Below are positions 1 through 64,000 of a stretch of 64,000 bases of DNA, piece by piece. A program made the position numbers and the translations under genes. The stretch is from an uncultured Verrucomicrobiae bacterium. Its GTDB lineage: Bacteria; Verrucomicrobiota; Verrucomicrobiia; Chthoniobacterales; JAATET01. The notes beneath the pieces are model-generated. The model was not told the DNA's origin. It saw nothing but the letters and a program-made list of their open reading frames with translations, and made no database searches. How positions within the stretch are numbered: position 1 is the first letter of the stretch; every line of letters starts with the position of its first letter. The stretch spans positions 32,001 to 96,000 of the forward strand of contig CAVRCI010000008.1 in NCBI GenBank assembly GCA_963719495.1, given 5' to 3'.

Positions 1-2
1 AG

Positions 3-413
3 TGGGGCGTCGAGCCGCGCCGGATTCACGACGTGCTGGCGCTCACCGGAGACAGCTCGGACAACATCCCGGGCGTCGAGGGGATCGGGCAGAAGACGGC
101 GGGGGCGTTGATCAATCAGTTTGGTTCGGTCGAAGACCTGCTCGAGCGAACGGGCGAGATCAAGAGCGACAAGGTGCGGGCGAAGGTCGAGGCGGCGGCG
201 GACCTCATCCGGCAGAACCGCGAAATGGTGCGGCTGGACCTGGACCTCGGATTGCCGGTGGCGTGCGAGGAATTGCGGATCGCGCCCGATTATCCGACGC
301 TGGTGTCGGCGGTGAGCCGGTGTGAGTTCAAGTCGTTGCTGAAGGAGGTCGAGCGGGAAGCACGGGAAGAGAAGGATCCGGGCGTCGGGGCGGTTCAGGG
401 TGAGATGTTTTGA
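3..413 (+). CDS. 5'-3' exonuclease / flap endonuclease (C-terminal part; 5' end outside window)
   Basis: H3TH motif LTGDSSDNIPGVEGIGQKTA; ORF stops at 413 with no polymerase domain, so it is a stand-alone exonuclease. Confidence 0.85.
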   Translation, partial: WGVEPRRIHDVLALTGDSSDNIPGVEGIGQKTAGALINQFGSVEDLLERTGEIKSDKVRAKVEAAADLIRQNREMVRLDLDLGLPVACEELRIAPDYPTLVSAVSRCEFKSLLKEVEREAREEKDPGVGAVQGEMF

Positions 414-501
414 CCGCAGATTACGCAGATTACGCAGATGATACCGAATGCACGGCAGATCACCTCACCCGTATCATCTGCGCAATCCGCGTAATCTGCG
501 G
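414..501. repeat. Intergenic inverted array of 9-mer repeats (CGCAGATTA)n ... (TAATCTGCG)n
   Basis: ccgcagattacgcagattacgcagat, then atctgcgcaatccgcgtaatctgcgg (near reverse complement). Confidence 0.75.
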
Positions 502-572
502 TCCAACCTCATTGAACTGATCCGAGGTGGTTTTGATTGGGCGGCGACAAGTTCTGTGGTTCAATTTTGCCA

Positions 573-1322
573 ATGTCGGAGATGTTTGAAGGTCAGGTTG
601 CGGTCGTGACGGGTGCGGGTCGGGGGATCGGGGAGGCGATTGCGAAGAGGTTCGCGGCGGGTGGTGCGAGGGTCGCGATTGTCAGCCGCACGGAGGCGAA
701 TTCGCAACGGGTCGCGGATGCGATCAACGCCGGGCGGGCCGACACGGCGAGGGCTTACGCGGTGGACGTGGCGGATTTCGACGCGGTGCAGACGGTCGGC
801 GAGGCGATTCTTGCGGACTTTGGCAGGGTGGACATTTTGGTCAATAACGCGGGGATCACGCGGGATGGTTTGGCGATGCGGATGTCGTCGGACGATTGGG
901 ACGCGGTGCTGGCGACGAATCTCAAGGGCGCTTTTAATTTTACGCGGGCGGTGTTGCGACCGCTGGTGAAGCAGCGGTCGGGGCGGATCATTAACATCAG
1001 CTCGGTGAGCGGATTGATGGGATTGGCCGGGCAGGCCAATTACGCGGCGAGCAAGGCGGGTCTCATCGGCATGACGAAGGCGATGGCGCGGGAGGTCGCG
1101 TCGCGCGGGATCACGGTGAACGTGGTGGCGCCGGGGTTCATCGAGACCGACATGACGGCGGACCTTTCGGAGGAAATCCGCAAGGGGGCGCAGGCGCAGA
1201 TTCCGCAATCGCGCTTCGGTGCGGTCGAGGACATCGCGGCGGCGGTGGCGTTTTTTGCCGGGGCGGAAGCGGCGTTCATCACCGGTCAAACGCTCGCGGT
1301 GGACGGCGGGATGTCGATGTAG
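573..1322 (+). CDS. fabG: 3-oxoacyl-ACP reductase
   Basis: TGAGRGIG, VNNAGITRD, NYAASKAG, GQTLAVDGG SDR motifs; ATG at 573 preferred. Confidence 0.92.
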   Translation: MSEMFEGQVAVVTGAGRGIGEAIAKRFAAGGARVAIVSRTEANSQRVADAINAGRADTARAYAVDVADFDAVQTVGEAILADFGRVDILVNNAGITRDGLAMRMSSDDWDAVLATNLKGAFNFTRAVLRPLVKQRSGRIINISSVSGLMGLAGQANYAASKAGLIGMTKAMAREVASRGITVNVVAPGFIETDMTADLSEEIRKGAQAQIPQSRFGAVEDIAAAVAFFAGAEAAFITGQTLAVDGGMSM

Positions 1323-1325
1323 GTC

Positions 1326-1796
1326 ATGTTGGTTTCCTTTCTGCGACACGCCGAAGCCGAGGACATTGCGACGTCCGACTTCGACCGGGCGTTGACGGCG
1401 AAGGGGCTGGAGCAGGCGGACAAGGTGGGGGTTTTTTGCGCGCGATTCGGGTTGGTGCCCGACGTGATTCTGTCGAGTCCGCTGGTGCGGGCGGAGCAGA
1501 CGGCGCGGTGCGTCGCGAAGCGGTTGGGGGGCGCGGAGGTGGTGATCGAGCGGTGGATCGCGAGCGGGATGGGGGCGGAGAATTTTTTCGAGGAGATCGC
1601 GGCTTACGCGAAGATGACGAGCGTGATCGTCGTGGGCCACGAGCCGGATCTCAGCGAGACGATCTCGGCGTCGCTGGGGGTGACGAGCGCGACGGCGATC
1701 CAGGTGCGCAAGGCTTCGCTGACGATGATCGATCTTCGCGCGGTGCGCGCGGGTGCCGGGCGGTTGCAATTTTCGATTCCGGTGCGGTTGATGTGA
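1326..1796 (+). CDS. sixA: Phosphohistidine phosphatase SixA
   Basis: LRHAEAE, DRALT, SSPLVRAEQTA, VVGHEP motifs; 156 aa. Confidence 0.85.
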   Translation: MLVSFLRHAEAEDIATSDFDRALTAKGLEQADKVGVFCARFGLVPDVILSSPLVRAEQTARCVAKRLGGAEVVIERWIASGMGAENFFEEIAAYAKMTSVIVVGHEPDLSETISASLGVTSATAIQVRKASLTMIDLRAVRAGAGRLQFSIPVRLM

Positions 1797-1818
1797 ACGT
1801 CCCGCGACTTTTTTGCTT

Positions 1819-2496
1819 ATGAAACCAAACGTCATTCATTCTCAGGACTTCGTGGCCGACGCGGTTGCGCTCATTGGACGTGCCGCCACCGAGGCGATTG
1901 CGGAGCGCGGGGAGTTCCGGCTGGCGCTGAGTGGCGGGAATACGCCGAAGCCGGTTTACGCGGCGCTCACGGAGAGCGGGATTGATTGGACGAAGGTGGT
2001 GGTGACGTTCGGCGACGAGCGGTGCGTGGCGCCGGACGACGCGGAGAGTAATTTTCGAATGGCGAGCGAGTCGCTGCTGAATCGGGTGACGATCCCGGCG
2101 GAGAACGTGCTGCGGATGGCGGGGGAACGGGATCCGGCGGACGCGGCGGCGGCCTACGAGGCGGAATTGCGGCGGCGGTCGCCGGACGGGGTTTTTCGGC
2201 ACGACTTGGTGTTGCTGGGGATGGGGCCGGATGGGCACACGGCCTCGCTGTTTCCGGGGACCGTGGCGCTGGATGAGAGCGGGCGGTGGGTGGTGGAGAA
2301 TTACGTGCCGCAGAAGGAGACTTGGCGGCTGACGTTCACGTATCCGCTGATCGACGCGGCTCGGCACGTTTGCTTCCTGGTGAACAGCGCGGGGAAGGAT
2401 GAGATTCTGGCGGAGGTGTTCAGCGGGACTTCGACGTATCCCTGCGCGGCGGTGGCACCGGGGGATGGGGTGGTGACTTGGTTGTTGGGGGCTTAG
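1819..2496 (+). CDS. pgl: 6-phosphogluconolactonase
   Basis: ALSGGNTP, FGDERCV, SNFRMA, LLGMGPDGHTASLFP. Confidence 0.92.
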   Translation: MKPNVIHSQDFVADAVALIGRAATEAIAERGEFRLALSGGNTPKPVYAALTESGIDWTKVVVTFGDERCVAPDDAESNFRMASESLLNRVTIPAENVLRMAGERDPADAAAAYEAELRRRSPDGVFRHDLVLLGMGPDGHTASLFPGTVALDESGRWVVENYVPQKETWRLTFTYPLIDAARHVCFLVNSAGKDEILAEVFSGTSTYPCAAVAPGDGVVTWLLGA

Positions 2497-2524
2497 GGTG
2501 ATGGAGTGCGGCTTCGCCGTTGGG

Positions 2525-2558
2525 TTGGGTCGGCGATTGCAAATCGCCGCTCCTTGAA
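2525..2558. repeat. REP-like palindrome family A (TCGGCGATTGCAAATCGCCGCTCCTTGA)
   Basis: CGGCGATT/AATCGCCG hairpin; near-identical copies at 9553-9586, 12705-12738, 15171-15203, interrupted copy at 24946-25024. Confidence 0.85.
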
Positions 2559-2592
2559 TCACGCCAAATCGCACGATTGACGCGACCATTGC

Positions 2593-2684
2593 TGTAGCGG
2601 CGGTCTGTGACCGCCGGTGGCCTTGCGAGGGGACGAGGTTCTTTTTTCGGGGAAGTCAGCGGCGGTCATAGACGCGCCGCTACA
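2593..2684. repeat. Inverted pair of GTAG-type REP elements
   Basis: tgtagcggcggtctgtgaccgccg ... cggcggtcatagacgcgccgctaca, between convergent genes. Confidence 0.75.
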
Positions 2685-2707
2685 ATTGCGGTCTTTGCGA
2701 AATGGGG

Positions 2708-5700
2708 TTACTTCTTTTTGCGGGTGGCGATTGTTGCTGTGGCGGCGGTTAGGAGGAGGATGAGGATGGCGTGGGTGGGGTGGGTGGTCGTTTTCGGCTC
2801 GAGGTCGAGTTCGAGGGTGAGGGGGGTGGCTTCGTTGACTTGGATGCTTCTCGTGAAGGTGATGATTTTTCCGGCTTCCGGGATGGTGACGTCGATGGCG
2901 CCGGGGGCGGGTTCGGTGGCGAGTTGTTGCTCGACGATGCGGTCGGCGATGCCGCGGAGGGCGGTGTTCTCTTCAATCGTGTTGCCCAGGAGGAGCTGGT
3001 CCATCTGCTGGGGATCGTAGCCGGTGCCGCCTTGCATGAAGGGGTTGGCGTTGGCGGCTTGCTCGAGCTGCTCGTTGCGTTCGGTGACGGTGGCGCGGTT
3101 GTCCAAGTAGAGTCGCTGGCGGCGGGTGTTGAGGCCGACGACGGCTTGCTGGGTGAGGAGGGATTTTAATTGGACGCGGGCGTCTTCGTTGGTGGCCTCG
3201 TCGAGGGCGAAATTGTTGGCGGCTTTGCCGAGGGCTTCGCCGGCTTCCTGCTGCCTCCCTTGTTCAATGAGCGTGTTCGCTTTTTCGATGAGGGCGTTGG
3301 CGCGTTTGGCTTCGTCGGTGCGGGCGCTGGTCGATTGGGTCTGGTATTTCTCGAGGCCCCAGGAGCGGGTGGCGGTTTCTTCCTGGAGGCGGAGGCCGCC
3401 TTCGTAGTCGGCGAGGTCGGTGCCGGGCGGGAGGATGACGCGCCAGGTGACGTCGACGAGGGGGACGTCGAGGTTGGGGCCGAGGAGGTCGATCTTGGAA
3501 CGCGACGAAGCGGGGACGGAGTAGACGAGGCGAACGCGGGCGGAGCGGTCGGCGTCGGAATTCGGTGAGACGCTGAGGAGGGTGGCGTCTTCGGCGCGAA
3601 CGACGGCCACGCTCTGGTCGTTGACGAAGGCGCTGAAGAGTTGGGCGTCGGGCGGGAGCTGGACGCGGAGGGAACTTTTCTCGACGACTTCGACGTCGAG
3701 TGCGACGGCGTTGAGGGTGGGGCCGAGCGGGGAGACGAGGGTGGTGAGGTCGGCCCGCGTGACGCGGAGGCGGAGGGCGTCGGCGAGGTCGTGGCGCTCG
3801 ACGCGGACCGTGAGGGGACCTTCGGGTTCGGCGACGCGGTAGCAGAGCGTCGGGATGCCGCGGTCGGTGGGGTTCTGGAGATCGGGCGGGACGGCGCTCC
3901 AATCGGCGCGTTGCCAGCCGCGCGGGACGGTGGCGGCGGCAAGTTCGACGCGACCGTCGGCGCGGACCGCCACCGTTTGGGTGACTTGCCGGGTGGCTTC
4001 GAAGGTGGGGACGCCGATGGATTCGAGGCCTTGGTCGCGGTCGGTCTGGGCCTGGAATTCGATCTGGACGTCGGTGGTGCCGATGATGCCGCGCTCGAAG
4101 CGGATCTCCCAGAGGTCGGGGGCGTCGGGGAGTTGGACGAGGTCGTTGACGGCGGGGCCGGTGGCTCGGACGGTCGCGGCCTGGGCCTCGGTGAGGCCCG
4201 GGAGGTGGAGGCGGAGGGTTTTCACGGCGGCGTTCTCGACGCGATAGGCGAGGGCCAGGCGGGTGAGGGTTTGGCCTTCGCGGAGGGTGACGTCCTGGAG
4301 GGTCTCGACGGTGACCCACGGGTCGAGGGCTTCGATGCCGAGCGTGAGGCTCCAATTTTCCTGGAGCAGGCGGAACGCGAGGGCGCCGGCGCGGGTCTCG
4401 CCGGCGGCGCGCGAGTCGAGTTGGGAGACGTTTTCGCGGTCGACTTCGCGGAGGCGGAGGCCCGGCTCGGGGACGAGGATGAGTTCGCCGGTCTGGCGGG
4501 TGGCCTCGCGGAGGAGGAGGCGCGGGACGGGCCAGGACGCTTGGGCGGCGGGGGCGGGGCCGACGAGGGTGAGGGCGAAGGCCTGGTCGCCGAGGGTGCG
4601 GCCGTTGAGTTGGAGGGTCACGACGCGGTCGGCTTGGGTCCATTGGCTGAGAGCCGGGCCGCTGATGGCTTCGACTTCGAGATCGGCGGGGAGGACGAAG
4701 CTGAGGCTGAAGAGTCCGGCGCGGGTGATCGAAACTTTCAAATCGGCGGCGAGGACGAGACGGTCGTCACCGAACGAGAAGACCTGACGGCTGACGGCGC
4801 GGACCTCGGGCGCGACCGGGGCGACGCGGAGGGTGATCTCGTCGCCCGCGGCTCCGGTGCGGAAGACGTTCTGGAGGGTGGCGAGGGGTTGGCCGTCCTT
4901 TGATTTCGGGAGGAGGGTGTCGTCGAAGTCCTGGAGGTTGACGGGGGTGGGACCCCGGACGTTTTCCGGCTGGGCTTCGCCGCCGAAAGCGAGCGCGATC
5001 ATGCCGACCTCACCCTCGGCGGCGGGGATGCGAAGCGGGGCGACCGTGAGATCGACCGGGAGGTCGGCCGTGCCACGTTGGGTCTCGACGTCGAAGGTGA
5101 AGGTGTCCGTTTGGGCCGGGGTGATCTCGACGTGGAGGCGGTGGCTGGCGGGGTCGAAGCGCCAGGCGGTGACGGGGCCGTTGGTGACGTCGCCGACGGT
5201 GAAGGCGGGCGGGACGGTGATTTCGAGGGTGGTGACCTGACCCTGGACGGGGCGGATGGTGAAGCGGCTGGTGCCGCTGACGACGCCGGGGGCGGGGACG
5301 AAGAGCTGGTCGGCTTCGACGAAGAATTCCGTCGCCTCGGCGGCGGTGTCGCGGGTGCGGGTGCGGACGTGGATGACCGGGTTGCCGCCGGGTTGGAGGA
5401 CGAGGGTCGCGCCGCTGGCGTCGGCGGGGAGGTCGGTGCGGGGTTGGACGCTCACGGCGGCGGGCGAGGTGAATTCCCAGCCGTTTTCGTCGAGGCGGAC
5501 GGTGACGCGTTGGACCGCGGCGGGGCCGGTGACGAGGGGGAGGCCCTTGGTGAGATCGGGGACGGGGAGTTCGAACGTGGCGCGGGCGGTGAAGGTGCCG
5601 TCGCGGTCGAGGGCGACGAAGTAGTCGGTTGCATCGCCGCGCGGGACCTTGGTGACACGGAGGCCTTCGGGGGCCTCGAACGCAATGAGGGTGGCGGGGG

Positions 5701-8700
5701 GACGGAGGAGGAGGAAGGTGTCCCCGGCGACGCCGCGGACCTGGAGGTCGATCTCGCCGGTGAGGCGACCGTCGGCGAGGGTCCAGGACTGGACGAGGGA
5801 TTGGGCGGGCGGCGGCTCGGCGGCGAAGGCAAACGCGGTGACGCCGAGGATGAGGATCGCGGTGGCGGCGGTGGTTGAGGGCTTGCGAATCCAGCGGAGG
5901 AGGGTGGGCAGGAGGAGGATCGCGAAGACGGCGAGGGCGAGGGCGAGAAAGAAGGCGGCGGCTCCGCCGCGCTGGATCAGGAGGCCGAAGGTGAGGAGGG
6001 CGGTGGCGGCGGGGATGATCCAGCGTCCGCGTCGGAAGATGGCGAAGCCGAAGAGGCCGAGGCCCGCGAGGGCGGAGGCGATGCCGGCGGGCGAGATCAT
6101 CGCGCGGGTCGAGGTGACGTTGCCGAGCTCGACGGTCGCGGTCTCGCCGGCCGGGATGACGGTGGCCGAGTAGGTGAGGGTGGCGCGGTTGGGCAGGCGG
6201 TCCTGGGTGGCGCGGAGGGTGAGCGCGAGGGCGGCGAGGAGGACGCCGAGGGCGACGACGAAGCCGACGATGGTGAGGGTGGTCGATCCTCCGCGGAGCA
6301 GGAAGGTGGCGGCGGCGAGGGCGGCGAGGAGGAGGAGGGCGGGGCCGGCGGCGCGGGTGGCGAGCCATTCGAAACCGGTCTCGGTGAGGACGGGGCGGGT
6401 GAGTTGAGCGGTGCCGCCGCGGGGGACGAGGAGCTGACCCGGGTCGCCGGTGACGGTCCACTCGCTGATGACGGTGGGACTCGCGGCGGCGGGGGCGGTG
6501 AGGGTGGGCGCGGCCGGATCGGCGGCGGTCTGGCCGAGGCGGAGGGTGACCTCGACGGGTTCGTTGGGGTCGAGGCGAGGGGGGAGCGGGATGAGGGTGG
6601 CGGGGCCGTCGACCTGGGCGCTGACGATCTGGCCGTCGGCGCGGGCTTCCCAGAGGTTCACCGATTCGGGGAGGACGAGCCGGAGCGCCTGGCGGCCGCG
6701 GGTTTTCACGAAGTAGCGGACGTCGGTGACGGCCTGGCCGTCGCGGGAGACGCGGGTGGTGAGGGCGGCGAAGTCGACGAGCTGATCGACGGTGTTGGCG
6801 GGGTCATACCACTCGATGGCGAGGGCGAGGTCGAAGGGGCGGGCGGTGTATTGGTAGACGGCGAGGGTGGGGGCGCTGCTGAGGAGGCGGAACTCGGTGG
6901 GGAGTTCGAGCGGTTCGAGCGGGAGGAGGGCGCCGTCGGCGGTGGTCACGTTGGATTTGACCTGGAGGGGGCTGACGACCTGGACGTAACCGCGTTCGCC
7001 CTGGACGCCGAGCGGGCGGACTTCGCCGGGGTGGATCGTGCCGCCGCGGGCGCTGAGGGGTTGTTCGAACGTGACGAGGAGGGTGGCGGCTCCGAGGACG
7101 GGTTGGTGGAGGGAGACGATGACCTCGTCGCCTTCGCGCCGCCAGTCGCGGCGGACGTTCTGGCCGATGACGTCGATGTTGCCGGCGGTGGGTGGGACGG
7201 CGATCCGCCATTCGTTGGCGGGGGCGCCGACGACGAAGTAATTGAGCAGGATGCTGGCGGAGACGGTGCCTTCGCGGAGGGAGTAGAGGTGGAAGACGTC
7301 GGCTTGGACGCTGCGGCTGAGGGCCTCGACGGCGAGGGTGGCGGTCCAGCCGGGTTCACGTTGGCGGAAGGCCTGCTGGAGGCCGGGGACCTGCTTCGGG
7401 AAGAGGCTGAGCGGCTGCTCGGCGAGGTTTTCGGTCGAGCCGGGGAGGACGCGGAAACCGGGGGTGGTGACGACGCCGAGGTGGCCGCGGACGGAGCGTG
7501 CGCCGGGGTAGCCGAGGGGCGGGAGGGTCCAGTCACCGGCGGCGGTGGGTTCGTTGCGTTCGAGGCGGAGGCGGACGAGCTGGCGGCCTTCGACGGCGGT
7601 GTCGAAAAGGATCTTGAGGACGCGGCGGCCGTCGGTGGTGTCGGTCTCGGCGACGTAATCGGCGACGCTGGCTCCGGTGGCGGCGACGACGGCGTAGTCG
7701 GCGGGGATGGTGAGGGACCATTCGCGGAGGGGGGCTTCGCGGATGTCGAGTTCGAGGTCGGCGGTGAGGACGCGGTCGGTGGGGGTCAATTCGTAGAGGA
7801 CGATCTGGGAGACGCCGACCTCGGGGAGGATCTGGTTGGCGACGATCTGGTAGGCGTAGTTGGCGGAGGGGAAGCGGTAGACGAAGACCTGGCGGGGGGT
7901 GGGTTCGAGGGCGGGGCCGGGGAACTGGGAGGGGGCGAGTTGGAGGAGGCCGGTGGTGGTGGCGATTTCGAGGCGGACGGCTCCGTCGTTGCTGACGCGG
8001 ACGGTGCCGGAATGGCGGACGCCGCCTTCGGGGGTGAGGCGGAGCGGGGCGGTGGTGACCGGGAACGTGCCGAGCGGGGACTGGCTGCGGACGACGAGGG
8101 AGCCGGTGCGCTCCATCGGGCGGCTGAGGCGGACTTCGAGGACGCGGCGGTCGCCGTCGGGGACGACCTGCCAGGCGAGGACGTTCGTGCCTTCGACGCC
8201 GAGGATCTCGCCGGGACCATCGAGGGCGAGACGGACGGCGGGGAGTTTGCCCTGGAGGACGCGGAAGTCGACGCGGGCGGTTTGGCGGAGGAGTCCGGCG
8301 CCGACCCGGACGTCGGTCTGCTCGTGGCTGGTGAACGAGAGGGCGTCGGCGCCGGTCTCGCGGGTCTGACGCCAACCGAGGGCGGCGTGGCCGTCGGCGG
8401 CGAGGAAGCCGCGGTGGGAGTCGGCGTCGGGGACGACGGCGGCTCGCGGGTCGAAGGTGACGGGGGTGGGGAGGCCTTCGATGACGAGCGGGACGATCGC
8501 GCCGGCGGGGAGGCGGAAGTCGAGGGACTTCCATTCGCCGTCGCGGACGGCGGCGGCGAAGCGGAGGTCGACGGGGAAGACGCCGGGCTGGTCGAAGACG
8601 AGGGTGAGCGTGGAGTCGGCGAGTTCGACGTGAAAGTTGTCGTTGGCGGCGGGGTCGGTGAGGGCGGCGTGGCCGCCGAGGAGGGGGAGGCGGGCGTTGG

Positions 8701-9502
8701 GTTCGCGGACGAGGGCGGCTCCGGTGAGGCGGAAATTCACGCAGCCCGCGACGGGGTCGTAGCGGCCGGTGAGTTGGGTTCCGATGAGGTCGGCGGGCGC
8801 GAGGGCGGCTCCGCGCGGGGTGAGGCGGACTTCGAGGGTGGCGGCGGTGGTGCCGGTAAATTGTTGGTCGCGGTGGGGGTCGGTGGGGGCAGGTTGGGAG
8901 GGCGGGGATTGGGATTCGGTGGTTTCGGGGAGGGGGCCGAGGGGTTGGAGTCCGTCGGCGCGGGTGGCGCGGACGTCGACGCCGGGGCCGGGGACGAGGC
9001 GGATCGTGGAGGCGAAGCCGACGGCTTCGCCGGGGGCGAGCGTGGGGAGGGTGACGGTGGAGGGGATGATTGGGTCGGCGGTGCGGAGGGTGATCGTGAC
9101 GGTGAGGGTCTCCGGGGCGGGGCCGTCTTCGGTGAGGGTGGGTCGGAGGTCGAGGTAACGGTGGCCGTCGGCGTGGCGGACGGACCAGTCGCGGAGGCCG
9201 GGGCCGGTGACGGTGGTGACTTCGCCGGTGCCGTCGAGGCCGAGGGTGAGGGTTTCGGGGCGGCCTTGGAGAACGCGGAGGGTGGCGGTGATGGTGGTGG
9301 TGATCGTGGCGGTGTCGAGGTGGGTGGTGGCCTCGGCGGTGGCGGTGAAGAAGAGCGGCGGGGCCGGGGTGACTCTTTCGGCTTCGACGATGAGGAGGCC
9401 TTCGGGGGTGGTGAGGGGGGTGAGGGGTTGGGCGGCTTGGGTGGGGGTGAGGAGGGTGGTGGTGATTAGCGTTAGGAGCGCGAGGAGGATGGTTGGTTTC
9501 AT
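2708..9502 (-). CDS. Giant (2264 aa) exported/membrane protein of unknown function with repeated beta-rich modules
   Basis: N-terminal signal peptide; hydrophobic helix cluster at about aa 1050-1230; hydrophobic C-terminal anchor ending TRKKK; recurring ~170-aa modules. Confidence 0.85.
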   Translation of the reverse strand: MKPTILLALLTLITTTLLTPTQAAQPLTPLTTPEGLLIVEAERVTPAPPLFFTATAEATTHLDTATITTTITATLRVLQGRPETLTLGLDGTGEVTTVTGPGLRDWSVRHADGHRYLDLRPTLTEDGPAPETLTVTITLRTADPIIPSTVTLPTLAPGEAVGFASTIRLVPGPGVDVRATRADGLQPLGPLPETTESQSPPSQPAPTDPHRDQQFTGTTAATLEVRLTPRGAALAPADLIGTQLTGRYDPVAGCVNFRLTGAALVREPNARLPLLGGHAALTDPAANDNFHVELADSTLTLVFDQPGVFPVDLRFAAAVRDGEWKSLDFRLPAGAIVPLVIEGLPTPVTFDPRAAVVPDADSHRGFLAADGHAALGWRQTRETGADALSFTSHEQTDVRVGAGLLRQTARVDFRVLQGKLPAVRLALDGPGEILGVEGTNVLAWQVVPDGDRRVLEVRLSRPMERTGSLVVRSQSPLGTFPVTTAPLRLTPEGGVRHSGTVRVSNDGAVRLEIATTTGLLQLAPSQFPGPALEPTPRQVFVYRFPSANYAYQIVANQILPEVGVSQIVLYELTPTDRVLTADLELDIREAPLREWSLTIPADYAVVAATGASVADYVAETDTTDGRRVLKILFDTAVEGRQLVRLRLERNEPTAAGDWTLPPLGYPGARSVRGHLGVVTTPGFRVLPGSTENLAEQPLSLFPKQVPGLQQAFRQREPGWTATLAVEALSRSVQADVFHLYSLREGTVSASILLNYFVVGAPANEWRIAVPPTAGNIDVIGQNVRRDWRREGDEVIVSLHQPVLGAATLLVTFEQPLSARGGTIHPGEVRPLGVQGERGYVQVVSPLQVKSNVTTADGALLPLEPLELPTEFRLLSSAPTLAVYQYTARPFDLALAIEWYDPANTVDQLVDFAALTTRVSRDGQAVTDVRYFVKTRGRQALRLVLPESVNLWEARADGQIVSAQVDGPATLIPLPPRLDPNEPVEVTLRLGQTAADPAAPTLTAPAAASPTVISEWTVTGDPGQLLVPRGGTAQLTRPVLTETGFEWLATRAAGPALLLLAALAAATFLLRGGSTTLTIVGFVVALGVLLAALALTLRATQDRLPNRATLTYSATVIPAGETATVELGNVTSTRAMISPAGIASALAGLGLFGFAIFRRGRWIIPAATALLTFGLLIQRGGAAAFFLALALAVFAILLLPTLLRWIRKPSTTAATAILILGVTAFAFAAEPPPAQSLVQSWTLADGRLTGEIDLQVRGVAGDTFLLLRPPATLIAFEAPEGLRVTKVPRGDATDYFVALDRDGTFTARATFELPVPDLTKGLPLVTGPAAVQRVTVRLDENGWEFTSPAAVSVQPRTDLPADASGATLVLQPGGNPVIHVRTRTRDTAAEATEFFVEADQLFVPAPGVVSGTSRFTIRPVQGQVTTLEITVPPAFTVGDVTNGPVTAWRFDPASHRLHVEITPAQTDTFTFDVETQRGTADLPVDLTVAPLRIPAAEGEVGMIALAFGGEAQPENVRGPTPVNLQDFDDTLLPKSKDGQPLATLQNVFRTGAAGDEITLRVAPVAPEVRAVSRQVFSFGDDRLVLAADLKVSITRAGLFSLSFVLPADLEVEAISGPALSQWTQADRVVTLQLNGRTLGDQAFALTLVGPAPAAQASWPVPRLLLREATRQTGELILVPEPGLRLREVDRENVSQLDSRAAGETRAGALAFRLLQENWSLTLGIEALDPWVTVETLQDVTLREGQTLTRLALAYRVENAAVKTLRLHLPGLTEAQAATVRATGPAVNDLVQLPDAPDLWEIRFERGIIGTTDVQIEFQAQTDRDQGLESIGVPTFEATRQVTQTVAVRADGRVELAAATVPRGWQRADWSAVPPDLQNPTDRGIPTLCYRVAEPEGPLTVRVERHDLADALRLRVTRADLTTLVSPLGPTLNAVALDVEVVEKSSLRVQLPPDAQLFSAFVNDQSVAVVRAEDATLLSVSPNSDADRSARVRLVYSVPASSRSKIDLLGPNLDVPLVDVTWRVILPPGTDLADYEGGLRLQEETATRSWGLEKYQTQSTSARTDEAKRANALIEKANTLIEQGRQQEAGEALGKAANNFALDEATNEDARVQLKSLLTQQAVVGLNTRRQRLYLDNRATVTERNEQLEQAANANPFMQGGTGYDPQQMDQLLLGNTIEENTALRGIADRIVEQQLATEPAPGAIDVTIPEAGKIITFTRSIQVNEATPLTLELDLEPKTTTHPTHAILILLLTAATATIATRKKK

Positions 9503-9552
9503 GGGTTGGCGGGCGGTTTTCGTTTGGAAATGTCCGGCGGGGCCGGATTGGG

Positions 9553-9586
9553 TTGGGTCGGCGATTGCAAATCGCCGCTCCTTGAA
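9553..9586. repeat. REP-like palindrome family A copy
   Basis: Identical core to 2525-2558. Confidence 0.85.
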
Positions 9587-9596
9587 GCTGGGTCGG

Positions 9597-11981
9597 CTAG
9601 TTTTTTCGGGACTCCAACATTTGGGTTAGGGTTTGAACGCGGGCTTGGTTTGGAAAGGCTTGGCGGAGGTTCGTGATGGTTGGGGTTAAGCTTTCCAGGT
9701 CGACTCGTTCGTCGCCTCTGAGGTGGTCGGCTAGGAGGGTGGCGGCTCCAGCTAGTTGGATGCTTGGGGAGGCCTGGTCGAAGGTTGGGGCGTTGGGGTC
9801 GTAGGGGATCGTCCAGGAGCGCTCGACCATCTGGTCGGTGGCGGGGTCGCGGAAGCGGACGAAGACTTCGCCGACTTCGCCGCGGCCTTCGGGGATGGGT
9901 TCGATCTGGTAGAGGGCGACGCCGGCTTCTTCGGCGGAGAGTTCGGCGGCGTCGACCTGGTCGTTGCGGAAGTCTTCGGCTTTTAATCGGTGTTCGTCGA
10001 AGCCGAGGAGGCGGTAGCGGGCGACGCGGTCGGGGTTGAAGACGACCTGGACTTTGACGTTCTCGGCGGCGGGGCGGAGGGCGCCGGCGAGTTGGCGCGC
10101 GAAGTTGGCTTCGGCGTCCTGGGGAGTGTTGAGGAAGTAGTAGCGGCCGTCGCCGCGGCGGGTGAGGGCTTCGAGGATGGTGTCGTTGAGGCCCTTGGCT
10201 CCGACCCCGGCGGCGTCGAAGGAGATGCCAAGCTGGCGGGTCTTCGTGACCCCGGCGGCGAGACGGTCGGGGTCGGCGTCGCCGAGGTTGGCGGCTCCGT
10301 CGGTGAGGAGGACGATGCGGTTCTGGGCGGCGGGCAGGAATTGCTTGGTGGCGAGTTCCGAGGCGAGGGCGAGGGCGGTCTCGAGGTTGGTGCCGCCGGC
10401 GGCTGGGGTGCGGGCGGCGATGTCGGCGAGCTGGGCGGCTTGGTCGCCGGGGACGTTCTCGGCGAGGAGGCGGGGGGTGCGGGCGAAGCCGACGAGGTTG
10501 ACGCGGTCGTCGGGGCCGAGCTGGGGGGCGAGCGTTTCGAGGGCTTGGCGGACGGTGGCGGCGCGGTCGGCGCGCTCCATCGAGCCGGAGGTGTCGAGGA
10601 GGAAGGTGAGGCGGAGCGGTTGACCCGTGGCGCGACCGGCGGCGGCGACTTTGACGGCGATGCGGACGAGATTGCGTTGCTGGAGGAACGGGTGGGCGCT
10701 CTGCTCGACGCGGCAGGCGACGGGTTCGCCAGCGGCGGGTGACGGGTCGTTGTAGTCGAAGGCGTTGGTGAACTCCTCGGGGCGGATGCGGGCGGGGTCG
10801 GGGGCCTCGCCGCGGGCCAAGGCGTCGGCGGCGAGCTGGAAGGAAACGTCGCCAACGTGGAGGGAGAAGGTTGAGATGGGTTCGTCGGCGGTGAGGGTTT
10901 CCGACTGGAAAGGGGCCTGCTTGGTCTTGGAAAGCTCGGATTTGCGTCCGATCTCGTCGACGACCGAGTCCAGATCCATCTTGAGTTCGTCCTCGGGGGG
11001 CGAAACGTCGACGCCGCGGAACATGTAGACGGAGTCCCAGCCGGTCGAGAGGTCGGCGTTCCAAAATTGGTCGTCCTTTGCGTCGATAGCGGACTTGTCG
11101 ACGATGGTGGTTCGGCTTTCTCCGATCGTGACCGCCCGCCCTCGTGCGTCGATTTCACGGGAAGCTGACGGCGCGGCGGGGCGAGCTGTTTGCGAGAGGA
11201 TGGGCTGATTAATGACATCTCCAGGAACTCCTTCGACGGGCACAATCGGACTGCCGTAGTTGATAAAGCCTTCGAATTCGGGCGCGGGGCCCGCGCCATT
11301 CTGGGCTGCGGCTAGGTTTCGCGAAGGGAGTTGTTCGGCGATTTCGTCCGCGAGGAGTTGCTCTTCCAAAACGCTGCTGGATCGGGATCTTTCCGCTCTT
11401 GCGATGTCCTTCGAGGCGGGAGCCGCAGGGGTGTTCATCGCCATGAGTTCCGAGGTGGGAGTTCGCTCGCTTGCTGTGAACCCGGATCCGTTTTCTCGGT
11501 TCGTGAAAGCTTCGTCGACGAAGCCCCCTTCGCCGCCTTCGAAGTCGGCTGGTCCCTGAACAGTTTGTCGCGTCGTGGTCGTCAGAAGCGGGATCGCGAT
11601 CGCCGTGACGATGAGGCAGGCGGCTAGGGGGACGAGGATGCGGGGGGTCGACCAGTTGCGCCGAGTGGGCGAGAGGACGCGGACGGTTTCGCTTGGTTCG
11701 GCGGTGACGGTGCCGATGGCGGCGAGGAGTTGGGCGCGGCGGTCGGGAGCGAGGCGGAGGGGTTCGGCGTCGGGGTGGGTGGCGGTGCCGACGAGGTCGT
11801 GGATGGCGGTGATGCGGCGACGGAAGAGGGCGAGCTCGGGGTTGTCCGCGAGGTGGCGGTCGAGTTCGGCGGCCTCGAAGGCGGAGGTCTCGCCGAGGAC
11901 GTGGGCGACGACGCGGGCTTCGAGGGCGGGGTCGATCCAGGGCTGGGGTTGATTTTCGTCGTTGGGGTTCATGGTGTTCAC
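9597..11981 (-). CDS. Anti-sigma-like N-terminus + TM helix + vWA (YfbK/DUF3520-type) protein
   Basis: LEARVVAHVLGETSAFEAAEL anti-sigma-like start; TM LVPLAACLIVTAIAIPLL; STFSLHVGDVSF, RPEEFTNAFDY, MIDAS DTSGSM, LLTDG, VQVVFNP..YRLLGFD..DFRND..DAAE. Confidence 0.85.
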   Translation of the reverse strand: MNTMNPNDENQPQPWIDPALEARVVAHVLGETSAFEAAELDRHLADNPELALFRRRITAIHDLVGTATHPDAEPLRLAPDRRAQLLAAIGTVTAEPSETVRVLSPTRRNWSTPRILVPLAACLIVTAIAIPLLTTTTRQTVQGPADFEGGEGGFVDEAFTNRENGSGFTASERTPTSELMAMNTPAAPASKDIARAERSRSSSVLEEQLLADEIAEQLPSRNLAAAQNGAGPAPEFEGFINYGSPIVPVEGVPGDVINQPILSQTARPAAPSASREIDARGRAVTIGESRTTIVDKSAIDAKDDQFWNADLSTGWDSVYMFRGVDVSPPEDELKMDLDSVVDEIGRKSELSKTKQAPFQSETLTADEPISTFSLHVGDVSFQLAADALARGEAPDPARIRPEEFTNAFDYNDPSPAAGEPVACRVEQSAHPFLQQRNLVRIAVKVAAAGRATGQPLRLTFLLDTSGSMERADRAATVRQALETLAPQLGPDDRVNLVGFARTPRLLAENVPGDQAAQLADIAARTPAAGGTNLETALALASELATKQFLPAAQNRIVLLTDGAANLGDADPDRLAAGVTKTRQLGISFDAAGVGAKGLNDTILEALTRRGDGRYYFLNTPQDAEANFARQLAGALRPAAENVKVQVVFNPDRVARYRLLGFDEHRLKAEDFRNDQVDAAELSAEEAGVALYQIEPIPEGRGEVGEVFVRFRDPATDQMVERSWTIPYDPNAPTFDQASPSIQLAGAATLLADHLRGDERVDLESLTPTITNLRQAFPNQARVQTLTQMLESRKN

Positions 11982-12565
11982 CCGAGGCTGCCGTCGATGC
12001 CGGCGTGACGCAGGGCGTCGGCGAGGTTTTTGAGAAGGTGGTGGAGCTTGTAGCCGACGTTGCCGACGGTCAGTCCGGTGCGCTGGCTGATTTGCTGATA
12101 CTTGAGGTCGTCGTGGTATTTGAGGTGGATGAGGGCTTGGTCTTCGGGGGGGAGTTCGGCGAGGAGGAGGCGGATCATGCCGACGGCTTCGAGGCGGCCG
12201 AGGGCTTCGTCGGGGGGGTGGTCGGGGGCGGGGGTGTCGGGTGGGTCTTCGTCGGTCTCGCGGGCGTGGTCGCGGAGGTGGTTGAGGGCGAGGTTGCGGA
12301 GGCTGCGGTAGAGCCAGGCGCGGGGGTTTTCGACCTGGTCCCAGAGTTGGTGGAGGCGGAGGAAGGCTTCCTGGACGAGTTCTTCGGCGACGGAGCGGCG
12401 GCCGACGAGGCCGAGGGCGAAGTGGAAGGTGGCGCTCTCCTCGGCGGCGAAGAGGGCGGCAACGGTGGGCTTGGTGGCGGGTGTGGCGGGGGTTCGGGGA
12501 AATTGGATCGGCTCCTTCGCGTCGGCGGACGCGGATTCGGGTTGGCGGGGGAGCGGGGCGGTCAT
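11978..12565 (-). CDS. ECF-family RNA polymerase sigma-70 factor
   Basis: AEELVQEAFLRL, AWLYRSLRNLALNHLR (region 2); LKYQQISQRTGLTVGNVGYKLH (region 4); overlaps next gene by 4 nt. Confidence 0.9.
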   Translation of the reverse strand: MTAPLPRQPESASADAKEPIQFPRTPATPATKPTVAALFAAEESATFHFALGLVGRRSVAEELVQEAFLRLHQLWDQVENPRAWLYRSLRNLALNHLRDHARETDEDPPDTPAPDHPPDEALGRLEAVGMIRLLLAELPPEDQALIHLKYHDDLKYQQISQRTGLTVGNVGYKLHHLLKNLADALRHAGIDGSLG

Positions 12566-12704
12566 GGATCCGGGGAGGATGTCGGCCTCCTGTTTATCAA
12601 GACACGCGGGGCGTGGCTTTCTTAGAATTTAGTTTCTGGGGGGGGTTGGGGGAGCTGCTGATTGGTGATTGGTGAGGGGATTTGTTCGGCTTTGCCGAAT
12701 TTGG

Positions 12705-12738
12705 TTGGGTCGGCGATTTCGAAATCGCCGCTCCTTGA
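12705..12738. repeat. REP-like palindrome family A copy
   Basis: ttgggtcggcgatttcgaaatcgccgctccttga. Confidence 0.8.
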
Positions 12739-12764
12739 GCTGGCTTGGTAGGGTTTTACCCGCA

Positions 12765-13967
12765 ATGAAAGCGCTTCTTCTGACCAACGAATATCCTCCC
12801 AACATCTACGGGGGGGCGGGGGTTCACGTGGACTATCTCAGCCGGGGGTTGGCGGCGTTTGTGGACGTGGAGGTGCGGTGCTTTGGGGATCAGGATGTTG
12901 CGGGGGAGCATTTGAGAGTGGAGGGGTTTGGGTTGGATGCGGCGGGGTTTCAATGTCCGAAGGAGTTGCGGTCGGCGTTTGGGGCGGTGCGGCGGTGTTT
13001 GGATTTCAATACGGCGGGGATCGACGCGGATCTCGTTCACTGCCACACGTGGTATTCGCACTTCGGCGGTTTGCTCGCGAAGTTGAACTACGGGATTCCG
13101 TTGGTGGTGACGGTGCACAGCCTGGAGCCATTGCGGCCTTGGAAGCGGGAGCAGCTGGGGCGGGGGTATGATTTTTCGAGTTGGTTGGAGAAGACGACGA
13201 TGGAGATGGCGGACGCGGTGATCGCGGTGTCGGCGGAGACCAAGGCGGACATTCTGCGGCTCTTCGACATTCCCGAGGAGCGGGTTCCCATCATTTACAA
13301 TGGGATCGATCTGGAGGAATACCAGCGGACGGATTCGACGGCTTCGCTGGAGCGGTTGGGGGTCGATCCGGCGGTGCCTTACGCGTTGTTCGTGGGGCGG
13401 ATCGCGCGGCAGAAGGGAATCATTCACCTGGTGAACGCGATCCGGCACCTGGACCCGGGGTTTCAGGTGGTGCTGTGCGCGGGGGCGCCGGATACGCCGG
13501 AGATCGCGGCGGAAATGAAGTCGGCGGTGGCGGCGGCGCAGGCGGAGCGGGGCGGGATCGTGTGGGTGGAGGAGATGGTCGATACGCCGACGAAGATCGA
13601 ACTTTACAGCGGGGCGGCGGTGTTCATTTGTCCGTCCATTTACGAGCCGTTTGGGATCATCAACCTGGAGGCGATGGCGTGCGAGACGGCGGTGGTGGCG
13701 AGCGCGGTGGGGGGGATTAAAGAGGTGGTCGTGGACGGGGAGACGGGGGTGCTCGTGGAGCTGGATCAGATGGCGGAGAGTCCGTTCGAGCCGAAGGACC
13801 CGGAGGCTTTCGCGCGGGCGCTGGCGGTGGCGGTGAATGGGGTGATGGGGGACGAGGGGAAGCGGACGGCGATGGGATTGGCGGGGCGGAAGCGGGTGGA
13901 GGAGATGTTTGGGTGGGACGCGATCTCGAAGCGGACCGCGGAGCTTTACAAGACGCTGGTGAGGTGA
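12765..13967 (+). CDS. glgA: GT4 glycogen synthase (actinobacterial-type GlgA/GlgM, maltose-1-phosphate synthase family)
   Basis: LTNEYPPNIYGGAGVHV, HCHTWY, HSLEPLRPWKREQLG, CPSIYEPFGIINLEAMAC. Confidence 0.88.
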   Translation: MKALLLTNEYPPNIYGGAGVHVDYLSRGLAAFVDVEVRCFGDQDVAGEHLRVEGFGLDAAGFQCPKELRSAFGAVRRCLDFNTAGIDADLVHCHTWYSHFGGLLAKLNYGIPLVVTVHSLEPLRPWKREQLGRGYDFSSWLEKTTMEMADAVIAVSAETKADILRLFDIPEERVPIIYNGIDLEEYQRTDSTASLERLGVDPAVPYALFVGRIARQKGIIHLVNAIRHLDPGFQVVLCAGAPDTPEIAAEMKSAVAAAQAERGGIVWVEEMVDTPTKIELYSGAAVFICPSIYEPFGIINLEAMACETAVVASAVGGIKEVVVDGETGVLVELDQMAESPFEPKDPEAFARALAVAVNGVMGDEGKRTAMGLAGRKRVEEMFGWDAISKRTAELYKTLVR

Positions 13968-14061
13968 TTCTTGCCCGCTAAACACGCGAATGACGCGAAT
14001 GGGGGTGAGGTGGTGGGCTGGAATTTCTTCGCGTTTGCGGGCGGCGGCGTGAGACAGGTAG

Positions 14062-15168
<1,107 letters not shown>

Positions 15169-15170
15169 GG

Positions 15171-15267
15171 TTGGTGCGGCGATTGAAAATCGCCGTTCCT
15201 TGACAACTTCGGCGGCTGGAGCCGGAGCGTAGCGGAGACAGACGAAGTCAACCCTCCGCTCCTTGAA
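15171..15267. repeat. REP family A copy followed by a related palindrome carrying a ~30-bp insert
   Basis: cggcgattgaaaatcgccgttccttga then cggcggctgga-gccggagcgtagcggagacagacgaagtcaa-ccctccgctccttga. Confidence 0.65.
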
Positions 15268-15287
15268 GTAGAAGCTTCCGTCGTAAG

Positions 15288-15361
15288 TGGCTGCCTCACA
15301 AGGACTCGAACCTTGACAAACAGATCCAGAATCTGCAGTGCTACCATTACACCATGAGGCA
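15288..15361 (-). tRNA. tRNA-Gln (anticodon CTG)
   Basis: Reverse complement TGCCTCA TGGTGTAATGGTAGCAC TGCAGA TT CTG GA TCTGT TTGT CAAGG TTCGAGT CCTTG TGAGGCA GCCA: cloverleaf, T-loop TTCGA, encoded CCA. Confidence 0.97.
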
Positions 15362-15457
15362 ATCTCGCGGGTGCGGGTGGGAGAAGGTGGCGGAAGTTCC
15401 GGGGGATGACAACTTTGTTTTTGGGGGTGCGACTCGGTTTCGGGTAGACCTGTGGGG

Positions 15458-15892
15458 ATGAAGTCTTGGTGGTTTTTGGCGCTTTGCGCTCTGGTCGTGA
15501 GCGGATGCTCGAGCGTGGGGGGTGGGAAACCGGCGGGGCAGTCGCAGGTGGTGATCTCGGGGCACTCCGAAGGGGAAATTCAGATGAAGGCGGAAGACGT
15601 GTTTTTCCGGCATGGGTTTGCCTTCAAGGGTGGCGATTCGGACAAATTGTTCTTCGAACGGGCGGGCGGGACGCTCGATAATCTGCTCTACGGAAATTGG
15701 CAGGGCGAGGACACCTATACGAAGGTGACGGTCTTCGTCACGCGGCGGGACGATGATTCGTTCGAACTCCGGGCCCGATCGGTGGTGGTGCGGGATACGT
15801 TCGGTGAGGCGGTCGACGAAGAGAATTTCGACATTCAAGGGGCGCGGTATGGTGTGATCCTGAAGAAGATCGCAGCGGAGTTGCGGGAATGA
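15458..15892 (+). CDS. Hypothetical lipoprotein
   Basis: MKSWWFLALCALVVSGC lipobox; coding-like composition. Confidence 0.75.
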   Translation: MKSWWFLALCALVVSGCSSVGGGKPAGQSQVVISGHSEGEIQMKAEDVFFRHGFAFKGGDSDKLFFERAGGTLDNLLYGNWQGEDTYTKVTVFVTRRDDDSFELRARSVVVRDTFGEAVDEENFDIQGARYGVILKKIAAELRE

Positions 15893-15911
15893 GGACTCAG
15901 CCATTCTTTGG

Positions 15912-16006
15912 TGTCATTCTGAGCTTTGCGAAGAATCTCTGACTTGTCAGGCAAAGGTGACACCAGTTCGGGAGGTCAGAGATTCTTCACTTCGTTCAGA
16001 ATGACA
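15912..16006. repeat. Long inverted-repeat element (GTCATTCTGA...TCAGAATGAC), possible bidirectional terminator / MITE-like unit
   Basis: tgtcattctgagctttgcgaagaatctctgac pairs with gtcagagattcttcacttcgttcagaatgaca; lies between convergent genes. Confidence 0.8.
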
Positions 16007-16035
16007 GGTTGAAGGAGGACGGGCGTTGGGGCGGA

Positions 16036-17085
16036 TTACAGGAGTTCTGTGGGAAGCTTGGTTTGGAGTTGCTTCACTCGCTGGGCGGAGTTGCGGTGGC
16101 AGACGAGGATGGCGTCTTCGGTCTCGACGACAACGAGGTCGCTGACTCCGCAGAGGGCGATGGTGCGACCGTTGGAGACGGTGATGTTGTTGTGGGAATC
16201 AACGGAGACGGCGGGGCCGCGGGCGGTGTTGTTGTTCTCGCCGGTGCCGAGGTGGGCGGGGAGGGCGGTCCAGGTGCCGACGTCGTCCCAATCGAAGGCG
16301 GCGCGGACGGCGATGACATTGGCGGCCTTTTCCATGATGGCGTAGTCCACCGAGATCTTGGGCAGGTCGGCGAAGGTGCGGGCGAGGTAGTCGTCGCAGT
16401 CGCCGGCTGGGAATTCGCGAATGAACGGGGCGAGTTCGGGGGCGAGGCGGTCGCACTCGGTGAGAAAGGTGTCGGCGCTCCAGAGGAACATGCCGGCGTT
16501 CCAACCGAAGCGGCCGCTGGCGAGGTATTCTTCGGCGAGGTCGACGTTGGGTTTTTCGACGAAACGGACGACGCGGCAGACTTCGGCGGGCTGACCGGGG
16601 ATTTCGTCGCCGAGCTCAAGGTAGCCGAAGCCGGTGGCGGCGTGGGACGGGGTGATCGAGAAGGTGAGGACGGCGTCGGTGCCGGTGACGGCGGCGGCGG
16701 CGGACTCGAGCTGGCGCTGGAAGGTGGCGTTGTCGTGGATCATCGCGTCGGCCGGGAGGAGCGCGATGGTGGCGTCGGGCTGGCGGGCGCGGGCGAAGCC
16801 GGTGGCGAGGGCGGCGGCGGGGGCCGTGTCGCGTTTGGCGGGTTCGGCGATGAAGTTCCCGGGTGGGAGATTCGGGACGGCGGCGCGGCAGGATTCGAGT
16901 TGGGTGGCGTTCGTGAGAACGAAGACGCGGTCGAGCGAGACGACGCCGAGGGCGCGGTCGACGGCTTCTTCGAGCAGGGTCTTCTCGCCGAGGAGGCGGA
17001 GGAGGTGCTTGGGCGTGCGCGTGCGGCTCATGGGCCAGAAACGCTCGCCGGTCCCGCCGGCCATGATGAAAATGAAGAGGTTCAT
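16036..17085 (-). CDS. manC: Mannose-1-phosphate guanylyltransferase
   Basis: IMAGGTGERFWPMSR..PK, EPAKRDTAPA, FVEKP, WNAGMF, ISVDYAIMEK, WDDVGTW. Confidence 0.92.
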   Translation of the reverse strand: MNLFIFIMAGGTGERFWPMSRTRTPKHLLRLLGEKTLLEEAVDRALGVVSLDRVFVLTNATQLESCRAAVPNLPPGNFIAEPAKRDTAPAAALATGFARARQPDATIALLPADAMIHDNATFQRQLESAAAAVTGTDAVLTFSITPSHAATGFGYLELGDEIPGQPAEVCRVVRFVEKPNVDLAEEYLASGRFGWNAGMFLWSADTFLTECDRLAPELAPFIREFPAGDCDDYLARTFADLPKISVDYAIMEKAANVIAVRAAFDWDDVGTWTALPAHLGTGENNNTARGPAVSVDSHNNITVSNGRTIALCGVSDLVVVETEDAILVCHRNSAQRVKQLQTKLPTELL

Positions 17086-17128
17086 TTTCGAGTTATTGGT
17101 TCTTGGTTCATGGTTATTGGTAATGAAT

Positions 17129-19756
17129 TCAGCCGAGGGCGGCTTTGGCGGCTTGGAGGGTCGTGAGGCGGTCGGCCCAGGCTTTTTGGCGGTCGCGGTG
17201 CTCGGTGATGACTTCGGGTGGGGCGTTGGTGACGAACTTTTCGCTGCTGAGTTTGCGGGCGACTTTTTCGAGTTCGGCTTCGACTTTCTTGATTTCGCCG
17301 TCGAGGCGTTCGCGCTCGGTGGCGGGGTCGACGAGGCCTTCGAGGGGGAGGTAGATCTCGCCGATGGCGGTGGCGGCGACAGCCATGCCAGCGGGGGCTT
17401 CCCCGGTCTCGACGTCGAGCGATTTGGCGTTGAGGAGGGTGGCGAGAGCGGGGAGCTCGGGTTCGAGCCAATCGACGGACGGGCGGATGCGCCAGGGGAG
17501 CTTCTGGCTGGACGGAAGGTTGAACGTGGCTCGAAGCGTCCGGGCGGTGCCGATGGCTTCGTAGAAGTCGGCGGCTTGCTGGGTGGCCGTCGGATCGCCG
17601 AGGCCGGTCGTCGTGGGCCAGTGCTCGTATTGGATCGTCGTCGTCCCGAAGCCGAGGCCGTGCCAGAGCTCCTCCGTCAGAAACGGGGCGTAGGGGTGGA
17701 GGAGGACGAGGACGCGGCGAATGGTGACGTCGATGGCGGCGAGAGTGCCGGCCTTGCGGGCGGGGTCCTCGGAGATGAAATCGGATTTGGCGGCCTCGAT
17801 GAAGCGGTCGCAGAAGTCGCCCCAGACGAAGTCGTAGAGCGCTTGGGCGATGTCGCTGAACCGGTAGGTCGCGTAGCCGTCTTCGATGCGGTCGATGGTG
17901 GCGTCGAGTTTGCCGAGGAGATCGCGGGCGAAGATCGAGAGGGTGGCTGGGTCGGGAGCGGCGGCGGGGTCGATGGGACCCTGGAGGAGTCGGAAGCGGC
18001 AGGCGTTCCAGAATTTGTTACAGAAATTGCGGCCTTCGACGATCTGGAGTTCGTCGAATTTGATGTCCTGCCCGGCGGGGGCGATCCGCATGAGGCCGAA
18101 GCGGAGGCCGTCGGCGCCGAATTTGGCGATGAGGTCGAGCGGGTCGGGGGAATTGCCGAGCGACTTCGACATTTTCTTGCCGCCCTTGTCGCGGATGATG
18201 CCGGTGAAGTAGACGTCGCGGAACGGGATTTCGCCGGTGTATTCGAGGCCGGCCATGATCATGCGGGCGACCCAGAAGAAGATGATGTCGGGGCCGGTGA
18301 CGAGGACGCTGGTGGGATAAAATTTCGCGCGGGTCGGCGCGTCCATCGTCTCGTGCGCCCAGAGCCAGGAGGAGAACCAGGTGTCGAGGACGTCGGGGTC
18401 CTGCGTCCAGTTCTCGCCAGGGCTCTCGAACTGGACCTTGATTGCGGATTGCGGATTGCGGATTGCGGATTGCGGTGAGTCGGTGGGCGGATACCAGACG
18501 GGGATGCGGTGGCCCCACCAGAGTTGGCGGGAAATGCACCAGTCCTGGATGTTCTCAAGCCAGTGGTCGTAGACTTTTTCCCAGCGCTCGGGGAAGAAGC
18601 GGATGAGGTGATCGCGGACCGTGGCGCGGGCTTCGGCGGTTTTTGGGTAGCGGAGGAACCACTGTTCGCTGAGGCGGGGTTCGATCGGGACACCGGCGCG
18701 CTCGGAGAAGCCGACCGTGTTCTGGTAGGGTTCCTCTTTCACGAGGAGGTCGAGCTCGGCGAGGGTGGCGGCGGCCTTTTTCCGGGCTTCGAAACGGTCG
18801 AGGCCGGCGAAATCGGCACCCGCGAGGGCGTTCATGGTGCCGTCGGGGTCGAGGACGTCGATCGTGCCGAGGCCGTGGCGTTGGCCGATCTCGTAGTCGA
18901 CCTTGTCGTGGGCGGGGGTGACTTTGAGGACGCCGGTGCCGAATTCGAAATCCACGGATTCGTCGCCGACGATGGGGATCGCGATCTGATTTTCGACCGG
19001 GAGCGGGCGGCGGACGTGCAGGCCGATGAGGTCGGCGTAGCGGGGGTCGGCGGGGTTCACGGCGACGCCGGTGTCGCCCATGATCGTCTCGGGGCGCGTG
19101 GTGGCGATTTCCAGGAAGGTGCCGGGTCGCTCGACGATTTCGACTTTGAAGTGATAGAGGAAGCCGCGCTGGGGGGTGGGGATCACCTCTTCGTCGCTGA
19201 GGGCGGTGAGGGAGGCGGGGCACCAGTTCACCATGCGCTTGCCGCGGTAGATGAGACCCTTGGCGTGGAGGTCGACGAAGGTCTCCTGGACTTTGCGCGC
19301 GTAGGCGTCGTCCATGGTGAAGCGTTCGCGGGTCCAGTCGCAGGAGCAGCCGAGCTTTTTGAGCTGATTGATGATGATGCCGCCGTGCTTCTCCTTCCAC
19401 TCCCAGACGCGCTCGAGGAAGGCGTCGCGGCCGAGGTCGTGGCGGGTTTGGTTTTCCTCCTTGCGGAGGCGCTTTTCGACGACGGTCTGGGTGGCGATGC
19501 CGGCGTGGTCGGTGCCGGGAAGCCAGAGGACTTCGTGGCCGGTGAGGCGGGCCCGGCGGGCGAGGATGTCCTGGATGGTGTTGTTGAGGACGTGGCCGAG
19601 GGTGAGGACGCCGGTGACGTTGGGCGGCGGGATGACGATGGAGTAGGCGGGCTTCGGCGAGGCGGAGTCGGCGGCGAAATCGCCGTCGGCGAGCCACTGG
19701 GCATACCATTTCTCTTCGACGGACTGGGGTTCGTAGGATTTCGCGATCTCGGACAT
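17129..19756 (-). CDS. valS: Valine--tRNA ligase
   Basis: PPPNVTGVLTLGH (HIGH-type), GTDHAGIATQ, DWCISRQLWWGHRIP, DVLDTWFSS, KMSKS; ATG at 19756. Confidence 0.97.
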   Translation of the reverse strand: MSEIAKSYEPQSVEEKWYAQWLADGDFAADSASPKPAYSIVIPPPNVTGVLTLGHVLNNTIQDILARRARLTGHEVLWLPGTDHAGIATQTVVEKRLRKEENQTRHDLGRDAFLERVWEWKEKHGGIIINQLKKLGCSCDWTRERFTMDDAYARKVQETFVDLHAKGLIYRGKRMVNWCPASLTALSDEEVIPTPQRGFLYHFKVEIVERPGTFLEIATTRPETIMGDTGVAVNPADPRYADLIGLHVRRPLPVENQIAIPIVGDESVDFEFGTGVLKVTPAHDKVDYEIGQRHGLGTIDVLDPDGTMNALAGADFAGLDRFEARKKAAATLAELDLLVKEEPYQNTVGFSERAGVPIEPRLSEQWFLRYPKTAEARATVRDHLIRFFPERWEKVYDHWLENIQDWCISRQLWWGHRIPVWYPPTDSPQSAIRNPQSAIKVQFESPGENWTQDPDVLDTWFSSWLWAHETMDAPTRAKFYPTSVLVTGPDIIFFWVARMIMAGLEYTGEIPFRDVYFTGIIRDKGGKKMSKSLGNSPDPLDLIAKFGADGLRFGLMRIAPAGQDIKFDELQIVEGRNFCNKFWNACRFRLLQGPIDPAAAPDPATLSIFARDLLGKLDATIDRIEDGYATYRFSDIAQALYDFVWGDFCDRFIEAAKSDFISEDPARKAGTLAAIDVTIRRVLVLLHPYAPFLTEELWHGLGFGTTTIQYEHWPTTTGLGDPTATQQAADFYEAIGTARTLRATFNLPSSQKLPWRIRPSVDWLEPELPALATLLNAKSLDVETGEAPAGMAVAATAIGEIYLPLEGLVDPATERERLDGEIKKVEAELEKVARKLSSEKFVTNAPPEVITEHRDRQKAWADRLTTLQAAKAALG
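18441..18475. repeat. (ATTGCGG)5 heptamer tandem repeat inside valS
   Basis: Five perfect copies, translated as PQSAIRNPQSAI. Confidence 0.9.
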
Positions 19757-19824
19757 GGGGCGGGAATACGTAGCAGGGGGGGCGGCGGGGAGACAACCCC
19801 GGAGGCGGGCGGGGCGGGGTGGGG

Positions 19825-19916
19825 TGCGATCCCTTCGGGATCGGTTTTGGGGGATCAGGGTGGTTCCGGGGATTTGCAATCCCCGGCTACTGTGGGTGTG
19901 ATCCCTTCGGGATGGG
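19825..19916. repeat. REP-like composite palindrome family B (GATCCC-TTC-GGGAT / CCGGGGATT..AATCCCCGG)
   Basis: Three hairpins; similar copy at 41870-41965 and inverted copy at about 42043-42124. Confidence 0.75.
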
Positions 19917-20009
19917 TGATCGCGGGGGGTGGTTGGGATTTGGGAGGGGGATGTTCAGTCGGAGAAACCGCTTGCGAAAGCGTCGGAGCGTTCCCACCTT
20001 CTGCCCCCT

Positions 20010-21230
20010 ATGCGCTCCGCCGCGATCATTTTTGCCCTGCTGGTCGCCGGGACGTTTGCCCAAGCCGCCACCTGGAATGTGATCAAGGTCGGCGGGCGTC
20101 GCTACGTGCCGGTGTCGGACGTGGCGGATTTTTACCGGTTGAGCGAGGATCGGACGGATCGCAAAAAATTCGTGCTGAGTTCCAAGGGACGGGAAGTGCG
20201 GGGCACGGCGGGCGGGCGGGATCTCTTCATCAATGGGGTGAAATACGTGCTGTGTTTTCCGATGGAGACGCGGAACAACGAGGTCTACCTCTCGGCGATG
20301 GACGTCACTAAGATTCTCGAGCCGGTGCTGCGGCCGGGGAAGATCAAGGACGCCGAGAAGATTCACACGATCGTGCTGGACGCGGGTCACGGCGGGCACG
20401 ACAGCGGGGCGACGGGGCCGCTGGGGCTCGAGAAGGCCTACGCGCTGGACGTCGTCCTGCGGGCTCGGGAGCTGCTCATCAAGGAGGGATACGATGTGAA
20501 AACGACGCGCTCGAAGGACGTGTTCATTCCGCTCGAGGATCGGGCGCGGTTTGCGAATCAATTTTCCAACGCGCTATTTTTCAGCGTTCACTTCAACAAG
20601 AGCAGTTCCGGCGGCGCGACGGGGATCGAGACTTACGCGCTGGCTCCGCGGGGCGTGCCTTCGATGGACGAGGAGAATCTGAGCTACAGCGACTTCAAGG
20701 AGAACCGGGGGAATTCGCAGGATTCGCAAAACATCGCGCTGGCGGCGGCGGTGCATTCGGCGATGGTGAACAATCTGGGATTGCCGGATCGGGGGATCAA
20801 GCGGGCGAGGTTCGTGGTGATCAAGGCGATCGACATTCCTGGGGTGCTGCTCGAGGGCGGGTTCATGAATGGTTCGCGGGATTCGCGTTTGATCGCTTCG
20901 GGCGAGTTTCGGCAGCGGATGGCGGCTTCGATTTTGCAGGCGGTCAAGGGCTACACTCGCTCGGTGAGTGGGAAGGCGGACGCGGCTCCGCCGAGTCTGA
21001 TCGTGAAGGGGGACGATCCGACGGACCGGCCGTCGCTGGATTCGGTGAAGGTGAGCGGCAAGGAGCCCGAGGTCGTGTCGGCACCGGCGCCGCCGATCCC
21101 GCGGCCGACGCCGGCGAGGGTAGTCGTGGTCGACGAATCGGACGAGGAGCGGCCCGCCGCCGCGCCGCCGGAGCCGGCGGGAGCGCCGACGCCGAGCGCG
21201 GGGAAGCCGAAGGTCGAGAAGTGGTGGTGA
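20010..21230 (+). CDS. N-acetylmuramoyl-L-alanine amidase (Amidase_3)
   Basis: Signal peptide; IVLDAGHGGHDSGA, LEK, SVHFN, LLEGGFM; Pro-rich tail. Confidence 0.9.
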   Translation: MRSAAIIFALLVAGTFAQAATWNVIKVGGRRYVPVSDVADFYRLSEDRTDRKKFVLSSKGREVRGTAGGRDLFINGVKYVLCFPMETRNNEVYLSAMDVTKILEPVLRPGKIKDAEKIHTIVLDAGHGGHDSGATGPLGLEKAYALDVVLRARELLIKEGYDVKTTRSKDVFIPLEDRARFANQFSNALFFSVHFNKSSSGGATGIETYALAPRGVPSMDEENLSYSDFKENRGNSQDSQNIALAAAVHSAMVNNLGLPDRGIKRARFVVIKAIDIPGVLLEGGFMNGSRDSRLIASGEFRQRMAASILQAVKGYTRSVSGKADAAPPSLIVKGDDPTDRPSLDSVKVSGKEPEVVSAPAPPIPRPTPARVVVVDESDEERPAAAPPEPAGAPTPSAGKPKVEKWW

Positions 21231-21292
21231 TTCCGCGTTCGGCGGGAGTTTTAAGTTTCTAAGAATTAAGAATTAAGTTTTGAGTTGCGGGT

Positions 21293-22123
21293 GTGGTGGG
21301 TGATTCGGAATTCGAGAAAACGGCGGGGCCGATCGGGGTTTTCGATTCCGGAATTGGTGGGCTGACGGTCGCGGCGGCGTTGCGGGAGTTGCTGCCGGCG
21401 GAGCGGATTTTTTACATCGGGGATACGGCGCGGGTGCCGTATGGCGGGAAGAGCCGGCGGACGATCGAGCGATACAGCGTGGAGATTGGCGGGCTTCTCT
21501 TGGCCGAGGGGGCGAAGATGATCGTGGTGGCCTGCAACACGGCCTCGGCGCTGGGGGTGCCGAAGATGCAGGAGCTCTTTCGGGCTCCGGTGCAGGGGGT
21601 GATCGTGCCGGGGGCGGCGGCGGCGGCGCGGGCGAGCGAGTCGGGACGGATCGGGGTGATCGGGACGCGGGCGACGGTGGCGAGCAAAGCCTACGAACAG
21701 GCGATTCACGTGATCCGGCCCGAGGCGGAGGTTTTCGCGGCGGCGTGTCCGTTGTTGGTGCCGCTGATCGAGGAGGGACTTTTCGAGGATTCGATCACGG
21801 ATCAAGTGCTGGCGCGGTATCTCGAGCCTTTGTTGGCCGACGGGATCGACACGTTGGTGCTGGGTTGCACTCATTATCCGCTGCTGCGCGCGGCAATCGG
21901 GCGGGCGGCGGGCGAGGGGGTCACGCTGGTGGACTCGGCTCGGAATTGCGCGCTGGCGGTCCGTGAGGCGTTGGCGAGTGGGGGATTCGCGGCGGACTCG
22001 GGGCGGGTGGGGGAGCTGAACGTGGCGCTGACGGATTCGACGGAAGGGTTTTTGCGGGTGGCGGTGGAGGCGCTCGATCTGGAAATCGGGGACGTGGAGG
22101 TGCGGGCGGTTCAGGGGGGGTAG
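21293..22123 (+). CDS. murI: Glutamate racemase
   Basis: IGVFDSGIGGLTV, DTARVPYG, VACNTAS, LGCTHYP. Confidence 0.95.
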   Translation: MVGDSEFEKTAGPIGVFDSGIGGLTVAAALRELLPAERIFYIGDTARVPYGGKSRRTIERYSVEIGGLLLAEGAKMIVVACNTASALGVPKMQELFRAPVQGVIVPGAAAAARASESGRIGVIGTRATVASKAYEQAIHVIRPEAEVFAAACPLLVPLIEEGLFEDSITDQVLARYLEPLLADGIDTLVLGCTHYPLLRAAIGRAAGEGVTLVDSARNCALAVREALASGGFAADSGRVGELNVALTDSTEGFLRVAVEALDLEIGDVEVRAVQGG

Positions 22124-22141
22124 GGTGAGCGGATTACCGCG

Positions 22142-22170
22142 TGACTGGTGACTGGTGACTGGTGATTGGT
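22142..22170. repeat. (TGACTGG)n heptamer tandem repeat
   Basis: tgactgg tgactgg tgactgg tgattgg; similar degenerate heptamer runs at 17092-17121 and 21249-21283. Confidence 0.75.
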
Positions 22171-22224
22171 GGGTCTCGGTCTTGACTTTGCGGGCGTTGG
22201 AATTGAGATTCGATCTCAAATAAT

Positions 22225-23103
22225 ATGAAGATCGTTTCCGGACTTTTGGCATTAGTGATTTTGAGTGGGTTTTCCGTTGCCGGGCAGGCGGCGGACCTTT
22301 CGCTCGAGAAGGTGGTGGTGGCTTTGAAGCCGGACAAGGATCCGGACCGGATGCTGGCTGAGCGGTCGGAACTGGCGGAGATATTGGAGAAAAACTTTGG
22401 CAAACCAGTGGAGGTAATTGTGCCGACTTCGGCGGCGGTGATCGTCGAGGGGATGCGGAATGGAACGATCGATCTGGCCTACGTGAGTTCGACCGAGATG
22501 GTGAACGCCCGGGATAACGGAGCGGGAACTTTGCTGCTAGCGGGGGAGATCGACGGCAACCCTTACTACAAGAGCTATTGGCTGTCGCTGGCGGACAAGC
22601 CCTACACGAAGGTCGAAGATTTGAAGGGGAAGCCGATCGCTTTCAGTAGTCGCACGAGCACTTCGGGGTTCCTCATCCCGATGGTCGATCTGCACGACAA
22701 AGGCCTCATCGGGGACGACGCGGATCCGGAGTCGTTCTTCGGCGAGGGCAACGTGAGCTACGGGATCGGCTACGTGTCGGCGGTCGAGCGGGTGCTTTCG
22801 GGCGAGGCCGAGGCGGCGGCGGTGAGCTACTACGTGCTCGACGAGGACGAATATCTGACGGCGGACCAGAAGGCGAAGCTCAAGAAGGTGGCCGAGCAGG
22901 GTCCGGTGCCGACTCACGTGATCGCGGCTTCGGCGAAGTTGAGCGACGCAGATCGGGAGATTCTCAAGAAGGGTTTGCTGGCGCTGCGGGATTCCGGGAC
23001 GGAGATCGACGAGGACGTCTTCTCGGCGGAATTGATCGAGGTCGACGCCGACGCGCACCTGGCACCGGTCGAGTCCGCGATGGAGTTGCTCAAGCAGCGA
23101 TGA
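22225..23103 (+). CDS. phnD: Phosphate/phosphite/phosphonate ABC transporter substrate-binding protein
   Basis: Signal peptide; LKGKPIAFSSRTSTSGFLIP motif; first gene of ABC operon. Confidence 0.85.
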   Translation: MKIVSGLLALVILSGFSVAGQAADLSLEKVVVALKPDKDPDRMLAERSELAEILEKNFGKPVEVIVPTSAAVIVEGMRNGTIDLAYVSSTEMVNARDNGAGTLLLAGEIDGNPYYKSYWLSLADKPYTKVEDLKGKPIAFSSRTSTSGFLIPMVDLHDKGLIGDDADPESFFGEGNVSYGIGYVSAVERVLSGEAEAAAVSYYVLDEDEYLTADQKAKLKKVAEQGPVPTHVIAASAKLSDADREILKKGLLALRDSGTEIDEDVFSAELIEVDADAHLAPVESAMELLKQR

Positions 23104-23837
23104 CGTCGGCCGCGGCCATGGCGGCGGTGGGGGCTCCCGGGGAGCCGTTTCACGTCGAGTTGCGCGGATTGAGCGTGCGGCGGGACCAGCGCGACTTGGT
23201 GCGCAATCTCGATTTGTGCGTGCCGCGCGGATCGTTCGTGGCGGTGGTGGGTCCGTCGGGTGTGGGGAAGAGCAGCCTGCTGGCTTGTCTGGCGGGGATG
23301 CTGGATCCGGGTGCGGGGGAGATCACCTACCGGTGCACGCAGCAGTGCGACCACACGCCGGCGGATTTTCAGAAGCGGATGGGGCTGGTGTTTCAGCATT
23401 TGCGGCTGACTCTCAACGCTTCGGTGCTGACGAACGTCTGCTGCGGAGTGTTGGGTCAGCGGGCTTGGTGGCGGACTTTGTTTGGGTTCACCCGGGAGGA
23501 GAAGCGGAAAGCGCGGGAGTTGCTGGAGCGATTTGGGCTCAAGGGATTCGAGCGGTTTCCGGTTTCGGAGATTTCGGGCGGGGAACGTCAGCGGGCGGCG
23601 ATCGCGCGGGCGCTGATGCAGTCGCCGGAACTGATCCTGGCGGACGAGCCGGTGGCGAGTTTGGATCCGGCGCTGGCTCGGAGCGTGCTCGGATATCTGC
23701 GGGACGAGACGCGGACGAGTGGGCGGACGGTTTTCTGCGTGCTGCACGATCCGGATCTCGTGGCGGAGTTTGCGGATTACACGTTGTCGCTGAGCCGGGT
23801 GTGTCCGGCGGCGTGGAAGTTGCGCGCGGCGGCGTGA
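23100..23837 (+). CDS. phnC: Phosphonate-type ABC transporter ATP-binding protein
   Basis: GPSGVGKS, VFQH..SVLTNV, ISGGERQR, LADEPVASLDP. Confidence 0.85.
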   Translation: MTSAAAMAAVGAPGEPFHVELRGLSVRRDQRDLVRNLDLCVPRGSFVAVVGPSGVGKSSLLACLAGMLDPGAGEITYRCTQQCDHTPADFQKRMGLVFQHLRLTLNASVLTNVCCGVLGQRAWWRTLFGFTREEKRKARELLERFGLKGFERFPVSEISGGERQRAAIARALMQSPELILADEPVASLDPALARSVLGYLRDETRTSGRTVFCVLHDPDLVAEFADYTLSLSRVCPAAWKLRAAA

Positions 23838-24652
23838 AGTCGATCGAGCGAGATTCGGCGGCGTCGGCTCCGCCGGCGAACGTGCCGCGACCCGGGAAGC
23901 CGAAGGTGAACGCGTTTAACGTGACGCTCACGTTGTTCGCGATCGCGGTGATTTTTTCGCTGCCAGCGTTGCGGGGTTCGGGGCGGGATCTGGATTATTT
24001 CGCAAATCTGGTTGGGTTTCTGGAGCGGTTTTTTCCGCCGAATTTCACGGACTGGCGGCTGCTCGGGGGGGCGCTCATCGAGACGTTCCAGATCGCGGTG
24101 ATCGCGACGTTGATTTCGGTGTTGGTCTCGCTGCCGGTGGCGATGGCTTCTTCGCTGAACATTGCGCCGCACTGGTTGGTGCGGGTGTCGCGGTTTTTAT
24201 TGGTGTGCGTGCGGTCGATTCCGGGGTTGATTTGGGCTTTGATCGCGGTGGCGGTGTGCGGGGCGAATCCGCTCGCGGGCGTGGTGGGTTTGGCTTTTTA
24301 CAGCGTGGGGTATCTGGGGAAATTTTTCAGCGATTCGTTCGAGTCGATCGATTCGGGCGTTGCGGAGGGGCTGCGGGCGACCGGGGCGGATACGATTCAG
24401 AGATTCCAATACGGGATCTGGCCGCACGCGAAGCCGCTGGTGTGGAGTCAGACTCTGTGGATGCTGGAATACAACATTCGCAGCGCGTCGATCATCGGCT
24501 ACGTGGGGGCCGGGGGGATCGGGGTGTGGTTGCAGACTTACCAGGAGCTTTCGCGGTGGGACCGGTTTTGTGCGGTCCTTTTGTGCATTCTAGCGGTGGT
24601 GTTGGTGCTGGATTACGCGGGGGAGCGGATCCGGAAGCAGTTTTCTTTGTAG
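23834..24652 (+). CDS. phnE: Phosphonate-type ABC transporter permease
   Basis: RFFPP, ETFQIA, RSIP..IWAL, GKFFSDSFE, LEYNIRSASIIGYVGAGGIG; GTG start overlapping phnC stop. Confidence 0.85.
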   Translation: MKSIERDSAASAPPANVPRPGKPKVNAFNVTLTLFAIAVIFSLPALRGSGRDLDYFANLVGFLERFFPPNFTDWRLLGGALIETFQIAVIATLISVLVSLPVAMASSLNIAPHWLVRVSRFLLVCVRSIPGLIWALIAVAVCGANPLAGVVGLAFYSVGYLGKFFSDSFESIDSGVAEGLRATGADTIQRFQYGIWPHAKPLVWSQTLWMLEYNIRSASIIGYVGAGGIGVWLQTYQELSRWDRFCAVLLCILAVVLVLDYAGERIRKQFSL

Positions 24653-24741
24653 GGTCGGGTGCTGGGGGGGTGGGGTTAATGCTAATACGAGTTTTGAACA
24701 AAAGGTCGCGAAGGTAGCAAAGAATGCGGAAGGGTGATGCG

Positions 24742-24945
24742 GACGGCTCCCGCTGGCGCGAGCACCGGGGCCTGGGAAGGCTCGGGGCAAACTGGCCGGC
24801 TATGTGGTCCGGCGCGTGGGGCGAGACACTGGAGTCGACGGGGGTCGAGCGACAGCACCTGCCGAGAGGCAGCCCGCAGGGCGGAGCTGTGGGAACAGCG
24901 ACGGCAACCGGGAGCGACCGAGTCAAATGCCGGGCGGGAGGTGTC
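24742..24945 (+). ncRNA. Candidate structured non-coding RNA (~200 nt), family unassigned
   Basis: Terminal stem 24742-24757 / 24929-24945 encloses several hairpins, three with GNRA loops; no credible CDS here. Confidence 0.5.
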
Positions 24946-25024
24946 GGCTTCGCCGTTTGGGTTGGCTCGGCAGCCTGAGCGAAGCGGAGACAGGCGAAGC
25001 CAATTGCAAATCGCCGCTCCTCGA
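24946..25024. repeat. REP family A copy interrupted by a ~30-bp insert
   Basis: ggcttcgccgtttgggttggctcggc [agcctgagcgaagcggagacaggcgaagcca] attgcaaatcgccgctcc; compare the uninterrupted copy at 2510-2553. Confidence 0.7.
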
Positions 25025-25178
25025 GGCGGCTTTTAGACCATTTTCAAATTAGTCGGAAGATTTGATCGGCCAAAAGGGGTGGGGGCGTCTCGCCCGCTCG
25101 ATCCAAGCACGAGGACGAGACGTCCTCGCCCCGTTTTCCTCGGCTCTCGCCGATACCTCCAGTTACTTCGAAAGTGCC

Positions 25179-25622
25179 TCAGCTGCCGATTGGGGCTATC
25201 GGGGGGGTGGCGGTGGCTTCGGGAGTGGGGGTTGGGGTCATCGCCGGGGTGGGCTCGACGTTTTCGGCGGGGGTGGCGGAGGGGACTTCCTGCTCGGCGT
25301 CGTTCTGGGTGACCTCTTCGGCGAGCTGGCGCATGTTTTCCATGGCCTGCTGGCCGGCTTCGGTGGCGGCGGCTCCCGCTCCGGCGGCCATCTCGCCGAG
25401 GTTTTCGCCGGCTTCCTTGGCGGCGGCGCTGGTTGCGGCGGCGGCGTCCTGAAGCGCGTTGCCGGTGGTTTCGACGGCGTCATCGATCCGCTCCGAGAGC
25501 TCCGGGGTTGCGGCTGGCGTCGGAGTCGGTGCGTCGCTCTCGGCGGCGGAGGGTTTTGGATCGCAGGCGGTGAGGGCGAAGGCGGCGGCTCCGACGAGGA
25601 TTAGCGAATGGTCGATTTTCAT
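25179..25622 (-). CDS. Hypothetical low-complexity lipoprotein (Ala/Glu/Pro/Thr-rich)
   Basis: MKIDHSLILVGAAAFALTAC lipobox; ATG at 25622 in the frame of ORF 25179..27542. Confidence 0.75.
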   Translation of the reverse strand: MKIDHSLILVGAAAFALTACDPKPSAAESDAPTPTPAATPELSERIDDAVETTGNALQDAAAATSAAAKEAGENLGEMAAGAGAAATEAGQQAMENMRQLAEEVTQNDAEQEVPSATPAENVEPTPAMTPTPTPEATATPPIAPIGS

Positions 25623-25666
25623 AGCTTGATGCGTTGTGGGGATATTGGTGACGGCTCCGCGATAGG

Positions 25667-27550
25667 TCAAGGGAGGGACCCGGCGATGCGGGATTTCGCG
25701 TCGGCGTGGAGGGATTTCCAGAGTTTGGCGACCGCTTCGGTGATGGTTGCCTTGGTCGCCGGGAGTTCGGCAGGCGCGACGGGAGCGGTGCGGGCGAAGA
25801 GGTAGTATTTGATCTTGGGCTCGGTGCCGGAGGGACGGACGGCGACGCGGGTGTCGGCTCCGAGGGTGAAGATGAGCATGGATTCCTTGGGGAGAATGTC
25901 GCCGTCGGCGTCGACGATGTCTTCGTGGGCGAAGTCGCGGAGGGCGGTGACCGGATGGCCGCCGATTTTGGTCGGTGGGGTGGCGGTGTAGGATGCGACA
26001 AGGGCTTGGATCTGACGGGCTCCCTCGGCTCCTTCGAGGGTGAGGGATTCGCTGCGTTCGTGGTGATAGCCGAACTCGGCGTAGATGGCGTCGAGGAGGT
26101 CGTGGAGGGTTTGATTGTGGAATTTTGCGTAGGCGGCGACTTCGCAGAGCATCGCGACGGCGGCGTTGCCGTCCTTGTCGCGGACGAAGGTAGCGCCGCC
26201 GTAGCCGTAGCTTTCCTCGCCGCCGAAGACGAAGATGGCGTCGGTGGATTCGTAGGCGGCGAGCTTGGCTCCGATGTATTTGAAACCGGTGAGCGTCTCG
26301 ACGCAGCGGAGGCCGAATTTGGCGGCGATGGCGGCTTGGAGGTCGGTCGTGACGAAGGTCTTGATGATGACGCCGCGGTGGGCGGTCGCGGGGGTGAGGC
26401 GGGCGGTTTCGAGGAACGTTTTGGCGCGATACCAAGCCATGAGGGAGCCGAGTTGGTTGCCGGTGAGGAGGGCGAGGGTGCCGTCGGGTCGGCGGGCGGC
26501 CGCGCCCATGCGGTCGGCGTCGGGGTCGGTGGCGATGACGAGATCCGCGCCTTCGCGTTCGGCTTGGGCGATGGCGAGTGAGAGCGCTTCGGCGTTCTCG
26601 GGATTCGGGGAGGCGACGGTCGGAAAATTGCCGTCGGGGGTCGCCTGCTCGGCGACGACCGAGCAAGCGCAGCCGAGGCGGGCAAGGAGGGGGACGATGA
26701 TCGCGCCGCCGACTCCGTGGAGGGAGCTGTAAACGACTTCGAGCGGTTGTTCGCGGAGGAGGTCGCGGTCGAGGATGAGGGTCTCGAGGCGGGCGAGGTA
26801 GGCGGTGTCCATCGCGTCGCCGAGGGGATGGATCTGGCCGCGCTGGTCGGCGGGGACGGGGTCGAATTGCTCGCTGGTGACGGCGTTGACCTCCTCGATG
26901 ATGCCGGAGGCGTGGGGTTCGACGATCTGGCCGCCGTCGGCGAAGTAAACTTTGTAGCCGTTGTAGGCTGGGGGGTTGTGGCTGGCGGTGAGGTTGATGC
27001 CGGCGGTGGAGTTGGTCTCGCGGACGGCGAAAGAGAGCTCGGGGGTGGAGCGCGGGGCGTCGAAGAGGTGGGCTTCGCAGCCGAGGTCGGTGATGATGCG
27101 GGCTGCGAATTCGGCGAACGCACGGGAGAAATGGCGGGTGTCGTGGGCGATGCAGATGGCGGGGCGGCCCGGGCGTTGCTCGCGGGCGTGCCAGGCACGC
27201 ACGTAGGCGCAGAGGCCCTGGGTGGCTCGGCTGACGTTGAGGAAGTTCATTGCGTTCGTGCCGACGCAGGGGTGCTCGGGTGGCGCGTCGGGGGCGGCGT
27301 TGCCTCGCTCGGCGGGGGTGACGGTGCGGGCGATGGTGCGGCCGCGGAGGCCGCCGGTGCCGAAGGCGAGTTGGCGGTAGAAGCGGTCGTTCAGCTCGGT
27401 CCAGTTTTTGGCGCCGACGAGTTCGTCGACGGATTGTTGCGCGATGAGTGACGTCGAGTTGGCGAGGAGAGTGAGGATGTTCTCGGCGGAGGAGGGGAGA
27501 AGGTCGCCGGAGGTGACGGCGGCGGCGAGCTGGTTTTGGCAAGAGTTCAT
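25667..27550 (-). CDS. Phosphoglucomutase/phosphomannomutase
   Basis: FGTGGLRG, TASHNP (catalytic Ser), TDPDADR, GEESYG, RPSGTEPKIKYY. Confidence 0.93.
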   Translation of the reverse strand: MNSCQNQLAAAVTSGDLLPSSAENILTLLANSTSLIAQQSVDELVGAKNWTELNDRFYRQLAFGTGGLRGRTIARTVTPAERGNAAPDAPPEHPCVGTNAMNFLNVSRATQGLCAYVRAWHAREQRPGRPAICIAHDTRHFSRAFAEFAARIITDLGCEAHLFDAPRSTPELSFAVRETNSTAGINLTASHNPPAYNGYKVYFADGGQIVEPHASGIIEEVNAVTSEQFDPVPADQRGQIHPLGDAMDTAYLARLETLILDRDLLREQPLEVVYSSLHGVGGAIIVPLLARLGCACSVVAEQATPDGNFPTVASPNPENAEALSLAIAQAEREGADLVIATDPDADRMGAAARRPDGTLALLTGNQLGSLMAWYRAKTFLETARLTPATAHRGVIIKTFVTTDLQAAIAAKFGLRCVETLTGFKYIGAKLAAYESTDAIFVFGGEESYGYGGATFVRDKDGNAAVAMLCEVAAYAKFHNQTLHDLLDAIYAEFGYHHERSESLTLEGAEGARQIQALVASYTATPPTKIGGHPVTALRDFAHEDIVDADGDILPKESMLIFTLGADTRVAVRPSGTEPKIKYYLFARTAPVAPAELPATKATITEAVAKLWKSLHADAKSRIAGSLP

Positions 27551-28551
27551 TTTGAGGCGGCGAGGTAGGCGGGGAGTTCGGTGACGTCGGCGAGGCAGTG
27601 TTCGGCTCCGGCTTGGTTAAGGGTGTCGCGGGCGGCGGGTCCGGCGGGGCCGGTGAGGACGCCGATGGGGCGGGCTCCGATGGCGGTGGCAGCGACGAGG
27701 TCGCCGGCGGTGTCGCCGACGATCACGGTGCCGGGAGACTGGGGTGGGGCGTTCGTCGCAAGGAGGGGGGAGGTTTCGGCGTGCGGGAAGATGGCGCGGA
27801 GGAAGGGGTAGGGGTGGGGTTTGGAGAGGTGGGTGCCGGGGTGTTCGGCTTCGGCGGCGGCGACTTCGTCGTGGGTGACGATGGGGTCGAAAAAGTCGGT
27901 GAGGCCGAAGCGAGTGAGGGTGGGGAGGAGCTCGGCGCTGGTGCGGCCGGTGGCGATGGCGAGGTCGTGACCGGCTTCGCGGAGAGTGCGCAGGGTGGCG
28001 GCGATGCGCTCGGGTGGGAGGATGAGGGATTCGTCGGCGATGATGCCGGGGCGGTCGGGGGTGCCGTTGAAGTGGGTCTGGAAATGCCGGAAAAGCCATT
28101 GCCAGACGGGGCCCTGGCGTTGGAATTGGTCGGTGGGGGCGAGGTGGGCGAGGAGTTTGAAGCCGCGGTGGGGGGCGGCGAGGTCGAGGCCTTCGGCGAC
28201 GAGTCGATCGAGATCGGGGGCGAGGTCGGACGGCCAATCGCAGGGCGTGGGTGGGCCGTCGGTGTCCCAGTTGATCGCGGAGATGCGGAGGCCGTTGGCG
28301 GGGTCGTGGGTCGCGAGGCGGCGGACGAGGATGAGGGCGGCGAGGTGGCAGAGGTCCCAATTCGTGTTGATGAGGGCGGCCTTGGCTCGGGCGATGGTCG
28401 GGAGGTCGAGGGCGATCTGGGACCGGGAGGGGGAGGGGGAGAAGGCGGGGTGGCCGAGGAAGGTGGCGAGGTCTTGGAGGGCGCGGGCGGCGGCGCGCCA
28501 GTAGCCGGTTTCGGACGTGATGACTCCGTCCATGTCGAAGATAATTTTCAT
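27547..28551 (-). CDS. HAD-superfamily hydrolase/phosphatase
   Basis: IIFDMDGVI (motif I), IATGR (II), KPHP (III), VGDTAGD (IV); ATG at 28551. Confidence 0.85.
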   Translation of the reverse strand: MKIIFDMDGVITSETGYWRAAARALQDLATFLGHPAFSPSPSRSQIALDLPTIARAKAALINTNWDLCHLAALILVRRLATHDPANGLRISAINWDTDGPPTPCDWPSDLAPDLDRLVAEGLDLAAPHRGFKLLAHLAPTDQFQRQGPVWQWLFRHFQTHFNGTPDRPGIIADESLILPPERIAATLRTLREAGHDLAIATGRTSAELLPTLTRFGLTDFFDPIVTHDEVAAAEAEHPGTHLSKPHPYPFLRAIFPHAETSPLLATNAPPQSPGTVIVGDTAGDLVAATAIGARPIGVLTGPAGPAARDTLNQAGAEHCLADVTELPAYLAASK

Positions 28552-28586
28552 TCGGTGAAGTGGCCCGCTAAACACGCGAATGGGCG

Positions 28587-29876
28587 CTAATGGTGAGGGT
28601 GAAAGGGGGTGATTCGGTTGAGGAAGGCGGTGATGAGGTCGTCGTTCTTTTCGCAGGGGGAGCCGCACATCATGGCGATGGAGAGGCCGAGGAGGGAGGT
28701 GGTCGGGTTGTGGCGGGCGGCTCCGGCGGTGAGGTTCATGACGAGAGTTGGGCAGCAGAAGAGGGCGAGGCGCAGGTAGCGCTGCCAGTCTGGATGGTCG
28801 GGGGCAACGCGTTGCAGGAGGGGTTTCCAGATTTCTTCCTCTTTGGTTTGGAGGAATTCGCGGCGGAGGGGGGTGAGGTCCCAGTCGTGGGTGACTTCGA
28901 GAGCCCCGTCGACGAGGCGGGCAGTTGCTTCGATTTGGGATTCGGATTCCTCGGGGTGGTAGAGCCAGTCGGGGTGGGCGAGGATGTTGTGGAAAGTGGG
29001 TTTGATCTCGGCGAGGAGGGCGGGGAGGTGGGCACCGGCGAAGGCGGGGTCGAAGGTGACGAGGCGGGTGAGTTCCATCCAGACGTTCGCGTTGTGGGCG
29101 TCGCCGTGGCCGAGGACGGCGGGGCAGGGGTCGGGGAGGGAGGCGGGGTCGAGGACGGCGATGGCGTCGGCGAAGAGTTCGCCGAGGGTTCGGTCGTAGA
29201 GGCGGCCGTTGATGCGCCAGCGGAGGGTGGAGAGTTCGGCCCACGGGAGCGGGCGGTCGAGGCCGGGGAAGGCGAACGTGGAATTCAGGTAGTAGGAACG
29301 GAGGCGGCCGCCGGGGTTGGTGGTGCCTTCGTCGACGAGGCGGTGGAAGAAGAGTTGGTGGAGGGACTCGGCGGCGACTTCGCCGCGGGGGGCGAGGTGG
29401 AGGGTGTCGAGGTAGCTTTGGCCGACGTGACGGTCGAGATCTCGCTGGAGTTGGACGAGGTGCGCGGGGTCGCGGTGAACGGTTTCGACCTCGCGGCAGG
29501 CATCCGCGAGGCGGGCGTCCGACCGGACGGCGTAGAGGAGGATAGCCTCTCCCGGTAACTTGCGAGCGGCCACGGGCACGTCGACGGGCCAGCGGGCGTC
29601 TTCGAGCAACTTGCTGTTGTAGTATTCCGCGACGCCCTTGGCTTCGTCTTCCTCCTGGTGGAATTTGAAAAATAGTTGGTCGTGACCCTCGAACGGATTT
29701 TGGAGCGATAGAACGCCGTTGACCGAATTGAGACTGTATCCGTCGGTCCCGATGCGGATCTCTCGAATCGACAATTGTCCGCCAAAGACATCGGTGAGAA
29801 ACGACTGGAGGAGGGTCCTGGCTTGATCGAGCCGGGAGTGCGCGACCAGGTTGCGGACCTCGGCGAGTTGACTCAT
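28587..29876 (-). CDS. Kinase-like (APH/choline-kinase fold) phosphotransferase, substrate unknown
   Basis: FFKF Lys, HGDAHNAN catalytic loop, VTFDP metal-binding motif. Confidence 0.65.
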   Translation of the reverse strand: MSQLAEVRNLVAHSRLDQARTLLQSFLTDVFGGQLSIREIRIGTDGYSLNSVNGVLSLQNPFEGHDQLFFKFHQEEDEAKGVAEYYNSKLLEDARWPVDVPVAARKLPGEAILLYAVRSDARLADACREVETVHRDPAHLVQLQRDLDRHVGQSYLDTLHLAPRGEVAAESLHQLFFHRLVDEGTTNPGGRLRSYYLNSTFAFPGLDRPLPWAELSTLRWRINGRLYDRTLGELFADAIAVLDPASLPDPCPAVLGHGDAHNANVWMELTRLVTFDPAFAGAHLPALLAEIKPTFHNILAHPDWLYHPEESESQIEATARLVDGALEVTHDWDLTPLRREFLQTKEEEIWKPLLQRVAPDHPDWQRYLRLALFCCPTLVMNLTAGAARHNPTTSLLGLSIAMMCGSPCEKNDDLITAFLNRITPFHPHH

Positions 29877-31180
29877 GGCCGGTCGCGGACGGCTCGGGCG
29901 TGGGACGGGAAGCCTTCGAACTCGGCGAGGGCGAGGGCGGTCGGGCGCAGGGATTCGAAACCTTCGCGGGTGCAGTAGGCGAGGGACGTGCGTTTGAGGA
30001 ACGAGTGAATCGTCGTGCAGGAGTGGGACTTCGCGAAGCCTCCGGTGGGGAGGATGGCATTCACGCCGATGCAGTAGTTGCCCGCGGTGATGGGGGTGTG
30101 GGGGCCGAGGAGGATCTCGCCGGCGTTGCGGATGCGGCCGAGGACGGCGAACGGTTCGGCGACGAGGAGTTCCATGTGCTCGGGGGCGTATTCGTTGACG
30201 AAGTCGATGGAGGCGTCGAACGAATCGGTGAGCACGATGCCGCCGTAGGACCCCAGGCCGGTGGCGCAGAAGGTGCGGCGGGGCTCGGGCAGGTCGGCGA
30301 TGAGGCCGGGCAGGAGGTCGGCGACCTGGTCGGCGAGGGATTTGGAATGCGTCACGAGGACGGCGGCGGAGTCGGGGCCGTGCTCGGCTTCGATGAGGAG
30401 GTCGAGGGCGACGAGGCGCGGGTCGGCGAGTTCGTCGGCGAGGATGATAGATTCGCTGGGGCCGGCGGGGAGGCCGACGTCGACTTCGCTGGAGAGGAGG
30501 CGCTTGGCGGCGGAGCAGAATTGATTGCCGGGGCCGAGCAGCTTGTCGACTCGGGGGATCGTGTCCGTGCCGAAGGCGAGCGCGGCGATCGCGGAGGCGC
30601 CGCCGATTTTGTAGATCGTGGTGATGCCGATCTGGCGGGCGGCGTAAAGCGTGGCGGCGTCGACGGTGCCCTCGGGGTTTGGCGGCGTGCAGACGACGAT
30701 GCGGGGAACCTTGGCGACGACGGCGGGAACGCCGAGCATGACGAGGACGGACGGAAACGCGCCTTTGCCGCGCGGGACGTAGAGGCCCATGGCGTCGATG
30801 GCGGTGATTTTCTCGCCGGCGTGGACGCCGGGTTCGACTTCGTGCCAGGTGACTTCGGGTGGGAGTTGGCTCTGGTGAAAGGCGCGGACGTTGCGGATGG
30901 CGTGGTCGACGGCGGCGCGGATCGACGGATCGACCGCGGCTTCGGCGGCGGCGAATTCGGCTTCGGTGACGGCGAGGTCGGCGGGGGCGAGGGTGACTTT
31001 GTCGATGTCGGCGAGGTGACGGGAGAGGGCGGTGTCACCTTCGGCGCGGACTTCGGCGACGAGGCGGGCGGCGACCTCGGAGGCGTGGGCGATGTCCGTC
31101 TCGGAGCGGCGGAGGAGTCGGGCGCGCTCTTCGGGTGGGAGGGTCGAGAGGCGGAGGCGATTGATGGCGGGCGCGGGCAT
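29873..31180 (-). CDS. hisD: Histidinol dehydrogenase homolog (divergent active site)
   Basis: GLYVPRG, GPGN, PAGPSE, EAEHGPDS, YAPEH, LPTGG, EGFPSHA. Confidence 0.85.
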   Translation of the reverse strand: MPAPAINRLRLSTLPPEERARLLRRSETDIAHASEVAARLVAEVRAEGDTALSRHLADIDKVTLAPADLAVTEAEFAAAEAAVDPSIRAAVDHAIRNVRAFHQSQLPPEVTWHEVEPGVHAGEKITAIDAMGLYVPRGKGAFPSVLVMLGVPAVVAKVPRIVVCTPPNPEGTVDAATLYAARQIGITTIYKIGGASAIAALAFGTDTIPRVDKLLGPGNQFCSAAKRLLSSEVDVGLPAGPSESIILADELADPRLVALDLLIEAEHGPDSAAVLVTHSKSLADQVADLLPGLIADLPEPRRTFCATGLGSYGGIVLTDSFDASIDFVNEYAPEHMELLVAEPFAVLGRIRNAGEILLGPHTPITAGNYCIGVNAILPTGGFAKSHSCTTIHSFLKRTSLAYCTREGFESLRPTALALAEFEGFPSHARAVRDRP

Positions 31181-31220
31181 GAGGTGAACGGTGAAAGGTG
31201 AGTTTCAAACAGAAGGTAAC

Positions 31221-31527
31221 GAAGGGAACGAAGGATACTGAAGGGAAATACGATGCGAACAGAACACCGGAGGCTGGGAAGCCTCGGGGTAGACTGCATC
31301 GGCCCTGCGATGCAGCCCGAAGGGCGAGACGAGCGGGAGCGAGCGAGTCAACGTATCGAAGGGAACGAAGGATACAGAAGGGAAATACGATGCGAACAGA
31401 ACACCGGAGGCTGGGAAGCCTCGGGGTAGACTGCATCGGCCCTGCGATGCAGCCCGAAGGGCGAGACGAGCGGGAGCGAGCGAGTCAACGTATCGAAGGG
31501 AACGAAGGATACAGAAGGGAAATACGA
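31221..31527. repeat. 137-bp tandem duplication (about 2.2 copies)
   Basis: Units start at 31221, 31358 and 31495 (gaagggaacgaaggatac...); near-identical. Confidence 0.92.
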
Positions 31528-31669
31528 CCCGAGTCGCGCGGATGACTGGAATGCGGTGGTTGCGGCGAAGTATCGGAAGATTTTTCGTCGGTGGGCGCGA
31601 CTGGTGACCGGAAGTGGGCACCCGGCGGCGCGGCTGCCCTACCCTCGGCGGGAATCCTCCGGAGTTCGG

Positions 31670-32842
31670 CTACGAGGTTGCCGGGGTGTCCTCGCCATTG
31701 GGCGACGGGGCGTTGCGGGTCGTTTCGGACGAGGTCTTGGCGACCTTTTCCATGTTCAGCCTTTTCACGGGCGGGAGGATCTCCGCGAAGGCCGCGCCGT
31801 AGATGTCCCAGGCTGTGAGGAAGAGCCCGCAGACGACGGGCCCGACGATGAATCCGATCGGGCCGAAGAGGAAAAGACCGCCGAGGGTGCCGATGAGAAT
31901 GAGCAGGTCGGGCATCTGGGCGTCCTTGCCAACGAGGGCGGGACGCAGGAAATTATCGACCGTCCCGACGACGACGGCGCACCAGACGGCGAGCGCGGTG
32001 GCTTTGAAAGGTTCGCCGATGATGTAGAGGAAGATGACGGCGGGCACCCAGATGAGCGCGGAGCCGATGCCGGGAATCACGGAAAGAATCACCATGATCG
32101 TGCCCCAGAAGGCGACGCCGCTGATCCCGGCAAACCAGAACGCGATGGCCGCGAGGGTGCCCTGGATCAGGCCGATGACCATGGTGCCCTTGACGGTCGC
32201 GCGGGTGACCGAGATGAAGCGTTGGAGCATGCGCACCTCGTCCTCGTGACTGAGTGGCATGTAGTAGAAGACCTTTTCGAGGATGCGGCGTCCGTCGATG
32301 AAGAAGAAAAACATCGCGTAGAGCATCACGAAGAAATCGAGGAGCAGTCCGGCCGTCCCGGCGGTGAGCGAGGAGGCGCTCGACATGAGGTAGCTGCCCG
32401 CCTGCTTCGCGACGTTCCCGACGTTCTGCATGATCGCTTCCGAGGTCGGCACGAGATCGGCGGCGGCGGGAACTCGCTCCACGAGCCAGTCGTGGACGTC
32501 GAACGAGTTGGCGGTCGACATCTGGTTCTGCACCCAAGGGATGGCGGTTTCGCTCACGGTGAACGCCTGTTTGACCACGATGCCGAGGAAGGCGCTGACC
32601 GGGCCAACGATGATGAGAAAGAGAATGAGAAGAGTGACGAGCGAGGCGGCGGTGCGGCGGCCACGAAAGATTTTGACGAGCCAGCGGTAGAGCGGGCTGC
32701 AGAGGCCGGCGAGGATCGCGCCCAGCAGCAGGGCTTTGACGAAGGGCCAGCAAACCGCAATGAAAAGCGCGGAGATCGCCGCCACGAGGATGAGCACGAA
32801 GGCGGTGCGGAATTTTTTGCCGCTGACGTTGAGATCTTCCAT
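31670..32842 (-). CDS. AI-2E family transporter
   Basis: Multi-TM; IQGTL, SVIPGIGSALIWVP, VDNFLRP.LVG, GGLFLFGPIGFIVGP. Confidence 0.9.
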   Translation of the reverse strand: MEDLNVSGKKFRTAFVLILVAAISALFIAVCWPFVKALLLGAILAGLCSPLYRWLVKIFRGRRTAASLVTLLILFLIIVGPVSAFLGIVVKQAFTVSETAIPWVQNQMSTANSFDVHDWLVERVPAAADLVPTSEAIMQNVGNVAKQAGSYLMSSASSLTAGTAGLLLDFFVMLYAMFFFFIDGRRILEKVFYYMPLSHEDEVRMLQRFISVTRATVKGTMVIGLIQGTLAAIAFWFAGISGVAFWGTIMVILSVIPGIGSALIWVPAVIFLYIIGEPFKATALAVWCAVVVGTVDNFLRPALVGKDAQMPDLLILIGTLGGLFLFGPIGFIVGPVVCGLFLTAWDIYGAAFAEILPPVKRLNMEKVAKTSSETTRNAPSPNGEDTPATS

Positions 32843-32903
32843 GGGAATCGAGTTGGTTTGGGACTCAAGCACGATTTCCACGGAGCGGGAAGGCGGGAGT
32901 GCC

Positions 32904-34400
32904 CTACCGCCGCCTCACGACGACCCTTTCGACTCGCGAGGTCTGGCCCGCCTCGTCGACGGCGCGGAATCGGACCACGTTGCGCCCCTTTTTCAAGCGC
33001 AGTTGGAGCGTCCAGCGCGTGGTGCCGCGCAGCTTGCCGGTCCGGAATTTTCCGCGCGTCTTGAATTCGACCGCCGCCACGATTCCGTCGTCGGAGGCCG
33101 TCCCGCGGAGGCGGAATTTCGATTTGGACGTCTTGCGTTTTTGGCGACCCCGAACCGCGACGGCGGGCCGGTCGTCCGAGCGTTCGAGGGCGGGGATGAG
33201 GAACGATTTTCCGACGGCGTCGTAGACAACTCCGGCGTTCGCTTCCTGCTCCTTCCAAACGAGGGCCATGCGCCCATCGGCTCCGACCGTGATGTCCGGG
33301 TTGGCTTGGTCGCCCGCGACCTGGTCGTTGGCGCGGACGACTGCGCCGACGGGAACTCCCGTCAGGAAGTCGAGCCGCTGAACGAACACGCCCCGTCCGT
33401 CGTCTCCGGCGAAGTCTGGCGCTTCGAACGCGACGACGAAGGTCTGATCCGAAGCCATCCCGACGACCGGCAGGTTCTGATCCGCTCCGACCCCGATGCC
33501 CACGCGAAACTCGCCACCGAGCGGCTCGGCGGACGCGGTGAACCGCTGACCCGCCACCTGGAAGGGACCCGCGTCGGGAATGATGATCTCCCAGACGACC
33601 ACGAAATTCCCTTCGGGATCGGCGGCAACCGCCGGGAATCCGGGGTCATCGCGCTGGTTGGAATTCACGACAAATTCCCCCGTGAGCGCCGATCCATTCG
33701 AATTGAAAAGGCGCGCGGCGATCGCGCTACCTTCCTCATCGAGGTCGTCGCCCTGCCAGACCACGATGAGTCGGCCCAGGCCGTCTACGGCGACTTTGGC
33801 GCGCTCGGGTTCGCCGGAGAGCGTCGTGTTGACGACGATCTTGCCCGAGGTGGACGCGCCCAGGCTGGTGAAGAGCTGCATGACGATCTGGCTGCCGGCG
33901 AGGGAGAATTCCGTCCAGACGATGGCGAACTTCCCGCCCGGAAGCTGCGCGATGTCGGGAGCGCGTTGCCGTTCGCCGACCAGACTGGTGACGAAGCCCG
34001 GAGCGCCCTGCGCGTCGCCCGCGGCGTCGAAGCGGCGGAAGGCGATGATCGGGCGGTTGCCGCTCTCGTCCTCGTCTTCGTAGGCCACGACGTAGGTGCC
34101 GTCGGGGCGCGTGGCGATGGCGGGCTGTTGCTGAACACCGGGCAGGAATTGATTCACGATTCGCTGCGAGATCGATTCGTCGCCCGCCGTGGTGAATCCA
34201 GACGTGAAGACGTTCGGGGACGCTCCTGCACCGTCCCAGGCGGTAACGAATCCGGCCGGTTGCAGCGCGACGGCGGCGTTTTGCTGATTGTTCGGAGTGG
34301 TGGTGTTCAGACGGATCACGCCGGATGTCGCGACCGGAGTCGCGAGAGCCGAGGTGGCGGTGGTGGCGATGAGCGCCGTGACGAGTTGGATGGGTTTCAT
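32904..34400 (-). CDS. Secreted repeat (probable beta-propeller) protein with basic C-terminal Ig-like domain
   Basis: Signal peptide; ~60-aa repeats VN....QxxPxIA..xDGxFVVVW; Lys/Arg-rich last ~88 aa. Confidence 0.8.
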   Translation of the reverse strand: MKPIQLVTALIATTATSALATPVATSGVIRLNTTTPNNQQNAAVALQPAGFVTAWDGAGASPNVFTSGFTTAGDESISQRIVNQFLPGVQQQPAIATRPDGTYVVAYEDEDESGNRPIIAFRRFDAAGDAQGAPGFVTSLVGERQRAPDIAQLPGGKFAIVWTEFSLAGSQIVMQLFTSLGASTSGKIVVNTTLSGEPERAKVAVDGLGRLIVVWQGDDLDEEGSAIAARLFNSNGSALTGEFVVNSNQRDDPGFPAVAADPEGNFVVVWEIIIPDAGPFQVAGQRFTASAEPLGGEFRVGIGVGADQNLPVVGMASDQTFVVAFEAPDFAGDDGRGVFVQRLDFLTGVPVGAVVRANDQVAGDQANPDITVGADGRMALVWKEQEANAGVVYDAVGKSFLIPALERSDDRPAVAVRGRQKRKTSKSKFRLRGTASDDGIVAAVEFKTRGKFRTGKLRGTTRWTLQLRLKKGRNVVRFRAVDEAGQTSRVERVVVRRR

Positions 34401-34655
34401 TGGGTTCTTGGTTGGGTTTTTGATTTTTCGGATTAAAAGTTGGGGGCGAGATCGGCAGGCAGGCCGCGAAGGCGGGCGTCGGCGGATTACAGGAGATCGA
34501 ACGCCGCGAAGGGCGGGCGGTCGACCCGGTGTTTGAAAACGAGGGGCGTTTCCAGACCGCCATCGGTCAGGAAGATTCGGTCTTCGAGTTGGGGCAGGGA
34601 TCGCGTCGCCATACCCCCTTAGGCGTGAGGGCGGGCCTCACAATGTGAGTTTCCC

Positions 34656-36398
34656 CTACAATCGCCACTCGGTCGGTTGCTCCGGCTGGTAGGAGCAGGC
34701 CGCGCCCGTTCGGACGGAATTTGCGAGGTGTCGCCCGAGGCCGGCGTGCGCCGCGGCGATTTTTTTGATCGCCGCCCGCACGCGCCACGTCACGCTGGTG
34801 CGCGCCTTCTCCGCCGCGTCGCCCGTCCGGCGCACGCGGTTGCCGAGACCGGTCGCGCGCTGGATTTCCTCCAAAATGGCCTCCCGCTCCTCGGCCAGCC
34901 GGGCCGACCGCCCGGTGTCGGCGCTGTCCTCCGCGTCGGCGGCGTCCGCGTCGATGTCGCGGAGGCGGGTCCGGTAGGAGGCCAGGGCCGCGGTGTCCAC
35001 GCGCTCGATGCCGCGTTCGGTCAGCTTCGCGTCGGCGAGGTCGACGCAGGGGATCTCGTCGCCGGGTGCCGCCAGCAATCGCGCCAGATCGACCAGCCCC
35101 CGCAAGTCTCGCAACTGCACGACTTCGTGGTCGAAGGCCAGCGTCCAGAGCGCGCCTTCCCGCCGGAACGTGTTGGCGACCGGCCAGTGGAGGGGGGCTT
35201 CGCTCGCCGCCCGGCGGGACGATCCCGCGAGGCCGGCCCGCCGGAGGCCCTCGCCGAGGTGGTCGACGTCCTCCTCCCGGCGGTAGGGATTCAGGTGCAG
35301 GACCCAGCGGAAGAGTTCGTCGGCTCCCGGCTCCGCGCCGCGCGAGATGCGAAGTTCGAAATCCTTCCGGAATTCCGCCAGGTAGCGCGCCGCCATTTTC
35401 CGGTCGCCGAGGTAGGCGCACATCGCGGCCTTGAACGCCGGGACGTCCACCACCTGGCCCGGCGGAGCCTTTTCCGCCACGGCCAGCGCTTCGTCGTAGC
35501 GGCGCAGCGAGAAGAGCGGCAGTGCCGCGTAGCCGTAGAACCATCCGGGGCAAAGGGGGTCGAGGCGGAGAGCGCGCTCACCGAGCGCGAGGGCGCGTTC
35601 GGGGTCGCCGTGGTAACTCCAACAACCGGCGAGTTGAATGAGATTCCGCGCGTCGTTCGGCGCGAGTTGCTCGCCGCGTTCCATGCGCGGGATGGCTCGC
35701 GCGAATTCCCGCCGGTATTGCTCCACGCGCGCGAGGATGAGTTGCACGGTGGCGTCATTGGGATCGAGTGCCTCGGCGCGCACCGCGTTTTCGTAAGCCA
35801 TTTGCTCCTTGTCTTCGAAGAGTGCCCAGGCCTGGCAGCTCCAGTCGTTGAAGTGCGAAAGCGAGATGCCCGAGTAGGCGCGGGCGTAGTTCGGGTCGGC
35901 CTCGAGGGCTTGGGAAAAAAACTCGCGCGCTTCGTCGTCGGCGGATTCCGCCCCACGTTGGAGACATTCCATTCCGCGCAGCCAGCATTCGTAGGCGGCG
36001 AGCTTGGTCGGGTGCCGACGCCGCGAGCCGGTCAGCACCGTTTGATCCAGTGAGATCGACAGGGCGTTCGCGAGCTTCGCAACGATCTCGTCCTGGATCG
36101 CGAGCACGTCATCCTCGTCGAATCGCCCGGCCCACAGGTGACGTCCACTCGCCGCTTCGACGAGCTGCACGCTGATCCGCACCACGTCGCCCGTCCGGCG
36201 GAGGCTGCCCTTGAGCAGATGGCCGACGTCGTCCGGCAGCTCGGACGACTCTTCGATCAACGTCACCGCCAGAGCCGGGAAACGCACCATCTCGGCGGCG
36301 AGGTCCTGCACGAATCCGCGGGAGAGAATCCCATCGGCCACAGACGCGGATAGCGTCTCCAGGGGCATCAGCGCCAGACTGATCGGGCGGGAGTTCAT
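34656..36398 (-). CDS. TolB-like N-terminal/TPR protein with C-terminal putative DNA-binding domain (regulator)
   Basis: GSLRRTGDVVRISVQLVEAASGRHLWAGRFD; TPRs (ALEADPNYARAY, ALRLDP); C-terminal AEKARTSVTWRVRAAI..LGRHL..SVRTG..CSY. Confidence 0.75.
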   Translation of the reverse strand: MNSRPISLALMPLETLSASVADGILSRGFVQDLAAEMVRFPALAVTLIEESSELPDDVGHLLKGSLRRTGDVVRISVQLVEAASGRHLWAGRFDEDDVLAIQDEIVAKLANALSISLDQTVLTGSRRRHPTKLAAYECWLRGMECLQRGAESADDEAREFFSQALEADPNYARAYSGISLSHFNDWSCQAWALFEDKEQMAYENAVRAEALDPNDATVQLILARVEQYRREFARAIPRMERGEQLAPNDARNLIQLAGCWSYHGDPERALALGERALRLDPLCPGWFYGYAALPLFSLRRYDEALAVAEKAPPGQVVDVPAFKAAMCAYLGDRKMAARYLAEFRKDFELRISRGAEPGADELFRWVLHLNPYRREEDVDHLGEGLRRAGLAGSSRRAASEAPLHWPVANTFRREGALWTLAFDHEVVQLRDLRGLVDLARLLAAPGDEIPCVDLADAKLTERGIERVDTAALASYRTRLRDIDADAADAEDSADTGRSARLAEEREAILEEIQRATGLGNRVRRTGDAAEKARTSVTWRVRAAIKKIAAAHAGLGRHLANSVRTGAACSYQPEQPTEWRL

Positions 36399-36602
36399 TT
36401 ACTTTCCAGACTAACAGCCTTGTCGAGTCGCGTCCGCGAGTTCCCGTGATGGAGGGTTTGACGAACAGTGGGTTTCGAGCGTTCCAGGCCGAGGCCGAAG
36501 CTCTCGTGCGGGCGGTAGCGGCGGACGCGTTCGAGTATTTGGAATACGAGCGGCAGGCTGATCTGCTGCACGCGCCGGGGCTGCGGGAGGCGGCGGTCCG
36601 GA

Positions 36603-39600
36603 TCAGGCCGCGGTCGGCGCGGAGGACGAGGCGGTCGAGCCGTCGGTGCGGGGACGGGCGGGGGCCCGCTTGGTGAGCCATTCGAGCACGATGGTGAGCA
36701 GGGCGGGGAGGAAGGTGAGCGCGACGCCGGTCGAAAACAGGAGGCCGAAGAGGACGATCGCGCCGACGCCGCGGTAGAGTTCCGTCCCGGCACCCGGAAT
36801 GAATACGAGCGGCGAAAGCCCGAAGATCGTCGTGATCGTGGTCATCATGATGGGGCGCAACCGCGCCTCGACCGCGTTGCGGACGGCGTCGACGGCGTTC
36901 ATTCCTTCGTCGCGGTAGTGTTGGAGCGCGAGGTCGACGATGAGGATTGGGTTGTTCACGACGGTCCCGAGCAGGATGAGGAACCCGAGCATCGTGATCA
37001 TGTCGAAGGGCTGACTGATCGCTTTCAGGCCGAGCGCCGGGAGCCAGGCGCCGACGACGTTCATGAGCCAGAGCCCAAAAATCCCGCCCGCGATCCCGAG
37101 CGGCACGGTGGCCATGATGATCCACGGGTAGCCCCAGTGTTTGTAAATGACGACGAGGAGGAGGTAGCAGAGCGCGATCGAGACGAGGAAGTTCCCGCTG
37201 AGAGCCTCCTTCGTGGCGGTCAATTGGTCGCTCGCCCCCGAGATGTCGATGCTGACGCCCGCCGGGACTTCGCCGCTCGTGCGCATTCGATCGACCACGT
37301 TCTCGCGCACCAGATCGACGGCGGTCTCCAGAGCGACGGAGCGCGGCGGGATGATGTTGAGCGTCACCGTGCGCCGTCCCGCCACGCGGCGGATGGAATC
37401 GGTGTCCGTCGTCTCGATCAGATCCGCCACCGAGCTCACCGGCACGACCGCCCCGGTCGGCGTCGCGATCGGGAGGCCGCCGAGCCGCGCCAGCGACTCT
37501 CCACTTCGCTCCGTGCTGTAGAGAAAAATGTCGATCTTGTCGTCATCGAGGAAGAACTCGTCGACGAACGCGCCGTCGGTGAGCGCGGCCACGGCGAAGC
37601 CAAATTCCCCGGCGGTGAAGCCGAGCTCGGACGCCCGGTCCCAGCGCGGCCGTAGCTCGATGAGCGGCTGACCCAGCACCAGCGACGAAGGTTCGGAATT
37701 GATCTGCGGCCCGTCGAACGTGTCCCGGGCGTGTCGGTAGGCGGCGAGCGCGGTCTCGTAGATCGGCGCAAGCTCGGGCCCGCTGATGTCGAGATTCACG
37801 CTGCGGGTGCCGCCGTCGTTGCTCGAGATGATCGAGCCGCGGGACGAGAAGGCGCGCATGCCCGGATAGCGGGTGAACCGCTCGTCGAGAGCGGTCATCA
37901 GCGCGTCGATCTGCCCGGGGTCCTTCGTTTCGGAAATGATCCGCATCGACCCGGGGCTCACGCCGACGTTGAACATCCGCAGTGCCGGGACGGGAGTCTC
38001 GCCGCGCGCGATGGCGCCGGGTTCGTCGTCGAGGAAGGGGACGAAGTCGGTCTGAATCTCCCGCGCGATCCCGTCCATTTCGCTGAGGCTGTATCCGGCC
38101 GGCGCAATCATTAGCGAGAACGTCTTGGCCTCCTCGCCTTCCGGCAAATATTCCGCCGGAGGAGTCAGGAAAACGATCGCCAGCACGGTCGCGGCGAGGG
38201 TGATCGCCAGGCAGGCGAGCCGCCGGGGTTGCGATCCGACGATGAATCCCACCAGCGCCAGGATCTGGGGTTTGAGCGGCGCCCAGGCGTCCCGGCTGCT
38301 GTCCGACTTCCCCAGTTTTACTCGGGCGCAGGCGGCCGGAACAACCGTGATCGCGACGACCAGCGACATGAGGATCGCGGACGAAATCGCAATCGCGATG
38401 TCGGAGTAAAGTTGCCCCGCCTCCTGTTGCACGAAGAGGACGGGTGCGAAGACGAAGATCGTCGTGAGCGTGGAGGCCAGCACTGCGGGCCAGACCGCGA
38501 GCACGCCGGCCAATGCCGCGTCGAAGCCCCGTTTCCCCCGCGAACGCTCTCGCTCGATGTTTTCCAGGACGACAATCGTATTGTCCAACGTCATTCCGAT
38601 CGCGAAGGCCACACCCGCCAGCGAGATCACGTTGATCGTGCGCCCGGTCACCAGGAGCCCGATGAAGGCCGCGATCGCGCAGATCGGGATGCCGCACATT
38701 CCGATGAGCGTCGCCGGCACGGAGCGGAGGAAGACAAACATCACGCCCGTCGCCAGGACGGCCCCGATCGCGAGATTCTGCCAGACGTTCGCGACGGATG
38801 CCTCGACGTAGACCACGTCATCGGCGAGGAGCTCGGCGCGCAAGCCGGCGGGTTCCAGGACGTCGCGGCGGAGTTCGTCCATGACCGGCAGGACGGCGTC
38901 GCGGATGACGATCACGTTTTCGCCCGGCTCCCGCCGCACCGCGAGGGTGAGCGAGGGCTCGCCGGCGGAGTAGGATTTGCTCCGGATTTCGAAATGGCTC
39001 AGCTCGACGTCCGCGACGTCCTGCAATCGGAGGACGGCCGCTCCATCCCGCCGCACGATCAGATCCTCGAATTCCTCGATCGATTGGAAGCGTCCCATCG
39101 TCCGCAGCAGATACCGTCGCTTGCCGCTCTCGACGTCGCCGCCCGACACGTCGCGGTTGCGCGAGCGGATCGCGTCGCGGAGTTCCGAAAGCGTGACCCC
39201 ACGCTGCGCCAGTCGCGCCGGGTCGACGAGGATCTGGACCTGCCGCTCGGCGCCGCCGCTCAGCTCGACCTGCGAAACGCCCGGGATCCGCTCCATGCGA
39301 GCCCGCACCTCGTCGTCGACGAAATCCCGGACCATGTCCATGTCGACGCCCCGGGGATTTCCCGACAGCGGCGTCACCGCGAAGTAGAGAAACGCATTCT
39401 CCGAGAACGAACTCGTGAAGATCACTGGTTCGTCGACGTTTTCCGGGTAGTCCGGCACCTGGCTCAGCGCGTTGTTCACGCGGATGAGCGCCTCGTTGAT
39501 GTCGGTGCCGAAAGGAAATTCCAGCTCGATCACCGCCTCGCCGGTGGAAGCCTCCGACGTCATTCTTTGCAGGCTCGGCAGGCTGCGCAGGTATTCCTCC

Positions 39601-39794
39601 TGCTCGATCACGATCTCCTTTTCGACGTCCTGAGGCGTGGTGCCCGGCCACTGCGTCTGGATCGTGATCGTCCGGACCTCGAGGTCTGGAATCATCTGCA
39701 CCGGCACACGAAACGCGGCGAGCACCGCGAAAATGACGACGATGAAAACGCCAACCGTCAGTAGGGTCCCGCGGCGAACGAGGTATTCGATCAT
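36603..39794 (-). CDS. RND efflux transporter permease (AcrB/CusA family)
   Basis: INVISLAGVAFAIGMTLDNTIVVLENI, ASTLTT, GTVVNNPIL, RLRPIMMTT; ATG at 39794. Confidence 0.93.
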   Translation of the reverse strand: MIEYLVRRGTLLTVGVFIVVIFAVLAAFRVPVQMIPDLEVRTITIQTQWPGTTPQDVEKEIVIEQEEYLRSLPSLQRMTSEASTGEAVIELEFPFGTDINEALIRVNNALSQVPDYPENVDEPVIFTSSFSENAFLYFAVTPLSGNPRGVDMDMVRDFVDDEVRARMERIPGVSQVELSGGAERQVQILVDPARLAQRGVTLSELRDAIRSRNRDVSGGDVESGKRRYLLRTMGRFQSIEEFEDLIVRRDGAAVLRLQDVADVELSHFEIRSKSYSAGEPSLTLAVRREPGENVIVIRDAVLPVMDELRRDVLEPAGLRAELLADDVVYVEASVANVWQNLAIGAVLATGVMFVFLRSVPATLIGMCGIPICAIAAFIGLLVTGRTINVISLAGVAFAIGMTLDNTIVVLENIERERSRGKRGFDAALAGVLAVWPAVLASTLTTIFVFAPVLFVQQEAGQLYSDIAIAISSAILMSLVVAITVVPAACARVKLGKSDSSRDAWAPLKPQILALVGFIVGSQPRRLACLAITLAATVLAIVFLTPPAEYLPEGEEAKTFSLMIAPAGYSLSEMDGIAREIQTDFVPFLDDEPGAIARGETPVPALRMFNVGVSPGSMRIISETKDPGQIDALMTALDERFTRYPGMRAFSSRGSIISSNDGGTRSVNLDISGPELAPIYETALAAYRHARDTFDGPQINSEPSSLVLGQPLIELRPRWDRASELGFTAGEFGFAVAALTDGAFVDEFFLDDDKIDIFLYSTERSGESLARLGGLPIATPTGAVVPVSSVADLIETTDTDSIRRVAGRRTVTLNIIPPRSVALETAVDLVRENVVDRMRTSGEVPAGVSIDISGASDQLTATKEALSGNFLVSIALCYLLLVVIYKHWGYPWIIMATVPLGIAGGIFGLWLMNVVGAWLPALGLKAISQPFDMITMLGFLILLGTVVNNPILIVDLALQHYRDEGMNAVDAVRNAVEARLRPIMMTTITTIFGLSPLVFIPGAGTELYRGVGAIVLFGLLFSTGVALTFLPALLTIVLEWLTKRAPARPRTDGSTASSSAPTAA

Positions 39795-40882
39795 GGCCCT
39801 TGCTCCGTCGGCGTGGCGGTCGATTCGCCCTCCAGAACGGTCACTTCCTGACCGCTCTCGAGTGACTCGTTGCCGCGGACGACGACGCGTTCTCCCTCTT
39901 CCAGACCGTCCAGGACGATGACCGTTTCCGCCATCCGGTCGCCGATCGTCACCGCTCGTTCGGTGACCCGCTCCGTGCCATCGGTTTGCTCGACGACCCA
40001 CGCGAGGGTCGAGCCATCGGGCCGCCGCACGATCGCGTCCCTCGGAACCGTGAGCGCATCCCCGCCGCCCGCGATCTGGAAGGTCGCGCGGCCCGACACG
40101 CCGGGAAGCATTGCCGGATGCGGCGTCTCGGCCTCGACGCGGACGAGAAATGTTCGCGCCACGACATCCTTCACGGGCACCCGCGCGATCACCCGGGCCG
40201 GGATCTCGACGTCCGGTTTCGAATCCAACCGCAGGGTGACCGGCGTGGCCTCGTCGATCACCGGATACAGCTCCTGCGGAGCCCGCACGTCGAAACGCAC
40301 CGCGTCGACTTCGACGAGTTCCAGCACGGGGACGCCCGTCTCGACCCACTCGCCGACCTCCGTCATTTTCTCGCCGATGACCCCGGAAAATGGCGCGACC
40401 AGTTGGTGGCGCGCCACGATCTCGGCCCGCTCCCGCCGGTCGATCTCAAGTTGACTGAACGCCGACATTTGCACGCGCAGGGCCGCCGAGCGCGCGTCGG
40501 ATTCCGTGCGGGGCAGTCCACCGCTGGCGGCCAACTTGCGGCCTTCGTCGTAGAGCCGTCGCGTCTCCGTGAGCTGCGCCTTCGCCTCGACGACCGCCTC
40601 GGTCGCGCGCTCCAGCGCCAGCTCGGCCAGCGCGGAATCCAGCTCCAGCACGACGTCGCCGCGCTCGACTTTGCTGCCCGCGTCGACGCTTACGGATCTG
40701 ACGAGTCCGGTCGTTCGGGCCGAGAGCGACGCCCGGCGTTCCGCGGTGACTCCGCCGGAGAGACTGATGGTTTCAGCCGCCGCCGAGCGCGTGACCGTTT
40801 GCACGGTCACCAAAGCCGAGTTCTCGGCACCGACGAGAAGACGGCTTCCCACGAACAACCAGACGAACCAGGCGGATTTCAC
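39791..40882 (-). CDS. RND efflux periplasmic adaptor (MFP)
   Basis: LSARTTGLV..V.VDAGSKVERGDVVLELD, LVAPFSGVI, VPRDAIV, GLEEGERVVVRG. Confidence 0.9.
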   Translation of the reverse strand: MKSAWFVWLFVGSRLLVGAENSALVTVQTVTRSAAAETISLSGGVTAERRASLSARTTGLVRSVSVDAGSKVERGDVVLELDSALAELALERATEAVVEAKAQLTETRRLYDEGRKLAASGGLPRTESDARSAALRVQMSAFSQLEIDRRERAEIVARHQLVAPFSGVIGEKMTEVGEWVETGVPVLELVEVDAVRFDVRAPQELYPVIDEATPVTLRLDSKPDVEIPARVIARVPVKDVVARTFLVRVEAETPHPAMLPGVSGRATFQIAGGGDALTVPRDAIVRRPDGSTLAWVVEQTDGTERVTERAVTIGDRMAETVIVLDGLEEGERVVVRGNESLESGQEVTVLEGESTATPTEQGP

Positions 40883-41047
40883 GGCGGTAGGTTAGGTCCG
40901 GCCCCACGCCGGCGCAACTGGCAGGATCGATCCGCCGCGACCAGCTCGGAAGTGGGGACCGCTCGCTCGAAGAGGCGACCGCCCCACCAATCGAACGGTA
41001 GGGCTGGTCGCGCCGCGCCAGCCCACTTCGCATTTCACCCGCCAACC

Positions 41048-41134
41048 ATGCCAAACGATCTCTTCCACCCCCGCACCTCCTTCGAGCAATTCGAGGAAGG
41101 CCCGCAGCTCGCCCCGGAGTTCGATGCCCGATGA
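41048..41134 (+). pseudogene. Remnant resembling the N-terminus of phosphoribosyl-AMP cyclohydrolase (HisI)
   Basis: MPNDLFHPRTSFEQFEEGPQLAPEFDAR* resembles the remembered HisI leader F..R.S..QVEEG..LAPKFDA.GLI; stops where the catalytic core should begin. Confidence 0.5.
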
Positions 41135-41312
41135 AGCTGAGGACGACGGCGGAATGGACGAGGAATCCGACGATTCCGACGACGAAGACTCTGGTTCCGA
41201 CGACGGTGGCGGCGAGGAAGAGTAATCGATCGACCCAATCATTCCGAACCCTTCACTCACTAATCCCAGGCTCATCCGCTCCACCGCCACCCGCCTTTCC
41301 TTCATCGCATCC

Positions 41313-41738
41313 TTGGCGCTGATCGCGTGGGTGGCCGTCACGTCTAACCGCGTCGTCCGCGCCGCGAATCAGCAGCGGGAAGCGTGGTCCGGGATCGACG
41401 TCCAACTCCGCAATCAGGCCGCCGGGAACCCGGCGCGCACGGACGCCGCCGAGAACGAGCGCTCCCACGGGATCACCCGACTGCTCGCCGTCGCGGAGGC
41501 TTACCCTGAGCTGAGGGCGAGCGAGGACTTCCGGACGCTCAACGCGCCGCTCACCGCCATCGAGGACGATTTGCAGTTCGCTCGGCGCTACCACAACGGG
41601 TCGGTCCGCGATTTTCGGAACCTTGCCGAGTCGTTTCCCGCGGTGTTGATCGCGGGCCCGTTCGGTATTCGGCCCGGGGAATTCTTTGAAGTCGATTCCG
41701 CGACCGAACGTCACGCTCCGGAAGTGCGCCTCGGATGA
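41313..41738 (+). pseudogene. lemA: LemA family gene, apparently internally deleted
   Basis: EAWSGIDVQL, LLAVAEAYPELRAS, IEDDLQFARRYHNGSV, FPAVLIA; the conserved KRR.DLIPNLV.TVKGY segment after DVQL is missing. Confidence 0.7.
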
Positions 41739-41869
41739 AGATCGTTCTTCGGATTCTCGTTACGTTCGCGTTCGGCCTGTCGGCGGCGGCGGCGGTTCCT
41801 TGGGCGGCGGCGGTGGTGGCGGCGGGGGAGCTTGGTAGCGATGGGTGCCAAGGTTTGGTGGCGAGGGTG

Positions 41870-42124
41870 GCTGCGATCCTCTTCGGGATCGGTCGGTTGC
41901 GGGGTTCCGAATCCGGGGATTCTCAATCCCCGGCTACCGTTGGTGGGATCCCGTTCGGGATCGGCTCTCCGCTAATGAAGACTTTCAGATGGCGGTGATT
42001 GGGAGGGCTTTTTGAAAACGCCCGCTTCGCTCTGATCCTGAACGGATCGCGGCTGCGGAAGCCGGGGGTTGAAAACCGCCGGATCTTCCCCGGTTGAGCT
42101 GGCCGATCCCGACGGGATCGCAGC
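41870..42124. repeat. Inverted pair of REP family B composites (BIME-like)
   Basis: gctgcgatcc..gggatc / ccggggatt..aatccccggc at 41870-41965; reverse-oriented copy ending gatcccgacgggatcgcagc at 42124. Confidence 0.7.
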
Positions 42125-42835
42125 ATTTCGTGCCAGGAGCTCCTTTCGGAGCGTGGGTGGACGTCGCTTGGAAGGCTGGTGTCGGGGCTGAAAATGGACT
42201 CGATCGCCAGCGTTCGCGGTGAGCCCACTTCACCGCCGTTGGCATTTTCCATGAGCCGTGTCCTCGTCGCGATGACCGATGCTATTCTGAAAAGCCTCGT
42301 CTGAGTTCGTTGATGCTTTTGCCCATTCGCTCGAGCTTCAAGATTGTTTCTCCGCTTTCATCGTTCAGAACTACCGAGCCCTCCGGCTTTAAAAGCGCGC
42401 CCTTCGAGAGATCAAGGAGGTGTCGCGCCAGGATTCCGTCGAGGGTCGCTTTGCCAAGTTGCTCGCCGGGGTCGAAAGGTTTGATCGTCCATCCCGACGA
42501 TCCTTCGGGCTTGATCGGGAAACTGATTGCGTAGGAGTGCGTCGGGATCCACAGAATCCCCGTTTTTCCAGCCGGATCGACTGAGAGAAATAGCGCGGAC
42601 TTTCCGTTTGATCGCCGAAAAAAGGTCGCGCGTCGGCCGGACCCGCGGGTGGAAAACTCTGGTCTTCGCCCGTTCGAATTCGTCGATCCCGAAGGCGACG
42701 GAGCACGGTCGCAATCCGTGAAATCGTTCGATTTTATAGAACAAAATTAAGTCATTCATCTATTGGAACTATGGATCGCGGTTTCCTATTCTGGGTGCGC
42801 AATCAGTCAATCAACTCAACTCTGACGACCCGCTC

Positions 42836-43798
42836 ATGGATTTTCTAACTTCTCTCTTCAACCCCGGCGTTCTCTTTTTCATTCTGGGGTTTGTCGCCGT
42901 GATCCTGAACTCGAACCTCGAGTTGCCGGAGCCCATCGTGAAATTCGTCAGCCTCTACCTGATGCTTTCCATCGGGTTCAAGGGCGGCGTCAGTCTGTCC
43001 GAGTCGTCGCTCTGGGGTGATGGCGTTCTCATGATTGGTATCGTGCTCGTGATGAGCGCGGTCGTGCCGATTTACGCTTACTACTTTTTCCGGAAGCGGC
43101 TGGGGATCGCGGACGCGGCGGCGATCGGGGCGACCTACGGTTCCAACAGCACGCTCACCTACATCACGGCGGCTGGTTTTCTGACGTCGATCGGGGTGGC
43201 TTACGAGGGTTACATGACGGTGGCGCTCGTCGTGATGGAGACGCCGGCCATCATTTTTGCGGTGGTGCTGGCGCAGGTCGCGATGAAGGGCGGGGCGAAA
43301 AAGCCGACCGGCCTCGTGATCCGTGAGGCGCTGACCGACGGGACGTTGCTGCTGATGGTCGGCAGCTTGGTGATCGGCTACGTGCTGAGCTTGATGGGAA
43401 CGGAGGAGTCGCCGCTGTCGACCTTCATCGGTGGGGACATGTTCACCGGGATGCTGGTTTTCTTCCTGCTCTACATGGGCATCGCGGTGGGGCGGAAGTT
43501 CAAGGAGATCGATTCGTTTTCGCCGGTGCTCGTGGTCTTCGCCATCGTGGCGCCGTTGCTGAACGCGGCGATTGCGATCTCGGCGTGCAAGTTTTTCGGG
43601 TTCGCGCACGGCGACTCGCTCCTGCTGACGATCCTTTGCGCTTCGTCGTCCTACATCGTGGCTCCGGCCATTTTGAAGGACACGTTGCCGGAGGCAAATC
43701 CGGCCAATTATCTGACGATGAGCATTGGAATCACCTTTCCGCTGAACATCGTGATCGGGATTCCGCTGTATTGGTGGGTGATCCAGAATTGGGTGTGA
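42836..43798 (+). CDS. Sodium-dependent bicarbonate transport family permease (SbtA/DUF897)
   Basis: LFFILG, SLYLMLSIGFKGG, DAAAIGATYGS, MET.PAI, ASSSYIVAPA, ITFPLNIVIGIPLY. Confidence 0.88.
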   Translation: MDFLTSLFNPGVLFFILGFVAVILNSNLELPEPIVKFVSLYLMLSIGFKGGVSLSESSLWGDGVLMIGIVLVMSAVVPIYAYYFFRKRLGIADAAAIGATYGSNSTLTYITAAGFLTSIGVAYEGYMTVALVVMETPAIIFAVVLAQVAMKGGAKKPTGLVIREALTDGTLLLMVGSLVIGYVLSLMGTEESPLSTFIGGDMFTGMLVFFLLYMGIAVGRKFKEIDSFSPVLVVFAIVAPLLNAAIAISACKFFGFAHGDSLLLTILCASSSYIVAPAILKDTLPEANPANYLTMSIGITFPLNIVIGIPLYWWVIQNWV

Positions 43799-43871
43799 TC
43801 GGCGACAAGGCGGTTTGGTCGTTCGTGAGGAATCAGGTGGACGCTCGCGCGGAACGCTTTAGCTTCCGGGA

Positions 43872-45332
43872 ATGCGTTTCCCGACAGTCGCCTTCATCCC
43901 GTTCTCCATCGCCGTAATTTTTGCGACCCCCGTTCGAGCCGCGACGGACTTCCAGACCTTTCAGCCAGCGACGACGGTTCTCGGGCAGACCTACTTCACG
44001 AATATTTCCGACTCCGCCGGTCTTCCCAACCGATTCGATGAGCCGGAAGGCGTTGCCGTCGATCCCACAACGGGAAAGGTTTTCATTTCCGACGCGGGAA
44101 ACAATCGGGTCCTTCGGTTCTCGAGTGCGGCGGCTCTCCAGATTGGCGCTAATCCTGAAGCCGTCATTGGACAGCCCAACTTTTCGAGTTTTGCTGCCAA
44201 CCAAGCGGGCCCGGCGTCGGCCCAGACCATGAGCTTTCCGTTCGGCATCACGGTGGACTCCCAAGGCCGACTTTGGGTTGCGGACAATAACAATAACCGG
44301 GTGCTGGGGTTCTTCGTGGCGTCATCGCTCGGCAATAATCCACCGGCCGACGTCGTGCTTGGGCAGCCGGATGCGGCCACCGTCACCAGTGGGACGTCAC
44401 CGATCAAAATGAACGACCCAGCCGGGGTCTTCGTCGGGCCGAACGATGAGCTTTGGGTGGCGGACTCCAATAACGATCGCGTTTTGCGTTTCGACGCGGT
44501 GACGGGCAAGACAACGGGCGATCCCGCCGACGGAGTTCTGGGTCAGCTCGATTTCGTCACCAATGGCGACGGAGTATCCGCGACAGAATTTAATGACCCG
44601 AATTCGCTTTTTGCCGATTCGGTAGGCCGACTTTGGGTGGCCGACACCTTCAACCACCGGGTCCTTCGCTTTGACGCCGCCGCCGGCAAGGTGAACGGTG
44701 CCGCGGCGGATGCCGTGGTGGGGCAACCCGACTTCGACACGAACGTATCCGGAACTTCGGCGCAAAAGTTCAGGACGACCTATGGAGTCTACTTCGACCC
44801 GCTCGGCAATCTGTGGGTGGGTGATTATAACAATGAGCGGGTCCTGCGATTCCCGGATGCTCTGTCCATCACGACCGGGGGCACGGCTGACTTGGTGCTC
44901 GGGAAGCCGAACTTCGCCGCGTCGAGCGGGTTGGCCAGCGCTCGAACCTTCGGCGGTCCCAGCCAGATCGCACCGGGGTCGGGGGGCTCGCTGCTCGTGG
45001 TCGACTATGATTTCAATCGTGTGCTGCGCTTCGATCCCATCAACACGCCCAACGCGCCCGAGCCCGTCGCGCCGACGGCCGGCATCAGCGTTCTCGGGAA
45101 GAAAAAGGTCTTCACGTCGGCCAAGCGCATTCGAATCAAGGGTCGGGCGGACGATGCGGTCCGGATCGAGTTCAAGGCAGGCAAGGGCGGATTCAAGAAC
45201 GCCAAGGGCAACGTCCGCCGGTGGAAAGTCACCCTTCGCCTGAAGTCCAGGCGCACCGTTCTCAAGGTTCGCGCGGTCAATGCGGATGGCGTGGTGACGC
45301 GACCGGAAAAGGTCGTGATTCTCCAGCGGTAG
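43872..45332 (+). CDS. Secreted NHL-repeat beta-propeller protein with basic C-terminal Ig-like domain
   Basis: Signal peptide; six repeats A..VLGQ.F...P.G..VD..G.LWVAD..N.RVLRF; Lys/Arg-rich last ~85 aa. Confidence 0.88.
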   Translation: MRFPTVAFIPFSIAVIFATPVRAATDFQTFQPATTVLGQTYFTNISDSAGLPNRFDEPEGVAVDPTTGKVFISDAGNNRVLRFSSAAALQIGANPEAVIGQPNFSSFAANQAGPASAQTMSFPFGITVDSQGRLWVADNNNNRVLGFFVASSLGNNPPADVVLGQPDAATVTSGTSPIKMNDPAGVFVGPNDELWVADSNNDRVLRFDAVTGKTTGDPADGVLGQLDFVTNGDGVSATEFNDPNSLFADSVGRLWVADTFNHRVLRFDAAAGKVNGAAADAVVGQPDFDTNVSGTSAQKFRTTYGVYFDPLGNLWVGDYNNERVLRFPDALSITTGGTADLVLGKPNFAASSGLASARTFGGPSQIAPGSGGSLLVVDYDFNRVLRFDPINTPNAPEPVAPTAGISVLGKKKVFTSAKRIRIKGRADDAVRIEFKAGKGGFKNAKGNVRRWKVTLRLKSRRTVLKVRAVNADGVVTRPEKVVILQR

Positions 45333-45452
45333 CCGGATTCGTCGCGTGTCTCGGTCCTGGCAGTAGGGGATTTCCCGATCTTGCCCGGGCGGGCCGATTT
45401 TTACGGATGAGCGCTTGGTGAAAACATTGGTTTCCTGATACACACCTCCGCG

Positions 45453-48400
45453 ATGGCGGAGCTTGAAGACGATGCGGACCGGTTTGCGATCATTGGGATC
45501 GGGTGTCGGTTGCCGCCGAGTGGGAATTCTCTCGCCGCGTTCTGGCGCTTTTTGATGAAGGGCGGGAACGCGCTGAAGCCGATCAAGTCGGACCGGTGGG
45601 ATTGGCGGCAGTATTGGGACGGGGATCCGGCGCGGCCCGGGAAGAGTTACGCGCCGAAGGCGGCCTGGCTGGATCAGGACATCAAGCAATTCGATCCGGG
45701 GGTATTCGGGATTTCGCCGCGGGAGGCAGCGTGCCTGGATCCGCAGCAGCGGTTGCTGCTGGAGTCGACGTGGGAGGCGTTCGAGGACGCGGGATTGCCG
45801 GTCGAGCGGATGGCGGGGTCGCGGACGGGGGTGTTCATCGGGGGATTTTGTCTCGACCACCTTTTGTCGCAGACGAAGGCGGCGAATCTGGCGCTGGTGG
45901 ACGCGCATTCGCCGGGTGGCGTGATGATGACGGTGCTGTCGAACCGGATCTCGCACGCGTTCGATCTGCGGGGGCCGAGTCTCACCCTGGACACGGCGTG
46001 TTCGTCGTCGTTGGTGGCGATTCATTACGCGTGTCAGAGCCTGCGGAGCGGCGAATCGGAGTTGGCGCTGGCGGGTGGGGTGAACGTGATGGGGCGGCCG
46101 GAATTCCCGGTGATCATGAGTAAGGGGCACTTCCTTTCCCACCACGGGGAGTGCCATGCCTTCGACGAATCGGCGGCGGGCTACGCGCGAGGCGAGGGGG
46201 CGGGGGTGTTTCTGATCAAGCCGTTGGCGAAGGCGCGGGCGGATGGTGATACGATTCACGCGGTGATCCGCGGGTCGGGGGTGAACTCCGACGGGCGGAC
46301 GGAGGGGCTTTCGCTGCCCAACGGCGACGCGCAGGGGCGGCTCATTCGGGAGGTTTACGAGCGGGCCGGGGTCGCGCCGAAGGACGTGGATTACGTCGAG
46401 GCGCACGGGACGGGGACGCAGGCGGGGGATCCGGCGGAGTTGGCAGCTCTGAACGCGAATTTTGGCACCGGGCGGGAAAGTCCGCTTTGGGTCGGGTCGG
46501 TGAAGACGAACGTGGGGCACCTCGAAGCGGCGGCGGGCGTGGCGGGGATGATGAAGGCGATCGGGGTGCTGAAATATCGGAAGATTCCGAAGAACCTTCA
46601 TTTCGAAAACCCGAATCCGAAGATCCCGTTCGACGATTACGCGCTGACGGTGGTCGCGGCGACGACGGACCTGCCGGGTGCGGACGAGAAGGCGACCTTG
46701 TTCGCGGGCGTGAACGGGTTTGGTTACGGGGGGACGAACGCGCACGTGTTGCTCGAATCGGCTCCGGCGGCGGTGGTGGCCGCGACGAATGGGGCGGCGG
46801 CGGAGGGCTTGCGGGTGGTGCCGTTCTCGGCGGCGGACGAGGGGGCGCTGCGGGATCTCGCGGGGAAGTTTGCGTTTTTGCTGGGCGGGGCGAAGGCGGG
46901 GTCGATGGACGATCTGGCTTACACGACGGCGTTTCGACGGAGCCATTTGCCGGTGCGGTGCGCGGCGGTTTGCGACGGCTTGGGGGCGTTGCGGGATCAG
47001 CTGATCGCGGCGTCGACCGGGCAGCCGGCGGACGGGCTGGTGATCGGATCGCGGGTGGCCGGGGCGGAGCGCGGGCTGGTTTTTGTTTTTACCGGGATGG
47101 GACCGCAGTGGTGGGCGATGGGGCAGGAGCTGATGCGGACGGAGCCGATCGTGGCGGCCACGGTCGACGAGGTGGACGCGGTGTTTCAGCCGCTCGCGGG
47201 GTGGTCGCTCGAGGCCGCGATGCTGGCGGGCGAGGCCGAGTCGCGGATGGCCCACACGGACCTGGCGCAGCCGGCGAATTTCGCGCTGCAGGTCGGGCTC
47301 TTTCGACTGTGGGAATCGCGGGGCATTCGGCCGGCGGCGGTGGTCGGTCACAGCGTCGGCGAGGTGTCGGCGGCTTACGTGGCGGGGGTTTACTCGATGG
47401 AGGAGGCCGTGCTGGTGAGCTATCACCGCAGTCGGCTGCAGCAGACGACGGCGGGGCTGGGGGCGATGCTGGCGGTCGGGTGTTCGGAGGACGAGGCGAA
47501 CAGCTGGATCGGGGATCGCGGCGGCGTTGCGGTGGCGGCGATCAATAGTTTTGGCGCGGTGACGCTGTCGGGGGATCGGGCGGAGTTGGAGACGATCGCG
47601 GCGGAGCTGGAAGCGGCGGGGATTTTCAACAAATTTTTACGCGTCGAGGTGGCGTATCACAGTCCGCAGATGGATCCGATCGAGGCGGAGCTGCTCGAGG
47701 TGCTCGCGCCGCTGAATCCGAAGCCGGCGACGCTGCCGCTCTATTCGACGGCGTATGGCGAGATCGTGGACGCGTCGCGGTGGGGCGCGGATTACTGGTG
47801 GCGGAACGTGCGGCACGCGGTGCGGTTCGCGGATGCGGCGAAGGGTTTGCTCGAAGCCGGGTTTGGGGCGTTTCTCGAGGTTGGGCCGCATCCGGTGCTC
47901 GGGAATGCGATCAAGGAATGCGCGGCGACGCTGGGTCGCGAGGCGACGGTGTTTTATTCGCTCAAACGCAAGGAGCACGAGGCGCGGCGGATGGCTCTTT
48001 CTCTGGCGGAGCTTTACGTGGCGGGGTTCGATCCCGACTGGAGCGCGGTCGCGCCGACGCACGGGCGGATGACGGCGGTGCCGACGTATCCTTGGAAACG
48101 GCAGACGCACTGGCTGGAGTCGGAGCGCTCGTTGCTGGAGCGGGTGGGTCGGAAGGGGCCGGTCTATCTGAATCGGCCGGTGCAGGGGAATCCGACGACG
48201 TGGGAGGTCGAAATCAACCGGAATTTCTTCCCGTTTCTCTTCGACCACGGCGTGCAGGATCAGACGGTTTTCGCGGGGATGGGATACGTCGAGGCGGCGC
48301 TGACGCTGGGCCGGGAGTGCCGGGGCGGCGAGGCGTTCATCCTGGAAAACGTGAGCTTCGAGCGCGTGCTGATCGTGGACAAGATGAAGATCCAGTGTCT

Positions 48401-51400
48401 GGTCAGTTCGTTCGACGCCGAGGGCGGGCGGTTTGCGATTTCCAGCCGGACGGACGGAGAAGCGGCGAGCATGGAGCTGCATTGCCGGGGGCGGATCCTG
48501 CCGCAAGCCGAGCCCATCGTGCCGCGGATCGACCTCGACAAATGGCGGGAGCGGTGCGGCGACGAGGTCGCGATTGCGACGCTTTACGAACATTTGGGCG
48601 GGCGGGGGCTGGAATACGGCGAGGCGTTTCGACCGGCGCTCGCGATGACGGTGGGGCCGGAGCGGTTCGTGATGAAGATCGACTCGGGCCGGGTCGCAAA
48701 GGAGACGGACCATTTGTTGCACCCGTCACTGTTCGACGCGGCCCTACAGGCGGTGCTTTACCGGGCGGGCGGAAAGCACCTTTTCGTGCCGTCGGGGTTC
48801 GAGCGGTTCGAGTATTTTGGGCGGCCGGGTGGCGACGTCTGCTTCGCCGTCGGGGAGCTGGTGGAAACGAGCGCGACGCGGATCGTGGCGCACGCGTGGC
48901 TGACCGACGAGGCCGGGAACGTCGTGGCACACGCGCACGGGATCGCGTTGCAGTCGATCGAGATGGGGGGCGCGGAGGCGGCGGGGGATCCGGTCTACGA
49001 GCTGGGGTGGAAAGTCGCGCCGCGCGATGCCGTGGAGGTGGGTCGGGGCGAGGGGATGGTGTTGGTCGCGGCGGTGGCGGGTGGTCTGATTGACGCGGTG
49101 GCGGAGCGGTTGCCGGAGGCGTGGGTTCGCGACGCCGGGTCGGTGGACGAGGCGTTGGCGGCGGGACGGAAGCGGTTCGTGGTTTTTGGCGGGAGCGACG
49201 AGACGGCGACGGGGCTGGCGGACGAGGCGGAGGCGGCGATCGAGTTGCTGCGGGCGCTCGCGGTTTCGGGTGTGGCTTGTGAGGTGACGTTCGCGACCGT
49301 GCGGGCGCGGGAGGTCGTCGATGGCGAGGGCGTTGCGAACCTGGGCGGGAGCGCGTTGGCGGCGCTGGGGATGGTGGCGGAGAACGAACACGCCGCGCTG
49401 ACGTGCCGTTCGGTCGATCTAGCGGACGCGGGGCCGGACGCGGCGGATTGTCTGGCGCGGGAGCTCGCGCTGGGTGGCGCGGACGTCGCTTATCGCGACG
49501 GGCAACGGTGGGAGTGCGCGCTGGGCGGGCGGCGATTCGAGGCGGCACCGGTGGCGCTGCGGTCGGTGAGTCTCGACGAGCCGGTGACGCTCACTTTCGA
49601 CGCGAAGGGGAAGTCGGGGTCGCTGGGATTCGAGTCGGTCGAGCGGCGGGAGCCGGGGGCGGGCGAACTGGAAATTCGAATCCAGCGGGCGGCGCTCAAT
49701 TACAAGGATCTGCTCAAGGTCGAAGGGAAGATCGATCCACTGGCGCTGGAGGGAACGTTCTGGGGGACGGGCGTGGGGATGGAGTGCGCGGGGGTCGTGA
49801 CGCGGGTGGGGGCGGAGAGCGCGTTTGCGGTGGGGGACCGCGTGCTCACGATTTTGCCGGGCGCGTTTCGGAGTTACGCCACGGTTCCGGCGACCTACGT
49901 GGTGCGGATTCCGGACGGGCTGGATTGCGATCTCGCGGGGGTATCGGTGGTTTACCTCACAGCTTACCGGGGGCTCGTGGACGTCGCGGGATTGGCCGCC
50001 GGGGAGCGGGTGCTCATTCATCACGGGACCGGCGGGCTGGGGCTGGCGGCGATCGGGATCGCGAAGTGGCGGGGCGCGGAGATTTTTGCGACGGCGGGCT
50101 CGGACGAGAAGCGGGCGATGCTGCGGGAACTCGGGGTGAAGCACGTGTATTCATCGCGGACGCTGGACTTCGGCGCGCGAATTCGCGCCGATACCGGCGG
50201 GGAGGGGGTCGACGTCGTGCTGAGCGCGCAGACGGGGCAGGCGATGCACGTGAGCCTCGGGTTGCTGCGGACGGGCGGGCGTTTTGTCGAGGTGGGCAAG
50301 AAGGACATCGCCGAGGACAACGGCCTGCCGATGCGGGCGTTCAATCGCAACCTGACGTTCGCGTCGGTGGACGTCGATCGGCTGTCGCTGGAGCGTCCGG
50401 ACTTGATGAGCGCGACGCTGCGGAAGGTGGTGGATCACTTTGCCGCCGGGGATTTTTCGCAGGGCTCGGTGACGACTTTTGCGGCGGCGGACGTGCGCGA
50501 CGCCTTCGAGTTGATCGCGCGCAGTCGGCACGTCGGAAAGGTGCTCGTCGATCTGGAAAACGGATCGGTCGAGGCGCGGGAATCGGCGGGCGAATCGCCG
50601 ATGATCCGGGCGGACGGGAGCTATCTCATCACCGGCGGAACGTCGGGATTCGGGCTGGCGAGGGCTCGGTGGATGGCGGCGCGAGGCGCGGGGCGGCTGG
50701 TGCTCGCAAGCCGTTCGGGGGCGTCGGCGGCGGGGATGGACGCGGTCGTGGCGGAGCTGGAGGCGGCGGGATCGGTGGTGGACGTCGTGTCGGTGGACGT
50801 GACGGATGCGGGCGCGGTGGCGGAGCTGGTCGCACGGGCCGGGGTGGACGGGATGCCGCTGCGTGGGGTGGTGCATGGCGCGATGGTGCTGGACGACGTG
50901 ATGCTGGCCGACGTGACGCCGGAGCGGTTCCGGCGGGTGTTCGCGCCGAAGGCGGGCGGGGCGGTCAACCTGGCGGCGGCGCTCGATGGGGCGGCGGACG
51001 GATTGGATTTCGTCGTCTTCGATTCGTCGGTCTCGGCGATCGTGGGGAATGCGGGGCAGACGAGTTACGTCGTGGCGAACGCGCTGCTCGACGCGTTGGC
51101 GCGGCGTTTGCGGGCGCGGGGCGTGCCGGCGGTTTCGATCAATTGGGGCGCGTTGGCCGAGTCGGGCGTGGTGGCGCGGGACGGGCGGCTGGGCGACGTG
51201 CTGGCGGCGGGCGGGATCACGGGATTGACCGACGCGGAGGCGTTCGACGCGATGGAGAAGGCGGCGCGGTCGGGGCGGGCGCAGGTGGGGGCCTTCAAGG
51301 TGGATTGGAAACGTTGGGCGGTGGCGAATTCGCGCCGGGCGGAGGATCCGCGTTTCCGGGCGTTGGTCCGGCAGGCGCGGGATGGCGAGGGGGGGGACGC

Positions 51401-51689
51401 GGCGTCGGCGATCCGGTTGTCGCTCGAGGACGCCGCACCGGAGGCACGGGTGCGGGCGCTCGAGGAACACATGCGGGAAGTGCTCGCGAACGTGCTCAAA
51501 ATGGCGAAGGACGCGGTGCCGGTGAACCGGAAGCTCAACGAGATCGGCGTCGATTCGTTGATGGTGCTCGAGCTGGGGCTGGGGATTCGCGAGCGAATTG
51601 GCGTGGAATTTTCGGCCATGGAGTTTCTAAAGGGACCGACGCTGAAGGAGCTTTCGACGTTGGCCGAGGAGCGGCTCTGGCGGAATTAA
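45453..51689 (+). CDS. Single-module highly reducing type I polyketide synthase (KS-AT-DH-ER-KR-ACP, no TE)
   Basis: KS DTACSSS/EAHGTGT/VGHLE; AT GHSVGE, VAYHS; DH LFDHGV..HPSLFDAALQ; ER LIHHGTGGLG; KR ITGGTSGFG, VLDD, GQTSYVVAN; ACP GVDSL; protein ends right after the ACP. Confidence 0.93.
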   Translation: MAELEDDADRFAIIGIGCRLPPSGNSLAAFWRFLMKGGNALKPIKSDRWDWRQYWDGDPARPGKSYAPKAAWLDQDIKQFDPGVFGISPREAACLDPQQRLLLESTWEAFEDAGLPVERMAGSRTGVFIGGFCLDHLLSQTKAANLALVDAHSPGGVMMTVLSNRISHAFDLRGPSLTLDTACSSSLVAIHYACQSLRSGESELALAGGVNVMGRPEFPVIMSKGHFLSHHGECHAFDESAAGYARGEGAGVFLIKPLAKARADGDTIHAVIRGSGVNSDGRTEGLSLPNGDAQGRLIREVYERAGVAPKDVDYVEAHGTGTQAGDPAELAALNANFGTGRESPLWVGSVKTNVGHLEAAAGVAGMMKAIGVLKYRKIPKNLHFENPNPKIPFDDYALTVVAATTDLPGADEKATLFAGVNGFGYGGTNAHVLLESAPAAVVAATNGAAAEGLRVVPFSAADEGALRDLAGKFAFLLGGAKAGSMDDLAYTTAFRRSHLPVRCAAVCDGLGALRDQLIAASTGQPADGLVIGSRVAGAERGLVFVFTGMGPQWWAMGQELMRTEPIVAATVDEVDAVFQPLAGWSLEAAMLAGEAESRMAHTDLAQPANFALQVGLFRLWESRGIRPAAVVGHSVGEVSAAYVAGVYSMEEAVLVSYHRSRLQQTTAGLGAMLAVGCSEDEANSWIGDRGGVAVAAINSFGAVTLSGDRAELETIAAELEAAGIFNKFLRVEVAYHSPQMDPIEAELLEVLAPLNPKPATLPLYSTAYGEIVDASRWGADYWWRNVRHAVRFADAAKGLLEAGFGAFLEVGPHPVLGNAIKECAATLGREATVFYSLKRKEHEARRMALSLAELYVAGFDPDWSAVAPTHGRMTAVPTYPWKRQTHWLESERSLLERVGRKGPVYLNRPVQGNPTTWEVEINRNFFPFLFDHGVQDQTVFAGMGYVEAALTLGRECRGGEAFILENVSFERVLIVDKMKIQCLVSSFDAEGGRFAISSRTDGEAASMELHCRGRILPQAEPIVPRIDLDKWRERCGDEVAIATLYEHLGGRGLEYGEAFRPALAMTVGPERFVMKIDSGRVAKETDHLLHPSLFDAALQAVLYRAGGKHLFVPSGFERFEYFGRPGGDVCFAVGELVETSATRIVAHAWLTDEAGNVVAHAHGIALQSIEMGGAEAAGDPVYELGWKVAPRDAVEVGRGEGMVLVAAVAGGLIDAVAERLPEAWVRDAGSVDEALAAGRKRFVVFGGSDETATGLADEAEAAIELLRALAVSGVACEVTFATVRAREVVDGEGVANLGGSALAALGMVAENEHAALTCRSVDLADAGPDAADCLARELALGGADVAYRDGQRWECALGGRRFEAAPVALRSVSLDEPVTLTFDAKGKSGSLGFESVERREPGAGELEIRIQRAALNYKDLLKVEGKIDPLALEGTFWGTGVGMECAGVVTRVGAESAFAVGDRVLTILPGAFRSYATVPATYVVRIPDGLDCDLAGVSVVYLTAYRGLVDVAGLAAGERVLIHHGTGGLGLAAIGIAKWRGAEIFATAGSDEKRAMLRELGVKHVYSSRTLDFGARIRADTGGEGVDVVLSAQTGQAMHVSLGLLRTGGRFVEVGKKDIAEDNGLPMRAFNRNLTFASVDVDRLSLERPDLMSATLRKVVDHFAAGDFSQGSVTTFAAADVRDAFELIARSRHVGKVLVDLENGSVEARESAGESPMIRADGSYLITGGTSGFGLARARWMAARGAGRLVLASRSGASAAGMDAVVAELEAAGSVVDVVSVDVTDAGAVAELVARAGVDGMPLRGVVHGAMVLDDVMLADVTPERFRRVFAPKAGGAVNLAAALDGAADGLDFVVFDSSVSAIVGNAGQTSYVVANALLDALARRLRARGVPAVSINWGALAESGVVARDGRLGDVLAAGGITGLTDAEAFDAMEKAARSGRAQVGAFKVDWKRWAVANSRRAEDPRFRALVRQARDGEGGDAASAIRLSLEDAAPEARVRALEEHMREVLANVLKMAKDAVPVNRKLNEIGVDSLMVLELGLGIRERIGVEFSAMEFLKGPTLKELSTLAEERLWRN

Positions 51690-51707
51690 TTTCAAACAAC
51701 ACGACTC

Positions 51708-53105
51708 ATGGAAAAATCTCTCCCCGGCATCGACAGTCTCGTCGCTTTCACCAACACGGCGGGCCTCAATGGGCGCGGCACGTTGGTTCACATCTCGCGG
51801 TCCGTCGCCGTCTTCGAGGTCTACAACCCGTATTCGATCATTCAGCTCTCGGAGGTTCTCCAGGAGCTGTCCGTGATGCGCGGCGAGCGGGTGATTTATC
51901 GTGGGCGAGGGGTGGTGACGAGCATCGTGGCGACGGGCTTGATGGTGATCGTGTCGGTGACGTTGATTGATTCGTGGAATTCCGTCGGGCACCTCGAGCC
52001 GGGTGGGGCGCTGCAGGATGCGGTCACGGCGTTCATCAACGACTGGGAGGAGGGGCAGGATCTGACGCCCGAGTATCAGCTGGCGGTGAACCAAATGGCG
52101 GATTTCCTTTCCGATTCGAGCCGATGGATCGAGGAAGCGGAGACGGCGATCGTCGGGACGGAAAAGATCGACCCCGACCGGGCGGCACGGTTCCGCGAGT
52201 CGCTGCAGGAGCCGGTGGCGGCGAAGTTGCAGGGATTGATTCAGGCCTTTGAAAACGAAGCCCGCAACGTGCCGGACGAAGAGTCGGCGCTCTACAAGGC
52301 GTTTTCGCGGCGGGAGATTCATCCCTTCATGCTCTGCGCGCCCTTTGCGTGGCGGTCGTTCTACAAGCCGCTCGGATACGCGGGCGACTACGAGATGGTG
52401 AACATGATGCTCCAGGAGTCGCCCGACGTCGGGAACAACACCTACGCGCGCATCTTCCACGATCTCACGACCAGCGTCGCGGCGTGCCTCGCGCACCGCA
52501 ATCGCATCACGATCCTCGAGCGACTGCTCGCCGAGGAGGCCGAGCGGGTGACCGAGGAAGAGCGGATCTTCACCGTGCTGACGGTGGCCTGCGGACCGGC
52601 GGTCGAGATCCAGCGTTACATCCGGACGCAGGATCTGGCGAACCAGAGCGCGCTGCACCTGATGGATTTCAACGAAGAAACGCTCGCCTACGTGCAGGAG
52701 CGCGTGGAGGCCGCGATGGACGCGTCGGGGCGGAAGCCGACGGTGAAATTCATCCGCAAGTCCATTGATGACCTGTTGAGGAACGTCCACATCGAGAACG
52801 AGGAATTCCTGCCGACCTACGACATGATTTATTGCGCGGGGCTGTTCGATTATTTCCCCGACAACGTCTGTCGCAACCTGCTCGAGCTCTACTACCAGTG
52901 GGTGCGGCCGGGTGGGTTGCTCGCGGCGACGAACGTGCATCCGAACAACCCGGAGCAATTTCTGATGGAGCATTTGCTCGAGTGGTATCTCGTCTACCGG
53001 GACGAGGCGCACCTCGAGTCGCTCGCGCCGAAGGGCTGCTCGCCGGAAGTCTTCGCCGATGACACCGGGGTGAACGTTTTCCTGACCGTGCGAAAGCCCG
53101 AATGA
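51708..53105 (+). CDS. phcB: PhcB-like class I SAM-dependent methyltransferase (signal synthase candidate)
   Basis: KPLGYAGDYEM, AHRNRI, VACGPAVE, LMDFNEETL, YCAGLFDY, PGGLLAATN, MEHLLEWYLVYRD; 465 aa; motif set matches remembered PhcB-family proteins. Confidence 0.72.
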   Translation: MEKSLPGIDSLVAFTNTAGLNGRGTLVHISRSVAVFEVYNPYSIIQLSEVLQELSVMRGERVIYRGRGVVTSIVATGLMVIVSVTLIDSWNSVGHLEPGGALQDAVTAFINDWEEGQDLTPEYQLAVNQMADFLSDSSRWIEEAETAIVGTEKIDPDRAARFRESLQEPVAAKLQGLIQAFENEARNVPDEESALYKAFSRREIHPFMLCAPFAWRSFYKPLGYAGDYEMVNMMLQESPDVGNNTYARIFHDLTTSVAACLAHRNRITILERLLAEEAERVTEEERIFTVLTVACGPAVEIQRYIRTQDLANQSALHLMDFNEETLAYVQERVEAAMDASGRKPTVKFIRKSIDDLLRNVHIENEEFLPTYDMIYCAGLFDYFPDNVCRNLLELYYQWVRPGGLLAATNVHPNNPEQFLMEHLLEWYLVYRDEAHLESLAPKGCSPEVFADDTGVNVFLTVRKPE

Positions 53106-55726
53106 CGAGCCCCCATCCAGTCGAAAGCGATCCGGTGTTGGCCGCCGCATTCCGGGCGTCCAACGGTCGGCGGCTCGTGCGCGGTCTGCTCGTTGCGAAC
53201 GGGCTGTCGGTGATCGGGGTGCCGGGTGGGTTCGTGCTGGATTACTTTTTGTATCCGGCGAATTTTTTGCAGTTTCTCGCGATCCGCTTCGGGGTGGCCG
53301 CCCTGCTGATCGTGATCATGGGCCTGCTCGTCCGGGAGCGGAAGGCGCCGCGAGTCGGTCTCGTCAATGCGCTCGGAATTCTGTCGGCGTTGATCATCAA
53401 TTTTGCGTTTTGCCTGATGATCGCGACGACCGACGGGGCGGGGTCGCCCTACGTCGTTGGGGTGATTCTGATTATCACGTGCTGGGCGGTCATGCTGCCT
53501 TGGACGGCGACGGAGACGGCCGTGGTATGCGTGGTGTCTTACGTCGGCTACGCGGTCGCGTGCTTCGCGAACGCGGGATCGCTGCAGGCCGAAAATTTTC
53601 CGCTCTTCGCGTTCAATTCGTTCTTCGTTTTGATCACGACGGCGGTTTGCGTCGCGATCTCGATTTTTCAGGCGCGGTCGCGGTTCGATGATTTTCGACT
53701 GCGGCACGAATTGGACGAGCGCAACCGCGAGCTGCGGGATCTGGACCGGCTGAAAACGCAATTCTTCTCGAACGTGAGCCACGAACTCCGGACGCCGTTG
53801 ACGATGATCCTGAGCCCCGTGGCGGATTTGCTGCGGCGGACGGAGGCCCTCGAGCCGGCGGTCCACGGGACGATGATCGTCGTGCAGCGGAACACGCTGA
53901 GGTTGTTGAAATTGATCAACGATCTGCTCGATCTCACGCGGATGGATCAAGGCGTCGACGTGCTGCGGCGGAAATCGGTGGAGGTCGACGAGTTCGCGCG
54001 AGGAATCGTCGAGTCGATGCGGCACCTCGGTCTGTCGAAGCGGTTGCGGATGAAGATCGAGGCGGGGGACGCGGGCTTGCGCGGCGATTTCGACCCGGCG
54101 CGGATGGAGAAAGTGCTGCTCAATCTGCTGACGAACGCGATGAAATACACGCCGGCCGGCGGCACGATCACGGTGCGCTGGGGGGCGGGCGAGAGGGCGG
54201 CGGGCGGCGTGTGGTTCGAGGTCGCGGATACCGGCGTCGGGATTCCCGAGGAGGATCTGGCCCGGATCTTCGACCGCTTCCACCAAGTGAAGAGCAATGC
54301 GGCGAATCAGAATCAGGGCGTCGGCATCGGGCTGGCCCTGGCGAAGGAACTCGTCGAGCAGCACGGCGGGACGGTGGACGTGAAGAGCCTCGTGGGCGAG
54401 GGGACGGTTTTCCGGGCGAATCTGCCCGCCGTCGTGGAGGATTTGGACGTCGCCGAGACCGAGCGGATGGCGTTCGACGAAATCGAGGAGCCGTTCGAGA
54501 AGGCGTTTCGCTCGGCGGACCGGAGCTGGACCTACGACGACTCGGCGGACGTGGATTTGCCGGAGGTGGGATCGGGTTCGCAGACCGTGCTGGTGGCGGA
54601 CGACGAGCACGACATGCGGCGCTACGTCGTGTCCCTGCTCGCGGAGGACTATCGCGTGATCCAGACGCAGCACGGCGGAAACGTCGAGGAATTGGTGGCG
54701 AAGCACCGGCCCGATCTCGTGGTGCTGGATTGGATGATGCCCGGGAAGGACGGTTTGCAACTCTGCCAGGCCCTGCGGTCGCGGGAGGAGAACAAGGATT
54801 TGAAAATCGTGCTGCTCACCGCGCGGGCCGACGAGGATTCGAAAATCGACGCGCTGCAGGCCGGGGCGGACGATTTTCTCACCAAGCCGTTCAGCAGCGT
54901 CGAGGTGCGGACGCGGGTGCGGAATCTCCTGCGGGCCGGGCAGATGCAACGCGACCTGCGGGCGAGCAACGACGACCTCACGGCCACGCTGACCAAATTG
55001 CGCGACACCGAGACGATGCTCATCCAGAGCGAAAAGATGAACGCGATCGGCTCGCTTTCCGCCGGGTTGCTGCACGAGATCAACAACCCGCTCAACTACA
55101 CGCTGACGGCGATCAGCATCACCCACCAGTTCCGCGACACGCTGTCGGAGGATCTGCGGGAGATCCTCGACGACGTCGAGGAGGGGATGACGCGGATCCG
55201 TGATGTCGTGACCGATCTGAAAACCTTCGCCTACCCCGAAAAGGCGGGCGTCGAGGCCGACGTGGCGGTTTCGGAATTGCTGCGCAGCGCGCTCAAGATC
55301 ACGGCCGGGGAGCTGGACGGCGTGCGGGTCGACGTCGATCTACCGGAGGATTTCGAGGTGCGCGGACAGAAGACCCAGCTCATGCACATCTTCATCAACC
55401 TGCTCAACAACGCGAGCCGCGCGATGCGGGAGGCCAACCTGGCCGGTCCGCGGGTGGTGACGGTCCGCGGGAGGACTCTGGGCGACTTGGCGGTCGTGGA
55501 GTTGCGCGACAGCGGGCCGGGGATCCCGGCGGAGATCATCAACCGCGTCTTCGATCCCTTTTTCACGACCCGGGCGGTCGGCTCGGGCATGGGGATGGGC
55601 CTGAGCATCTGCCACACGATTTTGGATTCGCACCGGGGCACGATCCGGGTGGAGAATCACCCGGACGGCGGGGCGCATTTCACCATCGAACTCCCACTCG
55701 CCGAGTCGGCGCTACTCTCATGCTAA
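53102..55726 (+). CDS. Membrane hybrid histidine kinase (multi-TM sensor-HisKA-HATPase-REC-HisKA-HATPase), PhcS-like position
   Basis: About 6 TM helices; SHELRTPL, NLLTNAMKY, DTGVGI, GIGL; REC ADDE..DWMMP..KP; second LHEINNPL, NLLNNA, DSGPGI, GMGMGL. Confidence 0.9.
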   Translation: MTSPHPVESDPVLAAAFRASNGRRLVRGLLVANGLSVIGVPGGFVLDYFLYPANFLQFLAIRFGVAALLIVIMGLLVRERKAPRVGLVNALGILSALIINFAFCLMIATTDGAGSPYVVGVILIITCWAVMLPWTATETAVVCVVSYVGYAVACFANAGSLQAENFPLFAFNSFFVLITTAVCVAISIFQARSRFDDFRLRHELDERNRELRDLDRLKTQFFSNVSHELRTPLTMILSPVADLLRRTEALEPAVHGTMIVVQRNTLRLLKLINDLLDLTRMDQGVDVLRRKSVEVDEFARGIVESMRHLGLSKRLRMKIEAGDAGLRGDFDPARMEKVLLNLLTNAMKYTPAGGTITVRWGAGERAAGGVWFEVADTGVGIPEEDLARIFDRFHQVKSNAANQNQGVGIGLALAKELVEQHGGTVDVKSLVGEGTVFRANLPAVVEDLDVAETERMAFDEIEEPFEKAFRSADRSWTYDDSADVDLPEVGSGSQTVLVADDEHDMRRYVVSLLAEDYRVIQTQHGGNVEELVAKHRPDLVVLDWMMPGKDGLQLCQALRSREENKDLKIVLLTARADEDSKIDALQAGADDFLTKPFSSVEVRTRVRNLLRAGQMQRDLRASNDDLTATLTKLRDTETMLIQSEKMNAIGSLSAGLLHEINNPLNYTLTAISITHQFRDTLSEDLREILDDVEEGMTRIRDVVTDLKTFAYPEKAGVEADVAVSELLRSALKITAGELDGVRVDVDLPEDFEVRGQKTQLMHIFINLLNNASRAMREANLAGPRVVTVRGRTLGDLAVVELRDSGPGIPAEIINRVFDPFFTTRAVGSGMGMGLSICHTILDSHRGTIRVENHPDGGAHFTIELPLAESALLSC

Positions 55727-56823
55727 CTAATCCATCCAGCCGCCAATGCGGCATCCTCTACATCGACGACGAAGAAAAAGCGTTGAAATATTTCCGGCTC
55801 GCGTTCGCGCAGAAGTTCGAGATTTTCACCGCGCCATCCGGTCCCGAAGGTCTCGAGATCCTGCGGCGCGAATCCGCCAAGATCGCGATCGTGATTTCGG
55901 ATCAGCGCATGCCCGAGATGCTCGGCGCGGAGATCCTCGAGATCGTCCGCAACGAATACCCGCACGTCGTGCGCATTCTCACCACGGCTTATTCCGACCT
56001 CGAGAGTGCGATCCAGGCGGTGAACCGCGGCCACATCTACCAATACGTGGTCAAGCCCTGGGAAGTGCCGGAGCTGGGCATGGTGCTGCAGCGTGCGTCG
56101 GATTACCACCAGGTGCTGAGTGAGCGCGACGAGTTGCTGGCCGTGAAGTTGAGCACGCTGCAACGCGTGCTCTGCAGCGACCGGGTGAAGTGGCTGCTCC
56201 TGGCTTCGCGGGCGTGGGCCGAGGAGGAGCGAATCGCGCTGCGGCGGACGGTGGTCTCCTTGATCGAGGTGTTGCCGTCGCAGTTGAATCCGGCTCAGAC
56301 CAGGAAAGTGGCCGGAGTGAGCGCGCGTGACTTCGACCTCGAGCGGTTGATCTCCGGCGAATATTCGAACGCGACGATGTGCCTCGACGCGATCGACGCC
56401 CTGCGCGGTGCGTCGGGTTCGTGGAGCGAGCGGGCGACGACCGAGGTGTCCGGCCTGGCCGCCGCGCTGGCGGCCGGGTTGGAAGTGGCGGAGGATTCGA
56501 TCGAGACCGAGGCAAGTGGGTTGGCGGCGAGTGTCGCGCTCGATGGCGCGCCGATCGAGGCCTCGGAATTGGCGAGAGCGCTCGGCGGCGTGTTGGCGGA
56601 GAAGGAGTCCGGCGCGATCGCGGTGAATCTGCTGCGGACGCTGTTTGCGCTGGCGATGGCTGGTGGGAAGCTGGTCGTCACCGGTGGCGGGATGGAGTTT
56701 CGTTTTCTCGAAGGTGACGCCGAAGCGACCTCGGCGGCGGACGTGATCGCCGCGTTGCACGGACAATTCTCCCGCGCCGACCTGGCTGGTCTGCGACCCA
56801 CGGCAACCCCCGCAAAATCATGA
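55720..56823 (+). CDS. Response regulator, PhcQ-like (REC + helical domain of unknown function)
   Basis: ILYIDDEEKALKYF, SDQRMP, VRILTTAYSDLE.AI.AVN.G.I..Y..KPW, ERDELL..KL..LQ. Confidence 0.8.
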   Translation: MLTNPSSRQCGILYIDDEEKALKYFRLAFAQKFEIFTAPSGPEGLEILRRESAKIAIVISDQRMPEMLGAEILEIVRNEYPHVVRILTTAYSDLESAIQAVNRGHIYQYVVKPWEVPELGMVLQRASDYHQVLSERDELLAVKLSTLQRVLCSDRVKWLLLASRAWAEEERIALRRTVVSLIEVLPSQLNPAQTRKVAGVSARDFDLERLISGEYSNATMCLDAIDALRGASGSWSERATTEVSGLAAALAAGLEVAEDSIETEASGLAASVALDGAPIEASELARALGGVLAEKESGAIAVNLLRTLFALAMAGGKLVVTGGGMEFRFLEGDAEATSAADVIAALHGQFSRADLAGLRPTATPAKS

Positions 56824-58022
56824 CAAAATTCAAAAAGAAAGGCGTTCTGATGGTCGACGACGAGGAGATCGCGTTGAAGTATTTCTCGCGGGCCTTCGAC
56901 GACCGGTTCGCGATCCATTCCGTTTTGTCGACGAAGGAAGCGATGGAGTTCCTCGAGGAGCGTGGCGACGAAATCGGGGTTCTGGTGACGGATCAACGGA
57001 TGCCGGACGCGAACGGGCTGGATCTGCTGTGCCGGGTGCGGGAGGAATTCCCGACGGTCGTGCGCATTCTGACGACGGCTTACACGGAGCAGCAGGTGCT
57101 CGTCGACGCGATCAACTCCGGGGCGGTGTATTCGTTCGTGTCAAAACCGTGGGATCTCAACGAGTTGGAGTCAGTCCTGACCAACGCGCTGGAGGATCAC
57201 GAGCGGCAGGCGGCGGAGGCCTCGCTGGTGGCGGCGAAATTCGATGAATTGCGCGCCCAGATTCTGGAGGACCGCGTCTTCGACGTCGGGATGGTATCGG
57301 CCAAGATCGGGCATTACATTCACAACGCTCTGTGCCCGCTCACGTTCATGATCGAGCAACTCCTCGAGCACAGCCCGGCTACGCCCGATCTGCCGCTCGA
57401 GTTCGTTCGCAGCACGCGGGACCACCTTTACGACGTCGCCCAGACGCTCAAGGACCTCGAGCAGGTGAGCCAGCCGACGGCCGAAGCGGACCTCGAATGG
57501 CTGAATCTCGACCACCTGGCGGTGCGGGCCCTCGCGGAGACCGAAGTGATCCGAAATCAGAAGAAGCTCCACATCGAAAAGAAGGTCGATCCGGATACGC
57601 CCCTCATCCGAGGATCACTCGATCAGATCGCCAAGCTCTTCCGCTTCATGATCGCGGAGGAGATCGTCTCGCTGCCCGAGAGCAGCACGGTGCACCTCGG
57701 GATCGCTCCCAACCTCGTGGACGGCGAGGTCCTCGGGGCGCAGATCAGTTTCGACGATTTCGTGCCGGTGGCGCGGCACACGTGCGCGGAGAGTCTGCTC
57801 CATCCCTTCAATCTGCGGGGCTCGAATCCGCGGGAGTTCGGGGTTTTTCTGGTGTCGTGCTACTTCATCGTCCGCCACCACGGGGGGTCGCTGACGGCGC
57901 GGATCAACGAGTGGGGTGGGCTTTCCCTCTCGCTATTCCTCCCCAGCGTGGACGACAGTCCGGCGACGGAGGATTTCCTGCTGACCAAAAGCCTCGGGAA
58001 TCCCTCGAACCGAAAGCGCTGA
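56820..58022 (+). CDS. Response regulator with degenerate kinase core, PhcR-like
   Basis: VDDEEIALKYFSRAF, TDQRMP, KPW; H-box-like GHYIHNALCPL; IVRHHGGSL present but N and G boxes not recognisable. Confidence 0.78.
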   Translation: MTKFKKKGVLMVDDEEIALKYFSRAFDDRFAIHSVLSTKEAMEFLEERGDEIGVLVTDQRMPDANGLDLLCRVREEFPTVVRILTTAYTEQQVLVDAINSGAVYSFVSKPWDLNELESVLTNALEDHERQAAEASLVAAKFDELRAQILEDRVFDVGMVSAKIGHYIHNALCPLTFMIEQLLEHSPATPDLPLEFVRSTRDHLYDVAQTLKDLEQVSQPTAEADLEWLNLDHLAVRALAETEVIRNQKKLHIEKKVDPDTPLIRGSLDQIAKLFRFMIAEEIVSLPESSTVHLGIAPNLVDGEVLGAQISFDDFVPVARHTCAESLLHPFNLRGSNPREFGVFLVSCYFIVRHHGGSLTARINEWGGLSLSLFLPSVDDSPATEDFLLTKSLGNPSNRKR

Positions 58023-58026
58023 ATCG

Positions 58027-59127
58027 ATGATTGCGGGTTCCCCTTTCAAAAAAATTCTCGTCGTGGACGATGAGCCCCTCGTTCGCCAGACGCTGAGCCT
58101 GTGTCTGCGGGACGAATACGACGTGACGGCGGTGGCGTCGGGCGAAGAGGCTCTGGCGGCATCGGCGGCGGATGCCTACCCGGTCGTGCTGTTGGATCTG
58201 TGCATGGAGGGGCTGTCGGGAATCGAGACGCTCAAGCGTCTGAAGGAAATGCGCGAGGTCCAGAAAGTGATCATCCTCACCGCGCACGAGAGCACGGAGA
58301 GCGCCATCGCGGCGGTGAATCACGGTGCTTTCAACTACCTGCTCAAGCCCTTCGAGCGAAAGCACCTCAAGGACGTGATCTCCCGGGGCTTCGCGGATTA
58401 CGAGCAGGAGAATCTCCGGACGCAGGAGATGCAATCGCGGCTGATGAGCGTGCACGACACGTTTTTTTCCATGCTCTGCCACGAGTTCAACACTCCGCTC
58501 AACGTGGTGCTGGGATTCTCGGAGCTGCTTTCGCACGACACCCGGGACGCCGAGCGGTCGGGATGGATCAAGGAAATCCAAAATTCCGGGCGTCAGCTCC
58601 ACGATATCCTCATGGAAATCGTCGATTACGTGAGCGCTTCCCACCTGGCGGAAGCCGGGGTGCAGACCGAATTGCCGCTGGAGGCTCTTTCCGAGACGCT
58701 GATCGCCTTCTCGAAGGAGCGGGGTCTCGTCCTGGAGTTTCACGATATGCGCCCGACCGGACAAAAGTATCGCGGGCCGGAGCGATCGATCCTGATGGTG
58801 GCGCGCAAGCTTCTCCGCATGGCGGCGCGTGGATCCAGCTTGGCGCGGTTGTCGGTGGATGTCGTCGAGAACGGCGATGTGATGGATTTGAGCCTGGTTG
58901 TCGAGCGGGTGAACGATGGGCGCGACGTCGGCCCGCGCGCCCGGCTGGACTCGTTGTTCGACCCCTACGGGGCGATCCGTGAGGGGGCGGGGCAGAGCGG
59001 GTTGGGGCTGGAACTGGCGACCTGCCGGAAGATCGCCGAATACGCGAAAGGCACCGTCGACTGCCAGCTGGCGGGCAGCGGAGAGATGCAGTTCGTCGCG
59101 CGGATTCCAATCGAACGGGTGGGTTAG
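58027..59127 (+). CDS. REC-HisKA-(degenerate HATPase) hybrid regulator
   Basis: ILVVDDEP, LLDLCM, KPF; CHEFNTPLN; SGLGLELATC. Confidence 0.85.
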   Translation: MIAGSPFKKILVVDDEPLVRQTLSLCLRDEYDVTAVASGEEALAASAADAYPVVLLDLCMEGLSGIETLKRLKEMREVQKVIILTAHESTESAIAAVNHGAFNYLLKPFERKHLKDVISRGFADYEQENLRTQEMQSRLMSVHDTFFSMLCHEFNTPLNVVLGFSELLSHDTRDAERSGWIKEIQNSGRQLHDILMEIVDYVSASHLAEAGVQTELPLEALSETLIAFSKERGLVLEFHDMRPTGQKYRGPERSILMVARKLLRMAARGSSLARLSVDVVENGDVMDLSLVVERVNDGRDVGPRARLDSLFDPYGAIREGAGQSGLGLELATCRKIAEYAKGTVDCQLAGSGEMQFVARIPIERVG

Positions 59128-59136
59128 CGGAGGCCG

Positions 59137-60390
59137 GTGAGAGGCTTGTTTCGTTGTTTCGTCGGCGCCGCGGCTGGGCTGTTGCTGGCGGTGGGTTGCT
59201 CGCGGGTGGCGGAGCCGCCGATCCGGGTCGGGGTCTTGCATTCCGAGACCGGGACGATGGCGATGAGCGAGCGAGCCGTGATCAACGCGACTCTGCTCGC
59301 GATTGAAGAAATCAACGAGGCCGGCGGCTTGCTGGGACGGCGGATCGAGCCGGTGATCACGGACGGGGCCTCCGATCCGGCGAGGTTCGCGGTGGCGGCG
59401 GAGCGGCTGCTGGCGGGCGAGGGGGTGAGCGTGATCTTCGGTTGCTGGACTTCGGCGAGTCGGAAGTCCGTGGTGCCGGTCGTCGAGGCGGCGGGCGGGC
59501 TGCTGTTTTATCCGCTGCAATACGAGGGGATCGAGCAGTCGCCGAACGTCGTCTACACGGGGGCGACGCCGAATCAGCAGGTCGTCCCGGCGGTGAGCTA
59601 CGCGTTGCGGGAATTTGGGCCGCGGGTCTTTCTGGTCGGCTCGGATTACGTCTTTCCCCGGATGACGAATCTGATCATTCGCGATCAGGTGAAGGCCCTG
59701 GGCGGACGCGTGGTGGGTGAGGAGTATCTCCCGCTGGGCGGAACGGACGTGGGCGGAATCGTCGACGCCATCGTCGCGGCGCGGCCCGACGTGATCCTCA
59801 ACACGATCAACGGCGACTCCAACGTCCCGTTCTTCGCCGCGTTGCGCGCGATGGGGATCACGCCGGAGAGCGTCCCGACGATGTCGTTCAGCATCGGCGA
59901 GACCGAGCTGGCCCAGATGGAGCCGGGGACGATGGCGGGCGACTACGCGGCGTGGAATTATTTTCAGAGTCTGGACTCGGACCTCAACCGGACGTTCGTC
60001 GACGCTTACCGGGAGAGATTCGGGCGCGACGCCGTGACGTCGGATCCGATGGAGGCGGCTTACGCCGCGGTGAATCTGTGGGCGCGGGCGGTTCGCGACG
60101 CGAGATCGGTGGATCCCGCGGCGGTGCGGGCGGCGATCGGGGGTCAGGGATTTCACTCGCCGGAGGGGTTGGTCTACGTGGACGAGGAGACGCAGCACAC
60201 CTGGAAATCCGCTCGCGTGGGCCGGGTGCGGGCCGATGGGCAGTTCGACGTCGTCTGGGAATCCGACAAGCCCGTGCGGCCGATGCCGTTTCCGATCTTC
60301 CGGACGCGCGCGGAGTGGGAGCGGGCGCTGGAGGATTTGCGAATGGAATGGGGCGGGGCCTGGTCGAACCCGGAGGCGGTGGCTCCATGA
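59137..60390 (+). CDS. UrtA/AmiC-like periplasmic substrate-binding lipoprotein
   Basis: LLLAVGC lipobox; [61 protein letters not shown]. Confidence 0.88.
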
Positions 60391-63134
60391 TCCGGCAGCG
60401 GCGCATTTCCACCGAGTTGATCGTGTGGTTTCTGTTGCTGGCGGTGGTCCCGCTGGGTTTCGGCACGTGGCTCAACTACTCGGCGTCGCGGCAGTTGCTG
60501 AGCGAGGTGATCGAAACGAACCTCGCTTCGATCGGTCAGCGGCAGGGTGGGCGCATCGAGGAGTATCTGCACGCGAAGGAGGAGAGCCTGACAGCGCTGG
60601 CCGACAGCGGGACTCCGGCGGAGGCGTTGAGACTCTTCGCCGAGGCGGTCGAGGCCTCGGGGGGGGCGACGAATTTCGCCTACCGGGTGGCGGTCGCGCG
60701 GCACAGCCGGTTGCTGGAGCGTTTTCGGATCGCGATGAATCTGGAGCAGGTCTATCTGGTGAATCCGAGCGGTCGGGTGGTGCTCACGGCCGGGGGGACG
60801 GGTGAACCGCTCGGCAACTTGCTGGAGCCGCCGTTGGCGGCAAGCGGACTGGGCGAAGCGGTCGAGACGAGCTTGATGACTCTGGGGACCGTGCAATCGC
60901 GGCTCGCTGTCTTCGAGCCGGATGGGCGCCCGGCGACGTTCTTTGCGACTCCGGTTTTTGCCGACGGGATTTTCATGGGGATTCTGGCCGTCCGGCTCGA
61001 TCTGGACGAGATCGACGAGGTGGTGACCGATCCGACCGGACTGGGCGAGACCGGCGAGATGGTGGTGGCGTCGATGGACGGTGATGCGGCGGTGCTGATG
61101 ACGCCGACCCGTCACGACCCGGACGCGGCGTTTGATCGTCGAATCGAATCGGGAGCCGAGGCGGGCAATGCGGTCGTCGCGGGCGCGCTTGGCCACCGCG
61201 GCGAAGGATTGGTGACCGACTACCGAGGGGTGGAGGTGCTGGCCGTGTGGCAATACCTGCCAGCGTTGCAGTGGGGGGTCGTGGTGAAGATCGACGCCGA
61301 CGAGGCGTTCGCTCCGGTGGCGACTCTGGCCCGGCTCGCGGTGGCGGTGGCGGTCGTCGCGGTGATCCTGGCCGCGCTGGCCGCGTGGTTCGTGGCGCGC
61401 TCGTTTTCGCAGCCGATCGAGGCGCTCACGCGGGCCGTCTCGGCGGTCTCGCGGGGACAACTCGACCGCTCGGTGAGGATCTCGACGCAAAACGAAATCG
61501 GACAGCTGGGCCGGGATTTCAACCGGATGACCTCGCAGCTGCGCGACATGGTGGAGACGATGGAGGAGCGGGTTCGCCAACGGACGGCGGAGCTCGCGGA
61601 CGCCCGCGACCAGGCCGAGGAGGCCAATCGGACCAAGAGCGCCTTCCTCGCGAACATGAGCCACGAATTGCGGACGCCGATGAACGCGATCATCGGCTAC
61701 AGCGAGATGCTCATCGAGGAGGCCGAGGATCTCGGGCAGGAGGATTTTGTGCCGGATCTGCGGAAGATTCAGGGTGCCGGGAAACACCTGCTGGAGCTGA
61801 TCAACGACGTGCTCGACCTCTCCAAGATCGAAGCGGGCAAGATGACGCTTTACCTCGAGGACTTCGAGATCGCGCCCATGCTGAGTGAGGTGATTTCGAC
61901 CGTGGAGACGCTGGTCGCGAAGAACGGGAACGCGCTCGAGTTGCGGATCGGCGAAGGTCTCGGGTCCATGCGGGCGGACCTCACCAAAGTGCGGCAGACC
62001 CTCTTCAACCTGCTGAGCAACGCGTCGAAATTCACCGAAAACGGGACAATCACGCTGACCGCCGAGCGCGGCGAGGGCGATCGGATCCGGCTGGGGGTCG
62101 CGGATACGGGTATCGGGATGACGCCCGGGCAGGTCGATAAGCTCTTCCGATCCTTCACCCAGGCCGACGAATCGACGACGCGCAAATACGGTGGAACCGG
62201 GCTCGGGCTCGTGATCAGCCGGGAGTTCTGCCGGATGATGGGTGGTGACATCACGGTGACGAGCGCGGCCGGCGAAGGGTCGACGTTTCTGGTCGACCTT
62301 CCGGCGGAGGTGATCGAGCTCACGGAGGACGCGGGCGAAACGTTGTCTGCGGGGTTGGACGCCGTGGTGCCGAACCCGGCGGGGCGGACGGTGTTGGTGA
62401 TCGACGACGACGGCGACACCCGGGAGTTGTATCGGAGGACGCTGGAAAAAAGCGGTTATCGCGTGCTGGTCGCGGCGGGTGGCGAGGCGGGGTTGGAGCT
62501 GGCGCGGTCCGGTCGGCCGGACGCCATCACGCTCGATGTGATGATGCCCGGGATGGACGGTTGGTCGGTGCTGTCGGCGCTGCGGTCCGATCCGGCCACG
62601 GCGGGGATCCCGGTGCTGATGGCGACGATGCTGCGGGATCAGCAGTTGGGATTTTCGCTCGGCGCGACCGATTATCTAACCAAACCGGTCGACGCCGGAC
62701 GTCTGCGCGACGTGATCGGACGCTACGTGGATCGCGGAATCGACGCGGCGTTGATCGTCGAGGACGACGCGGATAGTCGGGAAATGCTCCGGCGAATGCT
62801 CGAGAAGGCCGGGCTGGTCGTGCACGAAGCGGCTGATGGGCGGGAGGGGCTGGACGTGGCGCGGCGGGAGTCGCCGGGCGTGATTTTGTTGGATTTGATG
62901 ATGCCGGTGATGGATGGATTCGAGTTTCTGGCGTGCCTTCGGCGCGATGCGCGGTTAAATCAAATCCCGGTCGTGGTGGTGACAGCGAAGAACCTGTCGG
63001 CAACCGATCGCGAGAACCTGAACGGCGGCGTGCAATCGGTGATCCAGAAAGACGGGATGGATCGCGATCAGCTGCTCCGCGAAGTGTGTAAACTGCTGGC
63101 CCAGACCTCCGACCCGAACGCACCGAATGGCTAA
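60387..63134 (+). CDS. Hybrid sensor kinase (TM-Cache-TM-HAMP-HisKA-HATPase-REC-REC)
   Basis: ATG at 60387; [48 protein letters not shown]; two receiver domains. Confidence 0.92.
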
Positions 63135-63507
63135 AATTCTCCTCGTCGAAGACAACGAAATGAATCGCGACATGCTGAGCCGCCGGCTCGCGCGCCGCGA
63201 CCACGAGGTGCTCATCGCCGTCGATGGTCAGGAGGGCGTCGACCGGGCGACCGCCGAGAAGCCGGACATCATCCTGATGGACATGAGTCTGCCGGTGATC
63301 GACGGCTGGGAGGCGACGCGGCGCTTGAAGGCCGACGAGGCGACCCGGGGCATCCCGGTGATCGCGCTCACGGCGCACGCGATGGCGGGGGACCGGGAGA
63401 AAACGATGGAAGCCGGGTGCGACGACTACGACACCAAGCCGATCGATCTGCCGCGGCTGCTCGAGAAAATTGCGACGCAACTGGCGAGGGTCGGCGGCGG
63501 GACATGA
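63127..63507 (+). CDS. Single-domain response regulator (DivK/CheY-like)
   Basis: [33 protein letters not shown]. Confidence 0.92.
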
Positions 63508-64000
63508 ACGATAGCCCCGACGCGCTGGCGACGCTGCGGCACGAGCTGCGGACGCCGATCAATCACATCATGGGCTACGGCGAAATGGTCGCCGAAGAAC
63601 TGGCGGATCTGGGCCGGGAGGATTTGGTCGCGGATCTCGGAAAAGTGCGGATGGCGGCGAAGCGTTTGCTGGAATTGATCGACCTCAATCTGCGGGAGGA
63701 CGGCGTCTTGGGTGGGGGAGTGGCGGCTTTGCCGCGGGTGGTGACGAGTCCTGAGCTGGAAGCTCAGGACGGCGACCTGGAAGGTCGCGCTCCCCGGGCA
63801 GCTCAGGACGGCGACCTGGAAGGTCGCGGTCCCCTCGATGCTGGCGCGTCCGGGGAGGGGCATTTGTTGGTGGTGGATGACGACGAGGGCAATCGGCGGA
63901 TTCTCTCGCGGCGGCTCACTCGGGAAGGCTATTCCGTCGTCGAAGCGGCGGACGGGGAAGAGGCGCTGTCGATCCTGCGCGAGCAGGAGTTCGACGTGGT
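63504..64000 (+). CDS. HisKA-REC signalling protein (5' part; continues beyond window)
   Basis: ATG 63504: LRHELRTPINHIMGYGEM, then HLLVVDDDEGNRRILSRRL; no stop seen before window end. Confidence 0.85.
   Translation, partial: MNDSPDALATLRHELRTPINHIMGYGEMVAEELADLGREDLVADLGKVRMAAKRLLELIDLNLREDGVLGGGVAALPRVVTSPELEAQDGDLEGRAPRAAQDGDLEGRGPLDAGASGEGHLLVVDDDEGNRRILSRRLTREGYSVVEAADGEEALSILREQEFDV
63761..63834. repeat. 39-bp tandem palindromic repeat, in frame in CDS linker
   Basis: agctcaggacggcgacctggaaggtcgcg at 63761 and 63800. Confidence 0.88.

Follow-up and report, generated by a model that had tools for sequence, protein, structure and literature searches.

A verrucomicrobial gene cassette joining a polyketide synthase to a Phc-type methyltransferase and sensor kinase, a probable lipid methyl-ester signalling system

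Does a compact six-gene locus of an uncultured Verrucomicrobiae bacterium make and sense a methyl-ester signal, and does it carry its own supply of acyl chains? The question arises by comparison with the phcBSRQ operon of the Ralstonia solanacearum complex, which makes and senses methyl 3-hydroxypalmitate or methyl 3-hydroxymyristate. There, PhcB is the methyltransferase, PhcS the sensor, and PhcR and PhcQ are atypical receivers; the operon has no polyketide synthase (PKS) and the acyl chain is thought to come from fatty-acid synthesis. In the available portion of one source, PhcR is given as a receiver plus a kinase domain and PhcQ as a receiver, neither with a DNA-binding domain, and Phc is called a "genus-specific QS system" of Ralstonia (PMC8578825), while the available portion of another reports a Phc counterpart in Cupriavidus (PMC2842291). 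A preliminary description of the locus, made from a DNA stretch of 64,000 nucleotides (the window), had proposed that a dedicated PKS supplies the chain, a PhcB-like enzyme makes its methyl ester and an adjacent PhcS/PhcQ/PhcR-like relay senses it. Two computational tests were named with it: whether the methyltransferase groups with PhcB, and whether the PKS-methyltransferase-kinase adjacency is present in other genomes.

The locus consists of six tightly packed plus-strand genes at 45453-59127, as defined by the list of open reading frames and their coordinates:

45453..51689, + strand: PKS, 2078 aa, single-module fully reducing type I, KS-AT-DH-ER-KR-ACP
51708..53105, + strand: SAM-dependent methyltransferase of the PhcB family, 465 aa
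53102..55726, + strand: hybrid sensor kinase, 874 aa, with a PhcS-type six-segment membrane sensor, two kinase cores and a receiver
55720..56823, + strand: receiver protein 1, 367 aa, in which a Phc-type receiver precedes a 230-aa tail
56820..58022, + strand: receiver protein 2, 400 aa, in which a degenerate kinase-like tail follows a Phc-type receiver
58027..59127, + strand: receiver-histidine kinase protein, 366 aa, with Pfam matches to REC, HisKA and HATPase_c

All six reading frames are open and, in gene order, the junctions are an 18-bp gap, a 4-bp overlap, a 7-bp overlap, a 4-bp overlap and a 4-bp gap, which agrees with the earlier account of co-oriented genes that overlap or lie at most 18 bp apart. 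The motifs quoted there for the methyltransferase and the receivers were likewise all recovered by motif search in the proteins concerned. Between 44800 and 63500, a promoter scan gave one promoter-like site, on the wrong strand, against 2.0 expected, and a terminator scan gave 24 sites against 13.3 expected, none of them convincing between genes. A search of sequencing runs for the locus listed no matching RNA run; one DNA run contained 0.26 of the words, and two more from the same study next to none. Only 9 bp past the sixth gene, at 59137, a periplasmic binding protein gene begins, followed by a Cache-HAMP hybrid kinase gene. Both were considered as cassette members and rejected, since they have no counterpart at the loci of relatives, and for this reason the end coordinate given previously holds.

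In Pfam, the methyltransferase matches only Methyltransf_25 (residues 290-403, 28.7 bits against a cut-off of 27), and no NCBIfam family was matched. The motifs KPLGYAGDY, ACGP, YCAGLFDY and EWYLVYR are located at residues 220, 294, 375 and 425, respectively. Along its full length, the protein aligns with methyltransferases encoded at phc loci in Ralstonia pickettii, Cupriavidus and Paraburkholderia. Identity to the R. pickettii protein is 41.9% (458 of the 465 aa aligned, E 2e-124); for a homologue on a Paraburkholderia plasmid it is 42%, with 97% of the query covered (E 8e-103), and a kinase and then two response regulators are encoded downstream of that homologue. An alignment of 35 sequences, six of them from Burkholderiales, retains 50 invariant columns. 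In the trees, the enzyme of the window is nearer to these phc-locus enzymes than it is to many other Verrucomicrobial family members; as these trees are unrooted, no direction between Verrucomicrobia and Burkholderiales is claimed. On the first of the two tests, then, the methyltransferase does group with PhcB, and by alignment it is a full-length PhcB homologue, its N-terminal non-methyltransferase part included. Its relatives bear the JGI name 3-hydroxypalmitic acid methyl ester biosynthesis protein, and the family is large: in a metagenome scan at least 587 relatives were present among the 600 stretches listed.

The AlphaFold model of the methyltransferase (pLDDT 86) predicts three parts: a PilZ-like beta-barrel at about 10-86, a helical domain at about 100-283 and a class I methyltransferase fold at about 288-462. 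The N-terminal 95 residues of the model form a six-strand barrel; compared with 48,161 chains, it has PilZ domains in each of the first eight places (Z 8.6-10.0, only slightly above the tool background of 7-8; rmsd 2.7-3.2 A, 81-94 residues aligned, 10-16% sequence identity), the PilZ domain proteins to which it was likened being MrkH, YcgR, PP4397, Alg44 and the C-terminus of BcsA. PilZ domains bind c-di-GMP through the motifs RxxxR and D/N-x-S-x-x-G, neither of which was seen in the 35-sequence alignment, and a Pfam search of the N-terminus gave no PilZ match at E up to 5 and nothing else meaningful. With the whole model, Foldseek matches were confined to generic class I methyltransferases, led by 3ocj (E 9e-11, target-normalised TM-score 0.60) and with PKS C-methyltransferases among the rest. 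Nothing in these matches points to a hydrolase, and no domain of that kind was recognised; the N-terminus resembles PilZ, not a thioesterase.

The next protein had been described as a multi-TM, PhcS-like hybrid kinase. Hydropathy shows six hydrophobic segments within residues 28-186 and Pfam places two HisKA/HATPase pairs, at 218-443 and 630-869, on either side of a REC domain at 496-606, with H226 in core 1, D542 in the receiver and H658 in core 2, so a multi-TM hybrid kinase is borne out. BLASTP of the kinase matches PhcS and PhcR. In hhalign, residues 1-205 match the N-terminus of PhcS with a probability of 100% (E 4e-38, 196 columns), and by this comparison the membrane sensor is a homologue of the PhcS sensor. 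Of its two cores, core 2 is the one most like that of PhcS (E 1e-65, against 9e-29 for core 1). The likeness stands for the sensor but not for the architecture: PhcS has a sensor and a single core in about 450 aa, whereas the 874-aa kinase is built as sensor-kinase-receiver-kinase, its PhcS-like core being separated from the sensor by an additional core and a receiver. In metagenomes, the long form outnumbers the short one, 28 to 19, among loci that continue for at least 3 kb downstream.

Pfam and the motif positions confirm three receiver proteins, of which two carry the DDE..A.KYF motif near the N-terminus (residue 16 in receiver protein 1, residue 13 in receiver protein 2). In receiver protein 1 (DDEEKALKYF, D61), the receiver matches PhcQ at E 7e-42 and PhcR at 1e-43 by hhalign. 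Its tail has no Pfam family match, and the receiver part alone aligns in BLASTP; hhalign gives a weak match of the tail to that of PhcQ (probability 81%, E 1e-5, 194 columns), hinting that it may be PhcQ-like. In receiver protein 2 (DDEEIALKYF, D58), the receiver matches PhcQ at E 3e-43 and PhcR at 2.5e-42. Its tail has no match to a Pfam kinase family, and a Pfam search of both tails at E up to 5 gave nothing meaningful; the tail matches the PhcS kinase core at E 7.5e-12, and that of its orthologue in loci lacking the PKS matches the PhcR tail at E 1.9e-15. On these profile matches, receiver protein 2 has a PhcR-like architecture, a receiver with a kinase-like domain and no DNA-binding domain. 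The sixth protein (D56, H-box H152) matches the Phc receivers far more poorly (E 5e-22 and 1e-15). The proposal of a PhcQ/PhcR-like relay therefore holds for the two DDE..ALKYF receivers (E about 1e-42), less firmly for the PhcQ-like tail, and fails for the third receiver protein, a generic REC-kinase. No DNA-binding output domain was found in any of the three by Pfam or hhalign.

The architecture described for the PKS, KS-AT-DH-ER-KR-ACP without a thioesterase, was recovered with Pfam: KS 10-385, AT 543-860, DH 914-1172, ER 1402-1699, KR 1722-1902 and ACP 2007-2069, where the protein ends with no thioesterase or other release domain. The KS carries DTACSS/HGTGT/NVGH, the AT GHSVG, the DH its His and Asp, the ER GTGGLG, the KR LDD plus Y1872/N1876 and the ACP GVDSL, and the catalytic motifs are kept in 12 orthologues diverged to 48% identity, all of which also end at the ACP without a thioesterase. 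Judged by these motifs, the PKS is intact. We take the LDD ketoreductase motif to be B-type, which fits (R)-3-hydroxy intermediates. The extender unit is not predictable from the AT motif, VAYHS, as this is non-canonical. In a genome-wide search, the protein was the sole type I PKS match, and since the genome also encodes FabF and FabH, both above curated cut-offs, it is not the housekeeping synthase. Its best NCBIfam matches, PKS_plus_SDR and Pks2, fall short of the equivalog cut-offs (1185 of 1740 bits and 1127 of 2400 bits), so by these models it shares their architecture but is not a member of either named family. With the mycocerosic-acid-synthase-like and Pks2-like iterative PKSs it has in common the domain order, the single module and the lack of a thioesterase; it differs in that its partner is a methyltransferase and not an acyltransferase, and in an AT motif that allows no extender-unit call.

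Among 14 other methyltransferase-bearing Verrucomicrobial genomes, five have the PKS directly upstream of the methyltransferase, with the same six-gene order, and in metagenomes a PKS C-terminus lies 31-93 bp upstream at 12 of 80 loci. The second test, adjacency of PKS, methyltransferase and kinase in other genomes, is thus answered positively, and with both tests passed the interpretation of the preliminary description is supported at the level of sequence. The six-gene order is also seen in all six metagenome contigs long enough to show it, and the sixth gene is kept in 5/5 syntenic genomes and 6/6 long metagenome loci. As this order recurs in five other genomes and in every long contig, the six-gene block is more than chance. 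That the arrangement is a chance or decaying one without joint function is highly improbable: we found nothing specific that speaks for it, one relative (L022) having a kinase split by an in-frame stop, whereas all six frames are open here, catalytic residues are kept in the 12 PKS orthologues down to 48% identity, and the gene order is maintained over three families (the five genomes come from two other families) and many metagenomes.

The tie between methyltransferase and kinase is broader than that with the PKS. The kinase adjoins the methyltransferase in all 14 other Verrucomicrobial genomes and follows it in 71/71 metagenome loci whose downstream sequence spans at least 700 bp, as well as in Burkholderiales loci. 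The PKS-linked methyltransferases, 18 with that of the window, form one clade, requiring a single label change on the 104-row tree, where the inner 17 are supported at 100% and the 18th joins at 81%; in the more careful tree, the six-row PKS-linked clade has support of 100/100. Because they form a single clade, the PKS-linked loci count as one evolutionary event and not as independent support. When loci are compared, PKS identities and methyltransferase identities sort into two tiers that coincide.

This distribution bears on whether the PKS belongs to the signal pathway at all. The cassette could be a Phc-like system fed by housekeeping fatty-acid synthesis, with the PKS as a co-transcribed or signal-controlled output gene for a separate lipid. 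No PKS is present at the methyltransferase-kinase loci of 9/14 genomes or beside Burkholderiales phc loci (0/81), and none at the 52 metagenome loci below 50% identity, a split chosen post hoc for which the tree is the fairer statement. Since most lineages have a working module that includes no PKS, the methyltransferase family can draw on fatty-acid synthesis, for which this genome has FabF and FabH, and PKSs of the same architecture occur elsewhere with other partners, as in G075, where a sulfotransferase is directly downstream. We nevertheless consider this explanation unlikely. The PKS has no release domain, and beyond PKS and methyltransferase Pfam recognises no other tailoring, release or export gene in the cassette; the PKS lies 18-93 bp upstream of the methyltransferase in 18/18 PKS-linked cases and never after the regulators. 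Moreover, in a phylum-wide search, full-length PKS orthologues (48-51% identity) were found only in five methyltransferase-bearing genomes, always adjacent and never apart from the methyltransferase, counts that are a floor (at least) given a stricter first look. No acyl-supply gene common to the PKS-less loci across lineages was found. Their neighbourhoods include a flavin-halogenase-like gene in one genus, a different PKS at one locus and a FadL-like porin at another.

In the reading that we favour, and hold to be reasonably likely, a Phc-type cassette of signal synthase and sensor has gained an acyl-chain factory of its own, and it probably produces and detects a lipid methyl-ester signal not described before. 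In the mechanism that we infer, the PKS feeds the methyltransferase: the iterative, fully reducing synthase would assemble a fatty-acyl chain bound to its ACP, with (R)-3-hydroxyacyl intermediates arising from the B-type ketoreductase, and the PhcB-family enzyme encoded 18 bp downstream would take the ACP-bound or hydrolysed acid and release the methyl ester. The hydrophobic product, probably diffusible, would be sensed by the six-segment PhcS-type domain of the kinase, which would relay phosphate through its own receiver and second core to the two Phc-type receivers and the receiver-kinase. A SAM methyltransferase acts on a free carboxylate, so a hydrolytic step from the ACP thioester would be needed. 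A bolder version, which we put forward only tentatively, is that chain release from the thioesterase-less PKS is catalysed by the PhcB-family enzyme itself, which would take a 3-hydroxyacyl chain of defined length off the ACP as its methyl ester, with Ralstonia phcBSRQ only a reduced branch of a large family.

The ester might instead be no density signal, and serve as a volatile, an antimicrobial or an envelope lipid with the kinase as a feedback monitor of lipid or membrane. This would suit receiver proteins without a DNA-binding output and a sensor lying wholly in the membrane, which could read membrane content, and diffusion and density dependence are things that we infer. Strict synthase-sensor pairing is a hallmark of autoinducer systems, and the 71/71 pairing argues against such a role, as does the homologous Ralstonia/Cupriavidus module, an established diffusible-signal system in the available portions of the sources (PMC8578825, PMC2842291). 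On balance, a non-signal lipid appears quite improbable, more so than an output role of the PKS.

Set beside Ralstonia phc, the favoured signalling cassette has in common a full-length PhcB homologue as first gene of the signalling block, followed by a kinase with a homologous membrane sensor. It differs in the type I PKS that precedes the methyltransferase, in three downstream receiver proteins instead of two and in its phylum, Verrucomicrobiota. CqsA/CqsS, LqsA/LqsS and RpfF/RpfC presumably share its logic, an enzyme for a hydrophobic, fatty-acyl-derived signal encoded beside the multi-pass membrane hybrid kinase that senses it; we take the synthase families of CqsA, LqsA and RpfF to be unrelated to the methyltransferase, the likeness being one of logic and not of sequence. 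Further in common with Ralstonia phc are receiver proteins of the same subtype, with kinase-like or unmatched tails and, as far as the available portion of the source goes, no DNA-binding domain (PMC8578825). In the literature searched, which covered few subscription journals, no work was found that links PhcB to Verrucomicrobia or to a dedicated PKS, nor a described cell-to-cell signal for Verrucomicrobiota, a phylum abundant in soil.

A Phc-type module is thus seen outside Ralstonia and Cupriavidus, in another phylum, with the putative cognate receptor encoded next door to the candidate synthase genes. If the bolder version is true, it would represent a new off-loading mode for polyketide synthases with a bespoke autoinducer, and the first quorum-sensing chemistry known in Verrucomicrobiota, while Ralstonia phcBSRQ would be one reduced branch, with a short kinase and no private synthase, of a mostly uncultured family. 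Should the PKS and methyltransferase make the signal as proposed, some of the "orphan T1PKS" genes counted in soil metagenomes would serve signalling and not antibiotic synthesis, and the cassette could give a new autoinducer class, a new way for a polyketide synthase to release its chains and a handle on the social behaviour of hard-to-culture Verrucomicrobia.

The cassette occupies 45453-59127 of the window and consists of six genes:

45453-51689, + strand: gene 1, PKS (ORF of 2078 aa)
51708-53105, + strand: gene 2, methyltransferase (MT; ORF of 465 aa)
53102-55726, + strand: gene 3, hybrid kinase (ORF of 874 aa)
55720-56823, + strand: gene 4, receiver protein 1 (ORF of 367 aa; Pfam REC only)
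56820-58022, + strand: gene 5, receiver protein 2 (ORF of 400 aa; Pfam REC only)
58027-59127, + strand: gene 6, receiver-histidine kinase (ORF of 366 aa; Pfam REC-HisKA-HATPase)

The preliminary description had read these genes as co-oriented and close-packed, with overlaps or gaps of at most 18 bp, and the ORF coordinates agree: from gene 1 to gene 6, an 18-bp gap is followed by overlaps of 4, 7 and 4 bp and a 4-bp gap. All the motifs it quoted were found in the proteins. Its account of gene 1 as a KS-AT-DH-ER-KR-ACP PKS lacking a thioesterase was likewise borne out by the Pfam domains (KS 10-385, AT 543-860, DH 914-1172, ER 1402-1699, KR 1722-1902, ACP 2007-2069), Pfam finding no thioesterase. 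Directly downstream (59137-63134, + strand), 9 bp past gene 6, come a gene for a periplasmic binding protein (Peripla_BP_5/6, E 9e-159) and then one for a dCache-HAMP hybrid kinase that has two receivers; since the relatives' loci hold no counterpart, the two seem to be an independent sensing pair that has become attached to the cassette. Elsewhere in the window, the cassette is preceded, at a distance of 5 kb, by an AcrB-type RND efflux pump (36603-40349, - strand; E 6e-184), and a candidate 2264-aa ORF with no Pfam match at E 1e-5 (2708-9502, - strand) adjoins a VWA/YfbK-like protein (9597-11981, - strand) in a region of strong GC skew (0.25-0.38).

The MT had been proposed to be PhcB-like, and its alignment with Ralstonia pickettii PhcB (41.9% identity over 458 aa, E 2e-124) upholds this; on sequence homology, we assign it to the PhcB family. 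A tblastn search of plasmids gave a full-length homologue in Paraburkholderia graminis (42% identity, E 8e-103), where the next genes encode a kinase of 445 aa and two response regulators. With this protein as query, 80 Burkholderiales loci were retrieved, among them those of Cupriavidus necator, which has a complete Phc system according to an excerpt of PMC2842291, and R. pickettii. The R. pickettii phc locus comprises four ORFs of 463, 453, 377 and 333 aa, which we named PhcB, PhcS, PhcR and PhcQ from gene order and length, in agreement with the phcB-phcS-phcR-phcQ order and domain descriptions in the excerpted text of PMC8578825. In an alignment of 35 sequences from both phyla, 50 invariant columns are distributed along the full length of the MT, and 15 of 120 relatives among the JGI matches listed bear the name "3-hydroxypalmitic acid methyl ester biosynthesis protein". 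The only Pfam match is a marginal one to Methyltransf_25 (residues 290-403), and no NCBIfam family was matched.

With the 35-row alignment as input, the AlphaFold model of the MT (pLDDT 86.1, pTM 0.74) has three parts: residues 10-86 form a barrel of six strands, 100-283 a helical domain and 288-462 a Rossmann methyltransferase domain. The whole model returned only generic class I methyltransferases in Foldseek, and neither Foldseek nor Pfam recognised a hydrolase-like domain. When the barrel was modelled separately (pLDDT 86.0), its top eight matches among 48,161 chains were all PilZ domains, a family not detected in the MT by Pfam. Comparisons such as those with MrkH (Z 10.0, rmsd 3.2 A over 94 aligned residues) and with PP4397 and YcgR (Z 9.4 each) are to be read against the tool's background of Z 7-8, so that the excess is modest.

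The hybrid kinase has six hydrophobic segments (residues 28-186), followed by HisKA/HATPase (218-443), REC (496-606) and a second HisKA/HATPase (630-869). By BLASTP, PhcS is matched by residues 43-442 (27%, E 2e-33) and, in its kinase core, by residues 614-868 (41%, E 2e-56), and PhcR by residues 486-865 (25%, E 1e-22). Profile comparison paired the membrane sensor (1-205) with the PhcS N-terminus (probability 100%, E 4e-38, 196 columns), and the PhcS core scored E 1e-65 against the second kinase core and E 9e-29 against the first. The receivers of genes 4 and 5 match those of PhcQ and PhcR at E about 1e-42, far more strongly than do the kinase's internal receiver (E 1.5e-10 to 3.8e-16) and the gene 6 receiver (E 1e-15 to 5e-22). 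As for the tails, that of gene 4 weakly matches the PhcQ tail (probability 81%, E 1e-5), that of gene 5 resembles a kinase (E 7.5e-12 to the PhcS core), and the PhcR tail is matched (E 1.9e-15) by a gene 5 orthologue from loci that lack the PKS. Phospho-acceptor residues are in place in the kinase (H226, H658, D542) and the receiver proteins (D61, D58, D56). Given these sensor, core and receiver matches, the predicted relay is Phc-like in parts and order, but rebuilt, with an extra kinase core and receiver in the sensor kinase and one additional receiver-kinase (gene 6). The relay likeness proposed in the preliminary description thus stands for the sensor domain and the receivers of genes 4 and 5, but not for the kinase as a whole, which carries the added core and receiver.

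At a threshold of E 1e-30 or better, the MT is present in 15 of 401 sampled genomes of the phylum, the window's genome included. A long kinase directly follows it in all 14 other genomes, a Phc-type receiver protein comes next in 12, and the full order from PKS to gene 6 is kept in five, from two other families. In one relative (L022 10089-12806, genome G290), a single in-frame stop splits the long kinase into two ORFs with 72 bp between them, one PhcS-like (485 aa) and one a receiver-kinase (395 aa), an arrangement reminiscent of Ralstonia, where phcS and phcR are separate genes. The nine genomes without an adjacent orthologous PKS have no shared biosynthetic neighbour. Three of these PKS-less genomes, of a single genus, encode a flavin-dependent halogenase-like gene (Trp_halogenase/FAD_binding_3) upstream of the MT on the opposite strand, adjacent to it in L023 (2495-3880) and L024 (10752-12089) and one ORF farther in L026 (5042-6412), which may hint at a halogenated signal variant. 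Another PKS-less locus (L025 13141-18923, - strand) has a PKS of a different kind (acyl-AMP ligase-ACP-KS-C-methyltransferase, then KR-ACP) convergent to the kinase, and yet another (L027 14725-15909, + strand) encodes, downstream of the receiver, an outer-membrane channel of the FadL/TodX type, which serves hydrophobic compounds.

Among the metagenome matches listed there were 80 MT loci, and wherever 700 bp or more of sequence follow the MT (71 loci), a kinase starts at most 600 bp downstream of it. In 12 loci, whose MTs are 52-75% identical to the window's, a PKS C-terminus lies 31-93 bp upstream of the MT; no such PKS precedes the MT in any of the 52 loci that are less similar and offer 500 bp or more of upstream sequence, the identity split having been set post hoc. 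The MT tree is the fairer test of PKS linkage. On the unrooted tree of 104 rows, none dropped, one change suffices for the PKS label, and 17 rows of the PKS-linked clade have SH-aLRT support of 100%, the 18th joining them at 81%; in a careful 24-row tree, its six rows are supported at 100/100. All six long metagenome contigs show the complete six-gene order. The expectation that PKS-MT-kinase adjacency recurs elsewhere was therefore confirmed, in five of 14 genomes and 12 metagenome loci. Loci with short PhcS-type kinases, every Burkholderiales row included, form a single MT clade of 38 rows (100% support), which also contains 11 rows of unscorable kinase length and one long-kinase row; the long double-core kinases are found with the remaining MT branches. 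No PKS match occurs within about 7 kb in 81 Burkholderiales loci, and in the unrooted 24-row tree their clade groups with the PKS-linked one (98/97).

The PKS motifs are kept in 12 orthologues: DTACSS, HGTGT and NVGH in the KS, GHSVG in the AT, GTGGLG in the ER, the catalytic His (DHGVQ) and Asp (HPSLFDAALQ) of the DH, LDD with Y1872 and N1876 in the KR, and GVDSL in the ACP. The DH reads HxxxDxxxxA in the window's subclade and the canonical HxxxGxxxxP in more distant orthologues, the AT specificity motif is VAYHS in 12 of 12, a non-canonical form that matches no particular extender unit, and every orthologue stops at the ACP. We take LDD to mark a B-type ketoreductase, which would give (R)-3-hydroxy intermediates. 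In a phylum-wide search, full-length matches of 48-51% identity occurred only in the five genomes with an adjacent MT, counts that are a floor since a stricter first look was used. Two further full-length matches (37-38%) come from genomes without an MT, one followed by a sulfotransferase with APS kinase and PAPS genes near, the other among further ketosynthase genes; because these relatives have non-MT neighbours, the architecture is a general lipid-making module coupled to different partners. The former paralogue (38%; L191 5578-12526, genome G075), with APS kinase and PAPS-reductase-like genes around it, may represent a PKS-fed sulfolipid pathway of like design.

In the window's genome, the cassette PKS is the sole match of its kind. 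One phosphopantetheinyl transferase is also encoded there, as are FabF and FabH, which at 639 and 416 bits exceed the curated cut-offs. These two enzymes and the PKS-free Burkholderiales loci would suit the main rival explanation, in which the MT uses housekeeping acyl-ACP while the PKS is no more than an output gene co-transcribed with it; we consider this rival unlikely.

Our literature search returned no paper that deals with PhcB in Verrucomicrobia or alongside a dedicated PKS, and Phc is termed genus-specific in the excerpted PMC8578825. The closest known system, phcBSRQ, is alike in synthase, sensor domain, receiver subtype and gene order; the cassette differs in its private PKS, its double-core hybrid kinase, its extra receiver-kinase and its phylum. 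An excerpt of PMC4549310 names 3-hydroxypalmitoyl-ACP as the presumed substrate of PhcB. Beside the homology, synteny and intact motifs observed in the cassette, we infer that the PKS supplies the chain, which product results, that this diffuses and is sensed, and in what order the relay runs. The PKS would thus assemble a chain on its own ACP, the PhcB-type MT would free the (3-hydroxy)acyl chain in the form of its methyl ester, the PhcS-type membrane domain of the kinase would sense this ester, and phosphate would pass via the hybrid kinase to the Phc-type receivers.
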